From positions 4,528,001-4,592,000 of the forward strand of contig OZ076409.1 in NCBI GenBank assembly GCA_964187785.1: 64,000 nt of DNA, written 5' to 3'. The position numbers were made by a program, and so were the translations under genes. Shown here piece after piece: positions 1-64,000 of the stretch; within the stretch, counting starts at the first letter, position 1; each line of letters starts with the position of its first letter. The DNA is from Amphiscolops sp. MND2022 (taxonomy: Eukaryota). The notes below the pieces were generated by a model. That model made no database searches. It was not told the DNA's origin and saw nothing but the letters and a program-made list of their open reading frames with translations.

Positions 1-557
1 ATTATGCGGATGATAATTCATACTTTGCTCTTCGCGAAATGGGGGTCTCAGATACACCAACGAATTGAACGAAGATCCTAACTATCCGGATACGAATGAA
101 TTAACAGCCGGAGTTGACTGTATAATCAACGTCAGCAGAAGGACTGGTGGTATTTCTCATGTACGAACTTTCTTATATGCCGGTGTAATAAGTTATACAA
201 TTGTTTTAGGTGGTTTTCATTTTTATACAATTCTAAATTCAAATGTGCTACTTTTTACGCCAGTTTTGATACGTTTTGGCTTCTTCGTGAATATTTATCA
301 ATAATTAAAGCTATTTGAATTATTACTAACTATTGTACTGAAATAAGTAATGACTTTACCGAATTAATTAGCCGAAATTTGTTTAGGTCGAAATTGCAGG
401 TTGAAATTGTGAACGGTTGAAAGGGCAACGGTTGGAATAGCAGTGGTTGCAATTGCATAGGACGAAATGACGTCATGTAACCACGCTGACTCACCCGATA
501 CTTTGTCAGTGACTGATACTTTTAACCTAATTTTAAAATCAAGTCTGTGTATTTCAG

Positions 558-721
558 GTCGTCTGATGGAGGGAGACCGTCTTTTGGAGGTGAACGGCAC
601 CACAGTGACTGGAATGAGTCAGAACGAGGTCGTCGCTTTCCTCAGAGCCATTCCCCAGTCTCACAGTGCCGACATTCTCGTCTCTAGACACGAGGTCGAG
701 GATGTGCCCAGAGAAATCACT
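558..721 (+). CDS. par-3: par-3 exon, C-terminal half of PDZ2
   Basis: TTTCAG acceptor; GRLMEGDRLLEVNGTTVTGMSQNEVVAFLR...DILVSR...PREIT; donor GTTAGT at 722. Confidence 0.9.
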
Positions 722-3700
722 GTTAGTAATTAACTCATCACACCTAGAACCTTGATCATTATTGAGATATGAATCCATCCACCAATAAAGGACTGCTAAG
801 TTTACAACTGTTAAGAACAACTATTAAGTTTAAGACTAATATTTTTTACTCAAACAGCTTGAAAGAGAAGTTGATACACCCGATTACAGTTTTTAAAAAT
901 GTTGGAGGGACTATCAATTTAGATATTGTTTTTCTATCCAATTTCAACCTCAATATTTTTCATTTTTTGTATTTGTACACTACTTTTTTTACTGAGTCTA
1001 TCATGGTTTTAGTAACAAAGGTCAATACAGCGTTTTTTTTCAAGGACAAGTATGATCTTTAGGTATGCAAGACTCTCTTCGTGTTGTCAGTGAATAATAG
1101 TTCATACAGTAAACCCTCGATTATCCGCCACCTTTGGTCAACCGCCACAAATCTACGGGGACATTTTGCTATAACACCCGTGTCTAAGCTACCTTGATTA
1201 ACCGCTACTCTCACTTATCCGCCATAATTCGCGCTGGACCGATGGTGGCGGATAATCGAGGGTTTACTGTATATAGTTCTGGGGATGAAAAATCTACCAA
1301 ACTTAAGAATGCGTGACCCGCTAGTCACTTTGGAAAAACGAAAATGTGCCCAAGCTCCGAATTTTTGTGTGACTTCACTGAAAGTCAATAGTGCTGTTTT
1401 GATTTTATTATGCAATATTTTTTGCAACGGAAATTCTGTAGTTGGATAGTAACGGAATCTAGACTACTAATATTGTGCAACGTCATACATCCACTCATGA
1501 GGTGTTTCGATGCAAAGTCGCTTTTCAGGCTGACTTCAGACATGATCATAGCTCGAAATTCTATTATAGTCTATTATAGCAATGCTATATTAAACGCTGT
1601 TTTTTTCTTTTTTTTCTTAATTAAAAGGACCGCGCATTTTGAAATTACTATTAAACGCTATGTTATTAAAAGCGGCAGCAACTATCATAGCGGCTATAAA
1701 ATGAACATATACGGAATTTCTATAATAGAATACTACAATTGCCGCTATTATTGACCAATTGCCGCTATTATTGTTGCGTACCTCTCGATGAATAGAAAAA
1801 ATGAGAATTTTGTCTCAAAATTTGAAAACTAGACTCATCGTTGAATGTTATAATAATTAGTTAATGGTCTTCAATGTTTCGTTATTTTTTTCGAAAAAAA
1901 ATTCAACTGTTTTGTCCTTAGCTGACTAACCTAGATGGGCGCAAGGATTGAAGCTATAATGATGCTATTGACAAAATTGGATCTATAATAGAATTCTATT
2001 TATTTTTAATTAATAGCAAAACCTATAATAAATTCTATAATCAATGATTATAGGGTCGTCTCTGGGCTGACTTTGTCTCGCTACCGCTGTAACACCTCCG
2101 GATATAACTTTCTTGTAACTTCGTGAACACTCTTCTAGATTGTCAATAAAATCTTTGTATTTCCAAGAATTCAGTATTTGGTTCTGGACTTTTCATCTAT
2201 ATCACCGCGTCGGTCTCGGAATTCTTTGAAAAAGTTAAGCTTGGTCGATGTACAGATGAAGTTTTTAAAAACAAATCTTGACAATTGACCAGTTCCATTT
2301 GTGCAATAAGTTTACTTTTGTTTAAATCCAGCAAATTAACCTCATCGCGTTAGAACAAGCCGGAACCGGTTCAAGTCGGCGCCATATCTAAGGCTCAAAA
2401 ATAGCAAAAGGACTTCAAAATCTCAAAGTATTGGTGAATTTGGTAACCTTTTATGAAAAAAAAATTGAAAAGTCTTACAATGCCGAAAAAAACTGAAAGA
2501 GAGGACCCTTTGGGATTTCTCAACATCCATTCTGTTGCACAACTCCAAAAAAATTGAAGGGGGACCCTTTGCTGGAAATTTTTTTGAAAAGTCGCATAGT
2601 GCCGAAAAAAATCTAAAGGGGGCCCTTTGGTCTCGTCCGGTATTGTATGTTACGCGGGAAACTTTTTTGGTTCAGTTCCTTGGGCCAGCAGGTACAATTT
2701 GGCGTTTTCTCAAAATTTTGTAGAACTTTTGCTAGAACGAAAAGCCATGACTATAGTCGACTCTTTTCCTAAGAAAACGCCAACTAAAAAACTTGCTTTT
2801 CATTGTCACAGTCGCACATCGGCGCATATACAACAAGTACGTTCAACATTCTGTAAAAAAAAACGTGTTCTTCCCGCCGCTCAGAATGGTTCGGGGAGTG
2901 CCGAACTGCAGATCACATTTCCCGAAGATGATCATCGGCTGCAAGTGACGAATGATTACGTCGTCGCCAAGGTTTGTTCGGAAAGACTCGGCTGTGTGTC
3001 CAGAAAAGATGTTATTCCGTCTTCTCCTTGGTTGAACTGATGACACTCTTGCTTGAAAACATCCTTCGCATATTTGATTGACACCCATTGATGATTTATG
3101 CAAATTGAAAGTCTGATCTCATCATTATTTTCCGCCCATTTTCAAAGCATTTCCCAAAGGACGGTTAACCCCTCAAGAAGCGGTATCGTTTTTGTCACAC
3201 TCTAATTTTATACTCCAAACATTGTTTTTTTTCTACAGAATTCAACGATGAAAAATAGGCTCGTTGTTTGTAATCTTGGAAACAAAAAATTGATTCGAAA
3301 ATTAGATTTTTCAGAGAAGTATCTAAAATCAGAAAGTGCCAGAATGATATCTTTACTTTTTGATCAATTTTTTGTCCTTCATAGCATTTATTTCGAAAAA
3401 AGTTGCCATAGTCTAGAAATCAAGAAGTAGTAAAACGATGTTGTTCACTTTTCAAGTTTTGCGCAGTTTTTGAACGATTTGAATGTTTATCGTCTGAAGA
3501 GTTCAGGGCGGAAAATATCCCTATGCTCAGCGGGTGTCTTGCGGATTGTTCGTTTCAAAATCCTTTAACGTTTTATTGTGCTTGACCCAAGTTAATGTTT
3601 GGGAAAGGGTTTTTGTTTATGTTGATATACTCCAGATGAATTGAAATCATGAACTACAATTTCTGTTGAAAGCCCGTTTAGACAAAGTGCGGTTCCGTAG

Positions 3701-6700
3701 CAACCCTTTTATAAAGAGCTTTTGGGGGTTTCATGCCTTGGAAACCAGTTTCTGAACAAGAAGTTGGTTTTCTGTAAAAAGAAACACGTTTCGACCGGAA
3801 GCGCAATAATGACTCAACGAGCCTGTTCGGTGGTGGTGTGAAAATTACATTTCAGCCGGCGTCTGGTACCTTTCGGGTTTGAACTTCTGAACTGCTGGTT
3901 ACGTAATAAACTAAAAGCAGTAATCTTATTAGAAACAAATCAAATCAAACTCTGCTCAAACTTGCGTCTACGCTTCCATTAAACGAGCGTATATATGCCG
4001 TTTTTGGTATTCTTTTCTGTTGATATATTTTTTTATTTTTCCATTTTTTCTGAGATCTGATTTCAAAAATTCATCGGATGAATTTCATGAATACTGTAGC
4101 TGTGATTGTTAATTCCTCGCGCCCTGTATTGCAATTCAAGTTTGAAACGAATTTCCGAAATGAATTTTAGGAGAGCCAAATTGCTGATGGTGTGAGCTCT
4201 CTTCCTCGTATAATGACCATGGTAGGTTCAGCTCAGTACAGAATTACCACGTCACAATAACAACTTCTACATTGATAAGATACATTTCTTCTAGAATTTT
4301 GACATCGCTATTTTTTGCTAATCGCTAACCCCTAATTTCAAAGTTGCTATTTCGCTGAAAAACTTTTCCTTGAATCTAGTAAATGACCTCAAGTATGATT
4401 TAAAATTAAGTGATGACTTAAATCAGACTTGAGAATTTTTCATACTGCGTGGGTTTGTTTTACAAGGGTTAGAATGAAAACTTTCGAGATTCATTTCGAA
4501 TTTCCGCGTATTTTCCGAAGAAATTTTGAATTTGGACAATATCTAATTACCGGTGTCAAAACTCTGATGTCTTCATAATAATCACGAGCTTCGTGTCTGA
4601 AACTTGACTTAACATCATAAACATTAGATGTGCTTTCATTCCCAACTGTAGTCATAAACTTGGGAGTCCTAAAGTTTGTTACTAATAATGAATACGTTAA
4701 ACAGAGCATTTACAGTGACGTAATATGTTATATATTATTTTTTCCTACTTTAGCCCTACTTTTTTAAGTAATGACGAGATTTGTATAGATTCTATTTGAA
4801 CAAAAAATGCAAAGCAGGTGAAGCTGGAAAACACGCGATGCTTCCGAAATTTCGGCAACAAATTCGTGTGATTTCACTTTTCGCCATCTAGTGTTTCACT
4901 GAGATCAAAATTGAGTTTTTTTAATCAATTTGAAAATCAATATTACTGACCGATGAAATAACTTCCCGATATTAAAACTTAATTATTATTAAATATTATT
5001 ACTTAAATAATAAAAATTCCCGATATCCGAACTAGTAACAATAATCCCGAGCTATTTTGGATCTCGCGATGTCAAAGACAAGTAAAAAAAAACATGCTAA
5101 TAGACTTTGAGAACACTGTATGGATAGGTGTGTTGTTTTCTAGCGTTCTAACGTAATACCGCTACAGTGCCTTTGTTGTATTTCTAAGCTAAGTTAGGAT
5201 AAGACAAGGTTATAAAAGATAAACTGTATTTTGTATCTCTGTATCGTACCAAATCTATACGGTTAAATATAAACAACTTGTTTGGTTGATTAAGTCTTTG
5301 TACCGAAACATTCGGGATTACAGCCGTATCATGTCTTTTTCTCCGTATATAGCCGAGATTCTATTATAGTTCATTCTATAACTTTGGGATCTTAAGACGA
5401 CAGGCCTCCAGCCGACCCTAATGCATACATAGCCCTCGAATTTTCAACTGAAAATATATATTTCATCTATATTACCGTATTTCTTCGAATAGAAGTCGCC
5501 CCTGATTAGAAGCCTCATTAAGCCTGAAAATTTTTGTCCTAAAGTCATAGCTTACCATATTTCTTCGAATATAAGCCGCAAAATCACTACGGAAAAACTT
5601 ACAAGCCGCGGCCTGTATTAGAAGAAAACGGTATATCTGTCGCTTTTTTTGAGAATAATAGAGCGGTCACCCTTTATTCATTCGGCTTCAGTATAAGCGC
5701 TCAATTTTGTTCATATTTTACCCAAACCGGCAGCATAACGCCATAGGACTCGATCGAAATTGAGAAAAAAAACAGTCCAAAGGTGAAAAACCCAGGAATG
5801 CCAGCTGACTGGACACATAGGGGTCCTTCGTTCTAATCAAGCAACAAGGCAACCCGTGGTTTCTTCACCATTTTCCAAGAAGAGATGATCAGAAAAAAAT
5901 TGTCATATTTATTATTTTCCGCCCACATATAATGGGGGAGGAAAATCATAATCTGTCTTGCGTTTTTTCTCCAAATTCTGCCAAAACTCCACTTTATCTC
6001 CACTCCACTCCATTTAGTAAATTCTAGGCACCATGGCGCAGTTGGTAGTGCGTCTGCCTGGCAGACACGAGGTCGTGGGTTCGAACCCGTGTTGATGCGT
6101 TACATTTTAGCGGTGCTACTTTATGACACCTGCTTTGGCACTTTTAGAGCGAATGCAACGACAGCGAAGCACACTTGCGCCTCAAAGGCGGCTTTTCATC
6201 GGCCAACAACAACCACGATGACAGCAGCTTCGCAAGTATGAGTCACTCGGACGAACAAGAGAATGAGAAGCGCACTGTTCTGAATTACGTCATACCCCTG
6301 AACGACACGGGGTCAGCGGGTCTCGGCATCAGTGTCAAAGGTCGCACTCAGAGGGACCTCGGGTCAGGCACGTCTCAGGACACTGGGGTCTTCATCAAAG
6401 CTATTCTGAATGGGGGAGCCGCGTGGAAGGTATAGAAAGAAGAAATATTTTTTTATATCTTATAATCTATACATCGATACTAGGAAAACTCTTAGGGGAA
6501 ATATGCTGAAAGTCTGAAAAACCTCAGTGTGGAGAAATGCCCAACGGAATACTTTTATTGAGCACAAAAATACCTGACTTTTTCGTGACTGAAAAGCCAA
6601 TGGGGAACCCTTTGGTTTCATATAGTTTTGTAATTTTAGTAAAATGTAAAATTAAAGGGAGATCATTAAGTTTTTTGAAAACGTGCCATAGGCAAAAATA

Positions 6701-9700
6701 GCGTGAACGAAGTTTGTATCTGAATTTTAAACTGTCATCCTGAGAAAGAAACGTAGCCTACAGAACCGGATGAGTGTAAAGGGTCCCCCCTTTCGTTTTT
6801 TCGGCACTGTGCGACTTTCTCGAATTTTTTTTGTCTCCATATTTTTCGAGCCTTAGATATAGCGCCAACTTGTTGCATTTTAGGATGGCCGACTACTGGT
6901 GAACGACCAACTGCTCAGTGTCAATGAACAGTCTCTGGTCGGCATGGACAACAAAGATGCCATCGAGGTGCTCAAAAACTCCCTCATCCACCACGGAAAG
7001 ACGGGACAAGCTAATGTGAGTTGTTGAGTCACTAACTGATCCCCTCATCAATTAACTATTAACCGTGTCTTGTATGTAACGGGTAAATTTGAAAAGACGG
7101 GAACGACCCAATTTGGCGCCCCGCTCAAGGTTAAAAAAACTATGTTTTTTTTTCGTTTGCAAAGAGGAAACCTATTGTGAAAATTTTATCAAATTTACAA
7201 TGCCGAAAAATACCCGAAAGGGTCCCCATAAAACTCGAAAACCACTTTTTCCCTGCCTCAAAACAGCAAAACCGCAATTTTGAAAAAAAAACTTTGATTA
7301 GTGAATTGCGGCCTATGTTCAAGGACGGCTATTCAAAGAAATATACACCGTTTTTTTCAGAGTCTGCCTTATCATGCATGTTTGAGCGATGCACCAAAAT
7401 TGTCGTTATTATTTTAGTTTCGGGTCACGATATCTCGCCTGGATTCAATTTCTCAGCAGCTGCGTCACGAAGGCTCACAGTTCGGAGAAAGTTCCGACAC
7501 CTCTGTCAAGTTAATCACCTATCCTAATAACAGGTCAGAATCATTCCACTTTTCATACCCATTCTTTTTTCAACTTTTTAGTCCGCTTTTTCGAAAAGGT
7601 ACACGACTCTTTAAGTGGCAAGTTTTTTTGTTTTTTTTTTCAGTCATACTGAAGTGTCCATTTTTATTATTTTTGCGATAGCAGGAATATTTTAAAATCT
7701 GAATTATTGAACTTTTTCTAGTTGATTTTTGTCACCAGTACGAGTGCCTACTGAAAAATTCAGATATTTTGTTCGGCAGTGAGTATAAACGTGATTCAAG
7801 TTTTTCAAGCTGCCGACAACAATTAGTTTATTCAATTCTCGTGTTTATGAAATCGAGCGAGTGTTCTTTCGTACGCCGAAATCATTGAGATGAAGTGAAA
7901 GAGTGTTAACGAAGTAATCGTTCGCCTAGAGCTTCGTCTGCATTCAAATGCGAATGTGAGACATCGTATACGCTCAGTAGTTCTATTATCTTTAGTCCGA
8001 GAAGAATTGAAGGCGGTGTAAAAATTGTGCCTTCTATAAATGATCAAGATATGCTTCAATTATTGAACATGAAAGCCAAAAAGTACATATAATATTGTGC
8101 CCCGCAGCGGCCTATATTTTCAGAAACTGTTCGTGCAATTTTTATAAAATTTAGCACAGTCATTCTACACCCAAAGGTGCTACTGCCTGCGTAATGACAT
8201 CAAAATCGTATGACTGGAACCTGAGAAACATAGCCAAATGTAGCCCAAATATGACCAAATGACAATAAAGTTGGTAATGTTTTTAATATTTCTGCTTTAG
8301 CAGGAATATTATTGTAACCTCAAACTTCCTACTTTTTTTCAGAACAATTTTTGTCGTGATACTGAATAATTCAGATATTTTGTTCGGCAGTGACTGTAAG
8401 CGTGGGAAACAATTTTCTCAAGCTGCCGACAACAATTCAATTCTAGTGCGATGGAACGAGCGAGTGGTAATTATCCATTCGTATGCTGACGTCATTGAGA
8501 TGAAGCGAGCGAATATTCGTAATTGTGCTTTCGTTGCCCCGAGTTATTGAAATGAAGCGAATGAGTGTTAATTATTCGTTCGTTGAGAGCTTCGCCTGCA
8601 TTCAAAAGCGAATGCGAAACCTTGTCTACGCTTAGTAGTTATATTTTCTTTAGTCCGAGAAGAATTAAAGGCGGTGTAAACTTGTACAGTGATTACATGT
8701 AATTGTGCGCTAAATAATGATTAAACAAGAGTGTATTGGTATTCCAGATATGATTCTTTTATTGATGAATTTTTTTGTTTCAAAAAAAAATAAAGATTAA
8801 AGCAGAAATAGTACTGAGCCCCGGAGGGGCCTATTTTTCAATATTTTAATCCGTTTCCGACTCTTTTACCGCACATTCGGGTCTGATTCAACATAAACCT
8901 TGCTCCAAAGACATCGGTCTCGGTCTTCAAGGGTACACGTATCCGCATTTTGACCTGAATTCCGGAATATTACTCACTTAGATGTTAACCAGAATCTAAT
9001 TCTAAGAAGTTAATTAAAAGAATGGTGGTACCAACGATACGATAATAAACACCTCCCAGTTTGATCCACTTTCTTTCCAGTGATGATAATTTTCGAATAA
9101 ATTACACCACCTAAACTCCGTTCTAAGCTACTCTGCATTTGACGAAGCAGAATAATTTTTTCTCCAACATTTCACTTTTTTTGGTTTTTCTCAGGTTTTC
9201 TGTTAAGTAAAACCGTTTTCAGAGCTTTAGGGGCGACATCTTTGGTTGTTTTTAAGTCATGTGGGACTGGTGGGAGTTTTCTCAATACATGTGGAAAAGA
9301 CATACGTTTTTTCGGCACTGCGCGACTTTTTTCGGAAAGGTTTTGTGATTAAAATTTTCACATTAATCGTTTTAATCGTAGGCGGCTAGTTTGCAAATGA
9401 ATACTAACGTTTCGATCCTTTTTAGTCTGCGTTTTCGAAGAAAAACCCGACTGTTACAGTGGCTAGTTTTTTTCGTCAGTTCAACGCGATCGGTCCACTT
9501 TTTGTGCATTATGCACTTTTACCATATGTACTTAGTACTTCATTTTCAACGCATCCAAAGCCTCTTACATGAGATAAAAAGCCATTCCAAAGCAGAAGGG
9601 TCCCCCTTTCCACTTTTTCGGACACTATGAGACTTTCCCCCTTTTTTCGGCACTGTTAGACTGTTAATTTTTCATTTTTTTCCGAAATTGATCCTCCAAA

Positions 9701-12700
9701 TTGTTGCTCCAAGGGGTCCCCATCAATTTTTTTGATATTTTGCAACAGAATGGGTGTTCAAAGAATCCCAAATGGTCGCCCCTTTTTGCACTTGACGAAG
9801 TCAATGTGCATTGCAGTCCAGCTAAGTGGGTTTTTTCCACTATAGTCAACTTCATAATGAGCGCCTTTTAGAAAAAAGCCAAAACCCCAGAGAGATTCGA
9901 ACCTGCAGCCTCCCGATTGCACGGCATAAGTGTTGACCACTGTGCCATAGGGAGGTTATTGAACAAAGTTGAACTGTTGAATATATACGCATGCGATTAA
10001 AATAATATATATACGCATATTAAAATAATCGATGTCTTCGTCATGTGTTGCGAAGCACCGCTTCGCCTCTGTGTACCTTTTTCGGCACTATGCGACTTAC
10101 CGGAGACTTCAAAAAATCCTCAATTTTTAGTTTTTTGAGAGCTTTTGTTGTCTCCAGTTGTAGAAAGAGTGGTTTTCGAGTCTTATTGAGCCTTAGATAT
10201 GGCGCCCACTTGGGCCGTTCCCGGCTTGTTCGACTTGAAATGTCCATTTTTCAGTCAAAGTCTCCCGAGGTCAGCGAATGACCCTGGGGGTCGACAACAC
10301 TGGCGGTCAACAGAAGAAGGACATGGAAATTCCATGGAAAGGCGGTCTCCCAGGCCAAGGTCACGACCTGACCTCCCCCACTCCTCGGACATGCCAGATG
10401 GCACTGCTTTTTCCAGGGAGGACATCCATCGAAGGTCCAGACTTTTGACATCGCTAATTTTTTTGCTAATCGCTAAACCGCTTATTTCAAAATCTCTGTT
10501 TCGCTGAAAAACTTTCTTCAAACTATAAATTGTTTGACTTCAAGTATGTTTTAAAATTAAATGACAACTTAATTCAGATTTTATAAGGAAAAAGATTAAG
10601 AATTTCTCGTACTGTGTAGGTTTTACAAGGGTTAAAATAAAAAATTTTGGAGATTCATTTCGAAACTGCGCCTATTTTCCGAAGAAATTTTGAATTTGGA
10701 CAATCTATCAGTTGCCGCTAATTTGAATCGCTGATTAACGGTGTCAAAACTGCAAAGGTCCCTCTCTGAGAAGCGCACTGGGGGAAGGGTGAGGGATGCG
10801 AATGAACTGGCATTTTACAGGGAGAAGATAAAGCCAATGAAAGATGCCGGTGAGTGAAAATAATAATTACTGTATTTCGTCTAATAGAAGCCGCCCATGA
10901 ATACAGGCCGCCCCGTTTAGACGCCGCATTACGGCTGAAAGTTTTATCCTAAAAGTCATAGTTTACCGTCTTTCTTCGAATATAGGCCGCGAAATCAATA
11001 CGGAAAAAAATGTACAAGCCGGGGCCTGTATTTGAAGAAATACGGTATCATTTTTGAAAGTCATTGCTATTCGATGAAAAAAATGTTGGTGAATACATAT
11101 CATTTATATTCACCAGTTAACGGAATTGACTTCCAAAGAGAAATATGCCCGCTTAACGGAAGCCTGTGATATGTAATTGATGAAAATAAGAATTTTTACT
11201 TTTTTGAGGTGTCAAAACTTTGATCAAGGTAGATACTCTCACTTTTGACCTATGTACAATGAGCCTTTGCCTTTTCTAGAATGAATTTAATTTATTAAGA
11301 AAACTGCTTAAATAACTTAGTTCAAAAGTTAATTAATAAACTAAATTTAACCATGCAGCTCTGGGTGACGCAGAACCATCGTCCATGCGTCGCGCAGGGT
11401 CTTGTGACCAGATTCTTGACGCCGTAAGTAGTCGCGGTGGCCCCTTCGCGGTGGGGGCGACAACAGGCGACGATTCCTATTGGCTGCCGAAGCGCAAACG
11501 AGACGCCATGGTTCTGCCCGAGTCGGCGGCCGACACGTTGCTGCTGTTCAATAATACTAGTAGTCGTCATAATATCAGTAGTAATAATAGTAGAAACAAC
11601 AACACCCTCGGCTACAGCAGCCGGGCACGTAGTAGACGGGGGGCAGTATTTGATGACGTCATTCCGTGGGCACCCATCACTCCTGCGGGGGGTACCAGGA
11701 GAAACCAGCATCAACCGCAACCGGGATACTACAGTATGTAGAGCAACGATACGATATTAAACACCTCCCACTTCGATCCACTTTCATTCCAGTGATGATC
11801 ATTTTTCGAATGAATTACAACACCTAAATAAACTCCCTTCTAAGCTACTCTGCATTTGACGATGGGAAGTAAACTTTTGCGAACATTTCGCAATTTTTGT
11901 TTTTTTTTTGAGGTTTTCTGCTAAGAAAAACCGTTTTGCGAGTTTCAACAGTGACCTCTTTGGTAATTCGTTGGTCCTGTGGGAGTGATGAGCGTTTTCT
12001 CAATAATTGTGCAAAATACCTACGGTTTTTTGGGCGCTGTGTGACTTTTTCTGAAATTATTTTATTTGGTCAAAGGGTACCCACATCTTTTTTGAAGATA
12101 TTTCGGCTTGAAAAAAAAAGGTTTTGCAAACTTGAAGGGTCTTTTTTTGATTTTTTGGCACAATGAGACTTTTTAGAAAGAGAAAACTTCAATTTTTTAA
12201 AAAAAATTACAGGGTTTCTTTTATCAGTTGTCCTATTAACGTAGAAAGTTTGTCTTGCATAAAATCGGAGGAGTGAAAACGTTTCTTATATCCAAATGTT
12301 TCTTTTATCCGTGTTTCTTTTATCCGACTTCGACTGTATAAAGAAAAACGAAATTTTTTAAATCGAACTATGGAGTCACTACCTGAGCTCTGATTTTAGT
12401 ATTTTGTTTTTTTTTTCATTTGAAAAGCTCCTACCTCAGAAAGAGTACCGGACTTCACGAAATGTACCGGACTTGATTTTGTTAGGAAAGGTTTCTGGAA
12501 ATATCAGATGTACGCAGTATTCACTTCTAATTTGTAGAAGACTTAATACTCGTACCTTTGGAATTTTGAGGAATTGAAAATACAGGAGCCGGGTAATAAT
12601 TTGATGAGAAAGACATGGTTGATTAAAACTCCCATTTCTACACTTAGTCAAGATCTAAAACAAGAAAAATTAACAGAATTTACAGGCAAACAGAATTTTT

Positions 12701-15700
12701 TTTATTTTGATCATGATTTTTTTGGTGTTCTTTGCCTGTAAATCTGTCGTTTTTTGTTTCAGACCTTGATAATTTCAACGAAATGAGAGTTTTAATGAGC
12801 CACCTATTATTTATTCTTAAAATCATATCTTGATGATTTTTATAGATTGATATATAAATTTTTATAGATTCAGAATGATCATCACTGTTTTACTCCGCTG
12901 TCATGCATTGTTTTCTAAAACTGAAAATATAAATCAGCAAAAGGTTTCGATCAAAAATTTTGAAGTTTTTTTGCTACTTTGATTTCCATTACTATTGTAG
13001 CTTTCTGATCGATTTTTGATAATTTATTCTTGAACGCTTGAAAAATTTCAAACTCAAAATTTTTCAAGTCAATACTTTTTGCATGTGATTGTGAAAGTTG
13101 ATTAATTGGATTAGTGAAGATTTGTTGAGTTGCATGTCATCATTAGTTTTCATTTCTCGCTAGTCTGATGTCACAGCCAGTTGAACACAATCCATGAGTC
13201 TACTTCAACTGGCCGACTGATCAACTGAACGAAAGCGCAACTGACCGACTGATTGAATGATGAAATTGAATTTGATTGGTTAATGGAAATACGAGACAGT
13301 TTCGGTAATTTCATCATCTTGTCGGAGAATTTGATTGGTTAATGGAAATACGAGACGGTTTCGGAAATTTCATAATCTTGTCGGAAAATAAACTACGTTC
13401 GAAAAACGCGTCGAAAAATTCCATATCAGCGATTATTTCAGGTTGTTATTTGAAGTGGTTAGCATATTTGTTGTATGGCTCGGTCGCTTCGCTCCCTTCG
13501 CCAAGTAGCAACATTGAGGCATGGCCGTATGGCACGTCGCTCCGCTTCGCTTCGCTCCTGCATTTAGGGCACTAGGAGTATGTGAACATATCTGACTACG
13601 TTATCGTAATTTTCTATTCACGCATTCGGCTAGTTGCACATTCTTCCAATTGAACAGTCGGCCAATTGCACGGTACCCACAATCCATGGTTTGTTGTCAT
13701 AATGACGTCATTGCGTTGTTTCATGGGTGGCGGGACAGTTGACTAGAAATATTTCTGCGTATTTACTAATATTTAGAAAAAGGGGGACTGTTCAATTCGT
13801 CGAACATTCAACTCGTCGAACATTCAATTCGTCGAACACGTATTAATTTAGCAAGCATGGTATGACTTAATGGAATGAATTGATTTCGGCCAATCAAATT
13901 CGAGCATTCAAAATTACGATAACGTAGTCAGCTATGTTCACATACTCCTAGTGTCCTAAATGCAGGAGCGAAGCGAAGCGGAGCGACGTGCCATATGGCC
14001 ATGCCTCAATGTTGCTACTTGGCGAAGGGAGCGAAGCGACCGAGCCATACAACAAATATGTTATTCGCCACAAAATATAACCAAATGAAAATAATCGCTG
14101 GTATGGAATTCTTTCGACGCATTGAATAGCTTTTCATTTTTCGACGATTTGAATGTTCGACGAATTGAAGTTGCACCAAGAAAAAGATAGAAAGCGAGCT
14201 ACTATTGACTTGATTTTGGCTATATTCAAAGCAGTGAATGCAAAATGTCATCATCATCTACTACTGATTGTATTCTTTGGTATACAGCTAACGAAGCCTA
14301 TCCTCAAAGATAGCGATGCTTCCAATGAGACTTACTGAGTTTCTTGCAAATTATAAAATTGATTTTTGAGAATGTGTTCAGACGCAAAGATTTGTTGATG
14401 ACGATTTTTCCCTGAAAATGAATGTGAAAAATAATTGAATAGATGTTTTTGCATTCTTTTGAAATTTTTGAAGTTGCAGAAATATTTCCTATATTTCAGT
14501 GAATAGGCTTCTGTCATGTATGCTATATTGTGTTCACATGGAGGGTTCTCTTACTATTATATGGACTGGACTTTTTATTAGATTTTCTCTTCTAGAGCAT
14601 GAAATATTCGATAGCCTGTTCTATATTTTAGTTGCTCTAGCCGGCAAAAATTCTGGCGGTGTTGCTGTGCACAGTCGAATTATGTAGTATCGAAAAATGT
14701 GCCAAGTTATCTAGGATCGAATCGTGACTTGATTTTATGTAGGATCGAAAGAGGTGAAAATTGCATTTATAATTTGTCATTGCTATAGTGCCCTGTGACT
14801 TCGATCCTAAATATTTCGACCAGAAAATTTCAGTTGCAATTTTCGATTCTAAATATTTCGACTCAGGAGAGGCAACACATTCTTGCAAATAGTAGCCAAA
14901 GATGTTGACTACAATAGCTCTACAGAAATACTTCAATAGCAGATAGTCCACCATACGATCATCGATAATAGTGTAACGAGCAAACACATACGTAACGGGT
15001 ATTCAAATGAATAACGCCTTCTTGTTGGCTGTTAATCGAACCGGCAAGATCTTACTATTTACAACCTTTAAATTGGGGAGCGGGACAAAACAGCCGATTT
15101 TAAACGGGACAAAACAGCCGATTTTCAAAATAGGACAAAACCGCCGATTGGTAAAAAATCGGCGATTTTGTCAATGCGTAAGATTAGCAGTCAATACATT
15201 TATTATTATAAAGTAGTCAGCTATGTTCACATACCCCTAGTGTCCTAAATACAGGAGCGAAGCGAAGCGGAGCGACGTGCCATATGTCCATGCCTCAATG
15301 TTGCTACTTGGCGAAGGGAGCGAAGCGACCGAGCCATACACAAATATGAACCTCTTCAAATAAATCAAGTTTCATGCATATTGGCTGTAACAGCACTCAT
15401 TTTGTTCCGTTTTGAAAATCGGCTGTTTTGTCTCGTTTTTTGTCCCGCATCCTTTAAATTGATTTAAATAGAGTTGATATTGGAGTTTTCTCATATTTTT
15501 CAGAAATACCTGATCGGAAATATCACGAACTTCAACTTGTTGACGCGTTTTCAATTTTTCTCAAAATTTGTCTGCTTAATTTCCTTCAAATAATTATGAT
15601 ACTTTTAATTTTTCAACATGTTCGGAATAATAACGATAAATTCTAAAGTATGAAAAGTTTGGATCTCACTCAAAAAACTTCTAATGAAATTTGTGATTTA

Positions 15701-18700
15701 TATAAGTTCATTATATAATAGCTTAAATTCGAGTTTAATGAACTTAATTTGATTGGAGAATCTTTGACCGAATTTATCTTTTCTTGCGGTAACAGCTTTC
15801 TTGAATCTTTTGCTGCTTGGCATGTATCATGGATGTCCATTTAATGTATTACCATCAAAAAACAGTTGGGCGACACTTCGTCTCAAATTTCGAAAAGCGA
15901 CAATTCGGCCCAAGCGGTAGGTTTTCCCAATTCGAAAAAGCGACAATTCGTCTCATTCTAAAAAAGCGCCAATTCGTCCCAAATTGTTTAATTGATCAGC
16001 TAAATCAGCTGAAGATTGAAATCGAAAAGTTGAACAAATAAACTACGAATGATGATATTTAAGCAACATTTTACATTACATTCTAGCCCTAATAATTGGA
16101 ATTGTTTGTACCTGCCTCTAAATGTAATATATCGGGATCAGGGCTGTCGGCGGTTATAAAAGACTGTAACCGGTTACAAGAACGGTCTAGAGATTTTCAA
16201 TGATAACAAAATTTTTTGCAATCAAAAACTTGATTTTTAATATTAACCCCAATTGACCTGGGCTTTTTTGAAATTTTCAAAACAATTGATTAAAAAATTT
16301 TAAATTATCAATATCTCCACAACTACGCGTACCAGAGAAACGAACTGAAGCGCGTTTGGAAGGTCTGGTATTGGGCTTTCATTTTGGTCAGGTGAGCCTC
16401 TGTCGCCGCGCGCCCCTTCCTTCAGAATTTTAGTCTATTTTTCCGGTACCGCCGCTTCGCGGCTCCTAATGCTTGTTCAAATCAATCTAGGTACCAATTA
16501 CTTGTTGAAAAAAAAACAGTGCTAGAGGAAATGGGCTTCTGGCAAAAAGAATCAGAATTTGGAAAAAAGATAGCCTGCTTTAAAGCACCACTAGGTTCAT
16601 TAGGGTTAAATGAGAGTGCTATGCAAATGAACAGAATATGAATAAACAGAAAAAATTGAAAACAATGATATACAACAAAATAGGCAAACTAATGACTTAT
16701 TTTTTCACTAAGGGTAAACGAGAAAATATGTGAGTGAGCGGAAAGTAACAGAAATGTATTTGATTTTCACTGCCATAATATATGGATTTTTCAACCGGTT
16801 ACTGACTTCATAACCGGTTAGCCGCCGACAGCCCTAATCGGAATACATTATTACAAAGGTGGTATTGTTTGGCATTTACATTGGGGTCGAATTACAGCTC
16901 TTGGATCTTGTTTGCTAATGCCCCCCAGCCTACTGCCAGAAAATTTATCTGTCCCCCAAATTTAAGCACAGAATATCCACCTACGCAGCAATAAATTATT
17001 GGCCATATTAAAATGTATTGCTCGCATGTTTGCACGATCTTTTGAAGAGAAAATAGTAGTCATGTCAGAAAGCATGAGTCAGCTTCGTTTCACACTTGTG
17101 TGAACAAGACAAAGCAATCATTGATTCGAAAAAGAAGTTTTTTTACTTATGCTGCATGAACAACCTGAGCCTCGAAAACATTTCGTCACTTCTGAAATAC
17201 TGGTGACCTCGTAAAATAGTTCAGTTCGAAATGATTACCGAAACAATAACTACCCATCAATTTTTACCCTGAAAATACAAAAACTTTTTTTGGGGGGTCA
17301 ATAAATTCGTTTGGGGCATTAGCAAACAAGATGCCAGCTTCCTTAACAATTGGGACGAATTGTCGCCTTTTCGAAATGGGACGAATTTCCGCTTGGGGCG
17401 AATGTGATAGCGTGGGTAAGTGGTAAGTGTGAATGAATTTCAGTGGCCCACCAGGCACAACTCAGTGGGGGCGGGCACGGCATGGACAGGTACAAGTCGG
17501 CGTCCCTGGAGAGTCTCACCCACCTGGGAGCCCCGGAACCCTCTCCGCCACCCACGTTGCACCCCCACCCTCAGTATCCACTCCATCACCACGTGACTGG
17601 GGGCCAACATCGCCCGGTGTATCCCCCCTACCACCAGGTGAGTGAGTATTGATTGGAGTAGTGGAAGAAGAAGTAAAGATTTTTAGTCGACGCTTATATT
17701 AATAAAAGAGTATTACAGGCACTCGTTTTTAGTCGGCGCTTCATGAAGTGAAACGCGACTATTATAGTGACTCTTTTTTAGGAGTCGGAAAAAATTTTCG
17801 ACTACTTATGCAATCGTGCTGTTTTTTTTCTCCCGACCTTTTCATGAAAATTTCAAATTTCTCAAAAACTGTCCATACGATTTTCACGAAATTTTGCACA
17901 GTCATTCTACACCCAAAGGGGCCCCTGCGTGTGCAAAGGCATCAAAATCGTATGGCCTGGATGTGAGAAACATAGCCAAAATTAGCCCAAAAATGGCCAA
18001 AAAACAGCCGTTTTTCGACTTTTTTCGATTTTCTCAAAAACTGTCCATACGATTCGAACGAAATTTTCTACAGTTATTCTACACCATATTAGAGTCCTAT
18101 ATGTGCAATGGCATCAAAATCGTATGGCTGGGATGTGAGAAACATAGCCAAAATTAGCCCAAAAATGGCCAAAAAACAGCCATTTTTCGACTTTTTTCGA
18201 TTTTCTCAAAAACTGTCCATACGATTCGAACGAAATTTTCTACAGTTATTCTACACCATATTAGAGTCCTATATGTGCAATGGCATCAAAATCGTATGGC
18301 TGGGATGTAAGAAACATAGCCAAAATTAGCCCAAAAATGGTCAAAAAAAGGGCCATTTTTCGACTTCAGAAGGAAAAGACCTAAGCCGACTCCTTTACCG
18401 CACATGCGGCTCTGGTTTTCTATCCACACGAACTGACCAAAATAGTCCTTAAAAGTTCTACCAAATATTATGGTGTCAAATTGCACCATTTGGCCTAGCA
18501 AACTGGACCAAAAAGGTTTTCCCTGTTTTTCCGCGTAACATACTATACCGGGCAACACCCTCTCAATTTTTTTCGGCACTGCGAGACATTTTTTTGCGGA
18601 AATTTTTTTCCCCAAAGGGTCCCCTGCATTTTTTTGATGTTTTGCGACAGAATGGATGTTGAAAAATCCCAAAGCCCCCCCCCCTTTCAGTTTTTCGGCA

Positions 18701-21700
18701 TTGTGAGACTATTTTAAAATTTTTTCCTCCCAAGGGTACCCCCTTCAATTTCTTTGATATTTGATAATTTGCAACAGAATATATGTTAGTTTTTTCAAAC
18801 TTTTTAAAACGCTTTCTGAGCCTTAGATATAGCGCCGACTTTAGACGTTCTCGTCTTGTTTTAATTAAAGACAGACTCGAATGCCATGAAATTTTTGTTG
18901 GATGAACTAAAATTATACCTGGTAAACGCTTCTTTATTGCAAACGGCCCCCTTTCATTTTTTACTTTTTAAACGTAACATACAAAACCGGACGAGACTAA
19001 AGGACACTGTAGCGCAAAAGAAGCTACGTAATATCCGAATTGGCGCCGATAGCGAAAACGACGATTGAAATTTGCGCTTATCTGATTGATCGGAAATTTT
19101 TGCTATTTTGGTAAACAAAAGTGTCCAACTTTTACAGTGGCATGTATCTAAATTTCCAAAAGTTGTCAAGAAATTACAGCCTTTTACAACTTAAATTCGC
19201 GGAGCCAAAGTTTTCCAAAAAGCGCCGCTTAAGCGTTAGGGGGCCTGTCATAAGCGCAACAAGCGATAAGCGCGTTTTTGGTGAAACATGGTTCACTGCC
19301 TTCAACACAAAAACTTCAAATTTCTTAGTCTGCGTGCTTACGGGAGGTCTTTTGGGAGATGTTAACTTGTAGTTTTGAGGTTTTTCGCCTGATATTAGGT
19401 TTTCTCAATAGATTTCCACCAATAGTTTTTTTAATACTATCCGAATTTTGGAGGTGGAGGCTCGAAAGTATTGCGCTATATCCGAATTCTGGACGTTATA
19501 TCAGAACTATATTGCGTTTCACTGAGAAGGAGGCAGAAGGTCAAAACAAGCGCTCCCATTGTCCCAGCACGCTATATCCGAACTTCTGGAGCGCTCTCCG
19601 TTCACGAAAGGCACCCTTTGGGTGTTTCAAATCTGTTTTCTGGATTTTTCATAAAAACGTCCTGGGTATATTTTAAAAACTTTGCGCTTTTTTATCCTTG
19701 GATATAGCGCCGACTCGTCTTGTTCTCGTCTTGTTTCTTCAGACTACAATCCTCACACTGATCGGTCCACTTTTCAGAAACAATCCTGAAACCACCTGAG
19801 CACCTGAGGCCAAGTCCGGCCAAGGGAGACTTAGTCCAAAGGGTCCCCCTTTCATTTTTTCACTTTTTCAAGGAAACCTACAAAACCGGACGTGCCTAAA
19901 GGGTCCCCGCTTTGGATTTTTTTTCGGCACTGTGCGACTTTTTTTCGAAAAAAAAATTAATGTCTCAAAAGGGTCCCCCTTCGAGTTTTTTCATATTTTG
20001 CAACTGAATGTATGTTAATAAATCCCAAAGGGTCCCCCTTTTACATTTTTTGGCCCTATATGCAATTATAATGGCTGCAACTCTTTTCCAGGTCCCTTCA
20101 CACGCAGTAGCCAGGGAAGAACGCAGGAGCAGAGGGTGCAGTGAAGAAGCTCCCCCGCCGGTGCAGCCTAGAAGGAACTCCAATGCAGATGCCCCGCCCA
20201 TTCCCGCCCGCAGAACCAAACCACCCCCTGTGAATTTCCACAATGTCGATGCCCCCCGCAGTCACAACCACACAGTGCAGTTTCAAGTCCAGCAGAGGGG
20301 CGTCGTGCCGCCGCCTAGTCCGAGCTATGAAGGTAACAACAAGCATCTAATAGTTCTTCATTTTATTACAGTAAAACTCGGATAAAAGAAACACGTATGG
20401 CGGTAGGAAAAGAGTTTCTCTTATCCTTAGTTTCTTTTATCAGTTGTCCTATCAACGTAGAAAGTCTGTCTTGCATAAAAATGGAGGAGTGAAGACGTTT
20501 CTTATTTCCAAATGTTTGTTTCATCCGAGTTCAACTGATTTTTGAGAAAGCAGGAATAATATAGAAACTGGAAGGAAATTTTCTTTCAGCCGAGTTTGTT
20601 CCCTAATCGAGTACCGTATTTTTCCGCCTGTAAGGCGCGGCTTATAAGTTTATTTTTGGGAAAAAAGTGCGGCTTGTAGGCGGGGGCAGCGTATACGATT
20701 ATTTTTATCGATTCAATGCGGCTTATAGGCGGGAAAATACTGTACCTGCTGAAAGAGATTCAGATATTTTGCTCGGCAGTAAGTATAAACTGGAGATTTA
20801 AATTTCTCAAGCTGCCGACGACAGTTAGTCTATTCAATTCTCTCGCGATTAAACGAGCGAGTGTTAATTATTCGCTCGTCAAGAGCTTCGTCTGCATTTA
20901 AATGCAAATGCGAATCTTCGTATACGCTTGCTAGTAATGTTTTCGTTAGTTTTCTCAAGAAGAATTAAAGGCGGTGTAAACTTGTAGGTGCCTATTCATA
21001 CAGCCGAATTTACAAAATAGGTCTCAAACAGCAGAATTCAAATTACTAGCTTTCAGTGCTGTTACAGCCAATATGTAAGCAACTTGATTTGAAGAGTTTC
21101 GCACATTTGTTGTATGGCTCGGTCGCTTCGCCCCCTTCGCCAAGTAGCAACATTGAGGCGTATGGCACGTCGCTCCGCTTCGCTTCGCTTCTGCATTTAG
21201 GGCAATAGGGTATTTGAACATAGCTGACTACGTCATAATAATAATTCCGACAAAATCTGACACGCCTTTTCAGTTTAGTGAATTCAATTCGATTTCAAAT
21301 TTCAGCCAATCAGATTGCAGCATAGAGAAATATTCTGCTGTTTGAGACCAATTTTTCACTTTCTGTTGTTTGGGATTTCGGCTGTTTGGGAATTCCCCAA
21401 CTGGTACAATGATTAATTGTGCGCTAAATAATGATTAAATAGGAGTGTATTGGTATTCCAGACATGATTCTATTATTAATGAAAGATTAAAGCAGAAATA
21501 GTAATGTGCCCCGGAGGGGCCTATTTTCCCAAATATGAAATTTGAGCGGAAAATAGTCAATCAACCGCCGTGTTGAAAGCACTGCCATAGTGAAGGCAAA
21601 TAATGAAATGAATGGATTTGGAATGAAGTTTTCATCATTTGTGCAATATTTTTGTTTCAGTTGGTAAACATGGGAGAAACAAGGAGAACGTTTTAGGCCA

Positions 21701-24700
21701 GAAATGGACCGACTCCCCGAATCTATCCTCAAAAGACAATAAGAAAAACAAAAGCAGTGGAGGGGGAATTTTCAGAGGACTCTTCAGGTGAGCGAATTAG
21801 TTTTAGCCATGAACTAACACTCAGATGTTAAAAACAGATGAAGATAGTTCACGGATTCTTCCGTTTTTTAGTCGGCGCTTTTCTCAAGAAAAGAGTCGAC
21901 TATAGTCATGGCTTTTCGGCAGTGTTTTTTAAGACCACCTGAAGTGACCAAAATAGTTCTACCAAAAGTTCTGTAAAACTTTGAGAAGACGCCAAATTGT
22001 ACCTGTTGGCCCAAGGATCTGAACCAAAAAGGTTTCCCGCGTAACGTACAATACCGGACGAGACCAAAGGGTCCCCCCTTTAGATTTTTTTTCGGCACTG
22101 TGCGACTTTTTAAAAAATTTTTTCATGAGAGGTTCCAAATTCACCAATACTTTGACATTTTGAGGTCCTCTTGCAGTTTTTGAGCCTTAGATATGGCGCC
22201 GACTTGTGCCGGTCCCGGCTTGTTAATCACTGGCCCTAGGACGAAATTCAGTCAATTTGAGGTGTCATCGATTTTGGGCTATAGGTAATGCCATCCTTTA
22301 ATTACGTAGATATTACTGGAAGGAAGCTGGTGATTATTAACGTCTGACTCTTCAAAGGCTGGGACCTTTGATTTGTATCCTGAGAAAAAAACTGGCCACC
22401 CTGATCGAGTGTATAATTTTATCATTCGATGAAATAACAAGCCGGGAACGGCCCAAGTCGGCGCCATATCTAAGGCTCAAAATTAGCAAAAGGACTTCAA
22501 ATTGTGTCGAAGTATTGCTGAATTGGGGACCCTTTGATGAAAAAATTTTGATTTTGAAAAAAAAGTCTCACAATGCCGAAAAAACTGAAAGGGGGGACTC
22601 TTTGGGATATTTCAACATCCATTCTGTCGGAAAATATCAAAAAATTGAAGGGGGTAACGTTTGGTGAATTTTTTTCGAAAAAGTCAGAGCCAAAAATACT
22701 CTAAGGGAGTACCCTTTGGCCCTGTTGAGTTTCTTAGATGATTTAAAGATACTACTTCGTAAGCTAAATAAGAATTTTGTAAGAAAAGTGGACCATTCAG
22801 AGTGAGGCTGAAAAAGAAGAAAAAAGTACCCACTGTAATAGCCGGGCTTTTTTCCTTGAGAGAAAAGGCGCCGACTATAAACTTTCTTTTTCAATCTATT
22901 CAAACTTTTTTTGCTGTCAGCCCCACGAGCGATTTGGACTCGCCCATCATGCGGCCCAGATCGCCCTCTTCCACTCAGAGGAGACTTAGACCCCCGCCCT
23001 CCGGCTCTGGTCTCCGGTTTGTTCTTGTTGCTGTTGTTTTGCATATTATGAATGACGTCACAGCCCCCGGGCAGACCAACCAACCACCCTCTCGCCATGA
23101 CCTTATGACGCATATAACCCCAAAGCAGAGTTTTGACATCGCTAATCACCGATTTGCCGAATTGGCGGCCGCGCAGGATTTTTTAAAAGTGATTTTATTA
23201 GCGATTCAAATTAGCGGCAACCAATAGAATGTCCTATTTCAAAATAAAATGCAGTATAAACGGAGTTTCAAAATGATATGCGAAAAATTTCAACTCTTGA
23301 TCTGTAAAATGCACACAGTATAAAAAAAGTCTAGTTTTTTATCACAAAAATTTTCAAGTTACTCTAAAATTAGTTTTTTTTAATGCAAAAATTGAATTAA
23401 GTTATTTTAAAATGTACTTGAAGTCAATTATCTAATAGTTTGTAGAAAAGGCTTTTCAGCGAAATTTAGCGATTTTGAAATTAGCGGTTTAGCGACCACA
23501 TACACTATACCCTTATGAAGCATATGCCCCCAAGTTGAAAATGTACTTGAAGTTGAAGTACGCCCAAACCCTTCGAAAACACTGGGGGGGGGTTGGGTTT
23601 GGTGTCATTCATAAGACTGTTGTTGTTTTGCTGTCACCCTATTACACTCAACTCCGCTTATAACGATTTTTAATCGTTATATCCGAATATCGTTATAGGC
23701 GAAAATCGTTCTATACTAGCATCGTGGCAGGGACCGTGAAACTGTACCGCTATAACCGGAATATCGTTATAAACGTAATCGTTATAAACGGAGTTGAGTG
23801 TATTCAAAAAACAATTTTCCCTGTCTCCATCTGTTGAGTCCTGATTGCGGCTTCAATCTCACCTCACATGATATGATCTTATCTGACATCTGAAATGAGA
23901 AATGACATCCGTGTGAGAGTTCATACAGAGTTGTATTCACAATATTGTATTCGATATCTTTTCTGGAATCATTTCGCAATGGTTCAAAAATTACATGTAC
24001 TTGATTCATGAAGATTTCTTATACATACTCGATTGTTCAAAACATAGATCAACTTCAATTCCATTCATTTGAAGCTTTCTCACTCGCGTTCATGGTCCTG
24101 ATTTTCTGCCTCGTGTTTGCTTCCTTTTGAGATTTTTAGGAGTCTGAAAAATTTTCTCCCGACCTTTCAATGAAAATATCAAATTTCTCAAAAACTTTCC
24201 ATACAATTGTTTAAAATTTAGCACAGTCATTCTACACCCAAATGTGTTTCCTGCACCGTGCGCAATGACATCAAAATCGTATGACTGAGATCTGAGAAAG
24301 ATAGCCAAAACTAGTCCAAAAATGACCAAATGACAAAGTACGGATTTGTTTTTCAAGATTTTAGTCCGTTTCCGACTCCTCTACCATACATGCGGATGGT
24401 GCCCAAAAATGAACATTTATTTATTCAACGTTGCTTCTTTCTGAGAACATGATTTTCATATTCTTACATGGGATTATTGTGTAGAGTCGAATTCTTTAGG
24501 TGAAATCGAAAGGAGAAATCTTCATGATTATTAGATTATACTCAAAGTGCCCTCAAATGCATTAGGGAAGCGGGGCGACGTGCCGCTACTTGACCAGCGG
24601 CAGAATTTGGCGAAGACCGATTCGGAAGGCTGAGTTATACAACCATTTTTGTTTCCTATAGTAATCTTGAAATAATAATTTTCTTTGAAATAATCTTAAA

Positions 24701-27700
24701 TAATTCGACTCTAAATAATTTAGTTTCATTTTTAGTCGGCGCATGCTAACAAAATTTTACAGTGGCAAGTTTTTTTTTCGTCAGACCACAGAATGAATGC
24801 GTAGTGGACACTTTTTACAGAACTATAAACTACTGGACCGGCAAACGTAAACGCATCTAAGTTAGCGCAAAGTTAGTAGTTGGTCCCTCTTTTCATGTAC
24901 TCAATTTTTAACGTAAGATACAAAACCGGGCGGGACTACAGGGTTCACCCTTTGAATTTTTTTCGGCACTGTGCGACTTTTCGAATTTTTTAAATGTCTC
25001 CAAAAGGTCCCCCCTTCAATTTTTTTTGATATTTTGCAATAAACTGGATTTTCAAAGTCGGAAGGGTCCCCCTTTTACAATTTTAAAAACTTTGCGCTTT
25101 TTGAGCCTTAGATATTGCGCCGACTTTAGACGTTCCCGTCTTGTTCGATTCTAAACCATACGACTCTGCAGAGACAATTCAGATTGAAACTGTCTTCTTG
25201 TGAAGGAGTGATTTTGGTTTATGTTTTTCAATTTTGAACTTTGGCGTTTGATTTTAGGGATTAGGGTACAGGTACGAATTAGTTTTGATCGGTTTGGTTT
25301 GTTTGGCAAGTTTGTTGAGTTGGCATTTTGATCATCGTGGTCTTTCTGCTCGATCAGGAAGTGCGTCTTTTTTTGCGTTCAGTTAGTGACGCCTGAATTT
25401 GTACTAGATGAACCAAAAAACGGAAGGAACGCACAAAATATTCATTCTTCAAAATCGTAATATTTGTAAACAAGAAGCTGAAAATCTTTCTTTTCCTCTG
25501 TCAATCATCCTCCCGTTACGTAATCAAATTGTCAACAAAGAATGATTCGAACTTACAGAAAAGTTTAGACGTCTTCACCACAGAAAAGTTTAGACGTCTT
25601 CACCAGTCATTTCGTTCACACTTTCGATGTGCGAAAGTTCATTTGCATCGAAGAAAAGTTGTCAAAGTGAACTGCAATGCTTAGAGTTGTTGTGAAACAT
25701 GTGTTGACAAATATTTGAAACTTTGAGAGCTCAAAAATTTTCATGCGTTCCGTTTTTTGGTTTGCATAGTGTGTTGCACGAAGCAAAATGCTTGTTTGAC
25801 GTGAAAATAGGGTAACTGAAAATTGCTGTTTGAATAATGACTATATGAATCATCAGCGCTTATTTGGAAAATTGTTCATTTCATAACGGGCAGTTTTTTC
25901 CAATTGTGGAACTTTACGTGTATGTATAATGTTGCTTCAAAAGATTTCGGAACTAAATTGATTTCGAAATCAAACAAATCCCCATCACATTTTTTGACTC
26001 GTAAAATGATATCAGATTGCTTTTATCTTTGGAAGTTATTCATTGTTCAGTCAAGTTTGTGAAATTGCTTTTCTTCAGACCAAATCACTTCCGGTTGGAA
26101 AACATGATTTTTGCAAAACGTTGTTCGTTTATTCAAAACAAGAAACTGTTCAAACTGTGACTCTTCATATAGGAAGATACGTTCCGCTGATTAGGTTTGT
26201 GGTCATTCTCGACTTGTTTTGTGACGTCACTACACTCAAACTTTTTTGTTTTTTTTTTGAAAGTTTTTTCGGCTCGATTCTTTCCTAAACAGTCAACTTT
26301 AGACAATCTTTTTATGTAGCCGGTGGGGTTTTTTCCCTGGGCCCATAACTTTACAAGGTTATCTGGCACGGGCCCCCGGGGTAAACTGGGGATTTAATTG
26401 AAAGAATCTCTTAAACATCATTGTTGGATAAATCAAAGTTATGATCATTTCATTCAAGTAATTGTTCTCGTAAATGCATAATATCAATGAAGACTTCTCT
26501 GTTAAATGCCCAGCCAAAAAGCGATCGTTATTCACAAACTTATCATGAAGTTTATCTCAATGAAACTTGAAAATGTAGCATCGAAACAAAATAATGAGTC
26601 AGAATTGAAACTTGAAAATCTCTCGTAAATGCATAATATCAATGAAGACTTCTCTGTTAAATGCCCAGCCAAAAAGCGATCGTTATTCACAAACTTATCA
26701 TGAAGTTTATCTCAATGAAACTTGAAAATGTAGCATCGAAACAAAATAATGAGTCAGAATTGAAACTCTGCAGGTTCAATCAGTTCGATGCTTCACTGCC
26801 CTCGCCTTTGTTTCTCTGTTGCTTGATCCCCTTTTAGTGCATATACCTGTTTCCCACATTTCCTGAATGTTAGCCATTAGATTGTGGTCCCCTCCTACAT
26901 GATTCTATTGTTCGTGATCCCATCTGTTCAACAGCCCATATATTTGAACAACTCATGGATAAATAGTTCGGAAACATTTCTTCACTCTTTGCTCATTTCA
27001 TTTCTCTTGATTGATCACGACATAAAAGTGTGGTCTTGAGCAGTGTATTGTACACGATAGACGATTAAATGAAAAATTATACCAAATCCGCAATGTTATA
27101 CGAATTACACATTATATGAAGATGCCATTATTACAAGAGTTATACGGAGCATCGCTTTTCAGACATTTTCCCATAACGGACTTGGAAGTTCTTGGAAATG
27201 ATGAATTTTTTAGGATGAATTCGAAATTGGAAAGCAGAATAAGATCTAAACCAATCAGAAGTCTCAAATTGACATGGATGGGGTGTTCTCCACCAATCAT
27301 AAAGCGTTAGATCTTATGCCATTAGATCTTATTCCTCTCTCCCATTCGAAACTAAATGCATCCGAAAGTGGTAATAGGCTATACGGGATTCGGAAAGGGT
27401 TTTTGCCATCTCCTTTTATGAAGCATTTAACACTTTCCGATAGAAAAATGATCCAAAAATTTGTTCTCCATGCCTTTATACGATATAAGAGGCCAATTAT
27501 ACGAATATACGATAAACGAAACCTTCGATTATACGATTACACGTTATGAGGAATTCAGTATACGACAATGCACTTAATTTGAGTTGAATGACGGTTGATT
27601 AGCAATTTTTGCATCTTTTCGGTTAATTCCAACTGCAATTGAAACTCGTAGCTCATTAGGGGGCATTAAAATCTTCGCGCTTACTTTGCGGGAAATTAAC

Positions 27701-30700
27701 GGAAAAGATCGCAATGTTTTTAATATTTCTGCTTTAGCAGGAATGTTATTGTAACCTCAAAGTTGGTCCTTTTTTTTCAGTCGTCAAATTTCGTCCTACT
27801 GAATAATTCAGATATTTTGTTCGGCAGTGAGTGTAAGCGTGGGAAAGCTGCCGACAACAATTCAATTCTAGTGCGATAGAACGAGCGAGTGGTAATTATC
27901 CATTCGTATGCTGACGTCATTGAGATGAAGCGAATGAGTGTTAATTATTCGTTCGTTGAGAGCTTCGCCTGCATTCAAATGCGAATGCGAAACTTCGTCT
28001 ACGCTTAGTTATATTTTCTTTAGTCCGAGAAGAATTAAAGGCGGTGTAAACTTGTACAGTGATTAATTGTGCTCTAAGTAATGATTAAACAGGAGTGTAT
28101 TGGTATTCCAGATATGATTCTTTTATTAATGATTTTTTGTTTTAAAAAAATAAAGATTAAAGCAGAAATAGTACTGAGCCCCGGAGGGGCCTATTTTTTG
28201 AATCTCAAATCATATTGTGGGCGATACAGAAATGGCTCATTCGGCTATTCCGCGTCTTATGCATCTTTCGTGTTTTCCTTTGCGAATGGATGGAGAAATT
28301 CCCATTAAAACAATTCGAATTTTGAAAGCAGATGAATAGGAAAAGCTTTTTAGAATACACGATGCAATGAAGTTTTCGAAGCGAACTTTCCTGTTTCTTA
28401 TAACATGCAAACGAACATGTCTTAGAGCTTGCGCTAAAGTTCAGAGTTGAAACGGTAAATATGGTAAATTCAAACTTTCTGGTTTTTATTCCGAATAAAT
28501 TCTGAATAATTCTAACTTTTTAAATATACAAAACACCATATATTTAACAACCCTGCTTATACGACGCGTTTTTTAGCTGTCATTCCATACTTAATGTACG
28601 GCTGTACACGCTTGCTCAAAAGCTCAATGTTTCCGGCTAATCGGTCCAATCGGCTGAAAACTTGTATCCGATTGACCTTTTGACCGCGTTGACCTCTAAA
28701 ATGTCTTGAGTGTTCTACTCCAGATTCAAGGTCAAAGTTTTTCAGGACCAATAAAAAGAATCAGCAAGACAACAAAGATGCCAATAGTGGTAACATTGTC
28801 AACAATTCCAGCGGCAATAGTCGATCTTCCAGCGCCCCCATGCGGCCTCAAAGTGCAATGCCTCCTTCTGCGCCCTCTACTGGATCAGCCAATAGGAAGA
28901 CGAGCTACCATCAGCCAATCCACGGCTTCCAAAGCGAGGAACCTGCCGCCATATTTGTCAGGTTAATAAAAAAACTTGAATTAACTAGGTTGACTAAACA
29001 CAGAGATGACCATAGCTTGAAATTCTATTATAGCAATGCTATATTAAACGTTATGTTATTAAAATGGCAGCATTTATTATAGCGGCTATAATATGAACAT
29101 ATATGGAATTTTTTATAATAGAATTCTATAATTGCCGCTATTATTGACCAATCATACCTCTCGATGAATAGAAGAATGAGAATTTTGCCTCGAAATTTGA
29201 AAACTAGACTCATCGTTGAATGTTATAATAATTAGTTCATGGTCTTCATTGTTTTGTTATTTTTTTTCGAAAAAAATTCAACTGTTTTCTCCTTAGCTGA
29301 CTACCCTAGATGGGCTCAAGGATTGAAGCTATAGTCATACTGCTGGATCTCCTGTATCTCTCGAAAATACTGACACAAAATATCAACTATGATTTCTTTG
29401 ACAAATTTAACTATTCAATGAACAACGAATATACTTATCACACGCGACTAGAACCCTATCATTTCTTGCAAGAAAAGAGGCCTCAACCCGCTACTGCAGA
29501 ACAAAATTTTTGGTTCCGAGCAAAACGTCTAGCCATGCAATTACCATCTTCAATTGACATTCGTGAATATGATACTCTAAAACCGAAGCTACTCTACTGG
29601 ATGTGGCGTGATTTTCATGACACCTTTGATGAGCTGAACACCTGCACTTGGAGAATGAAATGCGACTGTGTGACAAAAAATTACAGACTATTAAACAACT
29701 GAAACCCTGACTTTTCTACACGAGACTCTTATGTACTTCTGTAACAGACTACTGCTTCCAAAACAGAGTTGGACTTTGATAACTTCTAACTGAAGTTTCA
29801 AATTTACACTGAAATTTGTATAATAATACATCATGCTGTGTGCCACTTGATATATCTGGAAGGGGTTAAACCCCGTGTGGTGAAAACCACAGAATTCATA
29901 TTAATAATAATAATAATACCATTGACAAAAATTGGATCTATAATAGAATTCTTTTTATTTTTAGTTAATAGCAAAAGCTATAATAATTTCTATAATCAAT
30001 GATTGTAGGGTCATCTCTGAGTAAACATCATTCTAACTCAGAAGAGAAAATAACAAAACTTTTGCCCTATATGCAGAAGCGGATATCAATATCAATCAAT
30101 CATTCAGATGTAGTAATAATATGTATTTGAATTCATCTGATATGTGACCAAAGACAACCAAACAAAAGATTCAAGATTTAATAATCAAATACCAGAAAAG
30201 ACCTCCAATGGCCAGAGCCCGCTCAACGGAGGTCTAGTACAACTGAATCATTACAAAAACTTGAATGTCCTTTTTTAGTTTTTCTAATTTCAGGCTAAGA
30301 ATAACAGATAGAAATTTAATCAAAGTTATGTTTCAACAATTGACGTGAAAAATAGTTCGTTCAGCAGTTTGTGTTAGACCATTCTCACCCTTGAATACAA
30401 GGGACAAACTTGATGTTTTGATTTCATTTCATTCAAGAGATTTGTCAAAGCTTTGTATATAGGTTTCAGGTATTTTTCCGGGTATCTGACCCGCTATTAA
30501 TCCAGACAAAAATGTACCCGCTGGTAAGGGGCCAACAACCAATATTTTGAAGCATGAAAGAGTAACAAGACCGGAACGTCCAAGGTTGGCGCCATGTTTA
30601 AGGCACAAAAATATTCAAGGAACGGTTGGAAAGATTTGGAAAAAATTTTTTTTGAAAGTCGCTCAATGCTGAAAAACTCAAAAATTTCAAAGAAATGAAA

Positions 30701-33700
30701 GGGGTACCCTTTGATAGAATTCGAAAATGCAAAGAATGATTTCCATAAACAAGTTTGACATGGCTGAACATTTATTTGCATTTGTTTTCTGATTCTCTAG
30801 ACATGCATCGATTGACACGGGTGTCCACAGAGGTTTGCTTACTGTTGCATTGATGAGGATAAATAATTGTACATGTTCCCAATTCCGTGCCTTTTCTCCC
30901 AATTTCTTCCTTCTCCTAAAATTTCCTTATATGGCTAAAATTCATCCGGGCCCAAATTCACCAAATTATATATGTACGCAATCACCTGTGCGAATTGCAT
31001 AGACTGTCGGAATGAAGGTTACCTACTGTGTCGTTGCTTGTACCTCCTTTAGAGCAAAAACTCCTTTTTAGTTTGAATTCGTTTTGACATGAATCAGAAT
31101 TAGAATAGAGTTTTCCCTTAACTTGGCAATGCCGTTAGGCTTGAATTTTAGGTTTTTTTTCCGTTAAACTCTTCGAGGAAATCAAGAAATTCCATTATCT
31201 GAGACTGATTTCATCTGATACAAAATAGTTCGTTTAAAAGCCCAATGAATGAGTACGTCAAAGATCGTTTTCATTGTTTTTGACCTTCGAATCGAGACTA
31301 ATTTAATTCGAATCCTATCTTTATTTGCAAGAAGCTTTTCGCTTTTTTGTGCTTATCAAACTATCATTCAAGAGAAAAACAATAAAACTACAATCCCACA
31401 ATTGTACAACAATACATGTTACTCGTGTATATTTCAGCTTCTGTTAAGTAAAGCACTCAATCGCTTTGACTGAATGCCATGTGCTATTCCTGCATCCTTT
31501 AGCTTTGAATCAAAGGAAGGGTCCCAGCTTAAATTTTTTTTGATTCTAAGAAGAGACGAAATTTGGTTCATCATTTTGGATTCAAATCACCTTCGCTGTG
31601 TTTCTAACAGAGTCTTGACTCCGCTGATAAGCGAATTAGCGGCCGCCTGTATTTTTCAGCGATTTTATTAGCGATTCAAACTGCAAAGAAGTCTTGACTA
31701 GTTGATAATGTGTCGAAACGTGTTGTCTCGCTTCCGAAAAGTTTTCAAATGAGGCTAATAGCCAAAACTTTTCGGGAGCGAGACAACACGTTTCGACACA
31801 TTATCAACTAGTCAAGTTGTTACTCTGTTTCAATCAGAGTGGCTATTTGGTTATTTTTGTCGGCTACCAGACAAAAGCGCCCAAAATACACACTCAAAAG
31901 CGCCCCAGTGACGAGCGACCCAATCAAAGATTACAAGGGATATGCTGAATCCGTTGCATCAACTTTAAGTTCCTCGCTCTAATTAAATATTCGTCAGTTT
32001 TTCCTTTTAAAGCAACTCATTGGCTAATTGTTTCATTAGGAAATTGATGTAATTCCCTCAGTAATGCCGAAATTAGAAACTCAAGTTGTTTTCAATTCAA
32101 ATTGTGGTTGGCCGTGGGAACATGAAACCTGGCAATGCCATTGGAATATTATTTCATTTGAGCAATCTCAATTTGGCTTAATCAGAGGTTGGGAAGTTAG
32201 CTCGAAATTAGCCAGGCGTTTTGCCTTGGGCGCTTATGGCTGTATAAATGGGCTCCTTTGACGGGTGCTTTTGTCTTGTCACCAGGGTTTTGACATCGCT
32301 AATTTCGCTAAACCACTAATTTCAATTCGCTGAAAAAATTTTCCGTCAAACTGCTAGACGTTTGACTTCAAGTATGTTTCAAAATCAAATGATAACTTGC
32401 TTTAGTTTTTGCACGAAAAAGGAAAGAATTGAGTTTTTATTGTGTGTGGGTTTTACAAAGGTAAGTTTCGGAATTTTTCGAAATTCATTTTGAAACTCCA
32501 TGTATGCTCGAGGAAATTTTGAATTTGAATCGCTAATGAAATCGCTGAAAAATTCCTGCGCGGCCGCTGAACCGCTAATTAGTGGTGTCAAAACGCTGCT
32601 TGTCATTGTCGCCAATCCCTAATCAAACCATTGATCTCCTACATCATCTCCCTCCATCTAAGTTTGTTTGTTTTTGCTTTTCAGCCATGATAAGATGAGG
32701 GAAGCGCCCCCTGTCGCGCACAGAATGGGGGGTGGGGTTGTCACCCTGAATACCAACAACATGCACATAAACCCAACGGGAGTCACCGTCGCCCATCGAC
32801 ACTCTCCCCACAGAACTAATGCCTCGCCCTCTCACAGTCGAAACTCTTACCACTCCCCCATGAGTTCTGCCTCTCCCACTGACGATATACACAACCAGTG
32901 ATGATCATTTTTTTTATTTCTGCGACAGCAGGAATATTATTGAAATCTAACAATTTGACTTTTTTCACTTCAATTTTTGTCGTGATCTCGAGTACTTACT
33001 GAAAAGATAAGTGACTATAAGCGTGAGAATTAAATTTCTCAAGCTGCCGACGACATTCCAATTCTCGTGCGATGGAACGAGCGAGTGGTAATTATCCATT
33101 CGTATGCTGACGTCATTGAGATGAAGCGAGCGAATGTTCGTAATTGTGCTTTCGTTGCTCCGAGTTATTGAGATGAAGCGAATGAGTGTTAATTATTCGT
33201 TCGCCGAGAGCTTCGCCTGCACTCAATTGCGAATGCGAAACTTTATCTACACTTAGTAGTTTTCTTTTCTTTATAGTCCGAGAAAAATCAAAGGCGGTGT
33301 AAACTGGTAGTGATTAATTGTGCGCTATATAAATGATTAAGAAATGCTTCCATTATTGGAGATGAAAGCCTAAAAGCAGAAATAATACTGTGCACCGAAG
33401 GGGCCTATTTTCTCACTTTTTGATCCAGTACTTATAAGCTGGAACACAGCATTCCGATAAAAAACATCACCCGGGCCAAATTCCCCTTTATTTTCTCGAT
33501 TTTTTTCGGCACTGTGCGACTTTGATCTCTTTTCATCAAAGGCCCTCTGTTTCAGTAAATTTATTGCAGAAGGCTTTCAGTTGAGTCAGTTCTCCTGCTG
33601 ACGATAAACATAACCAGTGATGATCGTTTTGTCAATTTAGTGGGCACAGTATTGTTTTTTTAATGCGAAAATAATGAAAGCTCTGCGCGTACTGAATCCG

Positions 33701-36700
33701 AGAGAAAAGATTTTTTGCCTTTGTTACAAGGAGGGCGTGTCAGTGAAAAAGTAGTTTGGGCGTCGGTACGTAACATACGCAGAGTTGGAACCGGGTCATG
33801 ATTTTCTACCCGAAGCCCGGCCCGAGCCCGTTTCAAAAATCCTAACACGACCCGATATTTTTGAACATTTTCAATACCCGACGAAAATGCACGAAAACGA
33901 ATTTGATACCCGAAACTAAATTGTAAATGATAATCAGCTATAAGCATAATGAGAATTCAAAAATCCCAGTTTTTACAAAATTCAAAAACTCGACATCAAA
34001 CAGTTTTTGGCAGACATCTGGGCTCTACGAGCTGTGCGAATAAGACAAGCTTGATTAAAATTTTGTTAACTTTGAGCAACTAAAAGGAATCAATTGCGAA
34101 AATTATAGAGTCCAGGTTAATGTATAAATTTTGAATTTATTTTCCGAATTGTTATACCCGGCCCGGAAAAATTTAAGCTCGAAAAAGCCCGGTTATAAGC
34201 CCGCCCGGCAACATTTGATGACGTGCTTGGTTCCAACTCTGAATATACGTAATATATGTTTGAATGATCACCACTGTTTGTACCAGCCAGCTCAGCTACC
34301 ATTACCACCCCGGGGGGTACAACTCTGCCCGGTCGAGTGTGAGAAGAGACTCAAACTCCTCGAGCATTGGATCCGCTGCCCAGGTAGTGTAATAAACTGA
34401 ACATTTCCAAGACACAGAAATCAGTGTGTGATCGATTTAATAATTAGGAGTGGGAAAAAAATTTCGACAACTTATGCAATCGTACCTTTTTTCTCTCGAC
34501 CTTTCAATGAAAATTTCAAATTTCCTTGAAAACTGTACAAGCGTTTTTAATACAATTTCGCATAGCCATTCTACACCCAAAGATGTTCCTGTATGCGTAA
34601 TGGCATCAAAATCCTATGACTAAAATCTGAGAAACATAGCCAAAGTTAGTGCAAAATGGTCGTTTTTGACTTTTTTCAATTTTCTCAGAAACTGTGCACA
34701 CGATTCGAAAGAATTTTTTACCGCATTCTACATCATATTAGCGTCCTATGTGTGCAATGACATCAAAATCGTATGACTGGGATTTGAGAAACAGCCAAAC
34801 TTTGTCCAAAATGACTATAAAGTGCGTAATTTGTTTTCCAACTTTTCAATCCGTTTCCAACTTTCTTACTGCACATGCGGCTCTGGTTTAATTAATAGGG
34901 CCAAAATGTTTTTCAGGACATAAACATCTCTTGAGAGTAGCATTTAACTCCCATTTCTGACAGCCGGAAAAGCAGGTTAATCCTGTAGGCGAAGCCTGGG
35001 ATATAATCGCTCCAAAATTGTACCTGGACTTCAGATAGTGAAGTTTAAAAAATTGTTCCATGGAAACTAAAGAAATTAAAACTGAATTCGAAGTTTTTTC
35101 TTGCTATGTGTAGTGAAAACATGCGATTAACAAATGAACTAAACAAGCAATAAAAATGAATTTCTTGTTCTCAAATATCAACATTGTAGTATTACAATTC
35201 TTGTGAATTACTCACACCTTTAGTCTGAAATCGCCCTCTCGATGGTGTTGAACTGAAAATGGGAACGTGCGGGAATGATCCTTAGGCGAGGTTCAATGGA
35301 GGGAACACAGAGCTAAGTTTTTTCACCTCGAAATCTCAGTCAAAGCTTGCAAGAATCTTGAAAGATCCATACTTTTCTTGCAAAAATCTTGCCATTTCAA
35401 TCCTGCTTAGAAGAATCATTGCAAGAATAATGCATTGACTTTTTTCAAGAATTGTCTTTTTTTAACCTAGGGAACCAAAACTAAATATATGTTGATTGTA
35501 AATGTGCAAATTCAGTTTATAACACCACCCCTTCCAGGTATGCCAGTCTCATTCGCCCCTCGCTGAAACTGGCTTTCACCCTCCAGTATCTTCCCTGTCC
35601 ACAGAAAGTGGTGGTCGTGCCAGCAACGGCAGCAACGATGTCTCATCTGTGGCCGCCGCTGCAGCCTATTTCGACAGAGTCTATACCTCCAATCTCAACA
35701 ACCAGCCAACCCCCCATTATCAGCCCCGCAAACCTAGGTATGCCTGCTTATTCACCACGAAAAATCGCTTTTCTCTTTCGTCCTATGCAGTTTCAACCGT
35801 TGCCATTTCAACCGCTCGCAATTCCGACCTTAACTAATTTTTTTGGCTATTTCGTCTTAATTCGGTTGAGCTATTATTTCATCATAATAGTTGGTATTGA
35901 ATAAAACAGCCTTAATTATTGGTAATTATTCATGAAAAAGCCAAAATGTGTCAAAAATGGTGTAAAAAGTAAGCACATTTAGATTTAGAAATGTATGAAA
36001 ATGAAAACTACTTCAAATAATTTTATAACTAATAGGATCCATTAGCCAGAATTAGTATAAGTCGAAATTGCGGACGGTTGAAAATGCAACAGGTTGAAAT
36101 TGTGAGTGGTTGTAATGGCAGCGGTTGAAATTGCATAGGTTGAAAGTGTATAGGACGAAATGTCATGTAACTCTTTTGAAAGCGAGAATATTTTCTGGTT
36201 ACATGGTATTTCGTCCTTTGCCATTTCAACCGTTGACAATTTCAACCTATTGCATTTCCAACCTTCCGCAATTTCGATCTATTCAAATTTTGGCTAATTA
36301 CTCCTAATTCGGATAAGTTATTATTTCAGTACAATAGCTAGTAATATATCAAAGTGCTTTAAATATCGGTAATTATTCATGAAAAAGTCAAAATGTATCG
36401 AAACTAGCGTGAAAATTAACACGTTTGAAGATTAGGACATTGGATTGTCCAAATTCAAATATTCCTCAGAGTGTACATGGAGTTTCATAATGAAATTCAA
36501 AAATTCTATCTCTTACTTTTGTAAAACTCACACAGTATGAAAAACTATAGTCTTCTTGCAAAAATTGAATAAAGGCATGCTTGAATTTTTATATACTGTG
36601 GAATCCGCCTAATTCGTATCGCTAGGGACCGAATAACATTGTACGAATAATGAGAAATTTGAACAGATTTATTCGAATTAAAATTTAAGCGTGTGCCATT

Positions 36701-39646
36701 TAAGCGGCTTCCACTGTACAAGGTCGTTCTATTTTATGCGCATTTTCTGAAAAATATTTGCTGCTAAATCACTGGTGGTATGTAATTTTCGATTAATTCA
36801 GCATTCTTGTTAGCCGTGGAAAGGTAAATAAAAACGCCCCGAGGCCTCCCCTCAGTGAGGGCACAGTGGCTATGCACCCGGTCGCCAAAACCAACACTTA
36901 CGGTATAGGTAGGTGACCTTTTGACCTGGTTGCGACCTCTTTTGCCAAATCCAGAGGCTCTTTTCTGTTAACACCCCCCCCCCCCCATCAAAATTTATTT
37001 TTTGATGGAAAATTACGAAAAAAATTCAAACTGGTTGAATTTAATGTGAAGTTTTTCCCATAACAGGAAGTTAACTTCTATTGGAATAGTTTTTCATTTG
37101 AACAAACTATTTTTCACGCATTTTGACTGTGAATATGTTGAAAATTAACTGTTTTCAGTGACTCAAAACAGGAAACTGTTGAGTTTTCAACAAGAATATT
37201 TGACTTCTTAAGGAATTATAGCGTGAACAAAGTTTGTATCTGAATTCTAAACTGTCATTCTGAGAAAGTAAAGGTTTCTAATTTAGTTCCAAGTCTATTG
37301 TATTTTAATATTTTCACAAAAAATTTTCAAAAATAAGGTGGTGGGGGTGGAAACAGAAAAGAAACCAATCCAGGCAATCTTCATTGTGTGATACTGTGCA
37401 CTGTGTCATTCATTGTCACTAATTCATCTCCTAATAGTTGATAAAATATCAATCATCCAGTGAGATTCCTTACATCACAGATTTTTCGTGTTTCTTGTGA
37501 ATCATCTTCATTTAGAATGTTCGAATGAAACAAAATCGAAGGTTTTTTGAAGCCGCGTATTTGGAAGGTGCATGTGATTACCAAGATATTAACAATCATT
37601 CGCGTATGTATTTAATGAATAGCTTCAGTCGGTGCTTTTATAGGCAAGTGTTTTGTGGGACCACTGACCTCACACTGAATCGTCCACTTTTTACAGTTCT
37701 AATTGGCACCCAAGGGGACATTCCCGTAGAGGCTTTCACAATATTTACAGAATACTCGAAACTATTTGAGACCAAAGAGCCCTCTGAGGGATTTTCGGCC
37801 TATTTTTTGCTTTTTTGATGTTTTTAGAGAAAGTCGTTTTCTGAGTATGAAAGGCCCCCTTTGGGTATTTTCGGAACTCTTATATCCTTATAATATTGAG
37901 CTCTTACATTGAAAAAACCCTGAGCTTATTTTTGAAACTTTGCGCTTTTTGAGCTTTAAGCGGGGCGCCGACTTGAGAATGAATAATGTGAAATTTATTT
38001 CTAATAACCATCCTTTAATGTCATGTGTTCGCATGTTCAACTTTTTTAGGAGTCGGAAAAAATTTTCGACTAATGCAATCGTGTCGTTTTTTTGTTTTTT
38101 TTTCTCCCGACCTTTCATTAAAATTTCAAATTTCTCAAAAACTGTCCATATGATTTTCATAAAATTTTGCACTCATTTTACACCCAAAAGGGCCCCTGCA
38201 TGCGCAAAGGTGTCAAAATCGTATGACGAATGTGAGAAACATAGCCAAAATTAGCCCAAAAACGGTCATTTTCGACTTTTTTTGATTTTCTCAAAAACTG
38301 TCCATACGATTCGAACGAAATTTTCTACAGTCATTCTACACCATATTATGGTCCTTTGTGTGCAATTTCACAAGTTTGCATGACTGGGATTCGAGCGAGT
38401 CGGAAGAAAAAAGACCTAAGCCGACTCCTTTACCGCATATGCGGCTCTGATTTTCCAAGTCTGTTGGAAATTAACTTTCAAACACACCGAATCGATGTCT
38501 ATTCAGACAACTTCCGGGTATCGCTCCAAAGGGTCACCCATCAATTTTTTGATATTTTGCAACAGAATGGATGTTCAAAAAATCCCAAAGGGTCCCCCTT
38601 TTACATTTTTACATTTTTCGGCACTATGCGACTTACCGGAAACTTCAAAAAAATTTTAAAATTTTTTTCCTGAATTTTTAGTTGAGCTTTTGTTTTCTCC
38701 AGTTGTGGAAAAAGTGGTCTTGGAGTCTTATTGAGCCTTAGATATGGCGCCGACTTGGGCCGTTCCCGGCTTGTTCGACTTGAAATGTCCATTTTTCAGT
38801 CAAAGTCTCCCGAGGTCAGCGAATGACCCTGGGGGTCGACAACACTGGCGGTCAACAGAAGAAGGACATGGAAATTCCATGGAAAGGCGGTCTCCCAGGT
38901 TCCTGTCTGTCATTCATTGAATTGTTGAGTGTTTCAGGGCCAGTCTGGGTATGATAATGGGTTTCGGGAAGTCCTCCAACAAAAACAGCAGTTACGCAAC
39001 TCTTCCCAATCACCCCAACATCAAGTTCAAGTCTAAACAACACAACAACAACAACCTAGACAAGCGAAACTCCGCCAGTTCATACCAGCTGAACTCTTCG
39101 TGCAACGACGACGTCTTCACACAGTCCATCGACGAAAACATCTTCCACCACAAATCCGACTCTTCGTACCCGACAGGCTCCAAGTATGACGTAAGATACG
39201 ATGACGTCATTAAGTACGATGACATAACCTACCATGACGTCAGGAAGTATGACGTAAGAAGCGATGCCGAGTCGGGAGACCAAAGTGACAAAAGTTGGTC
39301 TCCCATGAAAGAAAACGTCACCTATGGAACCCATATGTCTACATTTTATGATTCAGCAAACACTTACCAAAGCCTGCCTCGGAAAAGAATTCCCTCGGAA
39401 CCCCCGGACTCGAAAGTGAAATCGAAAAATCGGTACGTTAAAAACGGCGGCAGAAAATCAACAGCGTTGGACCATCATCGCCGGAGTTCCGAAATTAGAA
39501 GCGATTCCTCTGAGTTTGAAGACTCGAGGAGAGATTATGGAAGTGATGGTCCCCCCACTTATGGTGCTATCGGAGCCAAAAACCCCGTTTCGGAATACTC
39601 CCTCGGAAGTCATAGCAGCGAAGCAGTTCTGTTGGGCGATTATTGA
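558..39646 (+). CDS. par-3: Par-3/Bazooka (PARD3-like) PDZ polarity scaffold, 5'-partial multi-exon gene (span)
   Basis: Phase-compatible GT-AG exons: 558-721, 6148-6429, 6884-7015, 7418-7533, 10255-10434, 10758-10849, (11359-11423 or 17444-17637), 20092-20332, 21661-21787, 22921-23016, 28746-28961, 32685-32897, 34287-34383, 35538-35737, 36814-36912, 38938-39646. Par-3 hallmarks appear in the expected order: PDZ3 start IPLNDTGSAGLGISVKG, AFSREDIHRRSLSEKR, KSASLESL, RSRGCSE, GIFRGLFR. Exons after about 22.9 kb rest only on phase, splice signals and composition. Confidence 0.9.
1107..1269. mobile_element. pogo/Tigger-like MITE
   Basis: TA-flanked TIRs CAGTAAACCCTCGATTATCCGCCA. Similar TA-flanked MITEs at about 5475-5631, 10870-11046, 20594-20742, 23645-23800 and 36596-36716. 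Confidence 0.75.
1537..2064. mobile_element. hAT-like MITE (CAGAGATGACC family)
   Basis: Flanked by direct repeat GGCTGACTT; sister copy at 29001-30019. Confidence 0.75.
2354..2790 (-). mobile_element. Helentron-like family A copy
   Basis: Reverse-complement of the 21864-22224 architecture. Confidence 0.7.
4292..4566. mobile_element. hAT-like MITE, CAGAGTTTTGACA family
   Basis: TIRs TAGAATTTTGACA / TGTCAAAACTCTG; TSD ATTTCTTC/ATGTCTTC; internal similarity to 10438-10752. Confidence 0.8.
6027..6098 (+). pseudogene. tRNA-derived sequence (Ala-like), not a functional tRNA
   Basis: A box TGGCGCAGTTGG and B box GGTTCGAACCC; acceptor and anticodon stems do not pair. The copy at 42180-42251 differs in the anticodon loop. 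Confidence 0.6.
6148..6429 (+). CDS. par-3: par-3 exon, linker and N-terminal half of PDZ3
   Basis: TTTTAG acceptor, phase 0; VIPLNDTGSAGLGISVKGRT...DTGVFIKAILNGGAAWK; donor GTATAG. Confidence 0.95.
6884..7015 (+). CDS. par-3: par-3 exon, PDZ3 continued
   Basis: DGRLLVNDQLLSVNEQSLVGMDNKDAIEVLKNSLIHHGKTGQAN; TTTTAG acceptor, GTGAGT donor. Confidence 0.92.
7418..7533 (+). CDS. par-3: par-3 exon, last PDZ3 strand and linker
   Basis: TTTTAG acceptor; FRVTISRLDS...; phase-2 donor AG|GTCAGA. An alternative phase-2 donor AA|GTTAAT at 7510 is possible. Confidence 0.75.
9783..10073 (+). mobile_element. Helentron-like family E carrying an antisense tRNA-like segment
   Basis: subTIRs CAC(A/T)TGACGAAG / CTTCGTCATGTG, hairpin GCGAAGCACCGCTTCGC; second copy at 60810-61783. 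Confidence 0.7.
9884..9953 (-). pseudogene. tRNA-derived sequence
   Basis: Reverse complement has TGGCACAGTGG (A box) and GGTTCGAATCT (B box); copy at about 60912-60981. Confidence 0.55.
10255..10434 (+). CDS. par-3: par-3 exon, first half of aPKC-binding region
   Basis: TTTTTCAG acceptor, phase 2; ends ...PDGTAFSREDIHR(R); donor AG|GTCCAG. Confidence 0.85.
10438..10752. mobile_element. hAT-like MITE (CAGAGTTTTGACA family) forming a par-3 intron
   Basis: TIRs CAGACTTTTGACATCG / CGGTGTCAAAACTG; 8-bp TSD CGAAGGTC/CAAAGGTC. Confidence 0.88.
10758..10849 (+). CDS. par-3: par-3 exon, second half of aPKC-binding region
   Basis: (R)SLSEKRTGGRVRDANELAFYREKIKPMKDA completes the Par-3 RQSMSEKR-type motif; acceptor CAAAG, donor GTGAGT. 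Confidence 0.85.
11359..11741 (+). CDS. par-3: par-3 alternative exon (short form 11359-11423, or read-through terminal exon to TAG 11741)
   Basis: Phase-1 acceptor TGCAG. A consensus donor GTAAGT lies at 11424, but the frame stays open and GC-rich to ...QPQPGYYSM*. Confidence 0.6.
11790..12887. mobile_element. CAGTGATGATCATT-TIR element
   Basis: TIRs CAGTGATGATCATT / AATGATCATCACTG; TSD TTTCATTC/TTTTACTC. Confidence 0.65.
13782..14177. mobile_element. GG..CC-terminated MITE (Merlin/MULE-like) with shared core
   Basis: Inverted TTCAATTCGTCGAACA repeats; TSD TAGAAAAA/AAGAAAAA. Confidence 0.65.
15075..15452. mobile_element. GG..CC-terminated MITE with shared core
   Basis: Inverted GGGACAAAACAGCCG repeats; perfect TSD TTTAAATT. 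Confidence 0.7.
16139..16836. mobile_element. hAT-like MITE with nested TTAA-flanked (piggyBac-like) MITE at about 16243-16609
   Basis: TIRs CAGGGCTGTCGGCGG / CCGCCGACAGCCCTA; TSD ATCGGGAT/ATCGGAAT. Confidence 0.75.
17444..17637 (+). CDS. par-3: par-3 exon with KSASLESL (Par-1/14-3-3 site-like) motif
   Basis: TTTCAG acceptor, phase 1; DRYKSASLESLTHL resembles Par-3 KKSSSLESLQT; donor CAG|GTGAGT. Confidence 0.85.
17774..18419 (+). mobile_element. Helentron-like family B, nested in a family A copy, with an internal ~173-bp tandem duplication
   Basis: subTIRs AGGAGTCGG / CCGACTCCT, then hairpin CCGCACATGCGG. Other copies at about 24133-24397, 34444-34889 and 38042-38452. Confidence 0.7.
20092..20332 (+). 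CDS. par-3: par-3 exon
   Basis: CTCTTTTCCAG acceptor; RRSRGCSEE resembles Par-3 RGRGCNES; Pro-rich; donor AG|GTAACA, phase 1. Confidence 0.8.
20987..21398. mobile_element. GG..CC-terminated MITE with shared core, inserted in a family C element
   Basis: TSD AACTTGTA/AACTGGTA; inverted ACAGCCGAA repeats. Confidence 0.65.
21661..21787 (+). CDS. par-3: par-3 exon with basic/amphipathic motif
   Basis: TTTGTTTCAG acceptor; ...KDNKKNKSSGGGIFRGLFR resembles Par-3 KKGMLKGLGDMFRFGK; donor GTGAGC. Confidence 0.8.
21864..22224 (+). mobile_element. Helentron/DINE-1-like non-autonomous element, family A (representative)
   Basis: 5' subTIR TTAGTCGGCGC, 3' subTIR GCGCCGACT followed by a short stem-loop and TGTT. 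T-rich target with no TSD; internal AAAGGGTCCCCC repeats. Most abundant repeat in the window. Confidence 0.75.
22921..23016 (+). CDS. par-3: par-3 probable symmetric cassette exon (96 nt)
   Basis: GC-rich island, phase 2-2, PTSDLDSPIMRPRSPSSTQRRLRPPPSGSGLR; donor GTTTGT. Confidence 0.55.
26466..26767. repeat. near-perfect direct tandem duplication (about 147-bp unit)
   Basis: TCTCGTAAATGCATAATATC...GAATTGAAACT at 26466-26612 and 26621-26767. Confidence 0.85.
28746..28961 (+). CDS. par-3: par-3 exon
   Basis: TTTTTCAG acceptor, 216 nt, phase 2-2, open (TNKKNQQDNKDANSG...EEPAAIFV); donor AG|GTTAAT. Confidence 0.7.
29001..30019. mobile_element. hAT-like MITE (CAGAGATGACC family) interrupted by a LINE fragment
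   Basis: TIRs CAGAGATGACC / GGTCATCTCTG; TSD ACTAAACA/AGTAAACA. Confidence 0.8.
29340..29918 (+). mobile_element. 5'-truncated LINE (CR1/L2-like) 3' end with (TAA)n tail, inserted in a hAT-like MITE
   Basis: ORF remnant LLDLLYLSKI...NFWFRAKRLAMQLP...NTCTW...CDC, followed by a TAA-repeat tail. It is absent from the sister MITE copy at 1537-2064. Confidence 0.65.
31693..31816. repeat. near-perfect hairpin/palindrome
   Basis: About 53-bp arms CTTGACTAGTTGATAATGTGTCGAAACGTGTTGTCTCGC...AAAAGTTTT and reverse complement, short loop. Confidence 0.85.
32283..32598. mobile_element. hAT-like MITE, CAGAGTTTTGACA family
   Basis: TIRs CAGGGTTTTGACA / TGTCAAAACGCTG; TSD CTTGTCAC/CTTGTCAT. Partial copies start at 23126 and about 31609. 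Confidence 0.8.
32685..32897 (+). CDS. par-3: par-3 exon (donor supplied by a TIR)
   Basis: Strong acceptor TTTTTGCTTTTCAG; open to ...SPTDDIHN. The phase-2 donor CA|GTGATG sits just before an in-frame TGA and matches the phase of the next exon. Confidence 0.7.
32896..34276. mobile_element. CAGTGATGATCATT-TIR element forming a par-3 intron, with nested insertions
   Basis: TIRs match 13/14. It contains a family-C Helentron-like copy (about 32915-33410) and a hAT-like MITE at 33780-34241 (TSD AACATACG/AATATACG). Confidence 0.7.
34287..34383 (+). CDS. par-3: par-3 exon
   Basis: TTTGTACCAG acceptor; QLSYHYHPGGYNSARSSVRRDSNSSSIGSAAQ; donor CAG|GTAGTG. Confidence 0.7.
34385..35527. mobile_element. 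TAGTG-TIR (hAT-like) element forming a par-3 intron
   Basis: TIRs TAGTGTAATAAACTGAA / TTCAGTTTATAACACCA (15/17); nested family-B Helentron-like copy at about 34444-34889. Confidence 0.7.
35538..35737 (+). CDS. par-3: par-3 exon
   Basis: CCCCTTCCAG acceptor; VCQSHSPLAETGFHPP...HYQPRKP; donor AG|GTATGC, phase 2. Confidence 0.7.
36814..36912 (+). CDS. par-3: par-3 probable exon (99 nt, phase 2-2)
   Basis: TTCTTGTTAG acceptor; RGKVNKNAPRPPLSEGTVAMHPVAKTNTYGIG. Several adjacent GT donors make the 3' boundary uncertain; read-through gives an immediate TGA. Confidence 0.5.
38772..38899 (+). repeat. exact intragenic copy of the par-3 acceptor and first 100 nt of exon 10255
   Basis: Identical by eye to 10227-10354; preceded by a related but diverged family A repeat end. 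Confidence 0.9.
38938..39646 (+). CDS. par-3: par-3 probable terminal exon
   Basis: GTTTCAG acceptor in phase 2 leads into the 231-aa ORF 38951-39646 (Ser/Asp/Tyr-rich, low complexity). Assignment to par-3 is by position and phase only. Confidence 0.6.
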
Positions 39647-39658
39647 TGAGTTTTTATT

Positions 39659-40005
39659 GGTTACATGACGTCATTTCGTCCTATGCAATTTCAACCGCTG
39701 CCATTTCATCAACCTATTGCATTTTCAACCTTCCGCAATTTCGACCTAAGCTAATTTTGGCTGATGGATCATAATTAGTTAAATATTCATTTTAGGAGGT
39801 TTTTATTGTTTCGGCTTCTTCATGAATAATTACTAACAAAGAAAGCTGTTTGATTTGTTAGTAACTATTGGACTGAAATACTAACTGGATCGAATTAGGA
39901 GTATTTAGCCAAAATTAGTACATGTCGAAATCGCGGAAGGTTGAAAATGCAATAGGTTGAAATTGTCAACGGTTGAAATTGCATAGGGTGAAATGTCCTG
40001 ACACC
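39659..40005. mobile_element. MULE-like foldback MITE just after the par-3 stop codon
   Basis: GG..CC ends, long inverted arms of (G)TTGAAAT units, perfect 9-bp TSD GTTTTTATT. Related pieces at about 180-482 and 35777-36420. Confidence 0.7.
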
Positions 40006-41976
40006 GTTTTTATTACCCAAACTTCAAGTTGAGTCTGATACAAAACGGAAAAATTTTGGCTTCTTTGATATTGACTTTTCTTGCACGTCAGATATTGAAT
40101 TTTTTATCATTCATGAAAATATAAACGAAATTGATTCAAATTTTCGACTGTGAAAGGTTCAATTTCCATGAATTAAGTTTCGTTTAACAAGTTACTTTTT
40201 AAAATTATTCCAATAATCTGACTGTTTTTTGGATCTGACTCATTTTCAAAATTCAAATTTCCATCTTTTCACAGAGCTTTTACGAGCGTATCGCTTATAC
40301 ATCAATGTGCAATTGTTTCTTTCTATCTTTTCTATTTACAAGCTAGTTTTTCTTTCACTATTTCGCCATTTTATTGTAAATATTTCTACGTAAATGCCGG
40401 TCAGCGCAATCTCACCCACTTTATGTGCAGAATATTTTTTGGTTTTTGATTAATTTTTAACTCACTTGCAAATTTGTGGCGGAAAGTTTTGCCAAACCAA
40501 GCTTCGCAAAGAACGGCAGCCTAATGAATAATATATTGATGATGGCGTTTTCTGATTGGACGAAAGAAGTGAGCTGTCGGAAGCCAATCAAATTTCGATC
40601 ATTGCACACTCGGCTTCAAATCAATTCGTTGCTTCAACTCTATCACAACCTAAACTTTTAAGACTTGCCCTTAGAAACTTGAATAACTTGACCGCTGAAA
40701 TTGTGAAAATGATATATGAATAAAGTTAGCGATTAGCTTTTTCTGTTGTAAACAGATAAGGGATAATATTCCTAGTTAATTGTAAATGTTTGTTCTATTA
40801 CGTAATACTTCATTTTCTGACGTAATATGTGTTATATCATTTCAAGTGACCTGACACCCAATTTATCATTTTCTTGACCAACCAACTTCCATATCTACTT
40901 TCTTGACAGAAGCAGTTCTCGCTCTTTTCATCACGAAAAAAAATTTCAAAAAAAAGTTCAACTTTTTTATAATTTTTTTCAAAAAAATCATTTTTTTCCA
41001 TCATGGAATAAAAAATTTTCAAAAGTTTGTGAATTGTAACTTGGATCAAATACACAAATCCGAATTAGTTCCAAAAGCCGGAAGTTTCTCTACGGTTTCT
41101 GCTGTAGAACTGATGCTATTGAGTTAGCTATAAAGAAACTTTTTGCTCATGTTTCGTTATTTTTTGTGAAATGAAAAATTCAAAATGCGTGAGATTTTAT
41201 TCCATGCAATCCATGCAAATTGCGAGAACCGTTTTTTGAGCTTTTTATTTTGTTTCTCGCGCAATTTTCCTGAATTCGAACCTTTATTTTTATACCTATT
41301 TCCCGTCTTGATTCCTATTGATCCGATGTGTGTTGTAGTTACTGAACTAATTCGCTTGTCCTCAAAATGTTAATTCTTATGTAGTTCCGTCACTTTGATA
41401 CGTGCAGATTTTCAACAGTGGAATTTTTGTTAGAATGTCGAATCAATTCAAGATTTTTCCCTTAAACTTTTTCTGATGCCTATTTTTGTAGCTTATTAAA
41501 AATAGTATAAAGACAGTACTGTGATTAGGAATCGTCCCCCTATGACCTTCTCAGCCAATTAAAATTGTTTATTTGCTCTCACTTTCCATTTTGACTGGTG
41601 CATCAAGTGGAGTCAAAATACATCCATGGATTCAGAAGATAGTGGGAGTTAATTGAGCATAAAATTTGCCAAAAAACTGCATAAAACTGAAAAATTGGAA
41701 AAACGGCCAAAAGATTTTTGTCTCAAATAAAAAATACCAATGTAAACTAAGAAACTTTCACTGCCATTACTTTTCAAAATTTTCGACCGATTCCGAGAAA
41801 ATTGAGCCCAAAATCACCCGCGCGATGCTTTTTTAATCACAGTGCTGTATATAGTATAAAAATATTATTCTCCCCATAAAAAATGAAATGAGCTAAAACT
41901 ATCTGAAGAGACGTGTTCAATTTCTTAAAGGGAGTGGGACCCCTAAACTTCCGTGTTGGAGCCCCACACTGGCTTT

Positions 41977-42296
41977 TTATTTTCCGCCCACATATAATAG
42001 GGGAGGAAGATCATAATCTGTCTTGCGTTTTTTTTCAAATTCTGCCAAATCTCCACGATCTCCATCCACTCTTGACTATTTTATATAGTTACTTGACTAT
42101 TTTAGTTACTTGAACTCCACTTGCCAAATCTCCACTTTTTTACTCTAATATACTCCACTTTATAATTAAGTAAGTTCTAGACACCATGGCGCAGTTAGTA
42201 GAGCGTCTGCCTGCCAGACAGGAGGTCGTGGTTTCGAAGCCGGGCTGATGCGTTACATTTATAGCGGAAAATATCCCAGTGCTTAGTGGGCGTTTT
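41977..42296 (+). mobile_element. Helentron-like family F carrying a tRNA-like segment
   Basis: subTIRs ATTTTCCGC / GCGGAAAAT, then a weak hairpin. Second copy at about 5911-6113; the same ends occur at about 3126-3540. Confidence 0.6.
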
Positions 42297-44629
42297 GTTT
42301 CGTTTGCTTTATGATCTTCTGTGGCGTGGAAACCTTGGTTCGGAATGTTTTGGGCGAATGTTTTTAGCTATTTTCCGTTTATTTTGAAAATTTCCACGTT
42401 TTCCATTAATTAATGTGAAATATTGTTAAATTTTACCACGTACTTGAACAATGAAGGCATGGGCTTGGATTGTTACAGGAGTAATTTTTCTGGTCTGTAT
42501 TTCCACCTACGCTGGAAGTTTTTGAGGATTTTAGATTTTTTTTCGAAGTTTTGTGGCTCAAGGTGTTGACAAATTGCAGATTGTGGGTGCTTACCATTCG
42601 GCTCGTCATTGAAATAACTACCAACGCAGTATATCTGTCCACCTCCAAACTGAATTTGCGTTTGATGGATGAAAAAGTTTTCATTTTTATTAGTCGGCGT
42701 TTTCGGAGAAAGCACGAATCTTACAGTGTTTAGTTTTTTCTACAGTAGCTCTGATCCGTTCACTTTTACGGAGAACACATGGAACAAATATTATTCATAG
42801 GGTAAAGACCATTCGGCGTAGCAGCACGCTATATTCGAATTGATCACGTTATATGCGACGTAAGTTGCCTGTCACCGAAGAGGAGGTGGGGAAAATATTG
42901 CGCTATATCATAATTTTGACGTTATATCCTAACTATATTGCTTTTTACTAAGAAGGAGGTTGGGGTTCGAAAAAAAACGCTCCCACGTGACCCAGCACGC
43001 TATAATCCCGTTGGACTAAAATTTCGACTTCTGGAATTCTTTCCCGAATTTTGCAGTAGACACTATAACTCCTGGCAGCATGTATGCGACTGCCCACAAT
43101 GTCGAAACAGCTGGATACATTGGAAATTATGGGAGGAGATTCCTACAACTGCGCTTGGGAATTCAAAACCTTTGATGTTTTATCCGAAGTATAGTGCGAT
43201 CTAGGAGAAGAAAGCGGAGGAGATTCTACTACAGAGGTTCGAAATTCTTGCGTTATATCGAATTTTGACGTTTTTTCCATTTTTGCCAGATTTGCAGGAG
43301 TACGTGGGTTCGGGCTCCCTAGAATTTTCGGCCCCATCCGACTTACCGAAGACATTTCATTTGGTCAAATGGTACCCCGATCATTTTCAAACATTTTTGG
43401 CTCAGAAAAAGTTTTTTGCGGAATTGGAGGGTCTCATATTGGGTTTTCGGCACTATGACTGTTTCTGGAAAGAAACAAAAATAGATTTTTTTAAAAAAGG
43501 GTTTTTGATGTTTCGAGTTAGGTGCGGCTTTTCTGGAAAAAGTATCATGTAACGGAAAGGTACCCCTGGGTTTCATCAATGTTTTTGGCTTGAAAGAAAA
43601 AGTTAAGCGAGCGCAAAGCTCCTTTTTGGCACTATGAGACTTTTCCGTGGAAAACATTTTTAAGGGGATGTTTCTTCTGAGATTCCATTTTGCATAGAAG
43701 TTTAGGAACACAGCAGACTTCGTAAATTCTTCTCAATTAGGATCTCCTAATTAATTGATTCCAATCTAAAGGATATCGGATAAAAGCAGTTTTGACATCG
43801 GTATTTTCATCGGACTTTTTACCCGAAGAGAACAATATTTTGAAAAAATAAATTGAAAAAAAATCGTTTTGATGTTTCCAGTTGTTAAAAAGCGGTTTTC
43901 GTGTCGTATGGGTATTTTTTGATGTGTAAAGTCGATTGAAATTTTCATAATGCTGTGCCTTTGCATTTTCGAAACATTTTGTTTCTTGAAACTTAAGCGG
44001 GACTCTGACTTTGGCCGTTCCGGGCTTGTTAAAAATAGATTTTAATGACGGTTGGCATCGTTTGTCTTCTATAAAGGAGTTTGACGTTTTTAGCTGACTC
44101 ATTCCGTTTTTCGTTCTTTCCCGAGTGAATAGTAATGGAACCGGCGAACATCATAAAAAGTGTGTCCACTGTCGCTTTTCTAGAGAACAATTGAGTGCTC
44201 CAAGCTTTTGAGGGAAGTGGAACCTACACGCCGGGTGGTGATAAAACCGTTGTGGTCATAGTACTAGCCATTCAAATTCAAACCGGAAACTAAATGGTTT
44301 AAAATATTTTCCCTTTCTTCCTATTTTCCACGTTTTGTGTAAATTGAGCAGGAAAAGCTTTTTCCTATAAAATTCGAAAGAACCTTGAAAATGTGGTATT
44401 TTCTCACTCTAAGTTTTAACGAAGTATTTTTGGAAACAAATCGGTTAATTTTTGGAGTATTTCGAGAAGCGTTGCAATTAAAAATGCATTAGCATGAAAA
44501 CTCAGATTCAACTCAGCACAGTTGCTAGTCAAGATTTTCAGCGCCGAAAGTGGCAAGATGGATACGTGAATTCAGAGTGATGTAGATTAAAATCGCTCAA
44601 GGTTCAAAAAGAGCAAAGTTTTTTAAATA

Positions 44630-45854
44630 CAGTATGGTTCCAAAATGTTGAATACGGCTTTCAAAGCTGAAGAAATTTTCAAATTTTCTTTGCTAACAAA
44701 AATGCGTGAAATCATTTCACTTGTTTCAACGTTAAAACATAGTCGGAAATGCCAGCACCATTAGATTCTTTTATTGCTTGTCAAATTGTTACGTTGAAAA
44801 AGAGGATTTTCGTATCAGAAAATTGCAGATGAATTAGGTTTGAAAGCCAAGTCAACGGCCCAATCAGTTTTTAGGCGTTACAACAAAAACAAAAGTTATT
44901 TACCAAAACAATCCACTGGTCGTCCTCCAGAGTTATCGGAAAAAAACTAAAGAAAATTGGTCAAAGATGTTCTCAAAGATCCCAAAACAACTCTGGAGAG
45001 AATTCGGGTTAAATACAATTCCTTTTCGACCAAATAATCAATTTCGAGAACAACTGTGAGAAGAATATTGAGAAAACATGGCGTTTTTAGCAGAGTTGCG
45101 GCCGAAAAGATCCGCATCAAAAAAACGTCTGCTGCTTTTCGGAAAAATTGGTCACAAAAAATCATTGAAAAATCAGCTGAATATTGGTATTCTGTAGTGT
45201 TCACTGATGAAACACGAGTGAAGCTCACAAGTGACGGAATTGTTCGTGTTTTTCGCAAAAAAAAACACTCGTTATGTGCAAAATAAACGTCAAATATGTG
45301 ATAACTGACAGACGATCGCTGATATTTTGGGGTGCAATTCGATCGGATGGCCGGAAAATGTTGGTTAAATGCCCCAATACCCTAACAAGCAGCAGTTATC
45401 TTGATATTCTGAAAGATTACAACAACAAATTGCATTTTCCGGGCTTAGTTTTTCACCAAGACAACGCGCCCACTCATAAAGCTTCAATTATCAAGAATTT
45501 TTCCGCGAAATTGAATGGGAAGTACTGGATTGGCCACCATACAGCCCTGATCTGAATATTATTGAGAACCTTTGGGCAATTGTGAAGAAAAGATTGGCAA
45601 AACAAAGTGTTTCATGGGAGAATATAGAGGAAAAAGTGCAAGAAATTTAGAATTCGATCGAGTTAGAGACTGTTCAAAAACTTTATGACAGCATTCCCGA
45701 GCGCCTAGAAGCAGTTGCTTCTAGTAATGGATTCATTTCCCGATTTTGAAATAGTTGCTTTGATATGATTTCTTTGTCTTATGTTTAGTTCATGTTGAAT
45801 TTTCCGTTTTTAAAAAAACAGGTTTGCCGTATTCAACATTTTGGAACCATACTG
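44630..45854 (+). mobile_element. Tc1-family (DD34E) transposon, full length with disrupted transposase
   Basis: TA-flanked TIRs CAGTATGGTTCCAAAATGTTGAATACGGC. ATG at 44749; motifs STGRPP, VVFTDET, FHQDNAPTH, WPPYSPDLNIIENLW; frameshifts and a premature TAG at 45648. Confidence 0.93.
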
Positions 45855-48271
45855 TATCTGAATGCACACTATTGTCAGAATTTTCATCTATTTCACAAAG
45901 CCAACAAATACCCGAAGTAGTATCCATAAGACTCGAAAACCTTTTTTCCTTGACTGGAAACATTTTTAAAAACATTTTTTGAAAAAAATCAAGGAAAAAT
46001 CATGTCTTTGGAAAAGTCTCATTGTGCCGGTAAAAGGGTTTTAAGCTCGCAAAACGCTTTTTCGAAGCCGAAAATATTTATAAAAGTGAATGGGTGCCCT
46101 TTTACTAAATGAATTTTTTTTCGAAACAAAGTCGCCGTTGGTCTCTAGATTTGCAAGCAAAAAGTTTTTGTTCCAACGCAGGTTTCGAACCCACGTACGT
46201 ACACTCAGTGGAACTCACTGAAAGATTATGAATTTGAACTTTTAGAAACACTTACAGAAAAATGGTAGTTCGCTGGTCAATAAAATCGCCGACTAAAACT
46301 GAAGAATTTTTTTTGACGTGAATGAAACGTAGATCATTAGCGTAACATACAAAACTGGACGAGACTAAAGGGTCCCCTTTCGATTTTATCGATATTTTGC
46401 AACAATGGATGCAAAAAATTCCAAAGGGTCCCCCTTTTAGCGCGCCAGTTCGGTCTTTTGTTGGAAGTTTTCACCCAATAACTTTTCTTGCACATGTTTT
46501 CGTTGCTCATTTGTAGCTCACGCGTTCAAGAACCGTTTATCGAACGTCTTCGATGGTAATAATATGCTAAAAATTAATATGTTTTTGGTCTTGCGCTATC
46601 GACGTTTTTGTTTCTCTATGAATGTTCAATTTCAACATTGTATCCTGTAAAAAAACTGAAATCGGTCTGATCGCTTCTTACTACAGAATTTGGTCTCAAA
46701 ATTAACTATGTAGAAACGTTTTTTTCTCATGATATCCTATATAGGATACTATTCATAGATTATTCGCTCTGTATATTGAAAACCCTTTTCAAAAATAGAG
46801 AGGGTTATTCCTGGTGATTCAGTTAGAGCGGAAGACTGTTCACAAAACTTCATTAGCGGATATCCAGCACTCCAGGCGTGCTTATTTGACCTGGCTTCGA
46901 CCTCCTTTGGCTGTCATATTTGCTATCTGCAAATCTTTCACAGCAGAATGGTGGCCCCGGGATGAGAAAATGAAAATTCTGAAGAAGTTGCAACACCTTG
47001 TCGCGGATAACTCGCAATGCCTAATCGAGCGCGATTCCAGAAACAAAACAAACAAATACAGTATGGCGCGAAATTTGAATTATTATGTAAGAAGTCTTAA
47101 CATGGTGCTCGTATCTGAAAACGGTGCTTCTAATTGGCTCAATGCGCTTCGCCTACAGAACATGTCTTCTTCCTTCGCACCAAATCGTAAGAATTCAGAG
47201 ACGGTTTAGCCTCGTCTGCAACGATGTTGAAATCAAACAGAAACGTCAGCCGTTAGAAGAGACATTCGATAGTAAATCAACGAGCTCTGAGGATGAGGCC
47301 GGATTAGACATTGAAGCAAACGGACTCTGACTGGAGATTCTGCCGAAGTATATTGGATGTAAAAATCTTAAACCCTTTTGCTAAAATCTATAATCTATAC
47401 ATGTGCTCTGTTCTGCATTGGGCATGGTATCGAAGAAAAACAAACAGCATGTTTTCACCAACTGTTTTCTTAGGCTGTTCCAAAATGACACCTGGTTTTT
47501 CGCGCGAAAACTTGAGTATCAATTCTCGATGAGTGAAATTTTTGGGTTGCCAGCGAGTAACGATTGTTTCAAGCGACATTGAACCAAGCACTGAGCGAGA
47601 GTTTCTATCATTCACTGAAAATGAGGCACATTTTTTTCTGCTAAGACCAATTAAAGGTATTGAGAAAATATTGCCATTCGTTTCAGCTCAAAACGAAGCG
47701 TTCACGGAAGAATCTACTGGTTGATTGAATTTAAACCATCATTGACATGGTGAGCTGAATGGATCCCTAGGTCTCGCCACTGGGCCAGTGATAATGTAAA
47801 CCAGCCGGGAACGGCCCAAATCGCCCCCCCCCCTGTTGAAGCTCAAAAAAGGTTTTTCGATTATTGAGAAAGTGTAATGAAGCTCACTCTGCCAAAAAAC
47901 CAAAAAGCGGAGCCTTCGGGCTCGAAAAACTCTTTACCTCAACTGAAAACATCAAAATAACCCTATCTTTTGAAATGAAATTTTCGAAAAAGTCAGTGCT
48001 GTCCCGTCTAGCTATGCAAACAACGTGAAAGTATATCATTTGAGCTTTAGTCACGACTGCAAAAAAATATAAGACTAAATTTATAAGGAAGCGCGTCAAA
48101 GAAGTTTCTCATATTTCTGATCCCATTTTCTAATCCTAAGAATTTTTTCATCCTAAGAATAAATCACAAATGGCGCCCCACATCACTAGAGCACTTCCTG
48201 TTAGACGAAGCCGAAAAGCGTCAAATAGTATGCATTCTTGTTACACTTGAAAGCCTTGACTCTAAAAATTG

Positions 48272-48776
48272 AACAAGACGGAAACGTCTAAAGTCGGCGC
48301 TATATCTAAGGCTCAAAAAGCGCAAAAGACTTTTATTTGAAAAAAACTTGAAATTTTTGAATTTTTTTCTTTCAGAAAATGTCGCATAGTGCCGAAAAAT
48401 GTAAAAGGGGGGACCTTTTTTGATTTATAAACATGCATTCTCTTGCAAAATAACAAAAAACTCAAAAAGGGGGGACCCTTTGGGACATTAAAAAATTTTC
48501 GAAAAAAAGTCGCACAGTGCCGAAAAAATCAAAAAGGGGGACACTTTAGTCTCGGCCGGTTTTGTAGGTTACGTTAAAATAGTAAAAAATGAAAGGGGGA
48601 CCCTTTTGCACTAATTTCCGCTGACCGGACTTGGCCTTATGGTTGTAGTTTTAGTAGTTTCGATTGTAAGAAAAGTGGCCCAATCAGAGTGAGATTGTAG
48701 TCTGACGAAAAAAAAAGAAAAAAACTAGCCACTCTAATAGTCGGGCACTTTTCACTAGAAAAGCGCCGACTAAAAA
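48272..48776 (-). mobile_element. Helentron-like family A copy immediately upstream of the PNP first acceptor
   Basis: AACAAGACGGAAACGTCT hairpin end ... GCGCCGACTAAAAA. Confidence 0.72.
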
Positions 48777-48813
48777 CAAATTGAGAAGAGTACATTTTTT
48801 TTTCAGAACAAGA

Positions 48814-51800
48814 ATGTCTGCCCCCCAATCATCGACCACCACGATCGACTATGAGACAGTGTGCACCATCAAAGATGACGTTCTGTCCAAGGTTGTTATG
48901 TTTAAAGCAAGCTGTTCTAAACCAGCTTGAAAAAAACTGTTTAAAACACAAACACTTTTGAAAAACACATTGTTTTTCATATTTTTTAAAGCAAAGGGCC
49001 CACCCTTTTCGGCATGTTATGTTTTTTGTCATGTTGTGTTTTTTCATTTGTTTTATAACAGCACAAAAATCTGTTAGCGGTGGAGATAGCTTGCAAACTG
49101 TGTTTTCTGTACCGAGAACCAACTCGATAATTTGATCTTACAATACTGTGATTCTTCCTGAAATTTGAAATGAAAAATTTATTTGGAAATTTGTTTTTTT
49201 TGATATAGCAAAAATCAGATGAAAAAACAATAAACAAAAAAGACTTTTCGAAAAAAAACATGTTTAATTGTATAAAATGAAAACAATTGTATAAAAATAT
49301 AGCAACCCTGGTTCTGTCCAGATGGGCGACTACCGGCCGGAGATTGGCATCATTCTGGGCTCTGGGTTGGGGGGTCTGGGTGAACACATTGAGAAGCCAG
49401 TGTTCATAGACTACAAGGACATCAAGGGGTTCCCCAGTTCCACCGTTGTCGGCCATAAAGGTTCCTTTCTCCCGTGCAAAGTTATTGAAATGAATGTTCA
49501 TTAAAAAAAGAAAAAAATGGAAAAAATTGGCTCTTCTGGACGCAAGGGTTCAGTAGCTCAACATTTTCATATTTGATGGGGGATCGCACTGATTGTTCCT
49601 TTTTGACGAGAAAAGATCAATATTTCAGTGTATTGAAGCGATAAAGCGACGGGGTTTCCCCAAAAAAAGCGCATGAGCGCTTTTTGAATTGATATTTTGT
49701 ATCAATTTGTTTTCAAAATATCACTTTTTATTAGGCCAAGTAGTCTGTGAACTTCTTTTATTGTCGTCCTAAGAAATCTAAAAGTGGTTTTAATTATATT
49801 TTTTTCAGACTTTGTTGATTTCACGTTTCGTTTAAAGTACACTTCACGAAATTGACTGACAATGTTTTTTGAATGAGCGTATTAGCGGCCTAAGCGGAAA
49901 GTGCCGACGAAATAAGCGCAAGCGCTCAAAAGTGCAAACTTCGTAAGCGATCAATACACTGCAATATTTCCACAGTGTTGTCTTTGTTTCCGGTTTTGAA
50001 AAAGCAGCGGTTTCCAGCACTGATTTATTTATTGTATAGCGCGGCTTGAGTATTTGGATCTGTCGAAAATACCTCGCTTTGCAATGGGGCGCTTTAGCCT
50101 TCTTATAAAGAAACGCGCGTTTCTTTATAAATAAGTTACAAAAACTTCGGCAAATGGAGGCATGTGTCAAGGGTGTGCGTTCATTTCACCCCACATTGTA
50201 ATCATACAAAAGCGTCTCGCCGTAATTAACGACTAAAATTTATTGCCTACTGTCTAAATTGTCAGGTTCTGACCATACGTGATTAATAAAACTGAATACG
50301 TAAATTTTTGCTGAAGATTCGCAGCATCCATAGTTGAAGATTTGATTACGCAACGAGAGCTCCTTTCTGAACGATTGACAGAAACGCTGATCTTTTTCAG
50401 CGTCGTGTTCAGAAATTTTACAATTCCGATTAGTGAAACTTTTGGGTTCCGTTTTCGTAGTTCACATAGCAAGAGCATCGTTTGATTATCTAATTATTAT
50501 TTCTGCTTTAGCAGGAATATTATTGAAATCTCAAAATGTCTACTTTTTTTCAGTACAATTCTTGGCACGATACTGAATAATTCAGATATTTTGTTCGGCA
50601 GTGACTGTAAGCGTGAGAATTAAATTTCTCAAGCTGCCGACCAAAATTCAATTCTCGTGCGATGGAACGAGCGAGTGGTAATTATGCATTCGTAAGCTGA
50701 CGTCATTGAGATGAAGCGAGCGAACGTTCGTAATTGTGCTTTCGTTGCGACGAGTTATTGAGATGAAGCGAATGAGTGTTAATTATACTTTCGCGGAGAG
50801 CTTCGCCTGCATTCAAATATATATTTGCTTTAGTCCGAGATTTACTACTATTAGTACTAAAAGACTGAATTGATTCTAGTCAGAAATTGATTCTAGAAAA
50901 AAATACTTGATGATATTTACATGTACAGATTTTTTAACAACAGTTTTAAAGGCGGTATAAACTAGTACAGTGCTTAATTGTGCGCCAAATAATGATTTAA
51001 CAGGAGTGTATTGGTATTCCAGATATGATTCTATTATTAATGAAAGATTAAAGCAGAAATAATAGTGTGCCCCGGAGGGGCCTATTTTTGGTAATTAGGT
51101 TCAAGACGTTTTTCTTTTAGCGCTAAGATCGAAAATGTGTGACTAGTCATTAATCTGAGGCAAACATTTGATAATTTCAATGTGGTGTGAAATGAACGGG
51201 GGGCGGGGGGGGGGGGGTTGAAATGAACGGGGAAGTGAAATTATAGTGAACCGTCTTAAGAACTAAAACATGGAAATACTGTTTTAAAAGATACAATTCT
51301 AGATTATGATCAATAGAGGTGCACCGAACTGGAAAATTTTCGTCCGGCCGGACAACCGGATGACAAAATTGATCCGGATATCGCCGGACCATACTTTATC
51401 CTCAACTATAAGCGATGAAAGACTGTTTTCAGAATTGGGCAATGAGTATGACGAAAAGCTAAGTAAACATTTGCTCCAAAGTGGGGGAAAATATTCCACT
51501 TTTTCTTCAACATCATAATGACTGCTGTAATCGAGAAATGAATATTTAAAGTGGCAATAAATGCGTGAGTGTCGAATTCCGGGTTTTAATCTGAAATATG
51601 CGATCATTTGTATAGATATATTTGTCCGGCCGGATTCCGTCAAAAGTCCGACCGAGCGGGATATTTTTTCGAACCCCGGCGGGATATCGGATCAGACTTG
51701 ATGTCCGGATATCGGACCGGACTTGATGTCCGGATATCGGACCGGACTTGATATCCAGATATCGGACCGGACTTATGTCCGGATATCGGACCGGACTTGA

Positions 51801-54800
51801 TGTCCGGTACGCCTCTAATGACCGGTACACAAGAAATCATCATAGCGGGCAGTTTTTTGGGTTTAGGCAGATTCGTATGTGGACTTCTATCTGGCAAGCA
51901 AGTGCTGTGTATGCAGGGAAGGTTCCATTGTTACGAAGGCTATCCCCCCTCGCTAGTGACTCTGCCCATCCGAGTGATGTCTCTGCTGGGAGTAAAGTCG
52001 CTCCTGGTCACCAACGCCTCGGGGGGTCTCAATGACTCATTCAACGTGGGTGACCTCATGATCATCAGAGACCACATCAACTTGGCTGGTTAGTGAGAAA
52101 CAAGACAGGAACGTCTTAGGTCGGCGCTATATCCAAGGCTCAAAAAGCGCAAAGTTTTTAAAATATGCCCAGGACGTATTTATGAAAAGCTCAGAAAGCA
52201 GTTTCGAGACACCCAAAGGGTGCTTTTCATGCTCGATAAGACTCGGAAACCACCTTTTGCCCAACTGGAAACAAAAAAAAACTTTTTTGAAAAAATCTGT
52301 TTTTCTTTCGAAAAATGTCGCATAGTGCCGAAAAAGTAAAAGGGGGGACCCTTTCGAATTTATCAACATACATTCTGTTGCAAAATATTTTTCAAAATGA
52401 AGAGGGACCATTTGATGCAATCAAAAAATTCCGAGAAAAAGTCTCACAGTTGAAAAAACTGATAGCGCCGCATAAAGTTTTTGGAATATCAGATCTCTTG
52501 ACTGGAAGTACAAAGATTATCTAGTGGTAGGATCAGACTTGAAGAACAGTCATCCTAGAGTATCATGGTTGAAAAAATATTCTTACAAGAGTTCATCAGG
52601 AGACATTCGGAAAGAGCGGATGCAGAAGAATTGTTCCTGGGCAATATTTGGCAATAGACCCCAAAGGCAGCATTGGAAAATAGCAATGGTGTCTTTTGAA
52701 CAAATCGCTGTTTGAAGAGTATTCTATAATCGTCGGAAATTATATGGTTTCATGGGAAGCACCCGAGGGATTGTCAGATTTATGACAGCCCTCCCTGGTG
52801 AACTATAGCACTGATGGATGACTCTACGATTGCTTGTTGGCGGCGTGTCACTCTGCAGCCTCTGAGACAGAGGACGGTATAATCATAATTTCTGACCCCA
52901 TTCTAGGCGAAATGCGAAGCTAAGTATCAAAACAAGCCGGGAACAGCATAATGACGAACAGCAATTTTGTAGAACTTTGTAGAACTATTTGTCAGTTCGT
53001 TTGGATTTTAACAAGCCGGGAACGGCCCAAGTTGGCGGCCATATCTAAGGCTCAAAAACAGCAAAAGGACTTCAAAGTGTCAAAGTATTCTCTTCTACGG
53101 TACCGGAAAAACCCAAAAGTTGAACCGAATTGGCGCACCAGAGGGGACACTTTGAAATTTTTCATCCATTCTGTCGCAAATCATCAAAAAAAATTGAAGG
53201 AGGGGCACTTTTGGTGAAAAAAAAATTGAAAAAAAGTCTCACAATGCCGAAAAAACTGAAAGGGGGACCCTTTGGGATTTTTCAACATCCGTTCTGTCGG
53301 AAAACTCCAAAAAAATTGAAGGGGGACCTTTTTGGGGAAAATTTTTTTTTTCGAAAAAAAAAGTTCGAGCCGAAAATACTCTAAGGGTCCCTTTGAGTTT
53401 CTTGGATGTAAAAATACTACTTCGCAAGCTGTTAAAGTATGTCAAATTTGCTAAGTAAGAATTGTAAGATTTTAAGATTGTAAGAGTTGTAAGAAAAGTG
53501 GACCGATCAGTGTGAGGATTGTAGTCTGAAGAAAAAAAGGTCACTGCTATAGTCGGGCATTTTTCCTTAAAAGGATAAAGCGCCGACTAAAAAAGACTTA
53601 CTCGTATAGTCGCGTTTCACTTCATGATGCGCCGACTAACTAGTGAGGTGAAGTAAGCTAAACTATAGTTTGAGCATGCCCCATCCTCGCTGAGTTGGCG
53701 TTCGCTTGAGGCTCAAAAAGCGCAAAGATCCTTTTTTTAAAAAATTTTCGTGTCAATAAAAAGATTTTTTAGATGAAAACCAAAAACAATAAAAAAGGGG
53801 TCCTTTGATTAAATGAAAAAAAAATTCGCGGAAAGTCGCACTATGTCGAAAAACCACGAAGCTCGATTGTTGAAACAGTGTCTCAAATTTTGGCTCTCTG
53901 TGCAAAAAGAGATTTTAAAAAAAGTCTCCTTTTGCAATAGCTTGCGAAGGTTCGCCGAGACCGAGAGCTGCTACTTTCGAAAGTGAAACGGTGTTTCGAC
54001 ACGCGAATTTACACTGATTTATCGTCGATTTGCGTTTTTAAATTTGAATTGCCCCATATTAACGGAGATTTCGTAAATCAATTGAAATTATAATGATAAT
54101 TTAAATTAATTTCATATCCAATTTTTGAATGTTTATCACTGCCCACAACTGAATTACAACCGAACAGTTTGGATTCAACACTTTGAAACAAAACATCAGT
54201 TTTGCAGCTTTTTCGTTGCACAGCCGATTTCCATGCTCATCCAGGCAAACTGTTGGAACCGAGCAAATTATCAAAGCCTGAAATTTCTTTGTCACTTATA
54301 ACAGCTGTTTTTAACAAGGAATGAAAAAAAAACATGTTTTGAACATACAATGAAAAAAATGTTTTTAGGAGTATAGAGGTGTTAGGTATACAACGGGGAT
54401 AAGGACGATCCGAATCCTTGATTCATTGTCAGTTTTACGACTCCTTAAAATTTTAAATTTTAAAAATTTAAGGTGTTGATTGTATGAAATTTTCTGTCAT
54501 GATGATTATAAGTTTTCTAATATTTCCTCTCCCAGACGCTCTTCATGTGTTTTCCGGTCTTTCCGCCTTTCTTTTCTGATCTGATAAAATGAGAGTTTTC
54601 TGATCCTCTTTCGTCACTGTCAATCTTTTACACCTTTTTTAGTCGGCGCATTTTAGTCGAAAATATGCCCGACTATTACAGTGGGTAGCTTTTTTTAGAC
54701 ACGAAAGGTCCACTTTTTTGTTCAGTTCATTTGTTCAACAACTTGGGGGAGGTTCAAAACACTCGAAATCTCAGAACCTTGTGGAAAACAAAAAAGAAAC

Positions 54801-57466
54801 AAACGGACGTCCTGGAAAACATAATAAGGGTCCAATGTTAGACATTTCCAATTTTTTTTCGGCACTATGCGACTTTTTCCGAAATATTTTTTTGTCTCCA
54901 AAGGGTCCCCCTTCAATTTTTTAAAAAATATTTTGCAGCAAACTGAAGTTTCAAAAAGCCCAAAGGGTCTCCATTTTTACAATTTTAAAAACTTTGCGCT
55001 TTTTAAGCCTTAGATATAGCGCCGACTTTAGACGTTCCCGTCTTGTTTGACTGTTCTCTTTGTCGGCTTGTACTTTCACTTTCAACTGGAAATCTCTTCA
55101 GCTGGCATTTGTGGATATTATCGCGGCACAGTCTGCGCAGAGACTATGTAAACAAAAGCTTCGCTTCGCGCTGAGTCTCGTTGAAGCCGTGATGAGATTT
55201 TCTCAGCCTTAGCAGGACATTAACTTTTATGGGAGGTCGTAAAATTGAAAAAAAAATTCAAGGATTCTGTGGAGGATTCGGATCGTCCTTACCCCTGTTG
55301 TATACCTACCAAATCCCTATACTACTGTTTTTTATTTTGTTTTTTTTTCACTACATCCTTATGTCTTCTGTTATTGGTAATAATTTTAGTGATTAGTATG
55401 TGATTAGTGTTTTTCTTCCTTTCAGATTCTAATTGAAATGCGCCGACAGAAGGATGACATTTGGCGAAATTTCAATGAAGTTGATGCAAATTGTTTATAT
55501 TCACCAAAAAAATTGACAGCATTATATGTTTTCATTTGACGAGTCTGCAGTTATTTTGCTATTCTTTGGAAAACACAGTGAAAAATAAAAACATTTTTTT
55601 GGAAGAAAGCTATAAAACAAACAAGCCGGGAACGGCCCAAGTCGGCGCCATATCGAAGGCTCAAAAAGACTCGAAAACGAAAACCACTTTTTCTACAACT
55701 GGAGACAACAAAATCTCTCAAAAAGCTAAAAATCGAGAAAAAAATTTCCGAATTTTTTTCGAAATTTTTTTGAAGTTTCCGGTAAGTCGCATAGTGCCGA
55801 AAAATGTAAAAGGGGGACGCTTTGGGATTTTTTGAACATCCATTCTGTTGCAAAATATCAAAAATTGATGGAAGGAACAGTAAAAAAGAATCGGAAAAAA
55901 ATCAGTCTCAGTGCCGAAAAAAGGAGGAAAGTCTCAGTGTCGAAAAAAGTGGACCCTTCTGCTTTGGAATGGCTTTTTATCTCATGTTAGAGGCTTTGGA
56001 TGCGTTGAAAATGAAGTAGTAAGTACATATGGTAAAAGTTGGTAAATGTGCATTAATGCACAAGTAAGAGTCGGGATTTTCTTCGAAAACGCCGACTAAA
56101 AACGTTTAAATCACAACCTTGTCACTTGTTGATGGATGTTTGGAATTGTATGTTTCAGGCATGGTGGGTTGTCTGAACCCCTTGATCGGACACAACGAAC
56201 CCAGGTACGGGGGCGAGAGGTTTATCCCCACAAGCAAGGCCTATGACAAGGAGTACTCGGACCTGTTTCGCCGGTGTGCAGAGAAACACAACTTCTCCCA
56301 ATTCGTGAGGGAGGGTGTGTATATATTCCTGTCTGGACCCTGTTTCGAAAGCATCGCAGAAGCCAAGATGCTCAAGACGATGGGCGCAGATGCTGTTGGC
56401 ATGTCTACTGTTCCAGAGGTAGTACAACGGAAGTGTTGAATATTAAAATGCCAAAAGTCAACGAGACGGAAACGTCTAAAGTCAGCGCCATATCTAACGC
56501 TCAAAAAGCGCTGATTTGAAATATGCGAAAGACGTTTTCATGAAAAACTCATGTTTCGCACCTCCGCCTCCTCCTTACTAAAACGCAATATAGTTCGGAT
56601 ATAACGTCTAAAGTTCGGATATAGCGCTTAACCCTGGATATTACGAGGGGGACTTCAATGAAATCGAAGGGGGGCCTTTGAAGACAAAAAAAATTCAAAA
56701 AAGTCTCACAGCGCCGAAAAAATTGAAGGAGGGACCCTTTACTCTCATCCGGTTTTGTATGTTAGGATCTTTTCTGTTAATCCCCCCCCCCCCCCCACCA
56801 ATTTAATTCCCCCCCCAGTTAAGCGGTCAAGTGAAATTATCACTGAATCAATAGTAACAACCAATCAAATTGCAGTATTTTATAACTCTAACTGCAACTG
56901 AAACTCATCGCTGATAGTGGTGGGGAATTAAAATTTATGCGCTTACTGTGGGGGGGAATTAACAGAAAAGATCCGTATGTTACGTTTAAAAAGTAAAAAC
57001 TGAAAGGGGGAGTCACCCTTTTTTGGAGTTTTGCGACAGAATGGATGTTGAAAAATCCCAAAGGGTGTCCTCCCTTTCAGTTTTTTCGGCATTGTGAGAC
57101 TTTTTTTCATTTTTTTTTCATTCACCAATACTTTAACTTTGTCATTTTGTTATTTTTGAGCCTTAGATATGGCGCCGACTTCAGACGGTCCCGGCTTGTT
57201 CCTACTTCTCAGTGTAGTGTCGAGGCTAACGAAATTGTTTTTGAAATCCTGGTTGAAACATGTTTATCTTTTTGACACCCATTTAGGTCATCGTTGCGCT
57301 TCACTGTGGAATGAGAGTGCTCGGCGTGTCTCTCGTCACCAATGCGGTCATTACGTCATATGACGTCACTCAAACAGCCAATCACGAAGAGGTTCTTGAG
57401 ACGGGTCGCCAACGCGCTGAAGACATGGTTAAGCTCGTCAAGGAATTCATATCTTCTTTGCAATAG
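48814..57466 (+). CDS. PNP: Purine nucleoside phosphorylase (trimeric, inosine/guanosine type), 5 exons, 292 aa
   Basis: Exons 48814-48891, 49322-49460, 51867-52088, 56159-56418 and 57287-57466 join in frame (879 nt including TAG). Motifs: [66 protein letters not shown] (Asn, not the Asp of MTAP), ANHEEVL. Confidence 0.95.
48888..49310. mobile_element. hAT-like MITE forming PNP intron 1
   Basis: TIRs CAAGGTTGTTATGTTT / AAATATAGCAACCCTG (13/16); perfect 8-bp TSD GTTCTGTC. Confidence 0.85.
50498..51089 (+). mobile_element. Helentron-like family C (representative)
   Basis: subTIRs ATTTCTGCTTT / AAAGCAGAAAT, then hairpin GCCCCGGAGGGGC and a T-run. Other copies at about 7670-8115, 8288-8838, 20745-21527, 27726-28199 and 32915-33410. 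Confidence 0.7.
51314..51817. mobile_element. hAT-like MITE with subterminal 24-bp tandem repeats
   Basis: TIRs TAGAGGTGCACCG / CGGTACGCCTCTA; about five copies of GATATCGGACCGGACTTGATGTCC(G) at about 51683-51807. Confidence 0.7.
52474..52705 (+). pseudogene. SF3B3: decayed SF3B3 (SAP130) N-terminal fragment inside PNP intron 3
   Basis: 52594-52668 translates [25 protein letters not shown]. Upstream, across frameshifts, are [19 protein letters not shown] and VILEY. Contains stops and deletions. Confidence 0.85.
54635..55047 (+). mobile_element. Helentron-like family A copy
   Basis: TTAGTCGGCGC ... GCGCCGACTTTAGACGTTCCCGTCTTGTT. Further copies at about 9420-10230, 22437-22875, 24730-25145, 53010-53592, 55620-56102 and 62340-62866. 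Confidence 0.7.
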
Positions 57467-57561
57467 AACAAAGAAACACTATCTTGAAAACTGTGTGTCA
57501 ACGAATGTCAAGGTTCGTGAAACTCGAGATTGCTGGAAAGGTCACAAGTTTTTGAGGTCAC

Positions 57562-57567
57562 AATAAA
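57562..57567 (+). promoter_or_regulatory. candidate polyadenylation signal of PNP
   Basis: AATAAA about 95 nt downstream of the stop codon. Confidence 0.4.
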
Positions 57568-58060
57568 CTCTTCATATCACTTTGCTCTGTGACGTCATTA
57601 TGAATCATTTGTTACTCTTGGGTTGACCCGTGAAACTCGCAATAATGCGATGCCTTATTCCATTGACCTCGTTTTGGAAAGAGTTAAATAAAATAGGATT
57701 GTTTCCTTCATGAAAGACACGATTTTGACCGAGAATCATGAAAGCCTCTTGGTTGCTAAAAAGGAATCGCAATTGTGCCAAAGTGTCGAGTTTCTGGGTC
57801 CATGAAGTTTTGAACACTTGATTTGCATCTTGATAATTCTGTAAAGTCTGGTTTGTTTATTTGTTGTTGACTGGCTGATCAATGAAATGTATATTATAGA
57901 TAAAAATAATACCGTCAATCGTTTTAGACCGATGCTCGAAAGATTTCATTCATTCGACAAAATTCTTAGGAACGAAAGAATTCTTCGTTCCCTGTTCAGA
58001 ATGTTTTTTGTACTTCTGTTATAAACTTTATTTGAATTATAACAAAAGTCGATACTTTTT

Positions 58061-58657
58061 TAACCTTAAGTTGGCCAGGAAAAATCTGGTTCCATCCAAA
58101 AATCGGGTGCTTCAACTTTAAACCGCAATATCTCCTGAACTATACAAGTCCGACAAACGGTTTATACAGCGTTCGAAAGAGGAGCATTGGGGCTTTCAAA
58201 TCAATTTTTAAACTGCTGGGCTTGGGGCCCGCTAGCGCGGGCCCCTTGCGTGCAAAGTTTTTTGCGCGAAGTTCTCCGCTGGCGTGCGGCTTCGCCGCAC
58301 TGGCTCCGAACTTTGCGCCAAAACTTTGCACGCGTCGTGTCTCTGCTTGCTTTTCAGCATGTTTCAAAACATGCTGGGGCCGCTTTGACCCAATGTTGAT
58401 GCCAGTGGGATAAAAGGGACACAAACGAAAACTGGGAAAACGGAAAATCTGCACTTATTTTTCTTTTAATTTTTTCGCCTCATTTTTTGGATTTTGGAGA
58501 CATCACGTCAATTTTCCGTGAAAAGGCGCCGAATGCTATGCAATATTGTCTGAAACTCTTATTAAAGGGTTTGCTTTACCATACAATCAGCTGGTGCGTT
58601 AAGAATTTGCAGAAACTAAATGTGCCAAATTTGGCACATTGGCCAAGTTAAGGTTAA
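58061..58657. mobile_element. piggyBac-like MITE
   Basis: TTAA-CCTTAAGTTGGCCA ... TGGCCAAGTTAAGG-TTAA. Confidence 0.6.
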
Positions 58658-59241
58658 AAACGAAAAACCTTTTGTTTTTAAATTGACCAACCTTCAATTT
58701 TTTGCTCAAAGGGTCCCCCTTTCAATTTTTTGATGTTTTGCACCAATGGATAATAAAAAATGCGAAAGGGTCCCCTTTAGCGAGCTCCAACTTTTGGGTT
58801 TTTGGGGTGCTGTAGAAGAGAATACTTGACACTAAAGTCCTTTTGCTATTTTTGAGCCTTAGATATGGCGCCGTTTCGGCCGTTCCCGGCATGTTTCACA
58901 TTGGAGTTGCGTAATCGTAAGTTTAATAGCAAGCAATGGTATTGGTTTTCATGAGCTTGTTTTTAAACGTACTATCAAGCAGCTCCTATTTGAGAAAAAA
59001 ACGGATTTCTAATGGGTTTCATAACAAATTATAATGATGGATTTTACAACAACTAGTAGTTGTTTTGATAAACGATGCCTTCAGAGCGATTTATCACTTT
59101 CGAGAAGAAAATTTTTCTTCGTTTTTCGTTTCAGACATTTGTGATGTTTTCACCCTAATGTGAGAATTGTTTTGTTTGGCTTGGACTGAATTTGTGGGTG
59201 GATTGAGCACAACAAAAAACAACAAGCACCCTCCTTGTGAA

Positions 59242-59322
59242 ATGGCCCAAGGCAACACACCTGAAAGATGTGACGAAGGCGGCGATTACGAGATAGAGAG
59301 CGAAAGTGGAGATATTTCGGAG
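59242..59322 (+). CDS. possible first coding exon of an unidentified downstream gene
   Basis: ATG...MAQGNTPERCDEGGDYEIESESGDISE, then GAG|GTAATT donor; strong acceptor TTTTTCGTTTCAG at 59134 upstream. No homology recognised. Confidence 0.35.
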
Positions 59323-59475
59323 GTAATTTTTTACTGTTTCACTTAGTAATTTAGTTTTTCCATTTGTTGGTAACGAGTATAAAACTAACAGTGAAGTACT
59401 ACAGTCTAGTTCTACAATAACACGACTGCGATACTTCCATTAGCAAAGTTCAAATCTTGTAAACTGTTCCAAGTA

Positions 59476-60260
59476 AAGCTTTCGATAAAGTTAACCACCG
59501 GTGATACCATTGGCAAAAAATATTTTGGCAAAGAGAATGAAAGGAAAAATTTTGAAAGTAGTTGAAAATCTATTCGCAAAAACCAAAGCCTGTGTTCATG
59601 CCAATGGCATATTATCGCACTACTTCAAATGTAAAATAGGCGTCCGACAAGGTGACACTTTTTCGTCCGTGTTGTTCACCTTTTTTTGCATGATTGTAAA
59701 CAATTCACCAGAAGCTATACTTAAGGTCTCAGTAAAATGGTCACAACCGATATCTTCTACGAACACGAGATTGAAGTTATCAGGTCTTTATTCGTTTTTG
59801 ATGCACGCTGACGTTACGAATCTGAATTTTATCAGAATGTTCTGTGGCAGAAATTACGGTTAGGTGAGTGTGACATGAAATGTCATTTGAGGACAATGAA
59901 CGAAAATCTCGATTGTTATCATTTGAGTTTCAAATACATTTGATGTTTGTTTGGTTTGAACTTTTATGAAGTATTGTAAGTTGGTAATCAATTTGATATA
60001 TTAACAATTTGACTGGCCATCATCAAGACCAGGTGGTCAAAATTCGCGCAATAAAACTTTTCATAACCGGGAACCAGGACAAAGGAAGACCACGAATCCT
60101 AAGAATTGTATTCAGGGAGTACCATTATACGACAGTGAGCACTGCAATGGTTTATGGCAAGTTCGGAATAATTGAGCTCAAATTTTCGATTTGGCAAAGA
60201 ATGATTAGCTTCTGGAAAACACTGACAGGACAGAGCCAAGTTTGGAAGATACATAGCTAA
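59476..60260 (+). mobile_element. degenerate non-LTR retrotransposon reverse transcriptase fragment
   Basis: KAFDKV, ACVHANG, IGVRQGDTFSSVLF and decayed YADD-like LMHADV; multiple frameshifts. Confidence 0.8.
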
Positions 60261-60418
60261 AAGACGTCCTTTTTGTCTTTTGCCCAAATGACCATAAAGG
60301 CAGTTTTGCCATTTTCTTTTTCGACTTTTTTCATATAGATTTTGTACACATTTCGAATGCTTTTGTTGGTGAGAATATCCACAGAGGTAGGCGACTAAAT
60401 AATTAGCTAACCGGCAGG

Positions 60419-61827
60419 TAGGGCTGTGCAATTAACCCACCGAAATCGATTAACCGACCGAAGTTTTCAATAACCGAAACCGACCGACTTATCATATAAT
60501 CGACTTCGGTTAATTCTTTCAACCAATTAGGATGAAAAAATTTCTTTCAAATTGCATTAAAAAAACATAAATTATAAAGAATAAAACCGATTCAGTGCTT
60601 GAATTGCGTGATTGATTAACGACCACTTGGAATATCAGCTACAGCAGCTCCTAGCGAACGACATTAGGCCGATTCAGGCAACATTATCACTACGCGAAGA
60701 GAATCTCTAAGCCCAGAAACTTTCTGCAAACTTGCTTTGAGTAAATTGTTCAAAAATGAAGTTGAAATTTACCAACTCACACGTTTTTTTTTAATAAATA
60801 ACCGACCGATTTTTGCACATGACGAAGTCAATGTGCATTGCAGTCCAGCTAAGCAAGTTTTTTTCCACTATAGTCAACTTCATAATGAGCGCTTTTTAGA
60901 ATAAAGCCAAAACCCCAGAGAGATTCGAACCTGCAGCCTCCCGGTTGCACGGCCTAAGTGTTGACCACTGTGCCATAGGGATGTTATTGAACAAAGTTGA
61001 ACTGTTGAATATATACGCATGCGATTAAAATACTATATACAGTGGTGTGAAGAATGAATGCGACTTAGTTGCTCAGAATGCAAAGAATTCTCTAATCTGA
61101 TTGGTTCACAAAGCTTCGCTACTCAAATCTCATTGGTTTAACGAGCCTCGATCTCTCGCAAAAATCAGTATTTTCAATTGTTTACCGTCTTTTGGGGATA
61201 CTTTTTACATGAAAATTATACCAAAAAATTTCTCTGATTTTTCTCAATCCCATGATAGTTTTTGTTTGTGGAAATCACCAAGAAAACAAAAATGGGAGCA
61301 CTTTTTCGTTAAGTGAAATTAAAAGTACATGTAGTAAGATAGAAATTTCAGTCTTACACTTGGTAAAACTCCCACCAATATACATTTTACCAAATATATC
61401 CAACATCAAATTTTATCTTCGTTTTCGAGAGATTTGAGTGTATCTGCAATACAAAATTTATCAAAAAATATTTATTGAGTCACTGATATTTTCCCCAAAA
61501 TTAGCAATTTCAACTATTTTCCTCCAAAATCACATGTTTCTAACTTCGGACACAATGATGGTTGAAATTTCAAACAAAAACTATTGTAATCATAGCAAAA
61601 TTCAAGAAACTTTTGTTTTTACCAAATTGAACCATTTCGAATAGTTTTGGAGATATGATACTGCAAAATTAGCCTTCTTGAGCAACTAAGTCGCATTCTT
61701 TCTTCACACCACTGTATATACGCATATTAAAATAATCGATGTCTTCGTCATGTGTTGCGAAGCACCGCTTCGCCTCTGTGTTTAAATAATCGACCGAATT
61801 CAAAAAGACGATAATTGCACAGCCCTA
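60419..61827. mobile_element. hAT-like element with two nested insertions
   Basis: TIRs TAGGGCTGTGCAATTA / TAATTGCACAGCCCTA; TSD CCGGCAGG/CCGGCACG. Confidence 0.85.
61040..61714. mobile_element. Tc1/mariner-type MITE
   Basis: TA-flanked TIRs CAGTGGTGTGAAGAA...GCGACTTAGTTGCTCA; absent from the sister host element at 9783-10073. Confidence 0.85.
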
Positions 61828-64000
61828 CCGGCACGCTCTCCAGAAACCAAATCGAAAGGGATTTGTCTAGGAAATACTTTTGGAATCCTTAAATAACTTT
61901 TTTTTGGAAGTTTAATTTTATAAACAATTTTCATGAATTTTTTGAATGTGTTGTTAGTTATGAAAATCCACATACGTGTGACGACGAAACAATTACCTAT
62001 TTAAATACTACTTTTAATAGGAGAATTCCAAGATTTATTTTTGAAAATCCCACGAAAAAGACAAAATGCTAAATTCGTGTACAGAATTCATCATCGAAAA
62101 AGTGCGAAGTTTTCCTTTTTCGGACGTTTCATTCATTTTTTAATCGGCGCTTATATATGATAAAAAAGCCCGATTATTACAGTCACTCGTTTTTTTCAAG
62201 TTTTACTTCAAGACAGATTCGAATGCGGCTCGAAATTTTTGTTCAGTTTGTTCAACTAAAGGAATACCTGGGAAGCGCATTTAATTTATTGCAAAGGGTC
62301 CCTCCATTCATTTTTAGTCGGCGCGTTTGCCTTTAAGGAAACAAGACGGGAACGTCTAAAGTCGGCGCCATATCTAAGGCTCAAAAAAGAAAAGCTCAAA
62401 CTTTTTGAAATTGTAAAACGGGGACCCTTTGGGTTTTTTGAAAAAAAAAAGAAAAATCGAAAATAAGAATTTTGAGCCAGTCTCATAGTGCCGAAAAACT
62501 TGAAAGGGGAGACCTTTTGGGCTTTTTGAAGTTTCAATTTGCTGTTAAATATCAAAAAACTTGACGGGGGGACCCTTTGGAGACAAAAAAATTCGAAAAA
62601 AAGTCGCACAGTGCCGAAAAAAACTCAAACCTTATAGTCTCGTCCTGTATTGTATCTTACGATAAAAATGGAGTAACTGAAAGGGGGGACCCTTTGCACT
62701 ATCCTAAATGCGCTCCCCGTTTGCCTTTGCTTGTCCAGTAGTTTAGTACTGTATTTAGTAGTTGAACGTTAATTTTAACGTTCGTCGCTTCGAGTCTGTC
62801 TTAAAGAAAAAAAACGAGTGACTGTAATAGTCGGGCTCTTTTATTTATAAAAGCGCCGACTAAAAACCCGACTAATGCAGTGGCAAAATTTTCTCTTTTT
62901 TTCGTCAGATAGCAGAATGTATGCGTAGTGGACACTTTTTACAGAACTACTAAACTACTGTATCGGCAAGTGGAAACGCATCCAAGTTAGTACAAAGGGT
63001 CCCCTTTTCATTTATTCTATTTTTAGCGTTAGATACAAAACCGGACTAGACTATAGGGTCTCCCTTTAATTTTTGTTGGCACTGTGCAACTTTTTTTCGA
63101 TTTTTTTCTCCATAGGCTCCAAGTTTTTTGATATTTTGCAACAAACTGGAGTTTCAAAAAGGTCTCCCCTTCTACATTTTTCGGCACTTTGAGACTGTTT
63201 CAAAATTCTTTTTCAGTCTGAAGTTAAGTTTTCTCAAAATATACCCACAATAAATTTTTTTCAATACTTTCCGAAATTTTGACGTGATATCCGGAGTAAA
63301 GCGCTATATCCGAACTTTTGTCGTTGTTTCCGAAGTGATTTTCGTTTTACTGAGGAGGAGGAGGCGTATGATCGATCTTTTTGAGCTTTAGATATAGCGC
63401 CGACTTTAGACGTTTCCGTCTTCTTGACTTTTTAAACGGATAATACAAAACCGGACGAGAATAAAGGGTCCCCTTTGTATTTTTTTTTGACACTGTGACT
63501 CATTTTTTTTCGAAATTTTTAAAATGCCTTCAGAGGGTCCCCCTTCATTCGTTTTATATTTTGCAACGCGTTGGATGTTGAAAAAGCCCAAAAGGTCTCC
63601 CTTTTCACTTTTTCGGCACTTTGAGACAGTTTCATAATTCTCAATTTTTCGTCTGAAATTAGGTTTTTTCAATATATCGACCAATAACTTGTTCCAACAC
63701 TATTCGAATTTTTGCATTATATCCGAACTATATTGCGTTTTACTAAAGCGGAGAAAAATGAGGCGGAAACCTTTGGGTGTTTTGACACTTTTCGGTGAGT
63801 GGAAAAGAAAGTGTTGTGCATTTTTTAAAAACTTTGTGCTTTTTGACCCTTAAGCTCAGCGCCGACATTCCCGTTTTGTTTTATATTTACGTGGAGTATG
63901 GAAATCCAGAGACTGGAGGCCAAACCGGATAATAAGCATACCATTGTTTGGAAAAATGTTGACTTTTCTCCAGACAAATGCGTAAAATGAACTAAACGTG

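What the first reader, a model, noticed from the sequence alone, without database searches (positions are those of the whole stretch)
10430..10760. A MITE splits the Par-3 aPKC motif and would be spliced out seamlessly using its TSD
Seen: CGAAG|GTC-[315-bp MITE 10438-10752]-CAAAG|GTC. The 8-bp TSD contains AGGT, so the first copy gives the GT donor and the second gives the AG acceptor. The 323-nt intron equals element plus one TSD, and splicing restores AFSREDIHR-R-SLSEKR exactly. The same family lies at 4292-4566 and 32283-32598 with its own TSDs. Established: this motif corresponds to the conserved Par-3 aPKC phosphorylation site (RQSMSEKR). Inference: a potentially damaging insertion was rescued by intronisation.
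Basis: partly seen in the sequence, partly recalled or inferred. Interest (0 to 1): 0.88.

Follow-up and report, generated by a model that had tools for sequence, protein, structure and literature searches.

The report
Transposon turned intron in acoel par-3
A small jumping DNA element sits in the middle of the kinase-target motif of a marine worm's par-3 polarity gene, where related worms have an unbroken exon, and it is likely cut out of the RNA as a new intron using splice signals in its own insertion scar, as sister copies in several other genes likely are too.

Summary
Observation confirmed. A 315-bp hAT-like MITE (at least 1,047 copies) splits the aPKC-site exon of an acoel par-3 gene. 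Its 8-bp target duplication (7/8 match) contains AG|GT. Two relatives' genomic reading frames run unbroken through this exon, so the intron position is not ancestral. Of 26 stop-free in-frame GT/AG pairs, only 10435/10757 keeps the F-9/R-7/R-2/S0 spacing. The element is old (12.5% from consensus), yet 38 of 39 junction codons match the closest relative. Splicing is inferred: no sequencing run was listed, the donor is weak, and a stronger one lies inside the element. New here: it is not a singleton. Sister copies with AG|GT duplications fill candidate introns in a PLC-gamma catalytic exon, a MYND gene, an AIMP1-like gene and two or three unnamed frames. Excluding par-3, 4 of 26 AG|GT copies touch a Pfam-matched frame, against 0 of 67 others (p=0.005). 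The mechanism is published (transposon into AGGT; introners taking both sites from the target); I found no acoel case. This scan noted similar elements in other genomes (Euglena, a dinoflagellate, SART3).

The parts
10255..10434 (+). par-3 exon, upstream half (carries F-9, R-7 and R-2 of the CR3 site)
   Evidence: Acceptor at 10253-10254; starts where P0046 leaves intron-derived residues; 52% identical to P0046, last 8 codons identical
10430..10437 (+). Left copy of the 8-bp target-site duplication; supplies the GT donor at 10435-10436
   Evidence: Sequence; donor has 4 of 9 Watson-Crick matches to U1
10438..10752 (+). hAT-like MITE, 315 bp; the intron containing it is 31% GC against 57% and 52% in the flanking exons
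   Evidence: Family of at least 1,047 exact 5' ends; 12.5% from consensus; GC
10544..10545 (+). Stronger competing donor inside the element; lies beyond the in-frame stop near 10502, so using it would truncate the protein
   Evidence: 7 of 9 matches to U1; stop after 83 codons
10731..10739 (+). Predicted branch-point region near the element's 3' end; the family's AG at this place is lost in this copy
   Evidence: Alignment to consensus; G kept in 95 of the first 100 listed matches; branch-point role is inference from a recalled consensus
10753..10760 (+). Right copy of the target-site duplication; supplies the AG acceptor at 10756-10757
   Evidence: Sequence; its one mismatch to the left copy falls in the intronic part
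10758..10849 (+). par-3 exon, downstream half (carries the predicted phospho-acceptor serine, codon 10759-10761)
   Evidence: One difference from P0046 in the exonic part; single match in the genome; donor at 10850
1..39643 (+). Part of the par-3 gene lying in the window (PDZ2, PDZ3, CR3, C-terminal exons); the start codon is about 52 kb upstream of the window
   Evidence: tblastn with C. macropyga and S. roscoffensis Par-3 isoforms; exon boundaries inferred
4292..4566 (+). Sister MITE copy inside an ordinary par-3 intron, own 7/8 duplication
32283..32598 (+). Sister MITE copy inside an ordinary par-3 intron, own 7/8 duplication

Best explanation
A hAT-like MITE inserted into the par-3 CR3 exon, duplicated eight bases containing AG|GT, and is likely removed by the ordinary spliceosome as a new 323-nt intron that uses GT from the left duplicate and AG from the right, which would restore the original message exactly. 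Shown: the element, its family, the duplication, the unbroken exon in two relatives, the unique splice pair that keeps the motif, and conservation of both exon halves. Inferred: the splicing itself, help from the element's low GC content and a branch-point-like motif near its end, and fixation of the allele. At family level the element probably inserts without regard to splice signals. Exonic insertions are purged unless the duplicated target happens to hold AG|GT, so a small minority of copies, in either orientation, became introns.
For: (1) Outgroups: P0046 contains FSREDIHRRSLSEKR unbroken, and its ends diverge at the window's exon borders; P0045 is identical to S. roscoffensis Par-3 over the exon and also ends in intron-derived residues. 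(2) Of 21 GT x 31 AG sites, 26 pairs are in frame and stop-free; 1 of 26 keeps the CR3 spacing. (3) Unspliced, the frame stops after 83 codons, before the serine and the whole C-terminal half. One genomic match for this exon, and homologous exons are present on both sides. (4) Age versus conservation: element 12.5% from consensus; 1 of 39 junction codons differs from P0046; simulated neutral decay gives at most 1 change in 0 of 20,000 runs at 12.5%, 2.7% of runs at 6%, 24% at 3%. (5) Repetition: the PLC X-domain halves match Pfam positions 1-40 and 42-144 and PLC-gamma-1 residues 302-361 and 363-471 on either side of a sister copy, with SH2 and Y-domain exons downstream; MYND gene; AIMP1-like gene. 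(6) Control: 0 of 71 open frames touching non-AG|GT copies hit Pfam; 4 of 26 versus 0 of 67 elements, p=0.005. (7) The model is published (PMC3443670; introner class taking both sites from the insertion site).
Against: No RNA evidence was obtained. The donor is weak: 4 of 9 U1 matches (4 of 22 inferred native donors score 4 or less), C at +3 in 0 of 22, and none of 21 U1 copies inspected fits it better. A 7-match donor remains at 10544. The acceptor is AAG (2 of 22 native) with 42% pyrimidine, against a native range of 37-95%. If the insertion were only about 3% old, exon conservation would be uninformative (24%). For the AIMP1-like case, S. roscoffensis-cluster genomic frames start just after the same place, which may mean an older intron there. 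The open-frame enrichment depended on the threshold: p=0.11, 0.05 and 0.006 at 100, 110 and 130 codons, par-3 excluded. Native splice sites used as baseline are my inferences, not RNA-verified.
Confidence: 0.87

Rival explanations
1. The insertion is a damaging, unspliced allele carried by the sequenced animal (heterozygous or rare), and the working par-3 allele has no element.
For: No RNA seen; weak donor; one assembly shows one haplotype; an earlier scan note describes such a case in SART3 (e1-7683199, not tested here).
Against: The copy is old: 12.5% from consensus, nearest sampled copy 85%, decayed terminal repeat and duplication, internal deletion, while 38 of 39 codons are kept. No second, empty copy of the exon in the assembly. 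No unbroken same-species frame turned up, although same-species-like frames of another gene are in that collection (P0053 identical over its length); this is weak evidence.
Confidence: 0.05
2. The element is spliced, but leakily or mainly at other sites (internal donor 10544, acceptor 10711, or downstream acceptors), so that a large share of transcripts is degraded or lacks the aPKC serine, as a tolerated cost or as regulation.
For: The internal donor is stronger (7 versus 4 U1 matches); three other in-frame acceptors for donor 10435 lie at 10788, 10794 and 10821.
Against: Residues are conserved right up to both sides of the junction, which those alternatives would delete or shift; only one pair keeps the motif.
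Confidence: 0.06
3. An older intron existed at this position and the MITE merely lies inside it or overwrote it.
For: Possible for the AIMP1-like sister case.
Against: For par-3, two relatives' genomic frames are unbroken, and the intron holds nothing but the element and one duplicate.
Confidence: 0.01
4. The element was placed in the exon by an assembly error.
For: No reads could be laid on the region.
Against: The copy is unique (best other match 83%) and is flanked by a site-specific 8-bp duplication; sister cases show the same geometry.
Confidence: 0.01

Closest known systems
Intron gain by transposon insertion into AGGT (model reviewed by Yenerall and Zhou 2012, PMC3443670; maize Ds case of Giroux et al. 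1994, seen only in that review's table and reference list)
   Same: Donor from the first duplicate, acceptor from the second, no change to the coding sequence (passages).
   Different: Here an animal hAT-like MITE, with empty orthologous sites in two relatives, several events from one family, and a within-genome control. The review counts 35 such events in Oryza, Drosophila, Oikopleura and Zea and says it is not understood why such elements are spliced.
Introners (Gozashti et al. 2022, PMC9860276 and its preprint; 2025, PMC12130899), class co-opting both splice sites from the insertion site (Florenciella, Fig. 2E)
   Same: Non-autonomous DNA transposon with terminal repeats and duplication; similar introns in unrelated genes; both sites from the target; aquatic host.
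   Different: Only a small minority of copies are introns: roughly 1% of forward 5' ends follow an AGGT (13 against 1,047, slightly different patterns). Both orientations occur, and copies are old (72-85% to consensus). Acoels are not named in the searched text or in 12 of 14 supplements of the 2025 paper. Introns here are not RNA-verified.
hAT-superfamily MITEs (Mar of Drosophila willistoni, PMC3517528; Hermes target preference, PMC10368747)
   Same: Short, AT-rich, terminal repeats starting CAG(A/G)G, 8-bp duplications; target bias nTnnnnAn as for Hermes (T at position 2 in 35 of 45, A at position 7 in 26 of 45).
   Different: Mar has the Buster-type nnnTAnnn target. No partner transposase was sought here.
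Par-3/Bazooka CR3 aPKC site (PMC4998004)
   Same: F-9, R-7, R-2, serine 0 and a hydrophobic +1 residue at the same spacing after the predicted splice.
   Different: The new intron falls inside the codon at position -1, between the F-X-R anchor and the serine; phosphorylation is untested in acoels.

Membership tests
hAT-like MITE | Short non-coding element with terminal inverted repeats, many copies | tested here: met
   366-bp consensus from 77 copies; 1,047 exact 5' ends and 597 exact 3' subterminal motifs
hAT-like MITE | 8-bp target-site duplication | tested here: met
   49 of 77 copies match at 7 or 8 of 8
hAT-like MITE | nTnnnnAn target preference as for Hermes | tested here: met
   T in 35 of 45 and A in 26 of 45 duplications; PMC10368747
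hAT-like MITE | Autonomous partner with a hAT transposase and the same ends | not tested
Introner (operational definition, PMC9860276 section 15) | At least four similar introns in non-paralogous genes of one genome | tested here: met
   At DNA level only: seven candidates are linked into one group by BLAST at E below 1e-5; four lie in genes with protein evidence (par-3, PLC-gamma, MYND, AIMP1-like); three have open frames without a Pfam hit
Introner (operational definition, PMC9860276 section 15) | Similarity reaches within ten intronic bases of both intron ends | tested here: met
   par-3 element starts at +4 and ends 5 nt before the exon; MYND and GPCR-like copies match consensus 1-366, AIMP1-like 7-366 around a nested insert. 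The PLC copy's BLAST match (5-335) stops 16 nt short at one end, though the terminal motif is there
Introner (operational definition, PMC9860276 section 15) | The elements are annotated or RNA-verified introns | not testable with these tools
   No run was listed; no annotation available
Introner (operational definition, PMC9860276 section 15) | Intron absent from orthologues (gain), par-3 case | tested here: met
   P0045 and P0046 unbroken
Introner (operational definition, PMC9860276 section 15) | Intron absent from orthologues (gain), sister cases | tested here: inconclusive
   AIMP1-like: relatives' frames start just after the site; PLC-gamma, MYND and the others not tested
Major-class (GT-AG) spliceosomal intron | GT and AG ends whose use restores the reading frame | tested here: met
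Major-class (GT-AG) spliceosomal intron | Donor, branch point and acceptor within the range this species uses | tested here: inconclusive
   At the weak end of 22 inferred native donors and 22 acceptors; C at +3 seen in none
Par-3 CR3 aPKC site | F-9, R-7, R-2, S0, hydrophobic +1, in a Par-3 protein after PDZ3 | tested here: met
Par-3 CR3 aPKC site | Binding and phosphorylation by aPKC | not testable with these tools
   Needs a biochemical assay

The most novel reading that the evidence does not exclude
This MITE family is a true introner of Acoela, a lineage where I found none reported. It has made many spliceosomal introns in essential genes (par-3 aPKC site, PLC-gamma catalytic domain and more) purely from AG|GT inside its 8-bp target duplication, in either orientation, with selection acting as the filter and later point mutations tuning the weak new splice sites. 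One genome then holds intronised copies, spliceable-but-noncoding copies and about a thousand ordinary copies, a built-in control for whether transposon-born introns arise by chance or by design.
Probability: 0.6. Interest if true: 0.7.

Novelty: new member of a known kind. Interest (0 to 1): 0.57.

Why it matters
Recent intron gains with a traceable source are rare in animals. The 2022 survey found introners in only two groups among 835 animal and land-plant genomes, and the 2025 update adds a sea urchin and validates a tunicate. Here the source element, the scar, the empty ancestral exon and the functional stake (a kinase site that only the exact splice preserves) are all visible. The family gives a direct test of a question the 2012 review left open, whether such elements are spliced by chance or are predisposed to it: coding insertions were found only among copies whose duplication holds AG|GT, and in both orientations. 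It also warns that repeat masking or ab initio annotation could break par-3 and PLC-gamma models in this genome.

Tried and rejected
Sequencing runs: none was listed for 10255-10850, which is no evidence either way, so no reads could be laid. The tool giving relatives' genomic DNA around a gene was closed, so outgroup exon structure comes from unspliced protein calls only. The representative-protein search with the exon-plus-element frame returned 5 weak hits: P0046 and four that look unrelated (low identity or matching only the upstream repeat). The PDB sequence search with P0046 gave 0 hits. The Atlas look-up for the GPCR-like sister case did not complete. Giroux et al. 1994 is not held.

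Adaptive tuning of the par-3 copy is kept only as a lead. Loss of the competing GT at element position 5 occurs in 4 of 99 other listed copies, and loss of the AG 17 nt from the end in 4 of 99. But those lists favour intact copies, this copy is 12.5% diverged, it gained a GT at position 61 and kept the strong internal donor, and sister introns show no shared change.

A matching U1 variant was not found among 21 of 23 U1 matches inspected.

AG|GT copies judged not to be new introns: all 12 showed no convincing coding context; L137/L145 and L267 look like insertions just after an existing donor; L126 looks like an insertion at an acceptor; L129 is open on one side only. Copies with AGGA in both duplicates: 0 of 10 coding (the one long frame, L022, is a tandem repeat).

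Rows dropped: 19 of 20 identical-flank hits (apparently another repeat) were not fetched; elements with fewer than 6 of 8 duplication matches were left out; L115 and L124, and L137 and L145, were each counted once as paralogues.

Literature searches that found no acoel case: listings and abstracts; 12 of 14 supplements; files 13 and 14 not searched, and it is unknown whether acoel genomes were in that panel.

Full report
Observation. The finding is in the sequence as described. Bases 10430-10437 (CGAAGGTC) and 10753-10760 (CAAAGGTC) flank a 315-bp element, and GT at 10435 to AG at 10757 spans 323 nt, the element plus one duplicate. The element belongs to a large family: 47 BLAST matches among 40 scored candidates of 3,540, best other copy 83%, and 1,047 exact 5' ends genome-wide. 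Of 77 full-length copies, 49 have an 8-bp duplication matching at 7 or 8 positions. Targets lean to nTnnnnAn (35 of 45 and 26 of 45), the Hermes preference (PMC10368747, passage). It is therefore a hAT-like MITE; no transposase was sought.

Host gene. The closest homologues of the PDZ3 exon are Par-3-type proteins of the acoels Convolutriloba macropyga (78%) and Symsagittifera roscoffensis (74%). Homologous exons run from about 52 kb upstream of the window to 39643, and the exon after the element has one match in the genome. In human Par3 the aPKC site has F at -9, R at -7, R at -2 and the serine at 0 (PMC4998004, passages). The predicted intron falls inside the codon at -1. Of 21 GT and 31 AG sites, 26 pairs are in frame and stop-free, and only 10435/10757 keeps that spacing; unspliced, the frame stops after 83 codons.

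Ancestral state. A search for short proteins matching this region found 2 among 18 candidates, both called on long ENA contigs. P0045 is identical to S. roscoffensis Par-3 across the exon and diverges at both ends. P0046, from a closer unnamed relative, contains FSREDIHRRSLSEKR unbroken and diverges where the window's exon starts and ends. Relatives' DNA itself could not be fetched.

Is it spliced? Not shown: no run was listed. The indirect case is age against conservation. The copy is 12.5% from consensus, 85% identical to its nearest sampled neighbour, and has a shortened terminal repeat, an internal deletion of about 50 bp and a mismatched duplicate. Yet 38 of 39 codons around the junction equal P0046. 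Simulated neutral decay leaves at most one change in 0 of 20,000 runs at 12.5% divergence, 2.7% at 6% and 24% at 3%.

Against easy splicing, the donor has 4 of 9 matches to U1 (4 of 22 inferred native donors score 4 or less), C at +3 occurs in 0 of 22, a 7-match donor sits at 10544, and the AAG acceptor type occurs in 2 of 22. The genome's U1 is mostly canonical at its 5' end, and none of 21 copies inspected fits this donor better. Bulged U1 pairing registers are proven in mammals (PMC4856993, abstract only); one could add two pairs here, which is my inference. Two end changes that would favour splicing are uncommon in the family (each 4 of 99 other listed copies), but this is post hoc and other changes go the opposite way.

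Not a singleton. I searched both element ends for an adjacent AGGT or AGGA, fetched the places and recovered 27 independent elements with AG|GT in a duplication matching at 6 or more of 8: 17 and 10 more. Besides par-3, four touch a Pfam-matched frame.

PLC-gamma (L243): the halves match PI-PLC-X positions 1-40 and 42-144 and residues 302-361 and 363-471 of PLC-gamma-1 chain 9qb7_A, leaving exactly the split codon; SH2 and Y-domain exons follow. MYND gene (L177): 134 open codons before and about 390 after, with PF01753. AIMP1-like gene (L118): PF01588 on the left and the domain's remainder on the right; the element carries a nested insert of about 210 bp. MOLO1-like frame (L242): E 2e-5, below the Pfam cut-off, and this element shares only the terminal motifs with the family.

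Further candidates have open frames but no Pfam hit: an RS-rich frame (L248, 30 and 325 codons), a frame I read by eye as GPCR-like, duplicated on two contigs (L115 and L124, 280 and 145 codons), and the weaker L169 and L252. Seven candidates are linked by mutual similarity, in both orientations.

Control. Among 67 copies without AG|GT, including 10 with AGGA in both duplicates, 40 loci had a frame of at least 45 codons touching the element on either strand, and 0 of these 71 frames hit Pfam. Excluding par-3, 4 of 26 against 0 of 67 gives p=0.005; restricted to elements with internal family similarity, 3 of 24 gives p=0.017. A cruder open-frame test gave p=0.11, 0.05 and 0.006 at three thresholds. 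The two sets were ascertained differently: controls are mostly intact copies, and part of the AG|GT set came from looser patterns. Only long-frame AG|GT flanks were scanned. All counts are lower bounds because exact end motifs were required. For the AIMP1-like case, four S. roscoffensis-cluster frames and one from another relative start just after the same site, so an older intron there is not excluded.

Mechanism. Shown: insertion into a coding exon, duplication of AG|GT, unbroken exon in relatives, and conservation to the junction. Inferred: the spliceosome uses the left GT and right AG, aided by the drop in GC (31% against 57% and 52%) and a branch-point-like motif about 20 nt before the acceptor (consensus recalled). 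Because both orientations occur and about 99% of copies do not follow an AGGT, the element seems not to carry its own splice sites; selection keeps the rare exonic insertions whose target makes them removable. I put 0.87 on this for par-3.

Comparison. The mechanism is the published transposon-into-AGGT model (PMC3443670, passages; Giroux 1994 seen only as a reference there) and matches the introner class that takes both sites from the insertion site (preprint passages). The operational introner threshold is four similar introns in unrelated genes (PMC9860276, section 15 and passages). It is met here at DNA level, untested at RNA level, and gain is shown only for par-3. Introners were found in two animal groups in 2022, with a sea urchin and a tunicate named in 2025 (PMC12130899, section 6 and passages; review PMC11282704, passages). 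I found no acoel case or in 12 of 14 supplements; the two unsearched files could bear on this. Earlier scan notes describe comparable elements in other genomes and none in this one.

Verdict. A real, derived, very probably functional transposon-born intron in a critical motif, and one of a small set made by the same family: a new member of a known kind, in a new animal lineage. Interest 0.57.

Noticed in passing
window 38610-38899: Copy of 10074-10354 (end of the intron repeat plus the first 100 bases of the CR3 exon, exonic part 100% identical) lying 38 nt before the last par-3 exon and in its frame, separated by one stop. Looks like a recent repeat-borne duplication or gene conversion; role unknown.
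   Followed up: partly
L228, L234, L235 and L222, L229, L236 (U1 matches): Variant U1 snRNA genes with changed 5' ends: three would pair with GTTAG-type donors, and three carry an extended T/A-rich end that might fit GTTTA-type donors. 6 of 22 inferred par-3 donors have T at +3. Possibly U1 variants co-evolving with donors; expression unknown.
   Followed up: partly
L118:1121-1366 (AIMP1-like gene): The next intron upstream also has an identical 8-base repeat containing AG|GT at both ends and starts with a different repeat: a possible intron from another element family.
   Followed up: no
L242 (C3:66.39 Mb) and L252 (C10:49.70 Mb): Elements sharing only the terminal motifs with this family also fill candidate introns. 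In L242 the intronic duplicate reads CAG where the exonic one reads AAG, a better acceptor.
   Followed up: partly
L115/L124, L118, L169: In three independent candidates the left duplicate has AG|GT and the right, exonic one AG|GA (a silent glycine change). Either a donor created after insertion or silent loss of a competing GT; direction unresolved.
   Followed up: partly
window 23126-23495 and 36443-36544: Rearranged or partial copies of the same MITE in par-3 introns.
   Followed up: no
window about 51830-56436, + strand: Two exons that I recognise from memory as purine nucleoside phosphorylase; not checked against a library.
   Followed up: no
window about 45038-45552: Open frames resembling a Tc1/mariner transposase, broken over two frames; label recalled, not tested.
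   Followed up: no
window start minus 14640 to minus 13253 (L105 region): par-3 has an intron here that is absent from the C. macropyga-cluster genomic frame P0028, which covers this region unbroken: another lineage-specific gain or loss.
   Followed up: no

What the first reader, a model, noticed from the sequence alone, without database searches (positions are those of the whole stretch)
32888..34286. par-3 intron whose donor is CA|GT inside a CAGTGATGATCATT TIR
Seen: the exon runs into the left TIR at 32896 and would stop at TGA unless spliced at CA|GTGATG. The right TIR ends at 34276, followed by exactly 8 nt plus AG, then an in-phase exon. The 8 nt (TTTGTACC) match the upstream 8 nt (TACACAAC) at only 3 positions. 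Inference: this is an older event in which the intronic TSD copy drifted toward a pyrimidine tract and the intron grew by nested insertions. The spacing (2 nt gained from the TIR, 2 nt lost after the TSD) preserves frame.
Basis: partly seen in the sequence, partly recalled or inferred. Interest (0 to 1): 0.72.

Follow-up and report, generated by a model that had tools for sequence, protein, structure and literature searches.

The report
Transposon ends become new introns
A small jumping gene sits inside the coding sequence of the par-3 cell-polarity gene of an acoel worm, and at a dozen other coding sites, placed so that it is likely spliced out as a new intron without breaking the protein, a known route of intron birth that is rarely reported in animals.

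Summary
The gene is par-3 of an acoel. A hAT-family element (TIR CAGTGATGATCAT, 8-bp TSD) lies between two coding exons. Its left TIR holds the exon's only GT of the needed phase, and an AG 10 nt past the right TIR restores frame. S. roscoffensis has one unbroken exon here. I found 13 more coding sites with this geometry (first AG at +10, +7, +16 or +28, all in frame), including MRP-S26, where two outgroup acoels are uninterrupted. The next par-3 intron is bounded by a second TIR family. Against: no RNA was available. The donor is weak. The 3/8 TSD match is chance level. Drift toward pyrimidines is not significant. AG at +10 is not enriched family-wide (27 of 417), only among exon-embedded copies (6 of 8 against 12 of 74, p=0.001). 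Verdict: a likely introner, a new member of a known kind, and not found for acoels in my searches. The scan noted a similar MITE-born intron in another genome (e1-7392325).

The parts
32685..32897 (+). par-3 exon B (71 codons, phase 2 at both ends); its last 2 nt (CA) are the first 2 nt of the left TIR
32888..32895 (+). Exonic 8-mer, presumed left TSD copy (3/8 to the right 8-mer, chance level)
32896..32909 (+). Left TIR; holds the predicted donor CA|GT and the in-frame TGA at 32899-32901
   Evidence: only phase-2 GT in exon B
32898..34286 (+). Predicted intron, 1389 nt
   Evidence: frame-consistent gene model; outgroup exon continuous; splicing not observed
32908..33411 (.). Nested dispersed repeat in the T-run behind the left TIR, 69-84% identical to other copies; the label HINE/Helentron-like is recalled and untested
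33591..33638 (+). Second copy of exon-B end plus left TIR (TIR at 33615-33628), 40/48 identical; offers an in-phase cryptic donor after 33616
33673..33770 (.). Nested fragment of an unrelated high-copy repeat (501 first-look candidates)
33780..34241 (.). Nested MITE with its own 12-bp inverted ends and a 7/8 TSD (33772-33779, 34242-34249); 81.5% identical to a copy in L127
34263..34276 (+). Right TIR (13/14); lies 10-23 nt before the acceptor end, where a branch point would be expected (inferred)
34277..34286 (+). Intronic 8-mer (presumed right TSD copy) followed by the acceptor AG at 34285-34286
34287..34383 (+). par-3 exon C (phase 2 to phase 0); a second in-phase AG lies at 34294-34295
34384..35537 (+). 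Next predicted par-3 intron, bounded by a second TIR family (TAGTGTWATAAACTGAA at 34385-34401 and its inverse at 35511-35527), again with AG at +10; TSD 2/8
35538..35737 (+). par-3 exon D
11790..12887 (.). Non-exonic copy of the same TIR family inside another par-3 intron; TSD 6/8, no AG within 30 nt of the right TIR

Best explanation
A hAT-family DNA transposon sits between two coding exons of acoel par-3, likely inserted into one ancestral exon, and is likely spliced out as an intron, using a GT in its own left end as donor and a host AG 10 nt past its right end as acceptor. Shown: the TIR family, its 8-bp TSD, hAT transposase domains inside family members, the geometry, the open frames, and continuous exons in outgroup acoels. 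Inferred steps: insertion duplicates 8 bp; the mRNA keeps the left duplicate plus CA from the TIR and loses the right duplicate plus the next AG; the net effect is a 2-nt swap (AG to CA) at +10, or one added codon when the AG lies inside the duplicate at +7. Exon insertions lacking an in-frame AG would be purged, so the surviving exonic copies show offsets of 1 modulo 3. Afterwards the interior decays and fills with other repeats while the TIRs likely persist as splice signals. Most family copies are ordinary non-coding insertions: the element is a facultative intron maker.
For: Family: 287 exact TIR words against 6 control; perfect 8-bp TSDs in 12 of 59 paired elements and 7/8 in 14 more. hAT domains: DUF659 inside paired element L116 (E 8e-10), hAT dimerisation inside paired L153 (E 0.015, under the cut-off), both domains beside the TIR in L159. 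This site: the TIR GT is the only phase-2 GT among 9 GTs in exon B. The distance between two conserved anchors is 228 aa with exon B and 157 without, against 223 and 235 in C. macropyga and S. roscoffensis. A single unspliced ORF call in the S. roscoffensis cluster (P0032) covers 146 residues from the exon-B start to the exon-D end; one search shows that such ENA entries are unspliced, since two read-through ORFs of this genome are held letter for letter. Other sites: 13 more paired elements with same-frame ORFs on both sides and the first AG in frame (L011, L025, L045, L091, L103, L119, L135, L141, L149, L150, L165, L186, L207). In the set not chosen for AG, with at least 60 open codons on both sides, 6 of 8 have the first AG in frame against 12 of 74 background orientations (p=0.0011; at 40 codons 8 of 21 against 7 of 48, p=0.034). 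L165 splits MRP-S26 (Pfam positions 63-98 and 126-167), and the outgroup ORFs P0038 and P0048 run through the site. L135 splits a trypsin domain.
Against: No transcript was seen. The donor lacks both -1G and +5G, while the six other donors listed from this window have one of them (the weight of those positions is from general knowledge). The TSD at this site is at chance level, so pairing of these two TIRs is not proven locally, and a second left TIR exists at 33615. AG at +10 is not enriched family-wide. The low-complexity region does not align to the outgroups, so homology at the par-3 junction rests on position, and on one outgroup only. The automatic test scored par-3 itself as a miss, because exon C is short. 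Ten of the 14 sites have no Pfam hit on either flank, or were not scanned (L091, L141), so their coding status rests on open frames. Copies also sit 8-10 nt before acceptors of older introns (L005, L143), so that spacing alone does not prove intron birth.
Confidence: 0.8

Rival explanations
1. The intron is older than the element. One or two copies landed at the edges of an existing intron, and the TIR replaced the old donor after a local deletion.
For: TSD at chance level. Two left TIRs in the intron. Copies sit just before older acceptors in L005 (a beta-adaptin-like exon, name recalled) and L143 (Med18). L141 has a 26-nt pyrimidine tract and no TSD after the right TIR. Many TIRs have no partner within 3.3 kb.
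Against: S. roscoffensis has one exon over the site. No leftover phase-2 donor exists in exon B. The exact +10 geometry recurs at 7 other coding sites, some with a 6/8 or 7/8 TSD (L045, L091).
Confidence: 0.1
2. The element did land in the exon but is not cleanly spliced at these sites. Exon B is skipped, the transcript stops at TGA 32899, or the duplicate donor at 33616 or the AG at 34295 is the main site.
For: Weak donor. Exon B is symmetric (phase 2-2), so skipping keeps frame. A second in-phase donor and acceptor exist.
Against: Exon B stays open for 71 codons, and the protein length matches both orthologs only with it. Downstream exons, including the conserved last-exon motif, are intact. 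The same donor word is the junction the frame requires in a presumably essential gene, MRP-S26.
Confidence: 0.08
3. The TIR words are chance matches at an ordinary intron.
For: About 33 of the 417 13-mer hits are background, and several fell inside continuous coding sequence (L010, L017, L070, L095).
Against: Two 14-mers in inverted orientation, 14/14 and 13/14, lie at both ends of one intron in the geometry seen at 13 other sites.
Confidence: 0.02

Closest known systems
Introners from TIR DNA transposons (Gozashti et al. 2022, PMC9860276, passages read; Gozashti et al. 2025, PMC12130899, passages read)
   Same: Non-autonomous TIR elements with TSDs that form introns. One splice site is carried and the other is recruited from the TSD or neighbouring exon (their Fig. 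2C, 2E); some add or remove codons (Fig. 2F). Their family threshold is at least four introns. About 82% of classified introners are TIR elements.
   Different: Their families are defined by intron-to-intron similarity reaching near both ends; 9 of 12 introns tested here share nothing beyond the 13-nt TIR with my sampled copies. The host is an acoel: the 2022 paper found introners in only two animal groups, the 2025 paper adds a sea urchin and validates a tunicate, and 'acoel' occurs 0 times in both main texts. Their supplementary tables were not read and may list further species. Splicing is not RNA-validated here.
Aureococcus introners with 8-bp TSD (PMC9860276 Fig. 2F legend read; Huff et al. 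2016 not held, recalled only)
   Same: 8-bp TSD, frame-preserving intron formation in coding exons.
   Different: The Fig. 2F family carries both splice sites and adds 12 nt. Here the acceptor is host-derived, and the net change is 0 nt with a 2-nt swap (+10) or +3 nt (+7).
Maize Ac/Ds (hAT) elements spliced as introns (Giroux et al. 1994, seen only as a reference and table entry in PMC3443670, passages read; details recalled)
   Same: A hAT element with 8-bp TSD turned into an intron inside an exon.
   Different: Single mutant alleles there. Here at least 14 sites, several also present in independent ENA assemblies, and a second family doing the same.
Fritillaria borealis MITE-derived introns (review PMC11282704, passages read)
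   Same: Animal, lineage-specific introns with TIRs and TSDs.
   Different: Those have non-canonical ends and an adapted spliceosome; the introns here are GT-AG and a minority.

Membership tests
hAT superfamily | 8-bp target-site duplication | tested here: met
   8/8 in 12 and 7/8 in 14 of 59 paired elements; at the par-3 site itself only 3/8
hAT superfamily | Short terminal inverted repeats | tested here: met
   13-14 bp TIR at both ends
hAT superfamily | hAT transposase encoded by family members | tested here: met
   PF04937 over the cut-off inside paired element L116 and beside the TIR in L159; PF05699 under the cut-off in L153 and L159; no full-length intact transposase was delimited
Introner (Gozashti definition) | Element ends coincide with intron ends inside coding genes | tested here: met
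   14 sites by frame analysis; Pfam support on both flanks for L165, on one flank for L135, L150, L207
Introner (Gozashti definition) | At least four introns with sequence similarity reaching near both boundaries | tested here: inconclusive
   Similarity is confined to the TIR in 9 of 12 tested; L150 has no full-length relative in the genome; L186 has one at 88% over 298 nt
Introner (Gozashti definition) | Intron absent from orthologs | tested here: met
   MRP-S26 continuous in two outgroup clusters; par-3 continuous in the S. roscoffensis cluster by position; the other 12 sites not tested
Introner (Gozashti definition) | Splicing shown by RNA reads | not testable with these tools
   No run was listed
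Non-canonical MITE introns (Fritillaria, Amoebophrya, euglenids) | Non GT-AG junctions | tested here: not met
   All predicted junctions are GT-AG; a GC donor is possible at +7 sites whose TSD ends in AGG

The most novel reading that the evidence does not exclude
hAT transposons have been a long-running, multi-family source of new introns in this acoel lineage, and their terminal repeats were kept by selection as working splice signals (donor on the left, branch point or end-to-end pairing on the right) after the interiors decayed. That would leave a class of fossil introners which similarity-based screens miss, and would mean that transposon-driven intron gain in animals is undercounted. In keeping with this: 8 of 45 unselected paired copies look intron-forming, far above a plausible coding fraction; intron-forming copies have weaker TSDs (median 4.5 against 7, p=0.002) and more often unrelated interiors (9 of 12 against 11 of 47, p=0.0015), yet equally intact partner TIRs; two adjacent par-3 introns come from two TIR families. 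Ascertainment on exact TIR words and rare subfamilies (L186) could explain part of it.
Probability: 0.35. Interest if true: 0.78.

Novelty: new member of a known kind. Interest (0 to 1): 0.6.

Why it matters
Where new introns come from in animals is an open question, and published screens found few animal introners. This genome offers at least 14 candidate gains from one hAT family plus a second family, with a simple rule: donor CA|GT in the TIR and an AG at 1 modulo 3 after it. That rule can be tested directly by RNA-seq and in any genome holding CAGT- or TAGT-ended hAT elements. One search for 'Acoela' with 'introner' gave 0 papers, and one for the closest sequenced relative with 'intron' gave 0; the library lacks most subscription journals.

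Tried and rejected
RNA: no sequencing run was listed for 32600-34500; this says nothing about expression. Family-wide enrichment of AG at +10: not significant. Pyrimidine drift of the right TSD: not significant. Alignment of the par-3 junction to acoel orthologs: no usable alignment. Pfam on flanks of par-3, L040, L041, L045 (0 of 8 pieces) and of L103, L119, L149, L186: no families. Homolog search with the L045 upstream ORF: 0 of 213 candidates. Look-up of par-3 read-through ORFs to find an empty-site allele: 0 of 3 held. The idea that the 33673-33770 repeat is the element's own interior: rejected, since its relatives lack the TIRs. The idea that the exon-end duplicate is a selected 27-nt micro-exon: not supported, as it has several upstream AGs and its divergence resembles that of the nested repeats; not excluded. 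Eleven paired hits inside one larger repeat with no TSD were dropped before counting (70 to 59 elements). L010, L017, L070, L095 and kin were rejected as TIR words inside continuous coding sequence. L148 (+7, TSD 8/8, young subfamily) was left uncounted as ambiguous. L131 and L132 have long ORFs on both sides without an in-frame first AG and were counted as misses. No partner TIR was found for the donor-like solo copies L174 and L175 within about 23 and 28 kb. Folding of the L150 intron pairs the TIRs, but the overall energy is unremarkable (z 0.22). Huff et al. 2016 was not held. Two literature searches with four terms gave 0 papers and 4 that looked unrelated from the listing.
Full report
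Setting. The window is G000:C1:4528001-4592000 of a 1.07-Gb genome. A PDZ exon's best named hits are Par-3-like proteins of Convolutriloba macropyga (78%) and Symsagittifera roscoffensis (74%), and PF12053 maps about 52 kb upstream on the same strand. The gene is therefore par-3 of an acoel.

Observation. A five-exon model through the region is open, with matching phases. Of nine GTs in exon B, only the one in the TIR has the phase needed for the next acceptor. The spacing between two conserved anchors is 228 residues with exon B and 157 without, against 223 and 235 in the two orthologs. The intron holds three nested repeats, at 32908-33411, 33673-33770 and 33780-34241, plus a second copy of exon end and TIR at 33591-33638. 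The two 8-mers match at chance level (P=0.37).

The element. The TIR word occurs 287 times against 6 for the control, and 417 against 33 for the 13-mer. From all loci fetched up to I paired 70 elements and dropped 11 that lie in one larger repeat without TSD. Of the remaining 59, 12 have an 8/8 and 14 a 7/8 TSD. A paired element (L116) encodes DUF659, another (L153) a weak hAT dimerisation domain, and L159 has both beside the TIR. This is a hAT family, mostly non-autonomous.

AG follows the TIR at +10 in 27 of 417 cases, against 22 expected from base composition (p=0.17) and 20 each at +9 and +11 (p=0.14). There is no family-wide enrichment. Only exon insertions should be filtered, so I fetched the first 100 listed TIR words without regard to AG (plus loci already held). 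They gave 45 paired elements. Among those with at least 60 open codons on both sides, 7 of 8 have compatible frames and 6 of 8 have the first AG in frame, against 12 of 74 background orientations (p=0.0011). At 50 codons it is 6 of 10 against 11 of 70 (p=0.005), and at 40 codons 8 of 21 against 7 of 48 (p=0.034). The par-3 site was scored as a miss in this automatic test because exon C is short.

Other sites. Counting all searches, 14 sites fit. AG at +10: par-3, L011, L025, L045, L091, L119, L149, L165. AG at +7: L135, L150, L186, L207. AG at +16: L103. AG at +28: L141. L011, L025 and L045 came from the +10 search and L186 and L207 from a +7 search (30 of 47 hits examined), so these five were selected for their AG. 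L165 splits mitochondrial ribosomal protein S26, with colinear Pfam stretches on both sides. L135 splits a trypsin domain. L150 precedes a DAGK catalytic domain and L207 lies in an Ig domain. The target preference puts AG at TSD positions 6-7 in 10 of 52 orientations, which would predispose to the +7 class. Eight unselected cases per 100 TIR words extrapolates to roughly 30 genome-wide; this is an extrapolation, not a count.

Gain or loss. ENA proteins in the collection are unspliced ORF calls: two read-through ORFs of this genome, exon plus element up to the first stop, are held exactly. For MRP-S26, ORFs in the C. macropyga cluster (P0038) and the S. roscoffensis cluster (P0039, P0048) run unbroken across the site. 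For par-3, P0032 of the S. roscoffensis cluster covers 146 residues in one ORF. It begins with the same Ser-His as exon B and ends 18 residues before the conserved last-exon motif, as exon D does. Both the finding's intron and the next one are thus absent there. This rests on position rather than alignment and on one outgroup, so loss in that species is not excluded.

A second family. The next par-3 intron, 34384-35537, has 17-bp inverted ends of another family, with AG again at +10. That word is rare (20 hits against 15 control at one mismatch). One pair, L218/L225, has perfect TIRs, an 8/8 TSD containing AG-GT, and a single long frame on both sides. Two neighbouring introns of one gene therefore look transposon-born.

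Age and selection. Intron-like copies have weaker TSDs than the rest (median 4.5 against 7, p=0.002) but the same partner-TIR quality. Nine of 12 have no subterminal similarity to my sampled copies, against 11 of 47 others (p=0.0015, counts entered by hand). Genome-wide, L150 has no full-length relative, but L186 has one at 88%, so an unrelated interior can mean a rare subfamily rather than great age. All copies were found through an exact TIR word, which biases toward intact ends. Retention of TIRs by selection is therefore suggested and not shown. Pyrimidine drift of the intronic TSD is not significant.

Against the reading. No RNA could be examined. The donor lacks -1G and +5G, unlike six other donors listed from the window. 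Copies also occur just before acceptors of older introns (L005, L143), and L141 does not fit the simple geometry. Ten of the 14 sites lack domain evidence.

Comparison. The mechanism falls within the introner types described in PMC9860276 (passages: one site carried, the other recruited from the TSD or neighbouring exon; codon gains or losses) and PMC12130899 (passages: about 82% TIR elements). Animals are rare in those surveys, and acoels are not named in their main texts; supplements were not read. It works like an introner. Formal membership is met for geometry and ortholog absence, inconclusive for intron-to-intron similarity, and untested for splicing.

Verdict. A real feature, most likely a hAT-derived intron gain (0.8), part of a family-level process in this genome. 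New member of a known kind; interest 0.6.

Noticed in passing
window 34384-35537; L218/L225 (G000:C4:70494302-70495219); L222, L223: A second TIR family (TAGTGTTATAAACTGAA, 8-bp TSD) bounds the next par-3 intron and interrupts other long ORFs. In L218 the TSD itself holds both splice sites; in L222 and L223 the TIR end plus the first flank base form TAG before a long ORF.
   Followed up: partly
window 9030-9330 versus 11745-12050: A copy of about 45 nt of flank plus the left TIR and about 250 nt of interior of the 11790 element lies 2.7 kb upstream. It parallels the flank-plus-left-TIR duplicate at 33591-33638, so left ends with flank were copied locally twice in this gene.
   Followed up: partly
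L230 (G000:C8:5304117 region) and window 34277-34288: The 12 nt after the par-3 right TIR recur exactly after a TIR of the second family in L230, and at no other site among the fetched loci (1.77 Mb, both strands). Unexplained; possibly coincidence or shared target preference.
   Followed up: partly
L005 (G000:C2:99436118) and L143 (G000:C2:44229764): Family copies inserted at the 3' end of apparently older introns (beta-adaptin-like gene, name recalled; Med18 by Pfam), leaving the acceptor in or just after the right TSD.
   Followed up: partly
L174 (G000:C3:66102592) and L175 (G000:C3:84505553): Coding-like frames run up to a left TIR with an in-frame stop right after, but no partner TIR was found within 23-28 kb; possible introns whose right TIR decayed.
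   Followed up: partly
L110, L114, L138, L140, L154 and others: A 174-186 nt TIR-bounded unit with fixed, non-matching flanks is repeated many times as part of a larger repeat.
   Followed up: no
window 49295-57463 (+): Exons of a second gene that looks like purine nucleoside phosphorylase (name from recalled motifs, not tested) follow par-3.
   Followed up: no
L116 (G000:C1:80794400-80798110) and L159 (G000:C2:88562400-88566920): Candidate transposase-bearing members of the CAGTG family (DUF659, hAT dimerisation), useful for finding the autonomous partner.
   Followed up: partly

Follow-up and report, generated by a model that had tools for sequence, protein, structure and literature searches.

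The locus raises the question of whether a stretch of an acoel par-3 gene that is now split into three exons was once continuous, and of what kind of DNA came to lie between the second and the third of them. The preliminary description of the 64-kb window (the whole stretch of DNA analyzed, from Amphiscolops sp. MND2022) proposed that 32685-35737 had been a single exon and that its middle portion is now flanked by two introns born from transposable elements. The features concerned are as follows.

32685-32897, plus strand: par-3 exon A, 213 nt, with a 5' boundary that agrees with relatives
34287-34383, plus strand: par-3 exon B, 97 nt, between introns A and B
34384-35537, plus strand: intron B, GT..AG, 1154 nt, predicted, absent in two relatives
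35538-35737, plus strand: par-3 exon C, 200 nt, with a 3' boundary that agrees with relatives

The par-3 gene and the orthologous site in relatives

The 3' part of par-3 lies on the plus strand at about 558-39646, and judged by its sequence the gene is acoel par-3: the PDZ exon (6256-6429) matches proteins of Convolutriloba macropyga (78%) and Symsagittifera roscoffensis (74%), both of which carry PF12053 and PDZ domains, as well as an ENA protein (89%). The DNA accordingly comes from an acoel close to these species. Exons were placed by homology and splice signals, and an alternative exon near 22920 was excluded from the model; the 15 par-3 exons joined in this way (A, B, and C included) form one continuous frame that meets its sole stop at the end. 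The purine nucleoside phosphorylase (PNP) gene, at about 49300-57465, has four exons and an open frame, and the two genes together provide the set of 17 introns compared below, 14 of which belong to par-3. In addition, 38610-38899 is near-identical to 10074-10354, which comprises the end of the upstream intron and the first 99 nt of the exon at 10255-10434. The copy at 38610-38899 sits about 38 nt ahead of the last exon's acceptor and may represent an in-frame cassette exon, if a weak donor is used, or an assembly artefact.

For the relatives, the evidence is at the protein level, from open reading frames (ORFs) predicted on genomic contigs. When exon A was used as a HMMER query, the single match was P0039, an ORF of a close relative located on a 111,774-bp ENA contig. 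The counterparts of exons A, B, and C follow one another along P0039 in a single frame, with both junctions unbroken and each part beating 1000 of 1000 shuffles; exactly where exon C gives way to its donor in the window, P0039 turns to unrelated, intron-like sequence. Intron-like read-through at junctions common to the window was also observed in P0001 and P0037, whose contig likewise measures 111,774 bp. These shared run-outs point to an intron-bearing gene rather than a retrocopy, and the relative's par-3 is likely to be such a gene. In S. roscoffensis, genomic ORF P0031 spans residues 1621-1766 of the RefSeq protein unbroken, starting at the boundary of exon A and ending at the end of exon C, and the short isoforms of S. 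roscoffensis and C. macropyga diverge at the exon A boundary. Because P0031 resembles the joined exons only weakly in sequence (its score was equalled in 19 of 1000 shuffles), this ORF counts by virtue of its boundaries. No C. macropyga genomic ORF was retrieved for the exon A-C region, a word-index search with exon C produced no candidate, and a metagenome scan with P0037 yielded 314 pattern matches, none of them confirmed.

The comparison of exon structure in related species that had been suggested as a check thus found intron B absent at the orthologous site in both relatives compared, and the proposed single exon is borne out by P0039, unbroken over A, B, and C, and by P0031, unbroken between the same boundaries. 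One gain is favored because it is simpler than two losses. An ancestral intron that was lost in the relatives and later filled end to end by a transposon is extremely unlikely: this history can appeal to an absence shown in two lineages only, but it would require two independent precise losses (the PDZ-exon matches are 89% for the closer relative and 74% for S. roscoffensis), and the same double losses again for introns A and X (described below).

Elsewhere in par-3, intron E8/E9 (17638-20091) seems to be absent in S. roscoffensis, according to a loose alignment with P0028; it has a 6-nt CCAG|GT repeat at both ends and no terminal inverted repeat (TIR), and it is maybe an older gain. As a seemingly lineage-specific intron without TIRs, it suggests that not every gain here displays a transposon. 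The ends of ORFs P0030, P0034, and P0026, set against those of P0018, P0028, and P0014, suggest that some par-3 introns of S. roscoffensis are missing in C. macropyga and vice versa, so that introns confined to one lineage may be frequent among these acoels.

Inverted ends and proposed target duplication of intron B

Intron B opens as TGCCCAG|GTAGTGTAATAAACTGAA, with the donor GT at 34384-34385, and closes as TTCAGTTTATAACACCA-CCC-CTTCCAG|G, with the acceptor AG at 35536-35537. Two inverted arms lie at its ends.

34385-34401, plus strand: left inverted-repeat arm of intron B, 15/17, in the preferred reading a remnant without its outer bases
35511-35533, minus strand: right inverted-repeat arm of intron B, read on the minus strand as AAGGGGTGGTGTTATAAACTGAA, one base off a YAGGG-type hAT terminus

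The inverted match between 34385-34401 and 35511-35527 extends over 15 of 17 bases (17 of 19 when lengthened by two), and the arms begin 1 nt past the donor G and 10 nt short of the acceptor end. The letters at 34377-35538, motifs and 15/17 TIRs alike, are as previously described, and only 1 of 4000 random GT..AG pairs drawn from the window equalled this match. Across the 17 introns, the best 14-mer inverted match near the intron ends was 13 for A, 13 for B, and 12 for X, with 11 in one A/T-run case and at most 10 in the rest. Among 272 mismatched pairs of real intron ends, none reached 13/14 and two reached 12/14. End repeats of at least 12/14 were present in only 3 of the 17 introns (X, A, and B), all three of which are absent in relatives, and no inverted ends were found at the three PNP introns. 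The inverted repeat at the ends of intron B is genuine. As had been proposed, the 97-nt exon at 34287-34383 would be flanked by two putative transposon-born introns; both have 13/14 ends and both are absent in relatives, and a transposon origin is likely.

Splicing of intron B is predicted from frame and homology: its removal restores the reading frame, and the 15-exon model is open end to end. The acceptor tract contains 8 C in 12, contributed by the C-run of the right arm, compared with 0 to 4 at other acceptors. An in-frame alternative acceptor at 35546 is hardly set apart by homology scores (132 versus 134), and 35517-35537 was rejected as an exon start, given that this frame stops after 16 codons and the other frame matches P0039. 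The same 9-mer spans AG|GT at 35536-35544, at the start of exon C, and at 35736-35744, after exon C, and the exon C start is a perfect donor that resembles recursive splice sites. Inefficient splicing would turn the insertion into a disrupted allele or yield a C-terminally truncated protein, with a stop two codons into the insert, and such an outcome would suit the low-complexity C-terminal region of par-3 and the truncated isoforms of relatives that end near here. We regard it as very unlikely, however, considering that exon C and the last exon are still open and carry motifs common to relatives, that the insert is old enough to hold a nested repeat about 20 to 28% diverged from its relatives, and that GT and AG are canonical and the removal exact.

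The position of the target duplication (TSD) was the part of the preliminary description that fared less well. It had let the donor GT straddle the junction of TSD and TIR, with one base from each, and had seen a degenerate second TSD copy, with three extra C, at the acceptor. The letters of that copy are present (TGCCCAGG versus CTTCCAGG, 5/8, three extra C), but the match does not rise above background: because CAG|G is the splice consensus, ordinary introns score 5/8 or better in this register, and 4 of the 14 non-TIR introns do so (5/8 at E8/E9 and E6/E7, 6/8 at E12/A, and 7/8 at E10/E12). A shifted register gives the following pair.

34380-34387, plus strand: left copy of the proposed 8-bp target duplication, CCAG|GTAG, containing the donor
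35534-35541, plus strand: right copy of the proposed 8-bp target duplication, CCAG|GTAT, containing the acceptor

These copies agree at 7/8 and share an exact 7-nt repeat. Of the 17 introns, B and X have the longest exact repeats that span the splice sites in register, both of this length; a repeat of at least 7 nt was found in 1 of the 272 mismatched pairs. One non-TIR intron out of 14, E10/E12, likewise shows a 7/8 in-register repeat, although in a different register, a chance 9-nt repeat connects the exon C donor with the intron B acceptor, and the 7/8 repeat at intron B is not flush with the left arm. In the shifted register, the right end of the element is AAGGGG, one change from a YAG-type motif and one base from the YAGGG of neighbors at 16139 and 60419 and of hATm (PMC6004678), and the left end carries no motif; in the earlier register the ends are TAGTG and TGGTG.

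The earlier register supposes a hAT-like element, TAGTG...CAC(T>C)A, whose right TSD decayed toward pyrimidines and acquired three C via slippage. Its 15/17 arms open with TAG, a terminus found on the local elements at 60419 and 4292, excision of the element plus 8 nt is equally exact, and the extra bases sit within a C-run. Nevertheless, this account is unsupported in detail and unlikely, as it calls for about six changes (two in the TIR, three in the TSD, and one 3-nt insertion), has a 5/8 match that is equalled or beaten in the four ordinary introns above, and leaves unaccounted for the GTA common downstream of both splice sites. The shifted register is preferred because it needs about three changes, including a single 9-nt deletion at the left, and it would explain both the donor-like GTATG at the exon C start and the C-rich acceptor tract; the choice of register is a parsimony argument, short of proof.

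Other assignments of the ends were also considered for intron B. An element starting with GG and having a 7- or 9-bp TSD was dropped after comparison by eye (4/7 and 3/9). Tc1/mariner elements duplicate a TA target, and CACTA (En/Spm) elements have a 3-bp TSD. Intron B has no TA flanks, such as those seen at the window element 61040-61714, and Tc1/mariner was rejected. A CACTA origin was rejected as well, in that the TIR core of such elements starts with CACT(A/G), according to the available text of PMC1636069, and the arms of intron B have the opposite polarity, with TAGTG on the left.

Related introns, local elements, and the origin of intron B

Introns X and A and several elements in the window bear on where intron B came from.

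4292-4566, plus strand: second full non-exonic copy of the intron-X family, in intronic DNA, TSD 7/8
10435-10757, plus strand: intron X, a third, clearer case, with a 315-nt element at 10438-10752 and TSD CGAAG|GTC / CAAAG|GTC, 7/8
11790-12887, plus strand: non-exonic element with the TIR of intron A, TIR 14/14, TSD 6/8
32283-32598, plus strand: full-length non-exonic copy of the intron-X family, TSD 7/8
32898-34286, plus strand: intron A, with an element at 32896-34276 and 13/14 TIRs (CAGTGATGATCATT), absent in relatives
34444-34891, plus strand: dispersed repeat nested in intron B, about 448 nt, 72 to 81% like copies at 17778, 38046, 24152, and 8124

Intron X is the strongest of the three putative transposon-born cases. 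Both of its splice sites fall inside its duplication, it interrupts a conserved FSREDIHRRSLSEKRT motif that is intact in P0037 and in S. roscoffensis ORF P0036, and its family includes fragments in the window besides the two full copies. In intron A, the donor CA|GT lies inside the TIR and the acceptor AG just beyond a decayed 8-nt target copy (3/8), and by arithmetic on the sequence an 8-nt duplication would leave the mRNA length exact. No internal similarity was found between intron A and the element at 11790-12887, and introns X, A, and B are unlike one another when compared within the window. It is likely that par-3 gained two further introns from two other element families: X, with a TSD that supplies donor and acceptor alike, and A, with a donor from the TIR and an acceptor from the exon.

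Eight YAG-terminal TIR pairs with TSDs of at least 6/8 occur in the window, five or six of them 7/8 or otherwise clear, and such elements are therefore common there. More elements with a YAG terminus and a 7/8 TSD are located at 16139-16836, 29001-30019, 33780-34241 (nested in intron A), and 60419-61827, the last of which harbors the nested TA-flanked TIR element at 61040-61714. Moreover, both CAGTGATGATC-TIR elements have their left end and flanking host DNA duplicated nearby (33591-33638 versus 32872-32919, 83%; 9032-9331 versus 11744-12050, 80%), possibly through alternative transposition, and the copy at 33591-33638 could form an in-frame 27-nt mini-exon.

The family searches for intron B itself were less productive. 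Other elements with its TIR had been suggested as a check, and no second copy of its ends was found within the 64-kb window; a search there for YAGGGGTGGTGT gave 4 matches versus 2.8 expected, of which only intron B itself was convincing. The right-end motif had no exact match in JGI metagenome contigs (a weak test), Rfam gave no matches on 32600-35800, and Pfam and transposase searches of 6 of the 22 listed frames overlapping intron B gave none. No hAT domain was detected in the 18 window frames scanned, which contained only the Tc1/mariner-like transposase fragments at 45038-45552 (PF01498 and PF13358, below the cut-off). The repeats at 32908-33418 (in intron A) and 34444-34891 (in intron B) belong to two families, each with about five further copies in the window. 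Both have T-rich flanks, a hairpin at the 3' end, and inverted repeats in subterminal position, and are Helentron-like by these features. The repeat in intron B was likely inserted after the intron B element.

Intron gain without a transposon, through tandem duplication or break repair at AGGT, would have to leave the inverted ends to a later insertion or to chance. Both processes yield AG|GT direct repeats, as set out in the portion of PMC3443670 available, the window holds no family copy of intron B, and E8/E9 looks like a gain without TIRs. We nonetheless consider this route quite improbable, given that the inverted arms lie at most 11 nt from both splice sites (1/4000 by chance), that no exon-like duplicate was seen inside intron B, and that two neighboring gained introns bear TIRs that recur in the window.

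Intron B is best read as the product of a transposon, and in either register such an origin is likely; we lean, less firmly, toward a non-autonomous hAT-type element in an AGGT site, with the splice sites within its 8-bp TSD. In this scenario, a non-autonomous hAT-type DNA transposon would have inserted at an AGGT-containing site in the par-3 exon, duplicating 8 bp, and the spliceosome would find its donor in the left copy and its acceptor in the right one, so that the element and exactly one copy are removed. The left end would later have lost about 9 nt, the last base of the right end would have changed, and the nested repeat would have entered afterwards. We infer that a hAT transposase was responsible for the cut-and-paste insertion, and likewise that the intron is spliced in vivo.

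Implications and comparison with known systems

By a hand estimate, about 0.14% of random insertions are expected to land in this way (with 8.5% of the gene span exonic, an AGGT frequency of 0.33% per base, and 5 registers), and two such landings are observed versus six intact non-exonic copies in the gene span, suggesting very fast turnover or target preference. It is conceivable, although we would hold it only tentatively, that several ordinary hAT MITE families are simultaneously supplying this acoel lineage with new introns across the genome, fast enough for 3 of the 14 par-3 introns in the window to be transposon-born. If so, introner searches that need many similar introns would miss such gain, because there are few introns per family, the majority of copies lie outside exons, and nested repeats accumulate in the introns. 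Clear transposon-made introns are scarce in animals, and this route to new introns is rarely reported; here, one conserved polarity gene has three probable cases, with two routes of splice-site recruitment and with relatives without the introns. The series from well preserved (X) to decayed (A and B) shows how fast the traces fade and suggests that many unexplained intron gains are old transposons. Acoels, with several sequenced genomes, offer a place to count the hAT share of intron gain directly.

Introners are lineage-specific introns made by DNA transposons with TIRs and TSDs, as presented in the available parts of 10.1101/2022.06.06.494994 and PMC12130899. Their splice sites come both from the TSD, or one is carried and one co-opted, and within animals and land plants the 2022 survey recorded just two groups with them, both animals (10.1101/2022.06.06.494994, available text). 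According to the same partial texts, introner families consist of many similar introns, from 5 to over 2000 copies. The par-3 introns share with introners the TIRs, the proposed TSDs, a likely DNA-transposon origin, the lineage-specific sites, and the same recruitment of splice sites, whereas they come from different families, the copies seen are non-exonic and 67 to 78% alike, and two of the introns hold nested repeats. Acoel names were not found in the text of PMC12130899 or in 12 of its 14 supplements, and files 13 and 14 and the bioRxiv supplements may list acoels. The terms searched in the accessible text of two acoel genome papers (PMC9911081 and PMC10565955) gave no passage on transposon-born introns, and our literature searches did not find an acoel report of such introns.

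In the tunicate Fritillaria borealis and in euglenids, species-specific introns with TIRs and TSDs are thought to be MITE derived (PMC11282704, available text). The acoel introns resemble them in their TIRs, proposed TSDs, and likely origin, but the former mostly have non-canonical ends and the latter canonical GT-AG. MITEs of the hAT superfamily have 8-bp TSDs, a PF05699 transposase in autonomous partners, and, in hATm, TAGGGTG termini (PMC6004678, available text). The proposed 8-bp TSD, the short TIRs, the YAG(G/T)G-type termini on neighboring elements, and the non-coding content all resemble hAT MITEs; in contrast, intron B is without the left terminal motif, which it lost or never had, and the window yielded neither a hAT transposase (18 frames scanned) nor a second copy of its ends.

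Intron B would work like a hAT-born intron, for which maize Ds provides the counterpart. Giroux et al. 1994 reportedly described a Ds case in which transposon insertion gave an intron. Ds belongs to the hAT elements and makes 8-bp TSDs, and PMC3443670 states the model in which an intron is gained when a transposon inserts into AGGT. As in that model and in Ds, the par-3 case would involve a proto-splice AGGT site, a duplication that gives donor and acceptor, and an unchanged coding sequence. Unlike them, the par-3 events appear to be fixed in a wild animal, to number three in one gene, and to derive from three families, and have relatives without the introns, with splicing predicted. The mechanism is already known, and the lineage apparently new.
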